DNA from: Azolla caroliniana
Lineage: Eukaryota; Plantae; Polypodiophyta
Assembly: GCA_043228905.1 (NCBI GenBank)
Contig: JBHGNT010000013.1
Span: 10,912,001-10,976,000, forward strand
Reading direction: 5' to 3'
Length of the DNA stretch: 64,000 nt
Part shown: positions 1-64,000 of the stretch, piece after piece
How the letters are laid out: every line of letters starts with the position of its first letter
How positions within the stretch are numbered: position 1 is the stretch's first letter
The notes under the pieces: generated by a model
What the model was told of the DNA's origin: nothing
Seen by the model: only the letters and a program-made list of their open reading frames with translations
Database searches by the model: none
Translations under genes and position numbers: made by a program

Positions 1-2565
1 CGGTCGGTTCGATGCTGAAGCTACTACATGGGTAACATCCGAAACAGAGTTATGAAATTCAGCAAAGGAAGCTTGATCGTGGCTCAAGCTCTAAAGATCA
101 ATACGATGTATTTGATTCATGCCCGGATATGCCAGGAAGAAGTGAATGTGGTATCCAACACTGCCAGTGAGCTGTGGCACAAGAGGTTGTGCCACATGAG
201 CCAGAAGGGAATGCGGAAACTTGCTGAAGATAACCTCATTCCGGAGGTGAAAGACGTGCAACTTGAGAAGCGCACCGATTGTTTGGGTGGCAAGCAGAAC
301 CAAACCTCTTTCCGGTCGAGACCACCGTCAAGACAAGAAGAACCACTAGAGCTTGTGCATACCGATGTATGCTAGATGTACACGAAGTCACATGTTGGGT
401 CACAATACTTTGTAACATTTATTGATGACCATAGTCGGAAGCTGAGGGTCTCACAATTGAAGACGAAGGATCAGGTACTGATCGTCTTCAAGGAGCTCCA
501 TGCAAGAGTGGAAAGAGAAACCAGCTTGAAGCTAAAGGCGGTTTGAGCCGGCAACGGTGGAGAGTACCGGAGGCAGTTCGAGGAGTACTGCCAGTCAAAA
601 GGAATTTGGCTCAAATTTACCATGTTGAAGACACTGGAGTTGAACAGATTGGCCGAAAGGATGAACTAGACTGTGATGGAGAGAGTCTGGAGTATGCTGG
701 CACATGCTAAGTTGTCGAAGACATTTTGGGGTGAGGCGTTGATGATGACAATCTACGTAATAAATCGATCACCCTCAGCACCCTTGGACGGAGACACACC
801 ACAGAGAGTATGGATTGTTAAAGACGTTTCTTATCTGCATCTAAAGGTATTTGGTTGTCTCGCCTACGTGTAGGTAGCGAAGGACAAGAGAGAAACATTG
901 GACTTGAAATCCCGACCGTGCATATTCCTTGGATACGACGATGATGAGGTCCGCTATGAGTGTAGGACTTGGTTGACAAGAAGGTTTCCCGGAGTCGAGA
1001 CATAGTCTTCATGGAAGGCAAGACCGTTGCCGACAGGGAGTCGGAGAAGAAGATAGTGGACTTCGGGTCAACCAACAGAGATTAGTTGGAAGATACTAGG
1101 CTACATTCAGTTGGAAGCCAGATGATGAACCAGCCAGATTCTCACAAAGAACTGAATCGACCGAATAAGAAGAATCAGACACCGAAACTGGACAAGACCC
1201 TGAATAAGATTCGGATGAAGAACAGATGGAGGAACCGGTCGTCGAAAACCAAGGACGGAGATAGCCTAAAAGAGAGAGAGCCCCCCACTACCCCCTCCCC
1301 CTGGAGATTTCCAGAAGAAGAGCGAATACTGGTGACTGAAGAGGGGGAGCCGGAAAGCTTTGAAGAAGCAATGAGGGACGCCCACAGTCGAAAGTGGTTA
1401 AGTGCCATTCATGATGAGATGGATTCCCTGCATGAGAACCACACATATGAATTGATGGAGCTACCGAAAGGAAAGAGAGCACTTTGGAACAAGTGGGTGT
1501 ACAAGCTGAAACCAGGAGACGCCAGAAATCCACTAAGATGCAAAGCCCGCATTGTGGTGAAGGGCTTCCAATAGAAGGGGTGGACTTCGACGAGATCTTT
1601 GCTCTGGTAGTCAAGATGACGTCCATCCGGACTGTGCTGAGCATAGCGGTGAGCATGGACATCGAGGTCGAACAACTCAATGTTATGATGACGTTCCTTC
1701 ACAAGGACCTCGAGGAGGAGATCTACATGCAACAACTGGAGGGATTTGTCAAGAAAGGGAAGGAGAACCTGGTGTACCGGTTGATGAAGAGCTTATACGG
1801 ATTGAATCAAGCTCCCTCACAATGGTACCGGAAGTTCAACTCCTTCATGACCGACCAAGGCTACCACAAGACGCAGGCGACCACTACGTGTTCGTGAAGA
1901 ATTTCGACAGAGGCAATTCCTGATACTTCTGCTATATGTGGATGACATGCTAATCGTTAGACTAGACCGAATCAAAATTGGGAATCTGAAGAAGGCCTTG
2001 AACCGGACCTTCTCAATGAAAGATCTGGGTTCGGCAAGACAGATATTGGGGATGCATATAATATGGGATAGGATGAAGAAGCAGTTGTCATTGTCACAGG
2101 AGAAGTACGTGACAAAGGTGCTCCAAAGGTTCAACATGTCAGACGCGAAGCCAGTCAGATCGACACTTTTGGCAAATTGCAAGCTTTCCGGGAAACAAAG
2201 CCCAAAGAACAAGACGGAGAAGTCGGAGATGATGAAGATACCATATGCCTCTACTGTCAGAAGCTTAATGTACGCAATGGTGTGCATACGACCGGATATC
2301 GGATATGCAGTTGACGTGGTCATCCGGTTCATGATCAATCCGGGAAATGACCACTGGGTAGCCGTCAAGTGGATGTTTTGGTACCTGAAAGGCACCACGA
2401 GTATGTGCCCCCGATTCGGCTCCAGTAAACCCCTATTGGAAGGCTTCACCGATTCGGATATGTCAGCTGATGCAGATACCAACCGGTCTACATCCGGATA
2501 TGTCATGACATATGTAGGGGGAGCTGTATCGTGGCAGTCAAGTCTGCAGAAGTTCGTTGTATTGT

Positions 2566-3002
2566 TGTTGAGCGGCAAGCTCAACCGGAGCCGGATCGGC
2601 TGAATAGGCCGGAGCCGGTAAGCGAGACGGATCGGGCGAAACGGATCGGTATGACGGTGAGCAACCGAACCGGCAAGCAGTGGAGGCCGGGTGCAATCCG
2701 TAATCGGCAGTCCAATCGGAAGCCTAGTATAGGATAGACTACTAGGTAGCTATAGTCTTGTAGTAAGTGTTAGATGCTCCTGTGAGCATTGAAGTACATG
2801 GTACTTCTGTCAGTCCCAAGAGGACTTGTATAAATAGTGCTACTTAGCACAATGTGTAGGGAGTGAGTCTTGATATAATTTTGAAATTGTGTTCTGCTCT
2901 CTCTGTCTCTCTCGCTCTCTCTGTCTCTCTGTCTCTCTCTCTCTCTCTCTGTCTCTCTCTGTTGTTCTCTGTTTTACGCTTCCGCAAACACTTACGTTTA
3001 CA
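2566..3002 (+). repeat. 5' LTR of Copia-1
   Basis: TGTTGAGCGG...GTTTACA. Direct repeat of 8089-8509 with roughly a dozen substitutions plus a CT-microsatellite length difference. Contains TATAAATA near 2829. Confidence 0.96.
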
Positions 3003-3013
3003 TGGTATCAGAG
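3003..3013 (+). promoter_or_regulatory. Primer-binding site (initiator tRNA-Met) of Copia-1
   Basis: TGGTATCAGAG immediately after the LTR CA end; the canonical plant copia PBS. Confidence 0.93.
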
Positions 3014-3096
3014 TGCGAGGGTTGAGAACCTCTGCTGCAGACATTTACTCTTGAGAAGAAAACCCTAACAGGTCGAAAACAGACACAATAGAAGAC

Positions 3097-6000
3097 ATGG
3101 ATAGAGGCATGGCTATGTCGCTCCCAGTGGAGAAGCTCGACAGGAGCAACTACGCATCCTGGTCTTACAAGATGCACCAGTACCTGCTTGGACACGGGTA
3201 CTGGAGTTATGTCGAAGGAGCGAATGATGCGGCACCAGACTTAGCACACAAGGACTTCCCGGTATGGGAACAGGCGGCAAGCAGGGTGATGTACTGCTTC
3301 GCGTCCAGTGTCGGCGATCAGCTGCTCAGCCACATCCGTGACACCAAGACACTGAAGGATGCTTGGGGGAACCTGAAAAAGGTTTTCGCCGCAAGCACCA
3401 CTGCCCGGAAGCTGCAACTCAGACAGGAGTTGAGCAATGTTCGACAGAAGAACATGTCCGTGGCAGACTACACGGGCCGGATAAAGGAGATCTGCGACTC
3501 GCTCGCCTCTATCAATGTTACTGTAGCGGAAGACGAGATGGTGCAGGTATGTCTCGGATGCCTGGCGTCCAAGTTCGGAGCGTTCCGGACTGCGGTGTGT
3601 ACAAGGGAGAATACCCCCTCATTCTTTGACTTACAATCGATGCTCCTTATAGAGGAGAACAACGCCGGTGCATCTACCAGTGCATCCCCAGACAACCGAA
3701 TGCTGTACACGGGAACGGATCAGCTCCGTGGGCGTGGTGGAAGAGGTGGGTCGGCACGCAATGGAGGCGGCCGGCAAGAGCAGGAACGGAGGCACTATGA
3801 GCGTGCCGACAGCAGTTCCGGGACTTCCACAAGTAGGGGGAGTCAAGGCGGTGCCGGAGGCCGGCAAGACAAATCCGCTACGAAATGTTGGTACTGTGGC
3901 AAAAAAGGCCACAAATCCGGATCTGGCAAGACCGGTAAGGATGGCCGGCAAAACTCGCACTACGCAAACGGATCAGGAGGATCCGGAACCGGAAAGGCTG
4001 GTAAGGGACCAGCCTTGGTGATGAATCACAAGGCAAACTCAATGAAGAAGACCACTTCCAAAACGGAGGAAGTGTGGTATGTTGATTCCGGAGCATCGAA
4101 CCACATGACGAGCCACAAAGAGTGGTTCTCCTTTCTGGAGAAACCGGATCAACCAGGATTAGTCAAAATTGGAGACGACACTCCTCACCCAATCGTGCAC
4201 GTCGGAGAAGTCCCTCTAAGCCACGTCGGACAGAAAGGGAAGTTGATGAACATGTTACACGTTCCGACGATCACGAAGAACCTGGTGTCCGTCGGTCAGA
4301 TTGTCGACCAAGGGATGCAGGTGCGGTTTATGCACCTCGGGTGCTTCATTGCGGATGAGGGCGAAGTCATTGTGCAAGGGCGCAGAGACAGGAGGATGTT
4401 TATCCTCGACACCAATGACTTTGGCACCGCTCTGTTCGCGAAACGACAGAAGGTCGAGTGAGACATCGACCTGTGGCACAAGCGGATAGGCCACGTCAAC
4501 TACCGGAGGCTTCAAGATCTGCAAACGAAACAAGTCGTTTTCGGTTTGCCGAAGTTCAGCGGCCGGAGAGCCAAAATTTGTGAAGCCTGCCAACTTGGGA
4601 AGCAACACCGGCTTCCATTCCCCACCGAACGGAACCAAAGACGTAACAAGCTCGATCTCATCCATTCGGATGTGTGGGGACCGGCACAAAGTGTAAGCCT
4701 TGGCGGGAGCCGATACTTCGTCTCCTTCATCGATGACTATACTCGGCATACTTGGATCTACCTCATTGAACGGATGAGCGAAGTCTTCGACTGTTTCCGG
4801 AGCCTCCAGAAGATGGTGGAACGGGAATCAGAGAGGAAGATCAAATGCCTTCGGTCGGATGGCGGAAAGGAATATTTTTCCGGCCAATTCACTCGTTATC
4901 TGCAGCAGAAGGGAATTCGGCGAGAGTTCAGCTGCAGATACACACCGGAGCAAAATGGTGTGGCCGAAAGGAAGAACAGGACAGTCGTCGAAGCGGCAAG
5001 GGCAATGCTGGAGGAAAAGAGCATGCCCCGGTTCTACTGGGCGGAGGCGGTCCAGACGGCCGTCTACATACAAAACCGCATCGGTGACAAGGTGTCAGCT
5101 CATGAGCTGTATTTCGGGCGCAAGCCGAACTTAAGACACCTTCGGATATTCGGCAGCATAACGTATGTGCATGTGCCGGATCAGAAGCAGAGAAAGCTGG
5201 ATGCAAAATCGGAAAAATGCATCCTAGTCGGCTATGCTCAAGAGCAAAAGGGGTATAAGTGCTATAAGCCCCGGACGAAGGAAGTCCGAGTTAGCCGGGA
5301 TGTCGAGTTCGACGAATCGGCATCCTGGTACTCCGTACCGACTCCGACTTCCGATCCCGACCCAATGCCCGAAGATCAGGCCAGTGAGCCTGAATCAGCC
5401 CTGGCAGAGGATGATGAAGCCGGGACTCAAGATGAGAGTCCGGAATCGTTACGGTTGAGTGGACCGAACGAGCGACTGAGTCGGTTGGACCAGTCAGATG
5501 AAGAGACGGCAAGTGGTGGAGACTCTGCCGTGCTCTCCCCGCACAAGGAACCGAGGAAACGGTTCACGTGCAGAGAGAAGGGGAAGAGGAATATGCTGGA
5601 ATTCGAAACCGGCAATGATGAGTCGGATCGGTGCGTATCCGACTCCGGAAAAGAAAAAGGCGGATCTTTGGCAACGAAGACCGAACTGGCCAAGAAGGGT
5701 CTCAAATCAGGTGATGGTGCGTTACGCCGATCAACCCGCCAGAAGGATCCCGTCATGCGGTACGGGTACAATGAATACATGGCGCATCATTATGCGTACA
5801 TGACTAAGGTGACCGAAGTGCGTGAGCCGGAGAGCTACGCAGAAGCGGCAAAGGATGGAAATTGGCGTGCCGCTATGGACAAAGAAATGCGGGCACTCGA
5901 TGCCAACGAAACTTGGGACCTAGTTGATCCTCCCCGTCACTGTAAACTGATCGGATGCAAGTGGGTGTACAAGGTCAAGTACAACGCCGACTGTTCTGTT

Positions 6001-7507
6001 AACCGGCACAAAGCCCGGTTAGTGGCGAAGGGATACGCGCAGACCCACGGAATCGACTACGACGAGACCTTCGCTCCTGTGGCGAAGATGACGACGGTTC
6101 GTGTGGTACTGGCGGTTGTTGCGGCAAGGGGGTGGCATCTTCACCAGATGGATGTGAAGAATGCCTTCCTTCAAGGAGAGCTTGAAGAAGAAGTCTTTAT
6201 GACTCAGCCCCCCCAGATTTCAATCGGAGATGAACAAGTCGGCGGTATGCCGACTAAAGAAGTCGCTTTACGGCTTGAAGCAAGCCCCCCGAGCTTGGAA
6301 CGCGAAGATCACGCACCGGTTGCGTAAGCTGGGGTTTGCTGTCTCTAAGTCGGACTCTTCGTTATTCATCCGGCAAGGCTCTGCCGGTCCGGTATGTATA
6401 CTCTTGTATGTGGATGATTTAGTCATCACCGGACCGGGTCTTCCCGAAATCAACCGCGTCAAGTCCCAATTGTTGGACGCATTCGAAATGAAGGACCTGG
6501 GGGACCTTCATTATTTTCTTGGGATCGAAATGATCTGGACCCCCGACGGCATATTGCTCTCACAACGACATTACGTGTTGAATATGCTGTTTAAGTTCGG
6601 CATGACGGATTGCCGACCTGTCTCCACACCCTTGGACCGGAACCAGAAGCTCCGTCCCAACTCCGGACCGGCCTGCAATGAGAAACGGTTCCGACAGGTT
6701 GTCGGAAGCCTGATCTACTTAACCATCACCCGACCCGACATCAACTATCCGGTCGGCATGGTAAGCCAGTTCATGCAGAAGCCGACCATGGAGCACCTTC
6801 AGTGCGCGCAACGAATATTACGGTATGTTAACGGCACTAAGGACTGGGGACTGCTATACCGGAGAGGTATACCCGAAGAGCTCGTTGGTTACACAGATGC
6901 TGACTGGGCCGGCGATGCGTCTGATCGCCGCTCCACTTCCGGTTACATGTTCTCCATAGGTAGCGCGGCCGTTGCGTGGAGCAGCAAGAAGCAGCCCACA
7001 GTGGCTTTGTCAAGCACTGAGGTTGAGTACCGGGCCGCTACCGTTGCCACTTGTGAAGCCATCTGGCTTCGGCGACTGCTGCGAGACTTGCGGATCGAGG
7101 TACCGACCCTGATCCTGATTTACTGCGATAACATGAGCAGCCTGCAGCTCTCCAGGAACCCTGTGTTCCATGCTCGCACAAAGCACATCGAGGTGCACTA
7201 CCACTTCGTGCGTGAGCGGGTCCTGAGCGGTGAAGTTGACCTATGGTATGTTCATACGGATCGACAAGTTGCCGACATCTTCACCAAGCCGCTCGGATCG
7301 GACAAGTTGCAGTACTTTACCGACATGCTTGGTATTGAGCATCTTGATGTGCCGCACTTGAGGGGGAGAAGCAAGGGCAAAGTCTCTACCGAAACGGGCA
7401 AAGGCCAAAAACCTGTTGAACCCGTCGGTAAGAGGAGAGCTGGAAGAGGAAGAGACAAGAAGCTGAAGGAAGCCGAGTCGACGAAGGAAGTCGACACATC
7501 CGAATAG
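3097..7507 (+). pseudogene. gag-pol polyprotein of Copia-1, disrupted
   Basis: ORFs 3097-4461 (gag, WYVDSGASNHMT protease), 4546-6327 (same frame after TGA at 4459-4461; integrase, RT start) and 6230-7507 (after a frameshift in a C-run near 6208-6214; YVDD RT, RNase H). Confidence 0.93.
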
Positions 7508-8088
7508 GTCGGAGCAAGCGGCTGTGAAGAAGAGTTGTGCACTCAGGAAGAGAAGCGCATGCTGTGCGGAGGTCATCACGACGGTACTGACCATGATATA
7601 GAGTCGAATGAAGAATTCGATTTCGGTTCACCGGCTGAAGAAGCCGAGGGAAGCATGCAGAAGGCCAAGACTCGGAAGTGGTCCAATGTGGTGAGAGGCC
7701 TGACGCCGGAAGTCGAATCGGAGTGTACCGATTCGGACAAGAGCTGGAACGAGTCGGAGACAGCTGACTCGGATCAACAGATGGATCCGGATGAGACGGA
7801 TCGACTGAAGGCCAAGGGGACACAGACACAGCAGAAGTCGATGCCATCGTAGGAGAATCGACGGATCGGCAAGCGCCGGAGTCACAGCAACGTGAGTGCT
7901 GAGATGGGCCTATTGAGCAGACATGCCGACCGAGAGGGTCGAGGCGCGCAGAACCAAAGGGGTCTCGGCAAACGGGACCGGACCGAACAAGGAGCGCGAG
8001 CAAGGCGGAGTGACGCCAGGAGAAGTCGGTTGAAACTGCCACAGAGGTCGACACTATGACCCCACCTCAGGTTGAGCTTGAGGGGGAG

Positions 8089-8509
8089 TGTTGAGCGGCA
8101 AGCTCAACCGGAGCCGGATCGGCTAAATAAGCCGGAGCCGGTAAGCGAGACGGATCGGGCGAAACGGATCGGTATGATGGTGAGCAACCGAATCGGCAAG
8201 CAGTGGAGGCCGGGTGCAATCCGTAACCGGCAGTCTAATCGGAAGCCTAGTATAGGATAGACTACTAGGTAGCTATAGTCTCGTAGTAAGTGTCAGATGC
8301 TCGTGTGAGCATTGAAGTACATGGTACTTCTGTCAGTCCCAAGAGGACTTGTATAAATAATGCTACTTAGCACAGTGTGTAGGGAGTGAGTCTTGATATA
8401 ATTTTGAAATTGTGTTCTGCTCTCTCTGTCTCTCTCACTCTGTCTCTCTCTCTCTCTTTCTCTCTCTGTTGTTCTCTGTTTTACGCTTCCGCAAACACTT
8501 TCGTTTACA
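8089..8509 (+). repeat. 3' LTR of Copia-1
   Basis: Follows the PPT; direct repeat of 2566-3002; followed by TSD ATTGT. Confidence 0.96.
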
Positions 8510-8847
8510 ATTGTCGACAACAAAAGCGGAATACATGGCAATAGTAGAAGCCTGCAAGGAAGTAATCTGGATGAAGGAATTCATTGGAGAGCTAGGGATC
8601 CGATAGGAGGAATACTGGCTCTATTGTGACATTCAAAGTGCTATCCACCCTGCGAAGAACACAGCCTACCACTCCTAGACTAAGCACATCCAAAGGAGAT
8701 ATCATTGGATCCGGGAGAAGGTAGAAGATAAAGAATTTTCGCTGACGAAGATCCATATGGACCAAGGTGCTATCAACCGACAAGCTGGACGCGTGCCAGA
8801 GATGGATCAGATTGACAAAGACCCCATACTGGAGTGAAGGGGGAGAT

Positions 8848-9405
8848 TGTTGAGATATCAGTCCCTTTGGATGGGGATCGGAGAAGCCAGAGAAGAATGA
8901 GCCGGATGGATACCCGAAAACCGGATTAGATGGACCCGGAAGGGGTCCGGCCGGATTCGGCATGAACCGTAAAGAGAGACAAAATTTTAAATATGTTTCT
9001 TATGGGCCGTTGAGGCCACATTTGTAAATAGCTCATAAGTTATATAAGTATAAATATAACTTAGGGAAAATATGATAGTATGTTGTTATCATTCTATGTG
9101 AGTTAGTTGTTTTGATATTCAAAGAGAGAGAGAGAGAGAGAGAGAGAAAGTATCTTCTGTTGTAAAACCCGGTAGGAGAGGATAGAGCTCGAGGTTGTTG
9201 CCGCCGAGTCTCCTATTGTGCCCTTCCTCTCTCATAGTGATAGTCGGAGTCTATGAGCTCCCATGGTTTTTCCCGATTATGGTTTTCCACGCTAACATCT
9301 GGTGTCATCTCGGTTTGACAGTGTAAGTGCATTGAGTCTTCTTTGTTCAATCTTCCATTTACATAGTACAGTGGAACTCGGTTGTGGCCGACCACTATTT
9401 CTATA
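8848..9405 (+). repeat. 3' LTR of Copia-H
   Basis: Begins TGTTGAGA just after the PPT; AT-rich TATA region and GA microsatellite; ends where Gypsy-A RNase H coding resumes. Terminal CA not preserved, so the end is approximate. Confidence 0.75.
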
Positions 9406-10434
9406 AGGGTTGACGACAAGGCCGACTAGTCGAGCCGACTTCCTGATTGATCACCCATATGATCCCGGTCGGGCTTGTGTCTACGGTTATGTAGACGGGG
9501 ACCTCCCTGCCGTAGACCGCTTTTCGGAGAGCCGGCGCCGCAGTAAGCGCCTCTTTTAATCTTCGGACCGATTCCGTATGTTCATTACTCCATTCGAATT
9601 TTCTCCCTTTCTTTAGCAACCCGTAGAGCGGTTCTGCGACATGTGCGTAGTGCGAGATCCAAATGTGATAGAACGCGCACACACCCAGGAACCTCCACAC
9701 CTCTGTAACCGACTTGCATTCTTCCTTCATTGCGGAGATGGCCTCTACCTTTGTCGGAGACGGTTTCTGGCCGTAAGGCCCGCATAGGTGACCGACCACA
9801 AGGATCTCTGACTGCCCAAAAGCCAACTTCTCCCCGAAGAGGGTGAGTAACGCACCCTCTAGTCTTTGCAGCACCTTCTCGCAATTGTCAATGTGGTACG
9901 CCATGAATCTTCGGTATCCGTCTGACGTAGCCGTTTCTTCCTTATCCTCCACCGGGCACCCCTTTATCGGTATATCATCCAAAAATGGCATGGTGATGTC
10001 CGGGATGCAATCCCTCAACACCTTGTTCATCGCATTCACCATGTGCGCCACTGACTTTGTCCCTCCTTGTGGCAGGGTACACATCCGCACTAAGCTGAGA
10101 GGTGTCCGCATCATGGTGACATCCCTACTCTCCTCAACTACTTGGAACTGGTCGTACCCCGAGTATAGATCCCTGACCGAATAGATCAACCTCCCGGCGA
10201 AGGCCTCTGCAAACTCCTCGATCATCAGTCCGACTCATGCGTTCTTAATGGTCACTTTATTGATCGGTGTCAAGTCCTGAATGAAGGGTAGTGTGCCATT
10301 CTTCTTCAGCACGGTAAACCACCAATTCAAATACGGGGCATTCGATGGTTCGAGGATGCCCATCTCCACCTTATGCTTCAGCGGCTCTATTTGCTTCGGG
10401 ACGTGAGCTCTGGGTACCGGAATCGGTTTGAGAT
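9406..10434 (-). pseudogene. RT/RNase H fragment of Gypsy-A
   Basis: ORF 9401-10225(-): DLYSGYDQ, RMCTLPQG, PFLDD, FLGVCAFY, DTS. Confidence 0.9.
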
Positions 10435-11725
10435 AGCTTCCGTATAGAAGATTAGGGTTCTTGGCTTCGATAAGATAAGAGAGCTCCCCAAAGAAAAGAA
10501 AAAAAATTTAGATAATATGGAGAGTGAGCCCTAGTGTAGGAAAAAAAATGGAATAAATATCGAGTTCTCCCTTGTTTATAGCCTTTCCACTTTTTGTTGC
10601 ATGGCCTCTACTTTTAGTTGCCTAGCTTTTTCTTTTTGTTGCATGTGACTGTCCACATGATCTTTACTTTTTCCATGCACTCCTTCTTTAGTTGCTTGCG
10701 TCCACATGGCCTTTACTTTAGTTCTCTTCACTTTACTTTAGTTTGTTGCATGATCCAATCTTTCGTCCGTCCGCGTCCAAACTCGTCCGGTAGCCGGTTC
10801 CATTTTGCTTGCCGGTCGGTTCCGGTTATGATTTTGCTTGCCGGCCGGTTCCGGTTCCGGTTTTGCTTGCCGGCCGGTTCTGGTTTGCTTGCCAGTTTCG
10901 GTTCCGGTTTTGCTTGCCGGCCGGTTCCGGTTCCGGTTTTGCTTGCCGACCGGTTCTGGTTTGCTTGCCGGTTTCGGTTTCGGTTTTGCTTGCCGGCGGC
11001 CGGTGCCGGTTTTGCTTACCGGCCGGTTCCGGTTTTGCTTACCGGCCGGTTTCCGGTTTTGCTTGCCAGCCGGTTCCGGTTTTGCTTGCCCGTTCCGGTT
11101 CCGGTTTTGCTTGCCGACCGGTTCCGATTTTGCATACCGGCCGATTTCCGGATTTGCTTACCAGACCCGTTTTCCGGATTTGCTTACCGGCCGATTTCCG
11201 GTTTTAGGGAATTTGGCCACCATCATCCATCAAGACGAAGTGGCCAAAGTGCTCTTAGCACAAATGAAAAATGAGGGAGCTCGGTTCCGGTTTGCTTGCC
11301 GGCCAATTCCGGTTTTGCATACCAGCCGATTTCCAAATTGCATACCGGCCAATTTCCGGATTTGCTTACCGGACCCATTTTCCGGATTTGCTTACCGGCC
11401 GATTTCCGGTTTTAGGGAATTTGGCCACCATCATCCATCAAGACAAAGTGGCCAAAGTGCTCTTAGCACAAATGAAAAATGAGGGAGCTCAAGGTGTTTA
11501 TATCGCCAGGGCCTTAACTTTCCTATTTATGTGGGATAGTTCTAATTTCTCTATCTAATCAAACTTCATTTTCTCATAACTTGATATGTATTTCTCCATT
11601 TTGTATATAGTAAAATACATTTTGAAGCTCTTGAGTATATCCATCTTTCTATAGTAAGCTACTAATCTAATCTATAATAATTATTTCATTATTTTTTTAC
11701 ATAGTGTGTGAAGATTCACACGACA
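10435..11725 (-). mobile_element. Truncated LTR-like insertion in Gypsy-A with internal tandem repeats
   Basis: Gypsy-A coding breaks at GIGHR|TGTCGTGTG (minus-strand TG start at 11725). TATA-like GATATAAAC on minus near 11500. The left junction lacks a CA end and TSD, and host sequence is missing there, implying a deletion. Confidence 0.6.
10790..11490. repeat. CCGG-rich minisatellite (about 19-25 bp unit CCGGTTCCGGTTTTGCTTG) followed by a 208-bp tandem duplication
   Basis: Unit directly visible 10790-11200. Block GGGAATTTGGCCACCATCATCC...GAGGGAGCTC occurs at 11207 and 11415. Confidence 0.9.
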
Positions 11726-12546
11726 CCGGTGTCCTATGCCAGCCGAATTCTGCACACTTGGGTCGGACGTGACCCCCTTTATTCACTCCCTGCTGCCCTC
11801 CGACAAGGGTGCCGCGACTGGCCTCACCTTCCGGTCCACAATCTTGTACTTTGTATCTACGCGGGCTGTCCGACCAGACCCCACCTTTTCCCCAAAGTCA
11901 GCGATGACTTTGTACATTTCCACAGAACTAATTGGAACTGTCTGGTCCTCACTAAGGCCTTCTACGAATACCTTTCGTAGTTCCGCGAAGGTGTCATCAA
12001 AAGAGACCGCCTCCACGACGCCGCTAATGTCTTCATCGAGGGTGAGGACTCCACACGCCTTGAGTCGTTCCTCCGCCCGCTTCCTTTCCCGTCCGCTGAT
12101 GCCGGTTATAGTACAACCTCCATTATCGAAGAACCAAAATGTCCTTCCTATGGTACATGTGTGGGGTTTCTCCATGGTGTCCGGACTATCGTGGCTCCAC
12201 GCCTTGATAGCCCTCTCTAAAAATCCCCTCGGCTATTTCCTCTGAGGGTCTCGCGGTTACGCTCGTGGTTTGCCTGCACGGTTAGGAATTGGATGGAGCA
12301 ACATCCGTCTTGGCTTTTGACGCACACGTACGCGGAACCGTTGTCAAGCGCTTTGGTCTCCATGCGCACCGCCGTGATGTATGGTTCGCCGAGAATCACC
12401 GGGTGTGAGGATGTCTCCTACACGAAGAAGTATTGGTCAATCTTGACATCCCCGATCTTCACGCTTACATTCGGGCACGCCCCGTGCAATTCCTCCGTAG
12501 TGCGTGTCTCCGCGCGTATTTTCTAGCCGTGCTTGGTGTTGATGGG

Positions 12547-13035
12547 TGTTAACCGTTCTGCTGGAAACACCTTCGATATGCCTACAAGCTATCGGTATCA
12601 AGGGAAGTGTAATCGTGAGGACTTGTGCACGGAGGTGTCGTTAGAGGAAGAACACGAAGAGCATACCCGGAATAGATCCTGGGTCGTATACGTAGTTGAG
12701 ACCTTAGAAACGATGACACACAAATGAAAACAACAAGAGCTAATAGATATGTATTACTGCAATAGTTAGCGATGATTACAAAAACACGGCCCACAGCCGG
12801 TAGCCTTACAAAGCTATTATAACTATGAAACGACCTCGTCTAGGCTCTGGATATCTCTCCCTTGCCGAGGTACGCAGACCTTGGTTTATATACTTCTTTT
12901 CCTTCATACAACGCCGAACGGTCGACTGACTGTGAGACTCAAAACTCGGAATTTTACCTAACTCTCCCTTACCTACTCGCCTTACTTCCGGCGTATTACA
13001 TTTAACTAATTTCTATTTTTGGCCTATGGACAACA
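12547..13035 (-). repeat. 3' LTR of Gypsy-B
   Basis: Direct repeat of 26705-27193. Minus-strand TATATATAAA near 12884-12893 is consistent with minus orientation. Confidence 0.95.
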
Positions 13036-13037
13036 CC

Positions 13038-13054
13038 TGGCACACCCGTGGGAC
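13038..13054 (+). promoter_or_regulatory. Inverted tRNA-Arg-like primer-binding site in place of the PPT (Gypsy-B)
   Basis: TGGCACACCCGTGGGAC, 2 nt from the LTR end; no purine tract on the element sense strand here. Confidence 0.75.
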
Positions 13055-13150
13055 AAGACTTTGTCTGTCGGACCCACGGTTCACCATGGATTTAACAAAA
13101 CCACACGAATTACAAAAATTGCCCGTTCCTACCGGGCTTAGAGGTTGGTT

Positions 13151-15042
13151 TTATTCTTCTTCCAATATGTCGAGGATATCCTCGGGGGCATGGGGTTGGG
13201 CTGGTTGCTTGGCAGGTGGGGTTGGTGATGGAGGTGGTGTTGCCGAGTTGGGGATGGCGGTGTCGGCGTATGTGCCCTCCTCTATTGGGACCAATTCAAG
13301 CAGGGTCGGGGTTATAGTCTGTGGGTTCGGTGGGATGTGGTCGTCGGTAGGAGCAGGTTCCTCTGGTCTAGCTGCCGTGGGGAGTGACTCGGTTCCTTGC
13401 TCGGTGTTTGTGGGAGCTTTGTGACTCCCGGTAGTGAGTCGTTCCTCCTCGTACGCTTCGGCTTCTAAACGAAACACCATTAGATCGTCGTTGAATTCAG
13501 CACTCGGGCTTGGGTTCGGAAGAGTGGCTGGTGAGACAGCTTCACTCGGCGCAGGGAGGATTAAGGGCGGTTGTTGCTGCGTGAGTGTCGCCAGTTTCTC
13601 CTCGGTGGCTTGCCATAGGTCGGTAGCCCGTTTGGCTTGTTGATGTGCCGTTTTGATACGTAGGGCCATGTCCTTGGCTGCCCGAGTAGTGTGGTGTAGA
13701 TTGCAATATGCCTCAACTAAGGCCATGTTCAGATCCGGTAGTTCCATGAGAAGTGAAGCATTCTGTACTTGCTTCTTCCGTCCTATCTTTTGTAAGGCTC
13801 GATCCTCATGAGGTTCGATTTCACCCATTAGCGCGTGTTGAATCATCTTTGTTTCAGCGTGCTCCTCGGTCATACGAGTGGCGGCAGCTACTTGGGCGCG
13901 CGCGAGGAAATCCATTAACTCATAAGTTGTGCCCAGTCGAAGTAGGGCACTGAACTCGTATGCCTCCGCGGGGAGATCTTTATACCCGAGGACTTCCTCC
14001 TCTGATATCTGCGTGGTTTGGCCATGCTCAATCATTCCGACTTGGATCCATGACTCCGCTAGTACTATGTCCGTGGAGGGGGGGCTAGCCTCTTTTGATT
14101 TCTCCCATTGGTCGCCTTCGGTTTCTGTGGTTGCTTCTCGAATGATACGACGTCTTTTTGGCGACTGGTCCTGCGTGTCCGGGGCTGGTGGTGTTGGCTC
14201 CTCGGCCTGTTTCCTCTTCTATTGCCGGGTGGCCGAGGGATGCTGGCTTGTGGGTCGTGGGCTCGGTTGTGGAGAGGTCATTGATGTCCTTGGTGGCCTC
14301 TGGCGTATGGTGACATCCTCAGGAATGGCCTCCTCGGCCTCATCCCATTCAACACGGGTTGCTGTTACCACCCGTTGTCTTTGTGTTTTTGGTGGGAGTG
14401 GGGCCGAGGCGGAAGCGGGGTTCCGAACGCCTGAGGGAGGTGGAGAAGACGAGGAGTCTTCCCATTCTTCTTGAGTTATCTCCAAAATCTGCCCGTGTTG
14501 TTTCCGTGGTGGTGGTGGAGAGATCAGGATGCGACGAGGGGAAACCGAAGGAGGTGGGTAGAGGACTGCAAGGAAGTGGTTGATCACAAGCAACAGACGC
14601 TTACCGGTTTGGAAGGATTCGAGCGCCGCACGGATTCCTTCGCCTGTGATGATTCCCTAGTCGATTTTGTTTCCCTTGTAAGCACTGATAATGATCGCCG
14701 CTTTGCTATGTGGCATACTGGTAGGGTTGGTATGCACGAACGCGTACTCCATTAGGATGCGAGCAAGGTCCTGAATGCCTTGTTGGATCCACCGTAGGTG
14801 CGGTAGGCTTTACCAGATATGGAATACGCACCAAAGTATTCCTTCAGGGTCGTGGAAGGGGGAATCTAGACCTCATGATCACCTCCTCATTTCAAGTCCA
14901 AGGCAGCATGAATCATATTGTTGGTGAATGTGTCCGGGTGGATTCGTCGTGCGCTTGCAGGGGCATCGATCACCTTTAAATAACCACCTAATCCTCGTTC
15001 CAGAAGCCAGGAGCGGGTTTCCTATGAAGCTACAAGAGGCAT
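13151..15042 (-). pseudogene. Extra ORF of Gypsy-B (conserved N-terminal domain, Pro-rich linker, helical region, acidic tail), disrupted
   Basis: Pieces MPLVAS*ETRSWLLERGLGG, EYFGAYSISGKAYRTYGG, ARILMEYAFV...KID*GII, ORFs 14219-14593 and 13151-14035; homologous to 57764-60703. Confidence 0.8.
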
Positions 15043-15559
15043 ACTGAACTCGGGGTTCTCTTGTGTGGAGATGGTTGTGGTGCGGCAGCGGGGCTACGAG
15101 GGCAAGAGAGGGCTTGTGAGCAAGAGCGGTGGGAGCGATGAACGCGTTGAGAGCGAGAGGAAGCTTGAGAGCGTGGGAGCGATGAATGTTGGGTGTGCAA
15201 GAAAACGTGTGTGTGTGGAGTGGGCTTGGGGTAACTGTTTTTTAGGAAACGCCTAGGGTTTTGTGCATGAAGAGGAGACTAGAGATTCTTAGGCGTGGAT
15301 GCCATAATAGGATATTATAGCCACGTGTCCTAGGGAGTTAGTGCTTCGCCTTGGATGTTGTGCATGTGCCTTTAAATACTAAAGTCAATGTGAAAGTGAC
15401 TAACCTGATGTGATTTGGGTGAGGTGGTAGGTGGTGTAGGTGGAACTAACTAATTGCTAAAACTATGCCTAATCCTACCTAATGTCTACTTTGGAATGTT
15501 GGTGGGTTCTTACCGAGGGGGACACGTGGCCTCCTTCGTGGCCGTGTCCGTGCCGTGAG

Positions 15560-16631
15560 ACTCGGCGAAAGGGTTGGCTGGGGTATTTCCCTGGTACGGT
15601 CGTAGTCGGAATCCATTCACCCAACTTTTGACAATTTCCCCGGCGAGGGTGCCGAGCTGGAACGTGCCGTTAAACTCGTCAATAATCCAGAAGGGGCCGG
15701 TCCATCGAAATCATAACTTTCCTGGCATAACACCGAGTCGCGTCTGGAAAACGAGGACCGGTTTGCCTATGGTCAGTTCTTGTTCCAATCCCTTACGATG
15801 TTGGTCCACAAAGGCTTTCCGTTGGCGTTGGCACTGTTCAAGTTGGGCCATGCTCACTACTTGGTCATTGCCAAGTTCAAGGAGTTTTTCCAGCTACAAT
15901 TGTTTGGATTGGGCCTCGGGAAGTCGTGCTTTAACTTGCACTCAGAGACTCGGAACTTGGAACTCGATGGGCATAATGGCTTCTAGACCAAAAGCCATCC
16001 GAAAGGGGGTGGCTTGAATGCTCGTTTTGAATGTCGTGCGATAAGCCTACAATGCACTCTGGAGCTTGTCGTCCCAATCGGTGCGGTTCTCGTTGACGAT
16101 CTTCTTCAGGATTGTTTGGAGAATTTTGTTAGTCGATTCTGCCAATCCATTAGCCTGCGGGTAGTATGGTGTGCTTTTCTTATGTACCACTGCATAGTGA
16201 GTCGTAAGCTCGCGTATTATATGGTTTATAAAGTGCCCACCTTGGTCACTAACGAGCTCAATTGGACATCCATAACGGCACCATCGATGTTCGTACACGA
16301 ATTTGGCCGTGGATGCTGCCGTGTTGTCTCGTAAAGACTGTGCCTTTGTCAGGAACCCAACGTTTCCCTTATGCGCGACGCTCGGCCACAACCGAGCGTA
16401 GAATGATACACAGAAAACGGGAAATAAAACACGACACAAAGGAGAGGAAGATACACACACACTACGCAGGAGGTTTACGTGGAAAACCCCAAACTAGGGG
16501 AAAAACCACGGCAGTCCACAAGCTGCAAACTGTCACTATGTAAGAATGTACAAAACAGTGAGTCCACGGAGGCAACGACCTCGTGCTCACGATCTTTGCC
16601 ACAGGTGGCGGTTACAATAGAGGCAACGACC

Positions 16632-16662
<31 letters not shown>

Positions 16663-19600
16663 GTACAGTTACACACTCTGATTTCGTGCAAGACAGAAAT
16701 TGACCAACAACACTAAAAGTTTGCCCTAAGTCATATTTATACTAATATGACTTTTCGGCTATTTACTAATATAGCCTCGATGGGCTCTCAGAAACATATT
16801 TACGAATATGTCTCCTCCTCCGGTTCTCACCGGGCCTGCATCATCCGGCTCTCCGTAGCCGGGTACTCCTCATCCGGTTCGTACCGGGCCTGTATCATCC
16901 GGCTCTCCGTAGCCGGGTACACCTCATACGGATTCGGCCTCGGCCGAATTTGTTTGTCGGCACTGTTATTCTCCCTTCCCATCCGGAGGGACCTGTCTCC
17001 CAACAGCCTTGACCCATTTTGTGCAGTAGTCCATGGCGACGATGATATACTTAATACCGGTTCGGGCCACGGCTAGTTTGAAGGGTTCCACAAAATCTAA
17101 CCCCCATTTTTGAAATGGTTCCAATGGAAGAATGGGTTGGTGTGGCATTCGAGCTTGTTCCATCGGCTGTCCCAACCGTTGGCACAAGTCGCACTATCGG
17201 CAGAACTCATGGGCATCCTTTTTCGTTGTAGGCCACCATAACCCACTCTGCCATACTTTCCTTGCCGTGGACTCTCCAGCGTAGTGTCCGCCGGCGATTC
17301 CGAGGTGGGCCTCTTGGAGGATGGCCTTCTTCTCGAATTGTCGAATGGCCCGACGCCATATTCCGTCCGAATGTTGGAAACTAGAGTCCAAAAGTTGCGA
17401 CTACGTACTGCGAGTCGTTTCCGTACATCGAGGGCCATGTGGTCGAGAGGCAAGCTAGTACTAAGGAAATGGGTCATCTCAGTGATCCATTCTTCTTCTT
17501 TGTCGTCGGGTGGCGTTGCGAGATGAAATAAGCCGGCATTGGGTAGATCGTCATACGTGGGCTCGGCAGGGTCTCCTGACTCGAGGCGGCTTAGGTGTCA
17601 GCAACGGCGTGTTGAACTCCGGGTCGATGCTGTATATGAAAATCAAACTATTGTAATAGGAGCATCCATCGAGCCAATCGACCTGTCAGGGCTTGTTTAT
17701 TAACCAGGTAAAGGAGGGTCGAGTGATCGACGTGAAAGGTGAATTTTCGGCCTAAGAGGTAATGCCGAAATTTATTGATGTTGTAGATCATACTGAGGGC
17801 CTCTCATTTGGTGGTTGAATAGTTCTTTTCCGTGGCCAAGAGACATCGGCTAGCATAATACATTGGCTGATACCAATTTGGGGGCATGCATTGCATAAGT
17901 GCGCTCCCGATGGCAATATCTGATGCATCCACGAAGACGTGAAAAGGTTTCGACCATCTCGGGGGTTGTACAACTAGGGCATGCGAGAGCATTAATTTCA
18001 ATCCTTGGTAAGCCTCGTCCTCGATTGACGTCCATTGAAAGGGGAGTCGATGCATCGCCGCGTGTAGTGTTGTCGCGAAATCGGCTAGGTGGCATATCAT
18101 CCGGCTGTGCCATCTTATTTGTCCCAGAAATCGGCTAAGGCCTTTTGCGTTCGAGGGTGCCAAGGCTTTTAGGATGGCTTGTACTTTATCCGGGTCCATG
18201 GCGATACCTTCTTGACTGACGATGTGGCCGAGTAGGTTGCCGCTTGTGACCAAGAACGCGCATTTTACCGGGTTTAAACTTAACCGAGCCTGGCGACATC
18301 GATCAAGACAGAGACGTAACTGGGTCATGTGTTCCAATCGCTAACCATATACGGCGAAGTCATCGAGAAAGACTTGCATGAACATCGGGATATACTCGTT
18401 AAAAATTTCGGTGATGATGCGTTGGAACGTGGTCGGCGTTGTTTTTAAACCGAACATCATGACTTCTGCCACGAAAACACCCCATTCCATGACAAATGTT
18501 GTTTTCTCTTGATCATCCGGGTGCATTCTGATTTGGTTGTACCCACTGAACCCGTCTAGAAAGCTGTAGCATTCATGACCTGCCACCGTGTCGAGGACAC
18601 TATCCATAAACGGGAGAGGGAATCCATCTGTGACCGTTGCAGTATTAAGCTTGCGGTAGTCCACACAGACTCGGATTTTCCCGTTTTTCTTGGGGACGAC
18701 TACAATTGGGCTTAACCATGTGGTGCGTTTTACCGGTCGTATGAACCCGACTCAGAGGAGCTTGTCTATTTCTTCCTTGACCTTAACCGCATAATTGGCG
18801 TTCATCTGGTATCATCTTTGCTGAACCGGCCGAGCGTTCAAGAGAAGGTGGATCTGGTGTTGGTAGTATTGTGGGTCCAAACCCTTCATATCCGTGTAAG
18901 ACCATGCGAATACATCCTAGTAATCGGTGAGTAAGTGGATGAGGGCTGCACGTTTGCTGGCTGGTAAGTTATTAGCAATCTATAGGGTTCGAGGGGTCTC
19001 GTTTGAACCGAGGTTCAGTGTTTCGAGCGTTGATGCCTTCACTCGTTGGGAGATGACGAGTTCACGTTCAAAAGCGTCCCGAGCGTGTCGTAATTCGGCA
19101 ATGGTGGTGGGATCGGGCTCATCCTAGGGAGGTGTATTTATCGTGACCTCCTCATCTAGAGGTGTGCCAACGGCCGACATGGCGTCAATTTCGAAGAGAG
19201 GTATGATAGTGGGATGGTCTTCTAGGAAGTCGTCCACCTCGTCATCGGCTAATCCATCGAGCATGTGTACCCCTTCCGCGTATAACGGCGAGGTGTTATG
19301 GGGCGTGGTTACGCATTCTTCGGTTATGATCCGGACCCTGGTCTTTCCTCGACGAAACGAGATCATGTTGTGCTGCCAATGTTGTTTGATATTTGTTGTG
19401 CACAACCATGGTCTGCCCAGTAACATTGGGTAAGCCCCCTGTGCTTCGAGTCGTAAGAAAACGGCCGAGATAGTGAACATGTGGCCTCCTAGAGTAAAGT
19501 CGAGGTGGCGGATTAATCCAATGGGGCGAACCGATCATGTGTCGGCCATCTGAAGCCAAAAGGGACAAGGTTCCCATTGATTCAGGCCGAGTTGATGACA

Positions 19601-20331
19601 GGTAGCCTCGCTAATGACATTCACGCCAAAGCCGTCGTCGATTATGCACCTGTGCAGGTCCTTCCCTTTAATCATAATTTTTATGGCTGGATTCTACGCA
19701 TCCATGAGGGGTGGACCCGTTCCTGGCTTGGTCAGGTGCACAGGTGGTGCAGTGGAATGGTTGTTGGCTGTGAGTGAAGCCAAGGTGTCCCGAAAACACG
19801 GCATGAGTGGTAAGAGTTTATGCAGAGGCAAGCAGATCCTGGAACTGGTAAGAGCATCCCACAACTGGTCATCTTCTGCCGCCGTGGATGGTGCTGAGGA
19901 CTGTGATGCTCCGATGGTCATGTCTCCCATTTCCGTGTGCATCCGCACCACATTGTTTTCGCTGGCCGTATCCATCCATTCTTTGGCTGCTTGCCGGACT
20001 TCATCCTGAACTTGCCATGGGGTAGCCTAGGTTTTGTTGCGTGTTATGACGTTTTGCACGTCAACCATAATACTATTCACGGCAGGAGCCGTTCCACGGT
20101 TTGTTGTTGGGCATTGCGTAGCGTAGTGACCGGGTTGGTTTCACTTGAAGCAGGTAACGTCGAACGAGTTGCTGGTGCCAGCCCGGTCCGTGTGTGTGGG
20201 GGGGTCTGGTTGATTCCTAGCCTCGTGTGTTTGTGGGTTGGTCCAGGGCGCATTCGAGCTGCGCGGTTCATTGTGCGGTGGGTCCCGATGATGGTTGTCG
20301 TTATTCCTTCGGTTATTGCGCGATCCTCGGG
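15560..20331 (-). pseudogene. gag C-terminus and pol of Gypsy-B, disrupted and interrupted by a solo LTR
   Basis: Zinc knuckle near 20110-20160; protease (IIDDGFGVNVI, LLGRPWL); RT ORFs 18341-18664 and 17804-18337; integrase 17097-17477, 16047-16346, and the WTGPF motif near 15690. Confidence 0.9.
16347..17005 (-). mobile_element. Solo LTR inserted in Gypsy-B integrase
   Basis: TGTCAGG...CCCAACA flanked by perfect TSD GCCTT (16342-16346, 17006-17010). Homologous to 28194-29089. Minus-strand TATAAATA near 16735-16742. Confidence 0.93.
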
Positions 20332-20621
20332 TGTCATAACTAGACGCGAACCCATAACCTTTTGTTACACGGGTCGAGACTTTACCATTAGGTTATGAAT
20401 TGTAATTTGAAGGATATTATTTTCATTTAGGTTTTATTAGGAAATTGATGTATATTCCAGATTCCTCTGGAACATTCTAGAAACTTCAGGAGTATTCCTG
20501 AAGACACTATAAAAGGAGGCGCAAGGCATTAGTTCGAACCAAATCGGTTCAACGCCAGTCTTAAGCCTTCTAACCACTGTTGTATATCTTCCTTCATATA
20601 ATACATATATCTTTCGCATCA

Positions 20622-20665
<44 letters not shown>

Positions 20666-20798
20666 ACTCATTCCTTCTCTCAAAGTTCGACACCTCTCAT
20701 AGTACTAATCCTTCTCTGTCTTAGTACTATTCCCCGACAATAGTACTAATCCTTCTTTTAGTACTAATTCCTTCTCTGCCTTAATAGAGTTCCTGACA
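20332..20798 (+). repeat. 5' LTR of young chromovirus
   Basis: TGTCATAAC...CCTGACA; TATAAAA at 20508-20514. Confidence 0.97.
20470..20502 (+). promoter_or_regulatory. Heat-shock-element array in chromovirus U3
   Basis: GAAcaTTCtaGAAacTTCagGAGtaTTCctGAA: alternating nGAAn/nTTCn pentamers directly upstream of the TATA box. Confidence 0.7.
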
Positions 20799-20800
20799 GT

Positions 20801-20812
20801 TTGAACCGATTT
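20801..20812 (+). promoter_or_regulatory. Self-priming PBS (Tf1-type)
   Basis: TTGAACCGATTT is the exact reverse complement of AAATCGGTTCAA at 20541-20552 (predicted transcript 5' end, 33 nt after TATA start). No TGG tRNA-type PBS is present. Confidence 0.85.
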
Positions 20813-20898
20813 TCGGTGCCTGTCTGGTTTTTTCTCTCCCTCTTCCTTCTGTCTCCCTCCTTTCCTATTAGTCTCTTATTCCCCTTTTCCTTCATCCC

Positions 20899-22068
20899 AT
20901 GGCCACCGTTAGCGCTGAAGAGTATCAATCCGTTTTCTCGGAATTCCAATGCTTGAAAGAGAAGTTTCATGCTTTGGAACAAGAAAATCAACGCTTGTTG
21001 GGGGATCTTCAGCAAATTTCCTTAGAAAAGCAACAAACGCAACAACAGCATGGGGAACTTGCGTTACGCGTGCAACAACTCGAAGCAACCATCGTAGCAA
21101 TGCAACAACAAGGGCACGGAGCACAAGGGATTCATAAAGAACCCAAGATTGGCCTTCCCACGAAGTTCGATGGAACGCGATCGCAGTTTAGAGGGTTTCT
21201 TAACCAGGTACGGTTAGTTATTCAAATGCATCTGTCCCGATATCCCACCGATGCATCACGAGTGGGTTTAGTAGGCACGTTGTTAAATGGCTCAGCATTA
21301 GCATGGTTCGCTCCGCTACTAGAAAAGGAATCTCCTGTACTAAATAATTTTGAAGAATTCATAAGTGAGTTTAAAGCATGTTTTGGAGATACTGACAGCA
21401 TAAGGACTGCAATCAATAAAATCCGGCGATTACGCCAAGGTGACCGTCCAGCCTCCGCATATGCTGCAGATTTCCGCCTACTCGCCGCCGATATCCCCTG
21501 GGATGATCAAGCATTGATGGAGCAGTTCCGCTATGGTCTACGCAACGATGTCAAGGATTTACTCTTGACTTTCCCTGAAGAGCCAAAATCATTAACAGAA
21601 GCAATCAGTCGAGCGGTCAGATGTGACAACCGCCTCTTCGAGCGACGTTCGGAACGACAATTTCAGATGCCGAGGGCAAGATCCGAGCCTACCTATGCCT
21701 CAGTGGTAGCGAAACCTTTTCAAAGGGAGTCACATAATGCGCCTCCAGTAAGTACTCCAACTCCAATGGAAATTGACACTACACGTCGTCGTGGGCCGCT
21801 ATCGGAGGAGGAAAAGCAACGACGCCGAACAAACCGATTATGCCTTTATTGCGGTGGACCAGGGCATATCGCGATAAACTGTCCCCATAGACCAAGAAGG
21901 CAGGTAAACCAAGTCGTTGTTAGTTCTGACTATACTAAACCCGAGTCTATTTCAGTAGGAATCTCTGATAGTCCTCATAGTCATAATAGTCCTAATAGTA
22001 CTAATAGTCCGAATCTCGCAAACAAATTTGATATCCTTAGCCAATTAGAAGAAGAGTTAAACGACTAA
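20899..22068 (+). CDS. gag: Gag of chromovirus (coiled coil, capsid domain, CCHC knuckle)
   Basis: 389-aa ORF: PTKFDGTR, LRQG, PTPMEID, CLYCGGPGHIAINC. Confidence 0.95.
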   Translation: MATVSAEEYQSVFSEFQCLKEKFHALEQENQRLLGDLQQISLEKQQTQQQHGELALRVQQLEATIVAMQQQGHGAQGIHKEPKIGLPTKFDGTRSQFRGFLNQVRLVIQMHLSRYPTDASRVGLVGTLLNGSALAWFAPLLEKESPVLNNFEEFISEFKACFGDTDSIRTAINKIRRLRQGDRPASAYAADFRLLAADIPWDDQALMEQFRYGLRNDVKDLLLTFPEEPKSLTEAISRAVRCDNRLFERRSERQFQMPRARSEPTYASVVAKPFQRESHNAPPVSTPTPMEIDTTRRRGPLSEEEKQRRRTNRLCLYCGGPGHIAINCPHRPRRQVNQVVVSSDYTKPESISVGISDSPHSHNSPNSTNSPNLANKFDILSQLEEELND

Positions 22069-22107
22069 GTCCAGCCAAAATAGGAGCCGTTTGGTTGGAC
22101 AGCCCTA
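22056..22107 (+). promoter_or_regulatory. -1 ribosomal frameshift signal
   Basis: Slippery G TTA AAC (22056-22062), 6-nt spacer, 11-bp stem GTCCAGCCAAA (22069-22079) / TTTGGTTGGAC (22090-22100). Pol is open in the -1 frame from the slip site. Confidence 0.8.
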
Positions 22108-25100
22108 GATCTGTGCAGCCCATTAGTGGTTCCATTCCCTCTAAGCAAGTTAGTGATGTGTTCGTAGCCCAAGTAGCAGTTAGTACTAAAAGTACCCCTC
22201 CAGTACATACCTTAGCCCTTCTAGATTCCGGAGCTAATTCTTGCTTCATGGATAGGAATTTTGCCCGAGCTCATCAGATATCTCTCAGAAAGCTCCCATG
22301 TCCAGCCTCAGTAGTAGTCATTGATGGTCGTCCCATTGCTTCTGGTAACATCATAGAAGAGTCGGAACCCATTAATATTGTCCTAGATAACTTAACATGT
22401 GTAGTATCATTTAATATTATTAGTATTCCAGAACATCCCATAGTTTTAGGATTACCATGGTTCGAGTTACATAACCCAGACATAGATTGGAGGACAAGGG
22501 AAATCCGGTTGCGACAAACCCAAGGATCTACCCAGAAGGTTGCAACCATTTCGCTACGTCAGTTGCGTGAGGAAGGGCGCAAGGAGGAAATGTTTCTCTT
22601 CGCAATATCAGTACAACCCTCCAGCACCACCAAAGAGGAGTCCACCGTTCAACTTCCCGAGAAGTATCATCAGTATGCTGATGTGTTCGATAAAGTACAA
22701 GCCAACACACTTCCTCATCATCGGCCGTACGATTGCGCCATCGACTTACAACCGGGAAAAGAGCCGCCATGGGGGCCGATCTACAATTTGTCACCAACCG
22801 AGCTAGAAGTCCTTCGAGCCTATATAGAGGAGAATTTGGAGAACGGTTTCATTCGGCATTCGAAATCTCCAGCCGGCGCACCCATTTTCTTCGTCAAGAA
22901 AAAAGATGGCTCGCTTCGACTCGTTGTAGATTACCGTGGCTTGAATAAGGTCACAGTAAGAAATAGGTATGCTCTTCCCCTTATCTCAAGTCTTTTAGAA
23001 CGGATCAACGGTGCCAGGTTCTTCACGAAGATCGACTTACGAGGAGCCTATAACCTCGTACGGATCCGACCAGGAGATGAATGGAAGACCGCGTTTCGCA
23101 CCAGATATGGGCACTTCGAGTATACGGTCATGCCGTTCGGACTCACTAATGCGCCGGCAGTCTTCCAGCACATGGCGAATGATATATTTCGAGATCTCTT
23201 GGATGATTTTTTGATCATCTATTTGGATGATCTACTGGTTTATTCAAAGACCCAAGAAGAACATGATTCTCATGTACTATTAGTACTAAAACGACTTCGA
23301 GAACATGGTCTGTATGCAAAATTAGAGAAATGTAGTTTCGGGTGCAACCAAGTGGAGTTTCTCGGCTATGTCATCTCCTCAGAAGGCATATCTATGGACC
23401 CAGCCAAGGTCAAAACGGTGATAGAATGGCACACTCCGCGTTCGGTGCGGGATGTGCAATGCTTCCTAGGCTTTGCAAATTTTTACCGGAAGTTCATACA
23501 AAATTACTCAAAAATTGTGCTGCCTCTCACACAGCTCACCAGGAAGGGACAATCATTCATCTGGTCTAAAGAGACGGACATGGCTTTCGAGAGTCTTAAG
23601 AAGGCGTTTACATCAGCTCCAATTTTAGGTCATGTGGATCCGGAAAAACCATTCATTATCGAAGCTGACGCATCGGATTTCGCATTGGGGAGCATTCTGT
23701 CACAACAAGGTAACGACGAGAAGCTACATCCTGTGGCTTTCCACTCCCGTAAGTTTGACGCCGCCGAAATCAACTACGAAATTCATGATAAAGAGCTATT
23801 AGCAATAGTTGATTCTTTTATGCAATGGAGGCATTTCCTGGAGGGATCTCCTCATCAGGTCACTGTATTCAGTGACCACAAGAACCTTGCCTACTTTCAA
23901 GATGCTCGTGTACTGAATCGACGTCAAGCTCGGTGGGCCCACTTCCTCACACGCTTCGACTTCAAAATTACATATCGTCCGGGGAAGCACCAAGGGAAGG
24001 CAGATGCATTATCACGGCGTTCGTATCTAACACCACGTCCCGGTGAGCCAGCTTTCGATAACCAGAAGCAAGTAATCTTGGGTCCAGCACGACTGCAAGC
24101 AGCACAGGTCTTTGACATGCCCGTGGATTCCGACATTACCAATACTATACGTGAGGACTTGAAGACTGACGCTTTCGCCCAAGCTATACTAGCACAAATT
24201 GACCCCTCTCGAGCGTCATGTTCACAATCACAATCACCAGGTACGGATTATCGGCAATTCAAATACTGTGATGGATTACTCTTCTTTAAAGAACTTTTGT
24301 ATGTTCCTAATGGTTCTTGCCGCCTTCGAGTAGTACAAAACTGCCATGACACATATACAGCAGGACATTTTGGTAGTACTAAAACATTAGATTTAGTACA
24401 ACGATCATTCTGGTGGCCCCGTATGCGACAATTTGTCGAAGATTTTGTTCGGACTTGCGATACATGCTGCAGAGCGAAAATGCCAAGACATCATCCATAT
24501 GGTTTATTAGAACCATTACCAATTCCAAGCAAACCATGGCAATCCATTGCTCTTGACTTCATTACAGATCTTCCAGTCTCTAAGGGATTCAGTGCGATTC
24601 TCACAGTGGTGGATCGATATACGAAGATGGCTCATTTCTTACCATGTACTAAAGAAATATCTAGTGAAGACACCGCCGAAATTGTCATGCGGGAAGTATG
24701 TCGGCATCATGGACTCCCTGATAATATCATCAGCGATCGTGGACCCCAGTTTGTGTCAAAATTCTGGAAGCACCTTTTTAAAATGCTGAAGGTCACTTGT
24801 AACCTCTCCTCCGGCTACCACCCACAAACCGACGGTCAAGCCGAACGAACAAATCAAACACTGGAGCAGTATCTGCGGTGCTTTCTCAACTATCATCAGA
24901 ATGACTGGGCAGATATTCTTCAGTTCGCCGAATTTGCCTATAATAACGCTATCCACGCATCGACTAAAGTCACGCCATTCTACGCTTATACAGGATATCA
25001 TCCCCGGTGGTGTGTCCTTGAAACCCCAGAAGTGTCCACAAATCCGTGCGCGGAGGATCGTTTGGAGCGGTTACGCAAGATACAAGCGGATTTATCTACT

Positions 25101-25655
25101 CAACTCCAGCAAGCTCAACAATCACACAAGGACTACGCAGATCGTCATCGACTTCCATCCAGTTTTAACATTGGAGATCGGGTGTGGCTGCTACGACGAC
25201 ACATCAAGACTACTCGCCCATGTGAGAAGTTGGATTATCGGCGATTAGGTCCTTTCCGTATTATCGGGAAGATTAATGATGTCGCTTTTCGTCTCGAGCT
25301 ACCTCCGCAACTTCGGATACATCCGGTATTTCATAGTTCTCTCCTCGAACCCTATCACGAGAGCACTATCCCAGGACGTACTATACAACCACCACCTCCT
25401 ATCGAGCTCGAAGATGGACCTGATGAGTATGAGGTCGCTGCCATCCTCGATTCCAAGATTGTTCGCAACAAGCTCTACTATCTAGTCGATTGGCTAGGAT
25501 ATAGTCCCAGCGAGCGTACTTGGGAACCGATCGAGAATGTGACCAATGCTCGTGCTCTTCTAGAAGACTTCCATCGACGATATCCCGAGAAACCGGGTCC
25601 TCAATCCAAAACGACTCGTGGAACTCGTCGTTTTAAAGGGGGGATAGTGTCATAA
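22062..25655 (+). CDS. pol: Pol of chromovirus (PR-RT-RH-INT-chromodomain), expressed by -1 frameshift
   Basis: ALLDSGA, YLDD, EADASD, HPQTDGQAER, GPF, chromodomain EYEVAAILDSK...YLVDWLGY...TWEP; no internal stops. Confidence 0.95.
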   Translation, partial: RLSPAKIGAVWLDSPRSVQPISGSIPSKQVSDVFVAQVAVSTKSTPPVHTLALLDSGANSCFMDRNFARAHQISLRKLPCPASVVVIDGRPIASGNIIEESEPINIVLDNLTCVVSFNIISIPEHPIVLGLPWFELHNPDIDWRTREIRLRQTQGSTQKVATISLRQLREEGRKEEMFLFAISVQPSSTTKEESTVQLPEKYHQYADVFDKVQANTLPHHRPYDCAIDLQPGKEPPWGPIYNLSPTELEVLRAYIEENLENGFIRHSKSPAGAPIFFVKKKDGSLRLVVDYRGLNKVTVRNRYALPLISSLLERINGARFFTKIDLRGAYNLVRIRPGDEWKTAFRTRYGHFEYTVMPFGLTNAPAVFQHMANDIFRDLLDDFLIIYLDDLLVYSKTQEEHDSHVLLVLKRLREHGLYAKLEKCSFGCNQVEFLGYVISSEGISMDPAKVKTVIEWHTPRSVRDVQCFLGFANFYRKFIQNYSKIVLPLTQLTRKGQSFIWSKETDMAFESLKKAFTSAPILGHVDPEKPFIIEADASDFALGSILSQQGNDEKLHPVAFHSRKFDAAEINYEIHDKELLAIVDSFMQWRHFLEGSPHQVTVFSDHKNLAYFQDARVLNRRQARWAHFLTRFDFKITYRPGKHQGKADALSRRSYLTPRPGEPAFDNQKQVILGPARLQAAQVFDMPVDSDITNTIREDLKTDAFAQAILAQIDPSRASCSQSQSPGTDYRQFKYCDGLLFFKELLYVPNGSCRLRVVQNCHDTYTAGHFGSTKTLDLVQRSFWWPRMRQFVEDFVRTCDTCCRAKMPRHHPYGLLEPLPIPSKPWQSIALDFITDLPVSKGFSAILTVVDRYTKMAHFLPCTKEISSEDTAEIVMREVCRHHGLPDNIISDRGPQFVSKFWKHLFKMLKVTCNLSSGYHPQTDGQAERTNQTLEQYLRCFLNYHQNDWADILQFAEFAYNNAIHASTKVTPFYAYTGYHPRWCVLETPEVSTNPCAEDRLERLRKIQADLSTQLQQAQQSHKDYADRHRLPSSFNIGDRVWLLRRHIKTTRPCEKLDYRRLGPFRIIGKINDVAFRLELPPQLRIHPVFHSSLLEPYHESTIPGRTIQPPPPIELEDGPDEYEVAAILDSKIVRNKLYYLVDWLGYSPSERTWEPIENVTNARALLEDFHRRYPEKPGPQSKTTRGTRRFKGGIVS

Positions 25656-25937
25656 CTAGACTCGAACCCATAACCTTTTGTTACACGGGTCGAGACTTTA
25701 CCATTAGGTTATGAATTGTAATTTGAAGGATATTATTTTCATTTAGGTTTTATTAGGAAATTGATGTATATTCCAGATTCCTCTGGAACATTCTAGAAAC
25801 TTCAGGAGTATTCCTGAAGACACTATAAAAGGAGGCGCAAGGCATTAGTTCGAACCAAATCGGTTCAACGCCAGTCTTAAGCCTTCTAACCACTGTTGTA
25901 TATCTTCCTTCATATAATACATATATCTTTCGCATCA

Positions 25938-26003
<66 letters not shown>

Positions 26004-26136
26004 ACTCATTCCTTCTCTCAAAGTTCGACACCTCTCATAGTACTAATCCTTCTCTGTCTTAGTACTATTCCCCGACAATAGTACTAATCCTTCTTTTAGT
26101 ACTAATTCCTTCTCTGCCTTAATAGAGTTCCTGACA
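25648..26136 (+). repeat. 3' LTR of young chromovirus
   Basis: Direct repeat of 20332-20798, preceded by PPT. Confidence 0.97.
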
Positions 26137-26686
26137 TCGGGGAGAGTTGCGCCGATCATTACGGAAATTTCTCTGATCGTAACGGTCATCCCGATCCTCT
26201 TCATTCCGATCATAATCGTTGTTTGCCCGATACTAGTCATCGTGATAGCGATCACGGCGGTCGTCCGATCTCCGTCGATTGTCATTTCGGTAACGGTCGT
26301 CGTCTCGACGGTAATCGTCGTTACGGCGTCGTCTATCCGGCAATCGCGGTCGTTGGTTATCCTGGTTCCAGTAGGATTGGCGCTCGTCCTGACGAGAGTA
26401 TGTATCCCGAGGCTCGATCTGGCGAACTGGAGCCGTCGTTGTGCGGTTGAGCATATTGTATTCGCAATGTTCGACAGTGTGGGATCGGGACTGGCAAATC
26501 GGACACTGTGGTCGGTGAGGACATTCGAGGGCCAGAGGGCCCGATCCCGAGAAAACAGTGCATTGGAAGTGCCTTTGACTGGCTCAGGGCATCGGCCAGA
26601 TGGCCGAGACCGCTTGGTGTGATTGGGTGCCGTAATGGCGGCTGAAGGTTGTCTTCAACATAGTTCGCTGTGATCTCACAGCTGTA

Positions 26687-26699
26687 ACCAGGCGTGCCA
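26687..26699 (-). promoter_or_regulatory. tRNA-Arg-like PBS of Gypsy-B, probably truncated by a gag deletion
   Basis: Minus strand reads LTR-CA, TAATT, then TGGCACGCCTGGT; mid-gag sequence follows directly. Confidence 0.7.
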
Positions 26700-26704
26700 A
26701 ATTA

Positions 26705-27193
26705 TGTTAACCGTTCTGCCGGAAACACCTTCAATACGCCTACAAGCTATCGGTATCAAGGGAAGTGTAATCGTGAAGACTTGTGCACGGAGGTGTCATT
26801 AGAGGAAGAACACGGAGAGCATACCCGGAATAGAGCCCGGGTTGTATACGTAGTTGAGACCTTAGAAATGACGACACACAGATGAAAACAACAAGAGCTA
26901 ATAGATATGTATTACTGCAATAGTTAGCAATGATTACAAAAACACGGCCCACAGTCGGTAGCCTTACAAAGCTATTATAACTATGAAATGACCTCACCTA
27001 GGCTCTGGATATCTCTCCCTTGCCGAGGTACGCAGACCTTGGTATATATACTTCTTTTCCTTCATACAGCGTCGAGCGGTCAGCTGACTGTGACGCTCGA
27101 AACTCGACGTTTTACCTAACTCTCCCTTACCTACTCGCCTTACTTCCAGCGTATTACATTTAACTAATTTCTATTTTTGGCCTATGGACAACA
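26705..27193 (-). repeat. 5' LTR of Gypsy-B
   Basis: Direct repeat of 12547-13035; TSD ATGGG adjacent. Confidence 0.95.
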
Positions 27194-28193
27194 ATGGGCC
27201 ACTTCCCCCTTTTGTAGAAGTCCATGGACATCAAGTTGATCTCTGAGTCGTGGTCTATCAATGCCACCACCGGCTCCTGGACGTCGCTGATCCGAATAGG
27301 GGTCTCTGTCGTGGCCCTGGCACAGTGTAACTTCGAATAATGGCTCTCCGCCAACTCGTCCTCTAGGGCCGTGTCTTCCAGGCACGTCATCCGCACCTCT
27401 ATGGGCTTCTCCGGTTCTGGCTTCGTCGAGAGCCGTTTCCGCTTCACCAAGTCCACGATAGAATCGTGGAACTCCTTCTTTGCGATCCCAAGCACTTCCC
27501 GTAGTGACAACTCAACCTTGTTGTCGAGAATCCGCTCCTCTAGGACCTTCCGTAGGTCCGTGGTTCTGTCAATCTCAGTGATCAGTTGGTAGCCGCTTGG
27601 CTTGGGTTTGTCCAGCACGTTGGGATTGCCGGCATCATTCTTTGGGCCGAACCGGGTCTCGTATGGTTGTGAGGGTCCAGCCCCTCCGGCCTTTCCCACA
27701 CGTTTGTCTTCTACTAGAACCTCGTAGTTCTGGCACACGGCTTCCATGAAGCCGGTCTTTTCTTCGACCGGATCGCTCCACCTGGTGACCTCCCGGGCCC
27801 GTCTTTCCACATGGTCTGCTTCCTCCCTTCTCAACCGCACGTCGGTGAGGCCTTCTAGCACCACTAGCCAGAACCAAGAGTCTTTCGTCTTCCAGCCTTT
27901 GTCACTCCCGACCCGGATTCCTACCGACGCTGAGTAGTGGATGGTCTCCACGTGGCGCGACACCGCTTCTTCCATCAGCCTCTTCATTCTTCCCCGTATG
28001 ATATTCAGTTCCAGGGCTCTCCAAGTCTCGCTAACCTGCACCCTCCCGTTCCATAGGTACACCACATTAGCCCTTATTGCTTTTGTGAAGTCCACGTAGT
28101 CCTTCCGGACGTGACAGACCGCGTCACACCACAAGCACCGATGCCCACCCAGAGGCCTTCGATCGCGAGGCTGCTCGCAGTCGTCCCTCCTCA

Positions 28194-29089
28194 TGACGAG
28201 AACTGCACGCTCCCTATACGCAAGGCTCGTCCACAACCGAGCTTAGAATCATACACAGAAAAACGGGAAATAAATGTACGACATGAAGAATACATGGAAA
28301 ACCCAAACTAAGGGAAAAACCACGGCAGCCCACAAGCTGCAAACTATCACTATGTTCGAATATACAACAATGAGTTCACGAGAGGCAACGACCTCGTGCT
28401 CACAATCTTCGCCACAGGCGGCGGTTACAACTGAGGCAACGACCTCTTCCTCTCTCTCACTCTCTCTGTACACAGTTACGCGCTCTGATCTAACGCAGAC
28501 AAGAAAATAACTACAACTACTAAAAGTTTGCCCTAAGTCATATTTATACTAATATGACTTTTCGGCTATTTACAAATGTAGCCATGATGGACTCTCAGAA
28601 ACATATTTACGAATATGTCTCTTCCTCCGGTGAGCACTCCTCACCGGGTCTGCACCATCCGGCTCTCCGTAGCCGGGTACTCCTCATCCGGTTCTCACCG
28701 GGTCTGCATCATCCGGCTCTCCGTAGCCGGGTACTCCTCATCCGGTTCTCACCGGGTCTGCACCATCCGGCTCTTCGTAGCCAGGTACTCCTCATCCGGT
28801 TCTCACTGGGTCTACATCATCCGGCTCTCCGTAGCCAGGTACTCCTCATCCGGTTCTCACCGGGTCTACACCATCCGGCTCTCCGTAGCCGGGTACTCCT
28901 CATCCGGTTCTCACCGGGTCTACACCATCCGGCTCTCCATAGCTGGGTACTCCTCATCCGGTTCTCACCGGGTCTGCACCATCCGGCTCTCCGTAGCCAG
29001 GTACTCATCATACGGTTTCGGCCTCGGCCGAGTTTGTTCATCAGCACTGTTCTTCTCCCTTCCCATCCGGAGGGACCTGTCTCCCAACA
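28194..29089 (-). mobile_element. Solo LTR inserted in Gypsy-A gag (same family as 16347-17005)
   Basis: TGACGAG...CCCAACA; flanks CCTCA/CATCG fit a decayed CCTCG TSD; the host frame rejoins as IAQA|RRD. Confidence 0.88.
28641..29018. repeat. Seven tandem copies of a 54-bp unit inside solo LTR
   Basis: Unit TCACCGGGTCTGCACCATCCGGCTCTCCGTAGCCGGGTACTCCTCATCCGGTTC; seen as a 7x 18-aa periodicity in the ORF track. Confidence 0.95.
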
Positions 29090-29929
29090 CATCGCTTGTG
29101 CAATCTAGAGGTCTCATACCATCTGCGTCAATTCTTCCAGAGCCACTCCCCCGAACGGGCCCTTGACCACACTGGACGAGCCTGTCTCAAGCCAATCTCG
29201 GGTTTCCTCCTTGCGCATCAGCGGGGGTTCCTCGAGGTTTCTTGCCGCGACCGCTCCTGTCCCCGATGAGCCCTTGTCGACCCACTCACGCCGTTTGTCG
29301 AAACGGCCGCAAATCCCTTTTACCACGGCCCAGTCAGCTGTCAGCTCATCGTCCGTCTCCAACAGGAGACCCACTTGCTCCCAATCCTACACGTCCACAA
29401 CTTTGACAAATAAACGGACATGGCTCATGTCCAGTACGATCATGTCCAGTGCCGAGAGGCGTGCGAAGCGTTCCTCAAACTCCCGGAGGAGCGCCGACAC
29501 ATTCCTTCCCTTTCCTATGGTTTCCACCCAATCCATAATGTCCCGCTTCGATAACCGAAGCGTGTCATCAAGCCCGTACCGTTCGAGGAGCCGCGCTTCA
29601 AATTCCCCCCAGGTCCGGCATCCAGCCTGCACCTCGAGCACCTTTGCGTGGATGCCCGGTGTCACTACCCGAGGGAACCCAGCCAGACGCCTCTCCTCCA
29701 AGATGTCCCTCATCACCATTTCGGCCCGTTAGGCCACCAAATAACTCACAACGTCCTTCCCATCGAACCGGCCTATTGTGCCGACAATTTCTTCAATGGC
29801 CCTGTTGAGGGCGCTCGTGCCCTCACGAGCACTTACTATCTGATCGACTATTGCCACCATGGCTTCGGCGAGCTCTGATCCCTCATTTTCAATTCCTCTG
29901 CCGCCTTGATTCACGTTGGGCTCACCAAA

Positions 29930-30565
29930 TGTTGTCGTGTTATTCTGCACACGCAGGAGAAACCAAGGCGGGACCACGGGGGCCCTAAACCAGGGAATAG
30001 CCAAACAGAAGGAGGAGCAATATGAAACCACGGCCAAGCCGTGCACACAGATACATAGAGAACTCACAAACAAGGTCGAACAACGAATAAGGCAAATGTA
30101 TATATGTATATATGACCAAAATTACAGTCGGCTAGCCGGTAAGTGCCAACTCGTTGACACTAACTCACACAACGCACGCGACAACAAGAGATGGAGCCTC
30201 TGTCGGAAGTGCTCGGGCTTTCCATGACAACAGAGGCAGCCTCTCAACCTGCAGAGAATGATTAAAGACAGAGGAGAAGAGCTCAGGTTTAGTTCGACAG
30301 CACTTAGTCCTCGAAAACGCGCGATCCCCACTCAACCCCTTTTCCTCTCCTTTTATAGCACAAGGAGAGAGAGTCGTTACAGACTTGTTACATCACTTTT
30401 ATTCTCTATCCTTTCGGACAGAGATCCTCTTCGATTCCCTACCTAATGAATTCGTGCTACCTAGGATAATTACATCGCCGACCTGAACTTAACTATGTAA
30501 ATATATCAAAACCTGTGCCCGTGTGTAAGGGCCAATTCACGCACACTATCGACCAATTCCTCCTA
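29930..30565 (-). repeat. 5' LTR of Gypsy-A
   Basis: Minus strand ends ...GACAACA followed by TT and the PBS-like TGGTGAGCCCAACGTG. The far end is set where Copia-2 gag homology (GASTSAS) resumes; approximate. Confidence 0.75.
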
Positions 30566-33500
30566 GGGCGCATCAACAAGTGCATCCACCGATAGTCGAA
30601 TGTTGTACACAGAGGCGAATCGGCTCTCAATGGTAGCGGACGGCAAGAGCAGGACCGAAGGCACAAAGAACGTGCCGAAGGCAGTTCCGGACCCTCCACA
30701 AGTAGGGGGAGTCAAGGCGGCGCCAGAGGCCGGCAAGCAAAGGCCGACACAGAATGTTGGTACTATGGTAAAAAGGGTCATAGAGAAAGCGATTGTTGGA
30801 AGAAGCGCACTGATTCGGACAGATCCAGATCCGGCAAGGCCGGCAGAGAGAATTGGCAATACTCGCACTACGCAGAAGGATCGGGAGGATCCAAAACCGG
30901 AAAAGCCGGTACGGGGCCAACCTTGATGATGAAACGTGAGGCTAACTCGATGAAGAAGACCACTGTCAAATCGGAGGAAGTGTGGTACGTTGATTCCGGT
31001 GCGTCGAATCACATGACGAGCCACAAAGAGTGGTTCTCTTTCTTGGAGAAACCGGAACAACCGGGAGTCGTCAAAACCGGAAACGACCCTCCTCACCCAA
31101 TTGTGCATGTCGGAGAAGTCCCTTTGAGCCACGTCGAATAGAGGGCGAAGTTGATGAACGTATTACACGTTACGACTATCACGAAGAACCTGGTGTCAGT
31201 CGGTCAGATCGACCGAACGAAACCATAGCCTTAACAAGCTCAACCTTATTCATTCGGATGTATGGGGACCGGCACAGAACGCTAGTCTTGGCGGGAGTCG
31301 ATACTTCGTCTCCTTCATTGACGACTACAGTCGGCACACATGGATCTACCTCATTAAGCGGAAGAGAGAAGTCTTCGAGTGTTTCCGGAACCTACAAAGT
31401 CTGGTTGAACGGGAAATGGAGAGGAAGATCAAATGCCTGCGGTCGGATGGTGGAAAAGAATATTTTTCTAGCCAATTCAACAGTTATCTACAGCAAAAAG
31501 GAATTCAGAGAGAGTTCAGCTACAGATACACACCGGAGCAAACCAATGTGGCCAAGAGGAAGAATTGGTTGATTGTCGACGCGGCAAGGGCAATGCTGGA
31601 GGAGAAGAGCATGCCCCATTTCTACTGGGTTGAGGCGGTCCGGACGGCCGTCTATATCCAAAACCGGATCAGTGACAAGGTGTTCACGCATGAGTTGTAT
31701 TTCGGGCACAAGCCGAATTTGAGAGACCTTCGGATATTCCGTAGCATTGCATATGTGCATGTGTTGGATGAGAAGCGGACGAAGTTGGATGCAAAGTCGG
31801 AGAAATGCATCCTGGTTGATTACTTGCATGAGCAAAAGGGGTATAAGTGTTATAACCCCTGGACGAAGCAGGTTTGAGTTAGCCGGGATGTTGAGTTTGA
31901 TGAGACAGCATCATGGTATGCCTTACCGGCTCCGACATCCGACCCCGACCCGATACCAGAGGATGAGGCTAGTGAGCCTAAACCGGTCCAGTTAGAAGAC
32001 GAAGGGTTCGAGACTCTAGATGTGAGTCCGGAATCGCTTCGGTTGAGTGGACCGAATGAGCGGCTGAGTTAGGATGACCAGTCAGATGAGGAACCGGTGA
32101 GTAGTGGAGACTCTGTTGTGTTGTCCCCGCGCAAGGAACCGAGGAGGCGGTTCACGCGCAAAGAGAAAGGGAAGAAGAAGATGTTGCTGGAATACGAAAC
32201 CGGCAACGTTGAGTCGGATCGAAGCGATCCGACTCCGGAAAGGTTGAAGGCAGATCTTCGGGAACGAAGTCCGAACTGGCCAAGAAGGGCCTCAAACCGG
32301 GTAACGATAGGCTATGCCAGTCTTCCCGCCAGAAGAACCCCGTGAAGCGGTACGGATACAATGAGTACATGGCGCATCATTATGCGTACAGGATCAAAGT
32401 GGCGGAAGTGCGTGATCCGAAGAGCTACGCAGAAGCGACAAAGGACGCAAATTGGCGTGCCGCTATGGAGGAAGAAATGCGGGCACTTGATGCCAACGAC
32501 ACATGGGACCTAGTTGACCCTCCCCGACACTGTAAACTGATCGGATGTAAATGGGTGTACAAGGTAAAGTACAATGCTGACGGTTTGATTAACTGGTACA
32601 AGGCCCAGTTAGTGGCGAAGGGATACGCACAGACCCACGGAATCGACTACGATGAGACCTTTGCTTCGGTAGCAAAGATAACGACGGTTCGTGTGGTGCT
32701 AGCGGTTGTTGCGGCAAGGGGGTGGCATCTTCACCAGATGGACGTGAAGAATGCATTTCCTCAAGGCGATCTTAAAGAAGAAGTCTTTATGACCCAACCC
32801 CCCAGTTTCCAGTCAGAGATGAACAAGTCGGTTGTATGCCGGCTGAAGAAGTCACTTTATGGCCTGAAGCAAGCCCCCTGAGCTTGGAATGCGAAGATCA
32901 CGCACTGGTTGCGTAAGATGGGGTTTGCGGCCTCCAAGTCCGACTCTTCGTTGTTCATCCGGCAAGGTCCGGACGGTCCGGTTTGCATCTTGATGTATGT
33001 TGATGATCTAGTCATCACCGGACCCGGACTCGATGAAATCAGCCGAGTCAAGTCCCAGTTGTCAGACGCATTTGAGATGGAGGACTTGGGGGACCTTCAC
33101 AGCTCGCTAAGAACCCCGTATTCCATGCTCGCACAAAGCACATTGAAGTGCACTACCACTTCGTGCGTGAGCATGTCCTGAGCAGTGAAGTCGAACTTCG
33201 GTATGTTCATACGGATCGGCAAGTTGCCGACATCTTCACCAAACCGCTCGGATCGGAAAAGTTGCAGCACTTCACCGAAATGCTTGGTGTTCAGCATCTC
33301 GACATGCCAAACTTGAGGGGAAGAACGGGCAAAGACATCGGAATGGGCAAAGGCAAAGAAACTGCCGATTGCGTCGGTGAGGGACGAACCGACAAAGGGA
33401 GAGACAAGAAGGAAGGAGCCGAGTCGACAAAGGAAGTTGACACATCCGAACAAGTCGGAACAAGTGGCAGCGGCGGCAGAGTCAAGAAGGACAAAGCCGA

Positions 33501-34380
33501 CCGGAAGAAGAAGGCCAAGACCCGAACATGGTCCGATGTGGTGAAGGGCTTGGAACCGGAAGACGAATTTGGAGCGACCGATTCGGACAAGAGCTAGAAC
33601 GAATCGGACACAACCGATTCGGTTCAACAGACGGATTCAGAAGATACGGATCAATTCAAGGCCAAGAGGACGAGAAGGCGGCGAAAGTCGAACCGACATG
33701 AAGGAATCGTCGAATCGGCAAGCGCTAAAGTCACAACAACGAGGGAGATGAATTGGACCTGTTCAATAGACAACCCAACTGAGGAGGTCGAGGTGCACAA
33801 AATCAGAAGGGTCACAGCAAACATGACCGGACCAGACGAGGAGCGCGAGCGAGGTGGAGTGACGCCAGAAGGAGCCGGGTGGAAGGACCGGCTGCCATGG
33901 AGACTGACACTACGATCCGACCTCAAGTTGAGCTTGAGGGGGAGTGTTGAGCGGCAAGCTCAACCGGATCCGAATCGGCTTAATAAGCCTGAGCCAGATC
34001 ATCATCCGGAAGGATGAGCCAAATCGGTGAGCTGGTGAGCAAGTGAGCCGGTGAGCTGGGGAGCTAGTTAGCCGGATCAAGCAATAACCGGAAGCCTAGT
34101 AGCAGCCTAAACTACTAGGTAGTTAATGTCTCGTAGTTAGTGTTAGACACTCATGTGAGCATTGAAGTACATCGTACTTCTGTCAGTCCTCTTAGGACTT
34201 GTATAAATAGTGTTGTTGAGCATGTTGTATGAACAAAGAATTTTACAGAGTTGTTGATAATAGATTTAAGTTGTTCTGCTCTCTCTCTGTCTCTCCCGCG
34301 TATTGTGTATATTCAAGCTCTCCATTAAACTTGTGTTTTTGAGTTTGGTTTTCTATTGCTTCTGCACGCTATTCTTCTTA
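30566..34380 (+). mobile_element. Copia-2: older, internally deleted relative of Copia-1 (3' part plus 3' LTR 33945 to about 34380)
   Basis: Collinear with Copia-1 from about 3667 on. Deletions near 31210 (pre-integrase) and 33100 (RT/RH). PPT AGGGGGAG, then TGTTGAGCGGCAAGCTCAACCGG at 33945. LTR end approximate. Confidence 0.92.
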
Positions 34381-36271
34381 ATTCCATTCGAGATCATATG
34401 GCTACTGATGTGTTCGTGAAAGATGTTTTGGATCATATCATCCCGGATCGTGCTTCTTGCGCGAAGTCGCAAAACCCTCATACTGACTATAGGCAATTCT
34501 ATTGGCATGGTGGTTTTCTGTTTCGACAAAACCTACTGTATGTTCTTAATGGTTCCCCATGCTTGCAAGTCTTACAAGATTGTCATGACACACCAATGGC
34601 TGGACATTTTGGAGTCACCAAAACTCTAGAATTAGTTTCTCGGCAATATTGGTGGCCTCAACTTTGTCATTTTATGGAGGAGTATGTCAAAAGTTGTGAT
34701 ACATGTTGTCGATCAAAGAGTCCTCGACACCGATCATATGGGTTACTACAACCACTTCCAATTCTTGAAAATCCTTGGAAGTCTATATCCTTGGATTTCA
34801 TTACCGATCTCCCAGTTTCAAGGGGTTTTGATACCATTTTGACCGTGGTCAATCGACTTACCAAAATGGCACATTTGTTGCCATGTACAAAGTCTATTAC
34901 TAGTCAAGAGACAGTGGATCTAGTTATGCAAGAGGTGTTCAAGCATCATGGTTTCCTAGATGATATTATTAGTGATCGAGGTCCACAATTCATCTCAAAG
35001 TTCTGGAAGCAGATGTTAAAACTTCTCCGAGTTTCGGCTAAGCTTTCTTCGGGCTACCATCCAGAGACTAATGGCCAAACCGAGCGTACCAACCAAACTT
35101 TGGAGCAATATCTTCGTTGTTTCATCAACTATCAACAGGATGATTGGGTTGATTTTCTACATTTGGCGGAATTCGCTTATAACAACTCAATCCATTCGTC
35201 TATAGGATATTCGCCATTTTTGGCAAATATAGGTTCTCATCCACATTGGACGATGATTGAACACCCCGGAGTTCCTATCAACCTTACTGTTGCGAATCAT
35301 CGCAGTCGTCTCCAAGAAATTGACGCTACCATTCTCCACAATTTGCATGATGCTCAAAGTACATACAAGAGGATTGCGAACCGTCATCGCCTAGACTCCT
35401 CAAAAACGTTTCAGGTCGGGGATCGTGTATGGCTTCTACAACACAACATCAAGACCACTAGGCCTTGTGGTAAATTAGATTACCAATGGTTTGGCCTGTA
35501 CGAGATCACTGGTAAGATAAGGGATGTTGCATTTCGCCTTGGCCTCCCTCCTCACATGCATCTTCACCTTGTGTTTCATGTCTCCCTTCTTGAACCTTAC
35601 ACCACAAGTTCAATTCTGGACCGACTTACAACTCCCCCACCACCTGTAGAGTTTTTTGAAGAACCGGAATTTGAGGTTGCTACCATTCTCGATTCCAAGA
35701 TCGTGCGCAACAAGTTGTATTACGTGGTCGATTGGTTAGGCTATACACCCAATGATCGAACTTGGGAACTTCCAACAAATCTTGTCAATGCTACGGACAT
35801 GGTTACCGAATTTCATCAACAATATCCTCATAAGCTAGGTCCTAGTTCAACCCATACGACCCGTGATACGGGTCGTCGAAGAAGGGGGTTAGTGTCATGA
35901 CGACATTTACATACGATTTGGGTTTACAAGGAATCGAACCCACAACCTTGTTATTTACGTGTCGAGTTCTTAACCATTGTAATGGTATATTTATGTGTAA
36001 AGAATTTATAAACTATATAGAATATCATAAAGTATTCTAGAGTACTCTATGTTCTAGAATGTTCTAGAATATTCGAGAGTGCTCTATTGTCTAGAACGTT
36101 CTAGAATATTCTAGCATAATCTTTATTCTAAGATTTTCTAGAATACCCTATTAAGACTTATAAATATGCATCTAATAATAAGGGATGAACCAACTTGGTT
36201 CAACGCCATTCTGGAGCTCCCTTGTTGTTTATTGTATTCCATCTTCTAGTGCAATACATTATCTTTACAAT

Positions 36272-36346
<75 letters not shown>

Positions 36347-36353
36347 CTTGACA
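34381..36353 (+). mobile_element. 3' part of older Tcn1-like chromovirus (integrase-chromodomain plus 3' LTR 35893-36353)
   Basis: ORF 34356-35900 aligns with young chromovirus integrase and chromodomain; PPT GAAGAAGGGGG; LTR TGTCATGA...CTTGACA with HSE array, TATAAATA and CT repeat. Confidence 0.92.
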
Positions 36354-37570
36354 GTTTCCATGGACAAAAAAGTCTTTGCATTCTATTTTGCAACATCTTC
36401 AATATTTGTTGTGGAAGAAGAAGGATAAGATGAGAATCACATGGATTGTGTGGAATCATCTAGCAACTCCTAAGCGCTTGGGGGGAGCAACGCTGGAATA
36501 TTGGACTTATTTATGCATATGATGGCTCGTATATTTTCCTTATTGCAATACATGTGTTCATAATCACAACCATGGATATCTATTGTTCCATATTTCATTG
36601 AGAACAAGGTTTAAACACATGGGAGGACAACGATTAATGCTTCATGGTGGCAATTACTAAACGGATATATTTCACTTAAGATTCCTAGCTCTTCATGTGC
36701 TCAACACTTGGTTATCTCATGGCACGAAGTGCGCTCTCATTATGTGTACGGAAACCATCTTCTATTAGAGAACATTTGTCACATACATGAATGTCTGTGA
36801 CAACATTGTAATTCTTTGCAAAAGGAGTTATTTGTGTCTTCTGGGTTATTATATTGGCCTGGAAAGGAGAAATTGCGCTCTTAGTTTAATTGTTTGTTTT
36901 GTTTTGAGGTCAAAGAGGTGGAAGATATAGTTGAGGCTCCATCTCAAAGAATTTTGGAGTTTGTTGAAGCACAACGATTATTACGCATCCCGCCCAATTA
37001 TGGGTTTATTTAGCAACAACTACAAAGTATTCCATTGATGCAAGGTCCTTTACTTTTACAAACAAAAGAGAAATTGTAGATTGATTGGTGTTTATGGGGT
37101 CAAATGTTCTTTTTACAAGTGACTACTAATCTTTTTTATCATTGCCTAGTTCAGTCTCTTCTATGGCTATCATCTAAGGTTGAATAAGAATGAAAAGTAC
37201 CTATCTCTGATCATGGGTGGCGGCAAATCTTAAAACATAATTGGCATTCTAAATCGCCACATATAACAAAGGTCTTCATTTGGAGAGTTTTGATTGGGTG
37301 TTTGCCTTTCGGATTAGCTCTAAAGCGACCTAGACTAGTAATAGGCAATTGTTTCTTTTGCACAGTTCAAATGGAAGATAATACTCATCATTTATCATAT
37401 TTGGAGTTACAATTCTCAAATTTGGCAAGTTTTATCACTGTGTTATTTGACACCTAAACAGTGGGTGTTTGCACAATTCACATAGGTTGACCCAAAATCA
37501 GAGATGGAGATCGTTTTCTTATTTTTGAGGTATTGGGAATTGCATCATAATTGGGATATGCGCAATTTAA
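36354..37570 (+). mobile_element. Degraded L1-type LINE ORF2 3' region
   Basis: Translatable remnants VWNHLATPKRLGG (PKxxGGLG-like motif, about 36450-36490) and FIWRVLIGCLPFG...CFFCTVQMEDNTHH (zf-RVT-like, about 37275-37390). Confidence 0.7.
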
Positions 37571-38289
37571 CATGTTCCACTACCCATGTAGTTAGTGGGT
37601 GACCATACTCCATTGTGACACCCATTGTAAGTAGTGTTTTTCATACACATTTATTAATATAATTGTGTGTTTTCACCAAGAGAGTTCACCGAGAGAGTGA
37701 GACAGAGATACACGTCCCTCTCGCTACATAGGATAGATAGGTAGTGGAGACTAAGAAGTGTTGTAATAAGCAAATTTTACATGTAATTTTAATATAATTA
37801 TGTGCTTTTACCATAGAGAGAGAGAGAGAGAGAGAGAAGCTTAAAATGTAGCCCTAGGGAATATGTTAAAATGGCGAAGAACCCTCATAAAGGTTTATAT
37901 TTCACCTTTATATTGCATCCTTATTTAACTAAACTATAAATATGCCCTTTTCATATTATATCAAGGTTTGTCAATATTACCCTTATAGCCTATTACAATG
38001 TTCAACCATCTATCTCTCTCTATTGCCTTACTTTTCGATTTATCCCTGAACCATAGCATCAAAATGGAATGTTAAGGTAAATATTATCACTAGACTAGTC
38101 ATCGAATATAGAAATAGTGTGTTTGGAGGGTTTATCACCATAGTGAAGCATTGGTTTCCTCTTCCTCTCGATTAATTACAAAGTGCCCTATTCTTGCCTA
38201 TCTAAATTTGACCTATTATTTGGGTTCTTGTAACTCCCATAAACTTATTTAATAGGGTAAAATAAATGTGTTCATGTTTGTCGGTGCCA

Positions 38290-40181
38290 ACTTGGTCCTT
38301 TTGGCCCTCGGTATAAAGGCATAGGCTTCGTATCCGAATATACGAAGCCTGTTGTAGGTCAAGCGATAAATTTATCAGGTAGATTGTCGTTTGCAACGTT
38401 TCGGCCCAAAATTCCAGCTTTAGTCCGAATTGATGGAGCATTGCTATCACTCTCTCCTAGATCGTCTGATTGGTCCGTTCCGCCTTGCCACTTTGCATGG
38501 AAGTCTAGGGAATGGTCTTTTGATACCAGATCCCTTTGTTGGTCAGGTACTGCTTGAAGGCTCAAGAGGTATATTCACCTCCGTTGTCGGATCAGAGTGT
38601 CTTCACTCAATGTCCTTATCAGTTCTCCACTTTGGTTAACCACTGAGAGAAGACCGTGAGCACTTCGTCTTTCGACCTAATCGAGTAGGCCCATACCTTC
38701 CATGTACATTCATCTCCAAATGTGATCAAGTACCAGGATCCTCCTAGTGACCTTTCGGGCATCAATCCACATATATTTGTGTGGACCAGTTCTAGTGGTT
38801 GATGTATTGTCCCATCGTGGAGAGAGTGTCGACTTCGAGTCTAATTCCCGTAACGACAATGCTCGCAGAAGTCTGTCTTCGACTGGAGCTTCGGGATGTG
38901 GCCGATCGTTATCAACCAGTCCAGTATGGCTTGTGACATATGGCTAAGTCGGCCATGCCATAAGTTCGAGTCCCACGATTCGGCTACGTTCATGGCCCCT
39001 TCTGGACTGATCGCCATCAGTGGGTACAAGTTATTGTACTTGTATCCATTCCCGATTTTGAAGTTTCCTCGGTTGATCGTCCATGATTACTCACTAAGAG
39101 TCGCTCTATACCCGACTTCGACTAACATGCCAATGGAGACCAAACTCCTCTTCAGCGCGAATACGTGCCGGACTTGGTGCGGGACGATTGTATTTCCGTT
39201 GGCAATCGAATTGGTACTTCGCCAAATCCGGCGATTTTGCATTCCTACCCATTGCTAAGTCAAATAGTGTCGTCGCCTCCGACCGAATACTTTGAAAACC
39301 ATTCAATGTTGGGGGTTACGTGAAATGTGGCTCCATATTGAATAACTGTCAGATCAATATGAGCTTTGATGAGGAGGACTGCTTTCTGTTAATCCCTTGG
39401 GAGGAGAGTTCGGATAACACCCGGTTGAAGGTGTTGATGTGGGAGGTAACTGACTCTGTCTCTCATCTTCATATTGAACAATTGTCGTATCAATATGAGC
39501 TTTGATGAGGAGGAGTGCTTTTCGTAAACGGCCTGAAGCTTCTCCCACAAGGTAAATGCCATCGTCTCTTTGGCCATGTTGAAGTAGACATTCTTAGCCA
39601 GATGCATTTGAATGGTCAACCTAGCTATTTTGTCTAGTGAGCGCTATTCGTTTGTTGTCATCGAGGTTGGCTTGTTATTGTGCTGTATTGCCTCAATTTG
39701 ACGTCGGATGATCAATACATTTTGCATCATCTCCTTCCATTGGGTAAAGTTCTTGTCGTCAAACTTTCAAATCTCTACTCCCGTACCGAATGTAGAAGCC
39801 ATGTTCTATAGGAAGTAGGATTTTTCTGACCTGGTCCTTTGCTTCAACTGATTCTTCTGTTCTCAGGTTTGTGTTGCTGTTGCCGCCGGACTGCAAGTTG
39901 CCCTGATACCACTTTGTTGGAGATAATATGTAGAGATGTTGGTGCAAAAGCGAGATTAAGGACCTGTCAATGAGTTTAGCAAACAACGCAAGTGGAGGTA
40001 TGCACTGTTAGACAAAGAGTGAGAGAGAGATGTGCTCAAAGAAGACTATGTTACATTAACCCTCAAACTCACTTTACAATGTTTAGTCTCTCACTTATAT
40101 AGTTAGGGTGACTTAGCCCTAACTATGAGGACGTGTTCACACTATGATACAAGTGGGTAGAGTGGGACTTTTAGCCCAACA
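38290..40181 (-). mobile_element. 5' half of degraded Ty1/copia element (LTR 39915-40181, tRNA-Met PBS, gag, GAG-pre-integrase, integrase)
   Basis: Minus strand CCAACA-AAG-TGGTATCAGG; remnants LWEKLQAVYEK, LWHGRLSHMS...CEHCRYG, EFWAETLQTTIYLIN. No RT/RH follows. Confidence 0.82.
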
Positions 40182-40864
40182 AACATCCCAACCACCCAAG
40201 GCATAGCTTAAAGGGCCTTGTCATCACCCACGACTTCCTACAACACTAGTGCATCCCCAAAGCTGAAGGAGGGGGTAAATTCATGCTATGTGTACCCACT
40301 AAATCACTCCACTTTGTGTCCAACTACAAAACCATATTCTTCACAAAAGGTTGCCCCCTTGACTATACCCACAAATTAGAAGTCCCTAGAACCCCTCATT
40401 TCACAAAACCCTCCTCGCAAGCATCACAACCTTCACTATGAGAGTCGCTCGTTGATTAACTATTGAAGCTCTCACAACGAAGCCCACTGCAAGTCATGAA
40501 ATCTTTTTCTTTTTCCCTATGCCTATCAAACATATCTGGACTATTGAGGGCGCGAGAGAGATATACTCCACTATAGATGAGGGGGTGGACACAAATTTTA
40601 GTACTAATGAATGGTGGGAAACCTCAAACATATATAAACTTAAAACACATACACATACACATACACAATGGAAGAAATGTGTGAACCTGAGCTAAATAAG
40701 TGCTCAAATCAATATGTATGTGCAAAGCCTTATTATATTGTTATTAGTGTAGTAGCTCTTCACACTCTCTTATCTCATCTATCACTCTGCACCTCACTTC
40801 CTCTTCTCCTTCTTCTTCTTTCCTTTGGGGCTGGGGTTTCTTGACAAGGAGGATCACCATCACC

Positions 40865-43215
40865 ATGACCACCACCATGATTCTCTCTCCACCATTTCCA
40901 GCCCCAACCTACAACCCCATCGCCTCCTCAACCATCTCCCGGATGAAGGACCTCAAAACCCCTCCACCATTGCTCATTATGGCTTCTAATCCTCCCAGAA
41001 GCAAAGGTCACATTCAGTCCACTCTTTCACTCTCTTCATCGTTCACTTTCATTTCTACTACAGTGTAAATTTTTTCGTTTTTCTTCATTAAAACCATAAC
41101 CCTAACCTTTAAAATTTTAACCCTAACCCTGATCTCTGAAATTGAACACCCTAACCCTAATTTCTATTCACAGATGATGCACCTCCATGGGAGGACTACT
41201 TCCAAACCTTATTCAAGAGATGGGCAGAAAAAATCAACACTAACGCTGGTGTAAGTGATCCCTCTCAAACTAATGCTCCTACTTCCGGTTCAAAACCTAC
41301 TAAACCTCCCCTTAATCTGGAAAATCCTACCATTGATATCACTACCACTCCTTCTTCAATCACCGAAACTCAAATTCAAAATGAAACTGAAACCCGAAAA
41401 GAGGAGAATGATGCGTCTCTGTTGGAAGACACCTCAATAATTGTATCAGAGATGGCCAAAGAAGACCAAAGTAGATCTGAATCTCGGCAACGCCTTGATA
41501 TAGAAAAGAAAGTTTCCTCTTTGAGCATCAACGATGCATTGTATTCTTTAGAGCATGATTCAGACACACCGTTAGTACAAGATTTCATCAATGTTTTGCG
41601 AAATTGTCGAAGAAAGAAGATCCTCCGATATACTGAAAGGGTTTTTTTGCAAATGTGTAGAAGTGGGTTAGATTGCCATGTAGCTCTCGGAAATAATATC
41701 GTGGCAGCATTCATCGAATGTGATAATATGCATTTTGCCCTTCAAGTATTCAACAAATTGGATACCCGAACGGAGTATTCTTGGACTTATGTAATAAGAG
41801 GTCATATCGAGCGAGACAATGCATCTCTCGCCTTCTCTCTATTATGGAAAATGGAAGAAGACCGTGTGCTCCCTAGCAAGTTCACATTTGTTGCTGTATT
41901 GAAAGCATGTGCCATCTTGAAATGTGTGGTGAAATCTCATGAAGTGCATCTTTGGATCGTTAAATTGGGCCTCGAATCCGATTATTTCATTGGAAACACT
42001 TTAGTAGATTTGTATGCTAAATGTGGATCAATTATTGAAGCACAGAAAGTATTTGTGAAGCTTCCAGCTAGAGATACCGTGTCGTGGACCGCATTAATAT
42101 GTGGTTACGTTGGGAATGGCCTTCATAAAGAAGCATTGAGATGTTATAAGAAAATGAAAGGGGATGGGATCCTCCCCGATGCATTTACATGTGTTTGTGG
42201 CTTGAAAGCATGTGGTAGCATTGGAGCCAAAGGGATGGGTAAGGAAATACATTGCCAGATAACCATAGAAGGATTTGAGGAAGAAGACCCTTTTATTGGA
42301 AATGCACTAGTTGATATGTATGTCAAATGTGGTTTGCTTGATGAAGCTCAAAATGTGTTTGATGATCTTTCCATTCAAGATGTGGTTTCTTGGACTGCTC
42401 TCATCGCCGGATATGCGGAGCAAGGTGAAAATGAGAAGGCGATGATATGCCACCGACAGATGCAAGAGCAGTGCTTGCTACCGAATGACGTAACCTTTGC
42501 AAGCACTTTGAAAGCATGTGGGAATAAGGCAGATCAAGAAAATGGAACAAGGCTACATGCACAAGTGTTAGCCATGGACCATCTTGGGAGTTTAGATGTA
42601 ATCACAGCAACTGCCCTTATCGACATGTACGCAAAGTGTGGGAACATGGTATGTGCACAAGAAGTGTTCGATGGGATGCAACAGAGAGACATTGTCGGTT
42701 GGAATGCATTGTTCACGGGCTATACTCGTCAAGGAGAGAGCAAGCTGGTGTTAGAGATTTTCGATAAGATGATCGATGAAGGAATAAAACCCGACGACGT
42801 CACTTTCCTTAGTATCCTTTCCGCATGCAGCCATGCAGGATCGGTCGAGAAGGGAAGACTATATTTCGATGCTTTAGGCAAAGAGTATGGGATTGAGCCA
42901 ACTATCAAGCACTACAATTGTATGGTGGATCTCTTCGGAAGAGCGGGACAGATTAAAGAGGCTTTTTCGATGTTGCGTAGTATGCCCTTTTCACCAGATC
43001 TCGTCGTGTGGACCACTTTGTTGGCCTCTTGTCGGAAGTGGGGAAATGTAGAGATCGGTCGTCAAGCTTTCGAAGCTGCCCTGAGACTCGATGATAAACA
43101 TATGGCAGCTTATAATGCAATGTTTAACCTCTATGTCGATGCGAATATGTGGGAAGAAGCAAAGCAGATCGAGTCGAGGAAACTAAACATACAAGTAGGT
43201 AAAGAGCTTGGTTGA
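40865..43215 (+). CDS. PLS-class pentatricopeptide repeat protein with E domain, no DYW; predicted join(40865..41006,41174..43215), 727 aa
   Basis: Repeated GNxLVDMYxKCG / DVVSWTALIxGY / PDxxTF motifs; HYNCMVDLFGRAG; E domain WTTLLASCRKWGNVE. A GT..AG phase-1 intron 41007-41173 joins an upstream Ser/Thr/Pro-rich exon in frame (intron inferred). Confidence 0.88.
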
Positions 43216-43508
43216 ATGGATGGATGGAATGTTTCCCCATTTCCAACCTTCTCTCGAGTCGAAAGATCGTCTCTTTGTGATTCGAAGCTACATAATGATG
43301 GATGCATGAACTGCAAGATAGAAGAGAAGTATCACGGGCTTCGTCGAGTGCTCATACATACGTGGAAAATACATGTCTGCACATGAAGATAGGTCTGTTT
43401 ATGACTACAAAGAGTCATTGACATATGTATATCTTATCTTAAAACAAGTGGAATATTGAGCTAAGCAATATGCCCATGTGTAATGCTTAGACCACTTTGC
43501 AGTCGTGC

Positions 43509-43569
<61 letters not shown>

Positions 43570-46503
43570 GCATGTGATGCAGCCCAATGGGTTAAGTCTA
43601 GAAAGAAAGAACAAGAATATAATCTTTTAATCATTGATCTCATAGATGCCCATGCTTCTTCACTCCAGAAGCTTACAGAGGTATAATAAAGAGCTCCCAT
43701 CTTCATTCTTGTTTACATTGTGGGTAAGTATTGATTGGTAAGTTACAAACACACACACATTATATATGCATATTCCTCGTAGATTTAGTATTCAAGTTAA
43801 AGATGGGTGAGGTCTTACTTGTCACTAAAACTTGAAGAGGAAATGTTGGCTTAATCAAGCCTTTTGGAGTTGTAAACGCGTAAAAGCAAATGGAGATAAG
43901 ATAAATGTTAACATCAGGAATAGGGTTTTCATTTCACATAAAACACAATATGCACATACATCAAACCTCAATTGATCTCAAAGGCTAGCAATATCACATA
44001 TGCACCCTCAAATTGCATGGGACATGTCTCTTTCAATTCAGCCAAATCCTATTGGCATGACAACTTGTGCATTTGCGAGACCATTGACATTTTTAACTTG
44101 TTTTACAAAATGTTCATAAAATATCTGTGTTAATATATGTTTATAAAATATCTTTCACCGAGAACCTGATCAAATTCATCGCAGACCTTATTGGAAGTAG
44201 ATGGCCAGTTTCCCAATGGTTTGTTGTCGAGGCTTGAGCTCAATACTCAAGATCTTTCTCACTCATGAAACAAGCTCCTCTCTAAAAGAGAAGATGAATG
44301 GATGCATCTTGCATAGTGGACCAGACCATGTGAGGCTCCTTTTGAAAAGAAAGTATGTCAAATTATGTAAAGCTATCGTCTATATCATGTGTGTGTGTGT
44401 GTGTCATATATGTCCTATAGGCTATAAGTTATAACTTATTATATAAGCTTGGAACCACCCGTGACTCTTATGATATCCAGAATATTTAATTTGTTTTGGA
44501 CAAGCATCTTAGAGCACTCACTTATCCATTGACGTTGATCATCAAATGAGTGTGCAATGTCTTGGTTACATGACATCCTTGGTATGTGAGGGCTATAATA
44601 GTTCGGTATCCTTGTACATGAAGACTATAATGGTTTGGACATAATATTCATACCTAGTAATCTAGGGTTTATAGCTCAATATGTACGTATATCCATGTGT
44701 GAAACCTCGGGAAAAGGTTAAGAGGGAGCAGTGTATTAAGTAGTTAGGAAGATAGTTAGATAGGATTGAAGACCGGACCAAAATTTAAAAAATTTACTTT
44801 TTGGTTAAGACTATATATATTGTGGTGTGCATGTGTCACACCGCAATATATATACATATGTATATGAAAAGATAAACAAGAATGGTTTTGTTGTCGGATG
44901 GTCATAACAATATGCTCGTGTTTATGCATAGTGGCACACATAATTTTGGGTGGACCAAATGTGTTCCACCCAATTCCATTTGTGATTCAAAGCTCATATG
45001 ATAAGCCATTCTCCAGAAATATATTCCATTGTGTTTTATAACTTATCTATGGTCTTGAAGTAACTTGGAGTTGTAATTTGTCTCTATGGTCCAAATTTTT
45101 CAGATGGGTTACGTGGACGATATGTGAGTGAGTGATTCCACATGTAACACAAATTGGCAAGTAGTAAAAGTATTGGGTATATAATGGTTCATCAACGTTA
45201 GGGGAGACATTGAAGACTAGCAACCCATTTGTTGGATACTACATTTCATAACATGCATCTTGCCCAAGATCATTACAAAAAGTATGATGATTAGAGACAT
45301 AGACTTTGGGGTAAGGGGACTATCTATATCTGTAAGAGTTCTTCAAAACTTTGAGATGCTTAAAAGTGGCATAAGTTCCAAAGAATCAACATGTTATTGT
45401 GGGATGTTTCCACATTTACAACGAACTAGAGAGGTGGTTTACTAGTTGGAATTACCTTCTTGCAAAAGTGTCATGTAGGCAAGAAGAGCATTCCGTGTGG
45501 ATTGAGACCAATTGCACGAACCCAAACATATGTACATGAAAAACAATATATTTTGTAATGTTTATGGTGAATTGGGGGGGATGTTGACGTATTAGCGAAG
45601 ATCGAGATGAAGTTCCAAGGTTAGTAAAGATGTTAGTGCAAAGACCGGAATGTAGACAAGAAATATATATGGAAAACAAGTGTGCCATAATTTTTGTTGC
45701 AATTTCTCGTAGTGAAGTGGTGGCTGCAAGACCATCATTGAGTTAGCATGCACTACTCGGGAACACGAGAGACTCTACCCATTCGCAAAAGAGAAAAGAT
45801 TCCACGGATTTGTTTGTTTTGGGAGGAGGCCAGACAACACTTCTTTTAAAGGAGAGAATAAGTCTTGGGGGAAGGGTGACTAAGAAGGTAGTACCAACTC
45901 ATGGCATTTCATGTACCTCACACATGGCTTTTGGGTTTGGGGGTTTAATGGAAAGATTCCGAGTCGATTATGTCCGGACAGGTTCTCTCGCATATACAAG
46001 AGGAATATGGATGTACACGGGCGGGGTTCGGCCGGATGGATGGGCGGACATTGGCCTCGGAGCTCCCCCCTAGAAATGAACACATACACACACACATACA
46101 TTTTTCGGGTTTGGGTTTGGGTTTGGGTGGATGGACAGGCGGCCGGACATTGGGTCTATGGAGCTTCCCCCTGCCCCCCTTCCTTTGGAAATGAACACAT
46201 GCACACAATACATCTTATGAGGGGTTTCTACACACTACTACTACTACTAACTACTACACAAACCATTGGGAATGTTTTGTTTGAACTTTCAAAAACACAG
46301 AACCCCCCCTCTTGGATTTGTGTGAACGACACAATCCCTAATCGAAGAAGAATAGAATGGTAATGAATCATGATAAAGAAGAAGAAGATGATGATCATTG
46401 ATGAAGAAGAAGAGGAGTGTCACTGATCATTGATTTGATTCCATTTTCAATGTTTCATTTTGATATTACATGGCATTCCTTTGCTGCTTCCTACCTAATA
46501 CTC

Positions 46504-48953
46504 TTATGGTGGAGGAGAATTCCTCTTCTTCCTGCTCCTCCTTATACCTGTAGGCAGCAGCACCTTGCAGGAAGCAGTAGCACCAGAAGATGATGAAGAT
46601 GAAGAAGATGATGATGAAGAAGAAGAAGAAGAAGATGATGATGAAGAAGATGATGATGAAGACGATGAAGAAGCATGCGAAGATTCAGAAGTAGAAGAGT
46701 TATTAGAAGAGGAGCTGTTGAAAGAAGAAAAAGAAGAGGACGAAGAAGAGGAGGACCTTGATGACCTATTATTATTATTCATGGAGCTACTAGATTTGGC
46801 CGTCTGATCAGGTTTAGGTTTAGTAGCCTTAGCAGTTGCTAAAGGATACGAGCTCTTCTTGCTTATACCTTTGATAGTGGAGGAGCTAGTAGAGAAGAGA
46901 TTAGCGAGAATCCCTGCTGCAAATCCCCCGCCATAGCTAACCGAAGATCCACCATTAACACTCTGCTGAGGATGAGTAGAATTAGGGTTATGGGTGTTAT
47001 AGTGATAATCTTTGTTGAAGCTACTACCATTGCTGTTCTGCATCCCCATGCTTTTGGAGCTGCTAGATGATCTGATGGACACCATGTTGGGCACATTGAG
47101 CACCGGGGCCACTCTCATCATGTTACTGTAGGAAGATGACCTCTCCAGGCTGTTATAGTTAGTATTAGGTTTTGCTCTCCAGCCATAGCTACCACCGTCT
47201 GATCTGATCTGTCTTGACGATGCTTTGAGTGTATCATACTTCTTCCTCTGTAAGGTCTTAGGGCTAAGACTACCTGATCTTCCAACGCTAGCGTTAGGGT
47301 TAGGGTTAGGGTTTAAAGACTTATAACCCTCTAAGCTTCGAGCCCTCATTAGCTTGCCATTGTGCGAGTACCTGACTCCATAGTTGCTTTTGTGCTGATG
47401 ATGGTGAACGTTTGGGGGCGTCAAGCGGTTTTCTTTGGAGTGGTTTAATCGATGGTGATGGTGGTAGTGGTTTTCATGATCCTGATACATGAGTAAATAG
47501 TGTGGATCCACACTCAGGGATGCCCTTCCTGGGGCCACAGAACAGTCAGTGGGAGGAGGAAGGGTTAGGGTTAGGGCACTGCTATTAGCCGCCCAACAGC
47601 ATCCATCCATACAATACATACTACTAGCTTGATCATTAGTATGATCATTAGTATGATCATTAGTGCCGGTGTGGCTGTCATTAACAACAGACTGGCTCTT
47701 GGCGCCCACATAAGTATTACTCATCAGTATTGCCCCTGCAGAGTGTCTCCCTGGGCTCCAATATCCTGAAGTACTGCTACTATTGCTATTATTGCTCATC
47801 CACATCGTTTGATCACGATCCGTAGGTGGGATGTCTGTTACAGTAGTTGTTGTAGCAGCAGAACCACCATGGCATTGTTTCTGGTATCGATCAAAGTAGC
47901 TGAATGATTGAGGATGGATCCTCTGTTGTTGTTGTTTTTGTTGTTGATCATCATTCACTATGAGGGGATCTTTATGGCTTGTGCTTGATGATTTCCTGGC
48001 CGATTGATACTCATTATTAGTGCTCATATCGTTACAGTTAGTAACAGCATTTGGTGATGCCTTGTTGTTAGGGTTTAGTAGTGATTTGAGCTTGAATGTT
48101 CCAAACAGTAACAGAGTTAGATCCTTGATCTTGGAGCAACACTTCACATTATTATTATTACGATGATGATTGCTTCTGATCTTACTTGACCTCACATTGT
48201 CACCATCACTTGAACCAGCAAAATTATCTTCATGGCTAGTTTCATCAGTATCCTTCCTCCTCAGAGCTTCTGAGAGAGTACATGGAAGAGGAGAAGCATC
48301 CGACGGGCGTTTCCCATTCTGCTGCATTGCCATTAATGTACTACTACTGCTCCTGCTACTTGCATTAACCATGCTTACTGATGGCTTATCAATTGAATCT
48401 ACATTTTCGTTTGGGTCATCATTATTACCATTGGCTAAATGGCGATGATTAGTAAAGGGGATTGCTGTGGCTGGCTGAAATGCAGTATTGTTGCTGTATT
48501 GATCAGGGGCTAGATACAAGGGCTCACTATGAATCATGTCATTACTATCACTACAGTTATTCTGACTGCTGTTATCATTGAAATTGTTATTATTGTTATT
48601 GTTGTGATGAATCTGAGAATTAGTGGAAAGGTGCAGATTTGTGTACTGAGGGACATAGAGAGGGAGTAGCTTGCCTTTGAAGAAGAGATCGTCTGCGGAG
48701 GCAATCTGTTGCTGCAGATAACCATGACCGCTCATACAATTGTAGTGGTAACTACTACTGTGGTTGCTGTTGCAGGACTGATAGTTACTGCTTGCATCTT
48801 CACGAAGATGACAACTACCATTAGCAGAAGTAGTAGTAGTAGTAGTAGTAGCCTCATCACATGGAGTAATAGTTGAATAATTCTGATGATGATGATGATG
48901 ATAGGCAATGCATGAAGAGAATTCAAAATCACTGGAATTATTATTTGGAGGAT

Positions 48954-48984
<31 letters not shown>

Positions 48985-48999
48985 AAGAGGAGACTGCAT
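46504..48999 (-). CDS. MAKR/BKI1-like (DUF1645-like) intrinsically disordered protein, single exon, 831 aa
   Basis: 2.5-kb open frame in AT-rich DNA; motifs SDFEFS, SADDLFFKGKLLPL and VAPVLNVP recalled from the membrane-associated kinase regulator/DUF1645 group; many homopolymer runs. Confidence 0.72.
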
Positions 49000-49099
49000 T
49001 CTTCTTTGTCACTAGTAGAGAAAAATGAACTGAGCTTAAGCTGATTTTGATGATGATTATTAACTCATACAGCAATTACTAGAAGATGGGGTATCTAAA

Positions 49100-49324
49100 A
49101 CAGGTGGGTTGGATGATGATGATGATGATGATGATGCATAATAGACCCCCATCTCTACTCCTCCATGGCAAGCAAATCATGAGGAAGTAGTAGTAGCAGC
49201 TACTGATCAGAAGCATCAAACATAGTTAAAAGAAAGGCTATCTAAATCTAGCCATCTAGATGTATATATTATATAAATGTAATGAACCCTTTCATGTGGA
49301 GCAGCAGTACAGAAGATAAGGCAT

Positions 49325-49369
<45 letters not shown>

Positions 49370-49560
49370 CAGATGTAGGGATGGGATGAGATGAATGAAT
49401 GATTCATGTTGACTGACTAGTGCCTCTCAAAACAAGGTTTCTTTCCATATATATATGGAGTTGTACAGTTATGGAAAACATTGAATTCTCTCTCTCTCTC
49501 TCTCAAAAGAAGAGCAATTCCTATACATATAAATATCGTGTATGGTGATCATCAAAGGCT

Positions 49561-49599
<39 letters not shown>

Positions 49600-49750
49600 A
49601 GCCCAGAGCCCTTCCCCTGCCTCTGAGAAATTATTACTGTGGCCTGCAGATCCTCTTCTCTGCTGCCAATACCTTTAATCTTTTCCCTGCTTCCCTCCCT
49701 CTGCATATGTGTGTGTAAGTAATTAATGTTGGGCAGTCACCAAGTTTAGC

Positions 49751-49786
<36 letters not shown>

Positions 49787-50698
49787 GTCTGGGGGCTAGT
49801 GACGGACTGTCTGACTTGAGTGAGAGAGGAAAAACAGAAGAAAAGATACCCCCCAGAAACAGAGAGTATATGTATGTATGTATGTATGTATATGTATGTA
49901 TACCTCCATTCTATTCTTCATACCTCAACCCTATGTATGTATGTCCAAGGGGCACACATACATACATACATACAGTTATATGCATCCATACATTTGCATG
50001 ATGATTGCATCGTCGTCCATCCACAAGTTAATTGCATCCGTGACCTTTTTTACTTCTACTTGCATTGCAATGCAATGGACATACAGAGAGAGAGATTAGC
50101 TATTATGTATATATTGCATGCTTCCCCATATGTATATGTATATATGTATATATGTATCTATGTGTGCAGGAATTTGCATGCATACTTACTTTCTGACCTA
50201 CATTACATACCTACAGACATGTATGTGTGTTCTCTAAGTCTGTTTCTTTCTAGTTAGGGTTTTGTTCTTTTGTTTTAGGGTTTGGGGAGGGGGGGGGAGG
50301 AGGATTTATCATCTCAGTTAGTTGTGGCAGATAGCACTTCCATATTAGTAGACTTGTTGCTATCTATCTTATCTTATCTCTACATGCACTTTCTGAATAG
50401 CCTTGGTAAACGTGTTAAATTTCTCCATTTCCTTTTAAATTATGATCTGTTTCTTGTTTTTGTTTTTCCTTTGGTGTTAAAAAATTGAGCCATAGTAATT
50501 GCAGTCAGTCAGTCAAGTCAGTTCTTAAAGAGCAAGTCCTTATTACTACTCCATCCAGATTTGTCTGGGGGTAGTAGTAGACATGAAAGAGAAAGAGAGA
50601 GAAACAGAGGAGCACGATGCCGATGCCGCTTCGGCGATTAATGCTCCTTGTCTGTTTTTTATCGTATGACTCGCCATTATAAGTGACTCTTCGAGATC

Positions 50699-50730
<32 letters not shown>

Positions 50731-50818
50731 CTCTCCATTTTCTCTCTGCATGATCTGAAATGTGCATCATGTTTTGAATGCTATCAACAGCTGTACTATA
50801 AGAAGTAAGTAAGTAATT

Positions 50819-50863
<45 letters not shown>

Positions 50864-51213
50864 AAGGAGGGAAGGGAATGGGGTGTTTGTGTAGGTGAAA
50901 AAAGCATTTGTTTGGATTGATGGAATGAAATGCTACCATTAGCTTTCTTTCTGTACATAACACAAATTCAATGTTGATGTGCTCTAAGCAAGAGGTACAC
51001 ACACACACACACACACCCCACCAACATATCTTTATTTAATAATGCCTTTTGATTTATTTTGCCCTCTCAATCCATCCATCCATCCATCCATCTATTCCTC
51101 TTATCTATCTGGCCTTGATCTTACAGTTGTAAAACCAGGAGGTAAAGATGACCCATGGCCTGGCTGTATGTGTATTAAGCAATGTTTTTGGTCCAGCACA
51201 GCTATATTGATTT

Positions 51214-51244
<31 letters not shown>

Positions 51245-51760
51245 ATGAAAAAAACATACAAAGCTTGGATCCCCACTTGGAATCAAATCATGTATGTGTT
51301 GTAGATTGCAGAAACATGCTTACATAAGATTTGCAAAAACTACTAGATTTGAATAGGAGGATGACAAAGAAAAGCGCTTTCAATATAAAAGTGCAGGGTT
51401 TCATGGGGGTAACTGAATGTTGGGTGGATTATTAAGGAAGGTGACATGCCTGCATCATATCATGTATGTATGTATGGGTGTCATGTATGTGGGTCTCCAT
51501 GGAAAATACAAAAGTTAAAGGGAATTAAGACACAATTACATGCAGTGCATACATCCATACATACATACAAATTTACAATACATACATAACATACAGGCAA
51601 GCAGACAGACAGACATAGGGTCTCCTTTTCCAATACATATACATATATATATGTAATAATGTATATATATTTACTATATTGATTATTTACTACCTACTCT
51701 ATAGTATATGTAGTCTGAATGTAAGTGTGGCAAGGCATCTGTAGCTTGTTCAGAGAAGGC

Positions 51761-51810
<50 letters not shown>

Positions 51811-52373
51811 ACATTCAATAACCTCTGAACAATGCATACATAAATACATACATACATACATATACATACATACACACACATATATGTATAACAGTATCTG
51901 TATATATATATGTATTATGTATATATACTTCTGCCTGCCTGCTTGTCTCATATGAACAGAGTAAGTGAGAGAGACAGAGAGAGCTTTGCATTCATATCAG
52001 ATTTATTTCAGTTCCTCTCTCTAGACTCTTTCTTTTCCTTCTTATATATTTGGTCCTCCTGACTCTACCTTCAAGACCTCAAACTTCACAAAGAAAAGAA
52101 AAAGGTGTGAGAAGCTAAAGGCCACCACACCAAACACTTTGTTTTTTTTTGCTTTGCTTTTTGGTTGGGGGGGGCGGGGGGGGGAGTTTGAATTGTTTTT
52201 TTGTTGTGTGTGTGTGTGTGTGTGTGTGTGTTTCATTCATCATTTACCTTTTCTTGGGATGTATGAGTTTGAAAGAATAAAAAAGAGAGGCTCCTCAAAT
52301 CTTGACAAAAGGAAAAACAAAAAGGACATTACCCCAAAGGTAAAAAAAAATGTATCCAAAAAAAGACAAATTT

Positions 52374-52410
<37 letters not shown>

Positions 52411-52490
52411 ATAGATTTTATTATCGTCCTCGGAGGTCAAATATGACCTATCCAATGCACAAAGAGAGAGAGAGAGAGAGAGAGACATGT
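49100..52490. repeat. Microsatellite-dense upstream region (GAT, AGT, CT/GA, TA, CA, TATG arrays)
   Basis: More than a dozen SSR tracts directly visible; accounts for the low-complexity ORFs here. Confidence 0.9.
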
Positions 52491-54599
52491 GTTTTGGCAA
52501 GCCCCTCGAAAAGACCATTGTGATTGATGCACCCATCTCTTCTCTCTTTGTCTTTCAACCATGGAGAAAAAACGCTTTCTTACCTTCGAGCGGTCGAGTA
52601 TTAGACACACACAAACACACTCACCTTTCTCTTCAGAGAATGCACCTTTACAACACACATTGCCATCCTTTGGAGTGTACCGATTTCCCAACTTTCATGC
52701 AATGCTGCAATGCCAAGAGACAAACATTTGTACTCGTTGTCATCTAGTTACATTGTGTGCTCTCTTTGTGTTTAGACTCCATCCTCCGCACACTCCCTCC
52801 TTCCCCCCCTTTGTGGCTCAAGACACGATCTGCTTTATTTTCTCTTTGGAGTTGCGTAGATGTGATACTAGGCAAAATGGTCCAAAGAGCATACAATTTG
52901 CTCTATCTAAGGCTCTTCGTGTGCCACCCTTATTTTCAACATTTTTAAAAATGCATAGTGTTTAGCTTGGTATGATGTAGGACATGCTTTGCATTTGTTG
53001 GCCTACTATCTAGGTATGATGCAATAATATGTCGGACCCTCACAAATCCAAGAAACACAAACATTTGTTGCTCATTCCCCCCCCCTCCTTCACTCCCACT
53101 CTTCCAAGTCCAAGAAACTTTCACTCTATTTTGCAAAATCTTGTGATATTGCATACCATAAATGGGAAAAGAGAAGCTCCTTCTTATAGTGGAAAATGAC
53201 AAAGGCTTCCTGTGCCTCCACTAATAGAAAACAATTGTGTTTATTATGGTAGAAATCACTGTAATTTAGGTGTACGTTCTCTAAATTCATTCGGCAAATA
53301 AGGATGTATAAAAAGGCATACATTGAAACATGAAAGAAGACATAGGGTACGGTTACGAGTCCTTAAAGTTTGTGTATTTTCTATGGTGTTCATGTGTGGT
53401 CTTATGATTTCGGTTGAGTGCACTTACATGTACCAACAAGAATGTGCATTTCTTGAGTCATGAGCCCATTATACAATAGTTAGGCATCATTACCGACGAG
53501 CAAATGAACTCAACCAGCCATGTTCGCAATAGTGTTGTGCACATTTTATATGTGCCCTTCCCTTAAAATTGCATATACACTTCATTTCTACATGGCCTAG
53601 ACACCTATTATTGAGGTGCTTCAAAAATCATTTGACATACACTTCATACTGAAGTGAATATGAATGAAACAATTGCATATGTTCCTCGACAATAAAACAA
53701 ATTGATGCGGTGTATATTAATCTAAAGAAAAACCATACCACTTAATGTAGTCCACATATATTTGTAATCTAGCCATGCTATTCAATCTTGTTTATATGTA
53801 GTTGTCGTGGAATATTCGATACATACATATTACATGTTAATAAGTACTTAGAAGTATTTGAACAAACCTTCTTACAATAGTGTGCATACATATATTATCA
53901 TGTATGAGTGCAGGCTAGAGGACTTAGGGTGATCTAATAGAGCTATAGTCCCAAACAATGGGTTGATCATGATACTTGGTATCTTTCCAACGTTATCAAA
54001 CCATAGTTACAAAAATGGGAGATTTGTGTATACCTAAGAAGGTCATGATACAATGAAGATATAAATAATAGATGCCAAATTTATCAATAAGAACAATAGG
54101 GAAGGGAAATTCCATAACTCTTATTTCTCACACCCAAGAGAAATATATACACTTTTTAGGTCATTCGTCAAATAAACATAGGAAACTATGGTGTTTGGAC
54201 ATCAATTGTTCCACATTATGGAGAGGAGTAATGCCAAAGATATTATATACAGATTGTAAAGGTGTTGTTAGCCATAAGTAGGACAAAATCTATGACTAGG
54301 GAGTTACTAGGACCTGTGGTCGGTCCCTATCGACAACAATATTGGTGCCTTCATTGTCTGTCATTGTTGGTCCATTTGTTTTTTGCCTTCTTCCTTACCT
54401 ATTTTTGCATTTATTTATTTTTCTTCTTGTGATTGCTTTCATTATTTGCTTACACAATACTAATAGACAATATCTTAAAACAAGACAAGAGTTCAAAAAA
54501 TCCCTCTTGACCCCACTACAACAATGAGTATCTTTATGGTAAGATAAACCCCATGATGTGAGTTGAGGTAATGTAGATTCTTTAATAGCAAGGTGCCCA

Positions 54600-56290
54600 A
54601 AAGAGCTTAGTTGTAAGAACTATTACAAAATCAAAACTTGGATTTCAATCTATGTACCTTTTGAGGTACTACATGGAGAGCGACGAACAAGAACACATTT
54701 TACATACTTTGGTTAAACTATGGAACTGAATATCTAAAGTATTAAAACATCCTAGCTAACAATGCCCAAAGCTTTGGCATAACAACCTAAATGTCTTTAG
54801 GAACTGGGTATTGAAGGAATTTGCACTTGATTGTCCCATTTGAAACATGTCGACATTTAAAAATTGGCACCAAATGCCACTCACCCACCATTGCCCACCA
54901 AAGTAAACAGTTTCACATGAAATGGAAGTGCATTGCCATCATGCACTTAACACTCAAGAGGAATATCCCACATAAGTGACACCCCCAAAGGAATTTCTAT
55001 CTTCAATCAACTTATGATTGATGTCATTGGTAATCACAACCAAAATTGTTTTTTTTGTTAGTGAAGTGATTGATCTCTCTACAATTGTGTCGCCACAAAT
55101 TCTTGGAGATACAAGAAGTTCCTGAATCCCACATTATGAAGGCCACCATTACCTACCTTTTGTGACATTAAAATCATACTTTCCATAGTAACTGAGTGTG
55201 TCACCGTATGCTTGGATATGTCTTTCCCATCCCAATGCAAGAGTTTCAACATAACGACAAGAAAACCTTGATTATAACATTACTTGAACTCTAAGGAACC
55301 TAAATGACCAATCTTAACCTTCATGCCACGAGCACTAAGTGTTTCAACCATAACAATGCCAAACATTTTAATGAGCGAGCATCTTTGACAATATGACATT
55401 GTGAGAGTTCAATCATTTCTATCAAGGTATATAAGTCTAATCCTCTCCAATAATGGGCAATGTCTCCACAATTATCATGTCAAAGTTATTGCCCATGGCC
55501 ACTTGACCATCCAACATAACATGTGAGATTGCACCAAACTCCATTGCAAGTGAGTCATGACATACTTCCACCAAAACTTAGAACCCACAACAATAAATTA
55601 TCAACTAATATGATCATATGTTGTTTCCAAATCATTACTATTTATTGTTTGACTATTTACTATAATTGACGGAAACTTTGCACACTCCAAATATTATAAG
55701 TATGTCTCACTCAAAATATGCCTATCCTTCACTAGGTGGACAAAGTAATACCAACTCTTAAAATTAAACCTTTATCTAACCATGGGAAAAAATATGATCC
55801 ACTATTTTATCTATATGTCTCCATTGCCCAAAGGATGCAATTGATGCAATATTTAGAAGAAGCTTAAGAGTCCATATTCCCAATAATAAGGCATCTTCTA
55901 AATACTCTACATTTCTTGGTACAACATCACATTTCTTGAACCTTACATTACTTTTCTTTTTTTTTGAAATTTCCGTTGCTCATTGTATCCTAGCCTATGG
56001 TTATACCACCAAAAATATTCAAAAAGACACATTTTGTCCCATCTTCAATTAAGTTTCACTCTCCATCCTATCCCAACATGCTTTTATCATAAAAATGATC
56101 ATTTTTCTAGGTGTGTCACAACTACATGCCCAATTGCTTGATCCTAAATATGTGCAAATAGAATTGTTCATGCATGACCATGCTAAACATAAACCAACTA
56201 TTTGGAACTCATAAGATTGATCAATGTACAATAATACAATTCTCAATAATAAGTTGTTGTGGATAATGTTGAGATTATTCTTTGGCCTTT
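54600..56290 (-). pseudogene. Possible highly degraded F-box/LRR-like pseudogene
   Basis: Minus-strand remnant NNLNIIHNNLLLRIVLLYIDQSYEFQIVGLCLAWS (about 56170-56280) resembles an F-box; WRHCPLLERIRL near 55440-55470 resembles an LRR unit; many stops. Confidence 0.3.
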
Positions 56291-56694
56291 AGGTGGACTG
56301 CATTAAATCTAGGTCGCAAAGATTCCGCTTAACATCACAAAGTTGGTCAATCAAACTCCAATTTCTAATGTCGAAGGTTTACAAACTTCTTGTTGAAGGC
56401 TTTGGTGTCTTAAAGGAGGTCCATCACTTCTCCAAATAATTAAAGATGGGTTCCAACTTAGAAAGGAAAGCACTGTGGAGAGGCGAGTAAATTTCTACCA
56501 AGGGTACAAACTAAGCTTGTATCATAGTAGTCACACAAGCACCAATAAGCCCTACTTCTCTGAATGTGTGAGGACAACTTTGACATTAGAGCTGATTGTG
56601 AATCACACTTGATTGATGAATGCCCAAAATTTTCATACATCCCATCAAATAGGGTTTGGGTTTACTGAGATTAGGATTCCATATTGTAGGAGTG

Positions 56695-57012
56695 GGTGAG
56701 CTAGAGCTCACTTCGAGAAAGCTTAGATTCAAGGAAAGCTTAAGTCAATGAAAGCTTAGAGTCGAGAAATGCCTTTCACTGGATGAATGCTTAGCTCGAG
56801 GAAGTCTCAGACCCGAAAAAACTTAGTCTCAAGGAAATCTCAAACTTGATGAAAGCTTAGACTCAAGGAAAGCCTTTGACTTTAGAAAAGCCTTTGCTTG
56901 GAGGAAGCATTAGAGTTGAAGAATGCCTTTCACTCAAGGAAACCCTAAGTCGAGGAATAACTTTCACTCGATGAAAGACTTTGACTTGGGGAAAGCTTCG
57001 AGACAAGGAATT
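56695..57012. repeat. Degenerate minisatellite, about 19-bp unit GAAAGCTTAGACTCAAG(GA)
   Basis: Recurrent GAAAGCTT/GGAAAGCC...CTC(A/G)AG units. Confidence 0.7.
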
Positions 57013-57324
57013 CCTTCTCCCTCTCACCAACACCATGACTCAATCACACTCACTCTCTCATTCCGTCTCACCTTGGTAGTGCTCCAGTGATTAACACAAG
57101 AACTAGGGTTAAGTACACTTGTTTAATATAATAAACCTAGACTAACACTCCACATTTAAAGTTTTTTACAAAAAAAATTCCATTTATAAAATAGGGAACA
57201 ATAGATTACAAAATAATCAAAAAAGTAATTACGAGAAGTGTTTACAAAGGCGGTAATTAAGGTAGACAAGTTAGATAATGATAAGGATCCAAGTTTTGTG
57301 GTCTTCAATGAACTTTCCTATGAT

Positions 57325-57713
57325 TGTTGTATGCCTGGCCGGACTAGCCTCAACACAGGTGTCTATCCGACACTTCTCCAAAGGGGTGGTAAGGATTGGA
57401 TGCTAGGTTACACGTGTAAGATGATTACACTAAGCACAGACGGTAAAACAATACAAAGACAACGATAAACACGCAATAAGTATAATTGTATTACTTCCGT
57501 AAAGCATTTACAAATCATCGGATCCTTTTATAGGCATCCGGCAAGGTTACAATCGGTGCGCTTAGGCAACCGACATCTGAATCGGTCTGGATCCGGATTG
57601 GTACCACTGTACCAGATCCGTCCCTCCGAATAATAAATATACTATTATTTACTTCCTATTATCCGATCCGACTCCGCCTTCCCACTTGTCCTTGCTCTTC
57701 TGACCGGCCAACA
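57325..57713 (-). repeat. 3' LTR of Gypsy-C
   Basis: TGTTG...CAACA termini; partner LTR not in window, so boundaries are inferred from termini and analogy to Gypsy-B. Confidence 0.75.
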
Positions 57714-57715
57714 CA

Positions 57716-57731
57716 TGGCACGCCCGTGGGA
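57716..57731 (+). promoter_or_regulatory. Inverted tRNA-Arg-like primer-binding site in place of the PPT (Gypsy-C)
   Basis: TGGCACGCCCGTGGGA, 2 nt from the LTR end, same placement as in Gypsy-B. Confidence 0.75.
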
Positions 57732-57763
57732 AAGTGCCTTGCACTTCGAACCCACTCCCAGCC

Positions 57764-60703
57764 TCAGTCTTCCTCCAAAATATCGAGCAAACTCCGCTCG
57801 AAGGTGTCAAGTGGTGCCTCTTCCTCCAATTCCTGTTCCTTGCCTGCTTGGTCTCCGACCTTCGGTTGGGTTGGCTGTTCCATAAAAATTTGCTGCTCCG
57901 GCTCTGCTTGATTCTGTGGTGCCGGTGCTTCCTCACCGCTCCGTCCGGGTTCTTCCTGTTCTTCCTCCGTTCCAGGCTCTGTTCTGTTACCAGTGTCGCT
58001 TTCTCTGGTCTCGACTGGTCGGTTCGGTGCGCCTTCTTCCTCTGCTCCGGTGTTTTCTGGTCTCAGCTCTTCTTCTTCCCCGGCATCGGTCTGCACCTGC
58101 TCTTCTTGATTTTCTTGGACCGGAAGTTCTTCTTTGGGTATTCCTTGTCGGGGTTGTTTGGTGTCGGTTGGTTCAGCTTCAGCTAGTCGCTCTCCCTCAC
58201 TTATAGTGATTGGCGTCGTTCTTCCCTCGGCTTCCTGTCGTAACCGGTCCTGCTCGTATTTCTCCAACTCCAAATGAGTTGCGAGCTGCCAACCCTCTAC
58301 CAACCCTCGGATTTCTTTGAGATGTTCTTCCGCTAAAGCGTAGAAATCCTCTGACAATTCTTCCCGAATGGCGACGATACTTTCTTCATCCATCTTGTAG
58401 AACTTGTCACCGGTCTTCCTCCGATTCTCGGCATCAGCTTGGAGTGTCTGCAGCTCGACTGCCTGTTGTGACCACTCCTTCCATAGCTTTTCCGTACTTT
58501 CGTTGATGCTTGCCTGAGCTCGGGTACTCCAACATGACATGATGAGCTTGATTCGGTCAACCCCCGCTTTAGCATGCGCATAAGCTTCTTGCTTTTCCTT
58601 CCTTGCCCGTTTTATAATGTCAGCCATTATCTGAGCCTGGGCTTCGTAATCCGCTCTCTGCTTTTCATAGGCACTTTGCAGTTTGTTGAGCATGAAGGTC
58701 GATCTTTCCTTTTCTTCATTCCGGATCTTGGTCAGATCCAGCTTTTCTCGCCTTAGCGCCTCTAATTCCTTCCTTCTCTCCGTCGCTTGGGTTATTTCCG
58801 CTGACAATGTTTCCTTTTTGGTACTGACCTCGTCCATTGTCTTAGCTAGGTCCAATCGGGTCTCTTTGAGCTGTTCTTTCAGCTTCTCTATTTGCCGGTT
58901 GTAGTCTGTTACCCATTTCTTGTTGTTCAACTCGGCCTGCTTGTGATCTCGGTAGAGTCGGTCGAAGTCCTCCGTCTTCTGCTTCAGGCGTCGGCTCACC
59001 TGAGCTCTTAACCGGTCGTCCCGGTCCTTCTGTTGTCGGAGTTCTTCCTGCAGTCGCTCTATCTCCTGCTCAGCCTGTCGACGCAGTCGGTCCTTCTCCT
59101 TTTGCAGCTTTTCTTTTTCTTCTTGCAGTCGGTCATTAGTGGCTCGGCCTTTCCGGAGGCCTTCTTCCATTCTTCATCTGTCGTCCTCCACCTCTTTCCG
59201 CTGCTCCCTTTCTTTGTCCCTTAATGCCTCCTGAGCTTTTAACTCCTCTCGCAAGGTTTCTATTATTTTTTCGGTCTCAGGGCCGGTTTGCAATGCTACC
59301 GGTTCCGGTTCCGGTTCTGGTTGCTTCCTTGTTGTCCCGACCGGCTCTGTGACAACTTGTGCTTGTTGAATTCTTTCCCTCGCCTGCAACAGCTCCCCTT
59401 GCAACTCCTGGATCTGTGTTCGGAGCGCGACCAACTCCTGGGTTGTTGTATGCGTTAGGTGTTGCCTACGCGTTTCTTCTTCCTCTAACTGGTCCGCTAC
59501 TCCCGACACCTGCTCCGAAAGCCATCTCAGCCATTGTGGCTTTGTGCTTCCTGTGTCGGAGTAGCATTGCTCACTTCTACTTCTTAACTCAGGCTATTTT
59601 TCCGGTCTTTTCTCTGGCTCCGGTGCTTGTTCCTTCCTCTTCTCCGGAATGACCGGTTCTCTGAAGTCCGGCAAAACCGGTTCCGATACTGCTTCCCTCG
59701 GCGTGGGTTCCGGTACTGCTTCCGCCCCGGCTACTGGAGGTGGTCCTTGCACCCTCTGCTGAGTTCTGTCAACTGGTGGAGCCGGTCCTCTCGCCCGTCT
59801 CTCCCGACCTTGTCTTGCTGGGAGTCTTACCAGTGGTTCGGATGAGTCTTCTTCCGTCTCAGCTTCCTCCTCCGGTGCGGCTACCAAACAGACCTTTTGT
59901 ATAAAGTCCTCTGGTTCCGGTTCCGGCCGTCGCACCGTTATATTGATTGGTTTGAGCGCTACCGGTTCTTCCTCAGCCGGTTCCTTGTTGGTCTTCCTCA
60001 CCGGTTTTCCTTTGCCTTTTCCTGCCGGTTTTGCCTTTGTTGCTGGTTCCTGTTGCTGTCGGGATGGTCCTTCCTCCTGCTGTTCTGCTTCTTCCTGGGT
60101 CCATCCGGGGGTGTGTTTCTCCTGGATTTGTCGGCGCTTTGTGACCTTTTTCGGCGTCGTCTCCTGCCGACCTCTTTTCTTTTGTTTGATGGGGAGCACC
60201 GGTGGGACTAACACCGTTAGCCATTGTGCTATCCCGGCCCATGGCTTTTTTCCTTCCACAAGGTTCTTGATGGCCTCCTTCAATCCTTCGGTTATGAAAT
60301 GGAGCCAGTCCACTTGTAATCCTTCGTACGTTGCAATTACGAACGCTGCCCGGTACCTGGCTATGGCCGGGGGACGAGAATTCACGAATCCGTACTCCAT
60401 CATGGCGCGGGCCACTTCTCCGAACAACAGGTTCTCTCCGCCCTGTGTTCGGTACGCCTTGCTATTGATGGAATACTCACCGAAATATTCGAATAGGATT
60501 TGACTTGAAGGGTTTTCGATCGTTTGAAGTCCTCCTGCTTTTATCCCCGTGAGCGCCTACACTGCTCCTTCCGTGACTTCTGATAAATCAATCGATGCTG
60601 CCGCCTGCTCTGGTTATGCGTGTGGTGGAGCGTTGGCGATCCGCAACAATCCTTCTAACCCGTTCTCTATCATCCATTGGCGTGCCTCTTCCGACAGTGC
60701 CAT
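57764..60703 (-). pseudogene. Extra ORF of Gypsy-C, about 979 codons in one frame with four premature stops (conserved N-domain, Pro/Glu linker, long coiled coil, acidic tail)
   Basis: ORFs 60614-61060, 59594-60427, 59174-59509 and 57764-59170 are all in the same frame; start at MALSEEARQW inferred by homology to Gypsy-B. Confidence 0.82.
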
Positions 60704-60879
60704 TGGTTCGGATTCTTCTTCTGTTCTCTGTTGTTCGGGATCAGGATGTGTGTGCTCTGTGCGTCGAATCGCTCTTTTGTGCTTCTGCGCCTGTGTGTAG
60801 GAAAATTCGTAAAAAGTAAGTCCTTCGCAGGCCTGTGTCTTATATAGTGGCTTTTGCCTCGAGCCGCCCTCTTTCGGTT

Positions 60880-61040
60880 CCCGCGCATGTCTATCTCCCG
60901 CCATAATTAGCATGTCCTTTCTTGGTTGCCGCGTGTGCATATCTCTTGTCATCATTAGCAATTCTTCTCTTGATTGTCGCGTGTGCATATCTCCTGTCAT
61001 CATTAGCAATTCTTCTCTTGATTGCCGCACGTGCATAATA
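60880..61040. repeat. Three 48-bp tandem repeats between pol and the extra ORF
   Basis: GCATATCTC(T/C)TGTCATCATTAGCAATTCTTCTCTTGATTG(T/C)CGC; 16-aa periodicity in ORF 60614-61060. Confidence 0.85.
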
Positions 61041-61163
61041 TCTCGTACGTTGGTGCCCACGTTCTATGCTTTAAATAGCAAGTATGCGCACGTCCTCCTT
61101 TACTTCATGGCGCCTCTTCATTAAATGGTGGCACTCCCACCTCTTGTGATCTCCTCATCATCA

Positions 61164-64000
61164 TTACTTTGTTTTTTTTTTTTTTCGGACCACGTCATTT
61201 TCCGGTCCCGCCCGATTTGTTCGGGTCGGTTCGCGCTGATACCGGAATCTCCTTCTGTCGGTTTTCCGGGATAGTCTTTGTCGGTATCGGTGTCGGTTCT
61301 TCCTCGGTCCGGATTTCTGCAGCAGCGTCTGTCGGTGTCGGTTCCTCATCGTGCCGGATTTCCGGGTCTTGCTTGAACGGGTTGGCTGGCATATGTCCCT
61401 TATACGGCTTTAACCGAAACCCATTTGCCCACTTACCGATGACTTCTCCGGACTACGTGCCGAGCTGATACGGCCCATTGTACTCCTTGGTGATCCAGAA
61501 CGGTCCGGTCCACCGAAACCGCAACTTTCCCGGCATGTTCCCCATCTGTGTCTGGAACAGTAGCACCGGTTTTCCGACTTCGAACTCCTTTTCGTTGCCA
61601 CGCCGGTGTTGGTCCACGAAAGCTTTTCTCCTCCTTTGCTCCAGTTCGAGTTGTAGTAAGCTGGCTATTCGGTTTTCTTCTAATTCCAACAACGTCGCCA
61701 GCCGGATTTGTTCGGACTCCTTCTCACTTAAGCGCTCCTTTACCTGGATCCGTAAGTTGGGGATCTGGAACTCTACCGGCATGACCGCTTCTAAGCCGAA
61801 TGCTAGTCGGAACGGGGTTGTCCGGATGCTGGTTTTGTACGTTGTTCGGTACGCCCATAGCGCGCTCTGCAATTTCGTATCCCAGTCGGTCCGGTTCTCG
61901 TTGACGATTTTTCGTAGGATGTTCTGCAGAGTTTTGTTTGTCGATTCCGCTAGTCCATTGGCTTGAGGGTAGTAGGGAGTACTCCTTTTATGTACCACCG
62001 CGTAAAATGACGTCAGGCTTTCTACTACCTGGCCGAGAAAGTGTCCTCCTTGGTCACTTATAAGCTGGATCGGGCATCCATACCGGCACCATATGCACTC
62101 GTACAGGAACTTTGCCGTGGAAGCGGCCGTGTTGTCCCGTAAGGCCTTCGCTTCCACCCATTTGGTGCAATAGTCGGTCGCCACTATGACATACCAATTT
62201 CCGGTTTGCATTGCCGGTGGCTTGAAGGGACCGACAAAGTCCAAACCCCACTTTTGAAATGGTTCCAATGGCAAGACCGGGTGGTGTGGCATCCGAGCCT
62301 GCTCCGTGGGTTGGCCCAGTCGTTGACACAAATCGCATTCTCTGCTATACTTCACGGCATCTTTTAGGGTGGTGGGCCACCACAGTCCGTTCTGCCATAT
62401 TTTCCGAGCGGTTGCATCGCCGGCATAATGCCCGCCGGCAATTCCACAGTGGGCTTCCCTGAGGATTAGATCCTTCTCATCGCTCCGCACTGCTCGTCTC
62501 CAGATGCCATCTGCCCCCTTGTGATAGAGGGTGTCTCCAACCAAGCAGAAATGTCTGCTTCTTACTGCTACCCTTTTCCTTTCATCGCGGTCCATGTTCT
62601 CCGGGGGTACTCCGGTGCTCAGGAACTGATGCATCTCGGTTAGCCACTTGTCTTCATCGGCTACCATTGCATCCGTTTCCAGTTCCGTCGTGATCCGGAA
62701 CAACTCAGCGTCGGGGAACTCATCCTGTACGCCGTTCCCTGCTTCTCCGGATTCGAGTCTACTTAGGTGGTCCGCTACCGCATGCTGCGCCCCGGGTCGG
62801 TGGAAAATGTCGAATTCAAATTCCTATAACAACAATGTCCATCGTGCAATTTTTCCCGTCAGGGATGCCTTCGAGACCAGGTAGAGTAGTGCCGAATGGT
62901 CGACATGGAAGGAAAACTTCCTTCCGAGCAGATAGTGCCTGTACTTTGTGACACTATACACCATTCCTAATGCCTCTCGTTCTGTCGTAGAGTAGTTCCG
63001 TTCGGCTTTTGAGAGTTTCCGGCTTGCGTAGTACACCGGCCGGTACCATTTCGGCTCCGTGAGTTGCATCAGAACGCTGCCGATTGCTACGTCCGACGCG
63101 TCGACGAAGACGTGAAAGCTTTTACTCCAATCCGGCGGTTGCACCACCGGAGCTTGCGACAGCATAACCTTCAGCGCTTGGTAGGCTTTCTCCTCCGTCT
63201 CCGCCCATAGGAAGGGTACCCTGTGTACGACGGCATGCAATGGTGTAGCGAAGTCTGCGAGGTGCCGTATCATCCGGCTATGCCACCTTATTTGGCCCAG
63301 GAACCGGCTTAAAGCCTTTGCGTTATTTGGTGCCGCTGCCTCGAGAATCGCCTTTACTTTATCCGGATCTACCGCGATTCCTTCCTTACTGACCACGTGC
63401 CCTAGCAAGTTGCCGTTTGCCACTCCAAAGACGCACTTGGCCGGGTTCAGACTCAACCGGTACTCGCGACACTTCTCTAAGCACAGCCGGAGGTGATCGA
63501 GTTGCTCTCCGTGCCGGCTGTAGACCGCGAAATCGTCAAGGAAGACCTGCATAAAACCGGGGATATATTCCCCGAAAATTTCCATTATTATCCTTTGAAA
63601 GGTCGTTGGGGCCGTCTTTAGTCCGAACATCATCACGACCGCGACGAACACTCCCCATTCTGTAACGAACGCTATCTTCTCCTGGTCGGCCGGATTCATT
63701 CGTATTTGGTTGTAACCGCTAAATCCATCCAGGAAGCTGTAAACTTCGTGGCCGGCTACCGCATCTAACACCCCGTCCGTAAATGGTAGTGGAAACGCAT
63801 CGGTCACCGTTGCGGCATTTAGTTTCCGGTAGTCCACACATACCCGGATTTTGCCGTTCTTTTTCGGGACCACCACTATCGGACTCAGCCAGGTTGCCTG
63901 CTTGACCGGTCGGATAAATCCGACCCGGAGGAGCTTATCAATCTCCTCCACCTTCGCCGCATAATTCGGATTCATCCGGTACTTGCGTTGAGCGATCGGT
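61164..64000 (-). pseudogene. pol (RT-RH-INT) of Gypsy-C with in-frame stops
   Basis: CVDYRKLN, FLDGFSGYNQI, QVFLDD, FVDASD, WGLDFVGPF, WTGPF; stops at 62824-62826 and 61453-61455; no additional RNase H and no chromodomain. Confidence 0.93.

Follow-up and report, generated by a model that had tools for sequence, protein, structure and literature searches.

An antisense site of tRNA-Arg type at the PPT position in a clade of Ty3/gypsy elements with members in Azolla caroliniana

Yeast Ty3, the canonical Ty3/gypsy element, has TG...CA LTRs, a 5-bp TSD, the order gag-PR-RT-RH-INT and a tRNA-primed minus strand (PMC5371799). Where the linear DNA ends on its U3 side is determined by the 3' end of the plus-strand primer, which in Ty3 is supplied by a PPT (PMC5371799). 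We analysed two elements, Gypsy-B and Gypsy-C, in a 64-kb stretch of A. caroliniana DNA (the window, meaning the whole stretch that was analysed). Their clade shares the above features of Ty3, except that a site of tRNA-Arg type lies in antisense orientation in the place of the PPT. A bipartite PBS that engages the T-arm is known in Ty1 and Ty3, but in Ty3 the second half of the PBS belongs to the sense RNA and is used by the minus-strand primer (PMC5371799).

Several plant lineages resemble these elements in part. Like the Athila side of OTA, the B/C clade has no chromodomain, showed no extra archaeal RNase H, and has 5-bp TSDs and extra 3' ORFs (PMC6317226). An AT-rich spacer of 5-6 nt precedes its sense PBS, comparable to the 3-6 bp of Athila, but the PBS is of tRNA-Arg type instead of tRNA-Asp, tRNA-Asn or tRNA-Ala, and the PPT, whose junction is conserved in Brassicaceae Athila, is replaced (PMC6317226; bioRxiv 10.64898/2026.03.20.713144). 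A tRNA-Arg PBS, 5-bp TSDs and extra ORFs are shared with the Tat subclades Ogre, Retand and TatIII and with moss Tat-like elements that have no aRNH, whereas the extra aRH domain that defines Tat was not found in the B/C clade with Pfam (PMC4408406). Phygy is described with a 4-bp TSD, a tRNA-Trp PBS and no extra ORFs, in contrast to the 5-bp TSD of Gypsy-B and the extra ORFs present here (PMC6317226). Helenus TRIMs also hold tRNA-derived sequence inside an LTR element, but there it acts as a Pol III promoter within the LTR of elements that have a PBS as well as a PPT, and a priming role for it is ruled out by the author (PMC10886601). In the B/C clade, unlike Helenus, the sequence is a tRNA 3' arm, is found outside the LTR and stands in the PPT's stead. 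In searches of the open-access literature, we found no element in which an inverted tRNA site replaces the PPT, nor either of the priming mechanisms discussed below.

By domain order, the B/C elements are classified here as Ty3/gypsy without the PPT feature, and as non-chromoviruses in which no extra RNase H was detected. Paired LTRs and a TSD are present in Gypsy-B, a PBS inside the 5' LTR is present in Gypsy-B and in B-like, C-like and short units, and a PPT inside the 3' LTR is absent.

Anatomy of the sites in Gypsy-C and Gypsy-B

Gypsy-C enters the window from its right edge and has the following features:

57320..57324, no strand: candidate 5-bp TSD ATGAT, with its partner outside the window
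57325..57713, minus strand: 3' LTR, 389 bp, TG...CA, U3 end toward the site
57714..57715, plus strand: 2-nt spacer CA between the LTR and the tRNA site
57716..57725, plus strand: block 1, complementary to the terminal 10 nt of tRNA-Arg (positions 76-67, with the CCA end)
57726..57732, plus strand: block 2, complementary to tRNA positions 65-59 and forming the 5' arm of the outer stem
57733..57745, plus strand: inserted 13-nt hairpin (bulged A, 4-bp stem, 3-nt loop)
57746..57755, plus strand: block 3, complementary to tRNA positions 58-49 (T-loop and 5' T-stem) and forming the 3' arm of the outer stem
57764..59173, minus strand: extra 3' ORF 1, sense, coiled-coil-like, no Pfam match
59594..60556, minus strand: extra 3' ORF 2 fragment, sense, no Pfam match
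61453..62823, minus strand: integrase with H2C2 zinc finger and rve
62824..63999, minus strand: RT and RNase H, continuing past the window edge

The TG of the LTR at 57325 comes right after ATGAT and its other end reads ...CAACA at 57713; repeat depth at this left edge climbs only from the bin 57312-57338. On the plus strand, 57716-57731 reads TGGCACGCCCGTGGGA. The inverted tRNA site that had been predicted 2 nt from the 3' LTR was thus confirmed in sequence, position and antisense orientation. The 16-nt match on which the prediction was based is real, but its extent was drawn too short, as the structured unit measures 40 nt and runs to 57755. The whole site (57716-57755) is a complement of the 3'-terminal 28 nt of tRNA-Arg that lacks one base and contains an added hairpin of 13 nt: tRNA position 66 is unmatched, which leaves a 1-nt gap ahead of block 2, and block 3 (57746-57755) reads TCGAACCCAC. 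Block 1 is single-stranded in the predicted fold. When R was allowed at position 7 together with up to two mismatches, the 16-mer was found exactly twice in the 64-kb window, at 13038 and 57716; the chance expectation is 0.02, and two occurrences were reached in none of 100 shuffles. An Rfam search of 57300-57900 gave no match, and ARAGORN detected no tRNA gene in the window.

The only TATA-like box that a motif search found in the Gypsy-C LTR is on the minus strand (57526-57533), and none was found in the Gypsy-B LTR. Because pol, the extra ORFs and the TATA-like box are all on the minus strand, the site is antisense and sits at the PPT position of the 3' LTR. No PPT precedes this LTR, in agreement with the original prediction, as 8 of the last 20 nt on the coding strand are purines. 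The same measure gives 10 of 20 upstream of the Gypsy-B 3' LTR, and the in-window controls, a chromovirus and a copia element, end in clear purine tracts. The depth of DNA contigs aligned to Gypsy-C is maximal over the site, and in three of four runs 39-70 contigs depart from the reference right after 57755; a PBS-side junction of the Gypsy-C LTR was not seen among the matches listed for these contigs.

The domain order RT-RH-INT was read in Gypsy-C itself, and gag, a zinc knuckle, a protease-like domain and RT in contig L074, whose RT is 92% identical to that of Gypsy-C. Among solved structures, the best match of the Gypsy-C RT/RNase H is the Ty3 RT (E 6e-65). Named relatives of the RT have about 50% identity in Riccia, Adiantum and Calypogeia and 44% in PITA entries, so that a seed-free land plant would be the likely host; the extra ORF has 10 relatives, all from one source, and no relatives of the Gypsy-C integrase or RT were found in viral contigs. 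Pfam gave no Chromo match in the integrase or the subsequent ORFs of Gypsy-C, and did give one in a Tcn1-like element of the same window (22041-25655). An extra archaeal-type RNase H had no Pfam match between PR and RT (L074, P0006 and P0025), between RH and INT or after INT.

Gypsy-B, which is complete in the window, served as an internal control:

12542-12546 and 27194-27198: TSD ATGGG
12547..13035, minus strand: 3' LTR, 94% identical to its own 5' LTR
13038..13077, plus strand: 40-nt antisense tRNA site, separated from the LTR by 2 nt and differing in its hairpin stem
26690..26699, minus strand: sense PBS, 9 of 10 bases as in block 1, with a 5-nt AT-rich spacer
26705..27193, minus strand: 5' LTR

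Its 16-mer differs from that of Gypsy-C at one base (TGGCACACCC...). No plus-strand PPT was found on the plus strand before the Gypsy-B 5' LTR. The possibility raised with the prediction, that the far end has a plus-strand PPT and no minus-strand PBS, therefore fails for Gypsy-B, and close relatives of Gypsy-C have a sense PBS. A wholly antisense-coding element was rejected on the grounds that Gypsy-B has no plus-strand PPT and that the TATA-like box is on the coding strand.

The LTRs of the two elements are dissimilar, as had been noted, with no blastn match beyond 10 nt. Their RTs are 75% identical and their integrases about 70%, the extra ORF 2 fragment of Gypsy-C is 34-54% identical to a Gypsy-B stretch, and both RTs fall in one subclade of a quick tree (SH-aLRT only, with a partial RT for Gypsy-B and without classified references from Athila or Tat). 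The description of Gypsy-C as an independent second element was accordingly not upheld: judged from their sequences, Gypsy-B and Gypsy-C are diverged families of one RT clade, and the site appears to have a single origin and to have been kept by selection. The final extra ORFs of Gypsy-C (57764-59173) and Gypsy-B (13151-14218) are otherwise unalike and have similar acidic ends, LLDILEED and ILDILEEE, that fall near the site; this ORF family has no Pfam match.

Related sites, hairpin covariation and tRNA identity

A pattern scan of metagenome contigs gave at least 125 matches in at least 121 loci. The related contigs apparently represent one set of assemblies, which widens the sample of families and leaves the host range as it was. 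Six metagenome loci and four viral contig matches were discarded as chance, as the distal block is absent from them (5-8 mismatches). After exclusions, 121 sites among the matches listed were analysed, including the two in the window; the search pattern had fixed the first 16 nt, the spacer length and the LTR-terminal CA. Block 3, outside this pattern, was present within three mismatches in 115 of 119 sufficiently long sites among the matches listed, compared with 27 of 2339 control offsets, and within two mismatches in 96 of the 119, with drift in some families. The remaining figures likewise refer to the matches listed. The LTR ends in CAACA or TAACA ahead of the spacer in 109/121 sites (CA being required), 88 of the 94 canonical sites have CA or CC as their spacer (its length being fixed by the pattern), and in 112/121 no PPT-type run within 42 nt exceeds 4 nt. 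Wherever matches to Gypsy-C or Gypsy-B proteins lie downstream of a site, they are on the opposite strand (50/50), with integrase identities of 45-95% in L010, L025 and L079. Ownership of the LTR at 57325-57713 by a different plus-strand element, the other objection raised with the prediction, was rejected on this count of 50 loci with coding opposite the site. The 94 sites with 80 nt of LTR fall into 29 to 51 clusters, depending on the threshold. The proposal that conservation of sequence, spacing and gap reflects function and not a one-off rearrangement is borne out over these many diverged families.

The inserted hairpin varies in sequence and keeps its pairing, while the tRNA-matching blocks keep their sequence. 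In a 57-row alignment (Gypsy-C and 56 distinct versions from 94 of 131 canonical-spacing sites among the matches listed), two-sided changes were seen in five of the six inner-helix pairs, in 67 cells. This number of cells was reached in 0/500 shuffles and this number of pairs in 25/500, and slid controls gave at most 7 cells; the sequences are related, and the 67 cells reflect a handful of events. The stem types GTGC, GGAC, GGGC and GTAC all occur, and therefore two pairs switched separately. The outer stem has zero two-sided changes, its 5' arm being fixed by the search pattern. Among non-Watson-Crick cells of the inner hairpin the sense-RNA wobble type prevails, 13 vs 5, and most of these cells resemble methylation-type decay in both directions. 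The coding strand of the Gypsy-C site is predicted to form a T-arm-like stem with an additional hairpin and a tail ending in CCA, at -21.7 kcal/mol (z -1.8), and single-sequence folds are individually non-significant (z -0.9 to -1.8). Co-folding with two tRNA-Arg genes, bacterial and viral-contig stand-ins for the host gene, predicted a three-helix complex from which the hairpin is extruded. On RNA energies, the predicted binding of the full Gypsy-C site to these stand-ins is -26.6 and -29.8 kcal/mol, 9-11 kcal/mol stronger than that of its first 16 nt alone (-15.2 and -20.7).

Once the hairpin is left out, the T-arm and the acceptor 3' strand of a tRNA can be read on the coding strand. A pattern search with this hairpin-less sequence matched one viral and 14 prokaryote contigs, and all 15 matches are tRNA-Arg genes. 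The gap that Gypsy-B and Gypsy-C had been predicted to have in common agrees with these non-host genes, as each of the 15 carries one extra base at that point. The plant partner of the site is presumably tRNA-Arg(UCU). Opposite tRNA U55, the 94 sites among the matches listed have A (61) or G (33) and nothing else, which fits tRNA docking because both can pair with U.

The sense PBS differs between families. B-like contigs (L010, L033, L047 and L056) have a 10-mer equal to block 1 after a 5-nt spacer, and short units without protein matches (L015, L026, L032, L034, L051, L065 and others) have the block-1 10-mer after 2 nt. C-like families have another sense PBS, TGGCGACCAC, with a 4-6 nt spacer at six loci, among them L046, whose LTR is 73% identical to that of Gypsy-C, and L074, where it is found ahead of an open gag-pol. 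Some contigs of this type display both junctions round one LTR and are possibly collapsed assemblies, and L015, L026, L046 and L065 have two unit copies each. A strict pattern for a tRNA that matches the C-like PBS found nothing; with a looser pattern for its 7-mer, 29 of 45 tRNAs called at 120 viral loci were tRNA-Arg. The C-like families keep the 3' site despite their different sense PBS, and therefore the site is neither a copy nor a by-product of an element's own PBS. A general function in which the 3' site pairs with the element's PBS was rejected, since such pairing fails where the PBS differs. The free CCA tail of the site, at 10 nt, has the length of the clade's sense PBS.

Some further features of these units were observed. 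The sense PBSs of coding families have a 10-nt match followed by a hairpin and, about 30-37 nt in, a GAAC block, like the 3' site (window 26655-26699, minus strand; L074:892-936; L071:7658-7702; L046:2226-2270, minus strand), and their folds are singly non-significant; this parallel may mean contact with the T-loop at both ends. In L015, L026, L065 and L046, tandem short units of about 2.2-2.5 kb share LTRs and keep both tRNA sites. They are likely non-autonomous parasites of the clade. In L053 (688-1889), a 1.2-kb inverted repeat, 75% alike, places two U3-R LTR halves head to head with a hairpin-type tRNA site on each side, as a fold-back or symmetrical unit.

Possible routes to plus-strand priming

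For a site with the anatomy, orientation, PPT loss, conservation and hairpin covariation observed here, the explanation to which we lean is that a second host tRNA-Arg anneals to the 40 nt on the minus-strand cDNA and primes the plus strand. After minus-strand synthesis, RNase H would clear the RNA and expose the site on the cDNA; an antisense transcript could equally present it. The 10-nt CCA complement would be free, and a host tRNA would dock there. Its T-arm would then exchange partners with the outer stem, forming helices of 10, 6-7 and 10 bp from which the 13-nt hairpin protrudes as a loop. From the tRNA 3'-OH, RT would synthesise DNA across the 2-nt spacer and on into U3, and integrase would trim the spacer as at any LTR end. 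More speculatively, gap and hairpin could divide the RNA:DNA hybrid into stretches too short for RNase H to attack, so that the primer survives until its extension. A CCA end that faces U3 across 2 nt makes CCA the most probable terminus of the primer, and because the outer blocks are constrained in sequence and the inner hairpin in shape, a fixed partner in trans would be expected. The clade and its non-autonomous parasites would on balance then have given up the PPT and prime both strands with host tRNAs, in some families two different ones, by way of a dedicated, structured docking site on the cDNA, as the first natural exception to priming from a PPT among LTR retroelements. Against priming in trans, the conserved gap and the hairpin weaken annealing relative to a perfect complement, the tRNA:DNA hybrid is itself a substrate of RNase H, and the non-Watson-Crick cells of the inner hairpin lean to the sense-RNA side by the 13 vs 5 given above.

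These objections count in favour of a primer in cis, which we regard as possible with less confidence. Here the element's own RNA would carry a replica of the tRNA 3' arm with its terminal CCA, and RNA and DNA hairpins would snap back during minus-strand synthesis, with RNase H sparing the folded RNA; a cut after CCA would leave a structured primer on a 10-bp hybrid in the PPT's stead. The T-arm-like fold of the coding strand with its extra hairpin and CCA tail (-21.7 kcal/mol, z -1.8) suits such a primer, as does the free tail of 10 nt, equal to the clade's sense PBS. It also accounts for the missing base and the added hairpin, as the gap would stack the T-arm-like hairpin directly on the 10-bp hybrid, and makes a second tRNA unnecessary. 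A structural primer should drift, however, yet the outer blocks stay tRNA-identical even where the sense PBS has changed. The variants that do occur point to the tRNA: an A-to-G in block 3 opposite U50 (4/94 among the matches listed) and a C-to-T at 57751, common in one run, are each a wobble with the tRNA and a mismatch in the sense-RNA stem, and the change opposite U55 (33/94 sites among the matches listed) alters the T-loop consensus. The 2-nt spacer, proposed earlier to be the dinucleotide trimmed by integrase, is compatible with that role but fits the trans tRNA and the cis primer alike.

It is unlikely that the site is a real docking site for tRNA that takes effect on an antisense transcript or has a structural role, with the plus strand primed from a second RNA template; variants of this idea include symmetrical replication from either RNA strand, genome dimerisation and end-pairing. 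RNA:RNA pairing would escape RNase H and tolerate G-U, and RNA reads of related families cover LTR and site in both orientations, but these amount to 68-226 reads per run, mostly less than 90% alike, from libraries of undefined strandedness. The coding strand holds the one TATA-like box that was found, and end-pairing conflicts with the C-like families, where the PBS differs from the 3' site. Least credible, and largely refuted, is an inverted PBS that arose as a functionless copying accident, the true plus-strand primer lying elsewhere. The same 10-mer is indeed found at both ends of B-type elements, and purine-rich stretches of 9-15 nt lie 54-353 nt away in the upstream extra ORF. These runs are coding, however, and unable to set the U3 end, and the site is kept in 29-51 LTR-end clusters (94 sites among the matches listed) with compensatory hairpin changes, in non-coding units too, and unlike the own PBS in C-like families.

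Under either of the two leading mechanisms, a high-copy clade with a tRNA-shaped signal for a PPT indicates that the priming step can be rewired, and the clade offers a direct test of how RT chooses and protects plus-strand primers. The antisense site may also expose the cDNA to tRNA fragments. With a PBS at both ends and no PPT the elements look strand-ambiguous, and structure-based LTR finders may misorient or misscore them.

The window contains further elements and genes. At 8900-30500 insertions are nested, with Gypsy-B inside another Gypsy (RT 9401-10234, DUF4100-like ORF 27160-28242). Gypsy-B in turn holds a chromovirus at 20331-26136, whose gag and pol look intact, and at 16367-16931 another repeat of 0.6 kb. 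A Ty1/copia element at 2566-8509 has its two LTRs and a normal PPT, and a decayed relative is at about 30600-34200. A PPR gene is located at 41161-43215 on the plus strand, and an open frame of 834 aa with no Pfam match at 46504-49008 on the minus strand.
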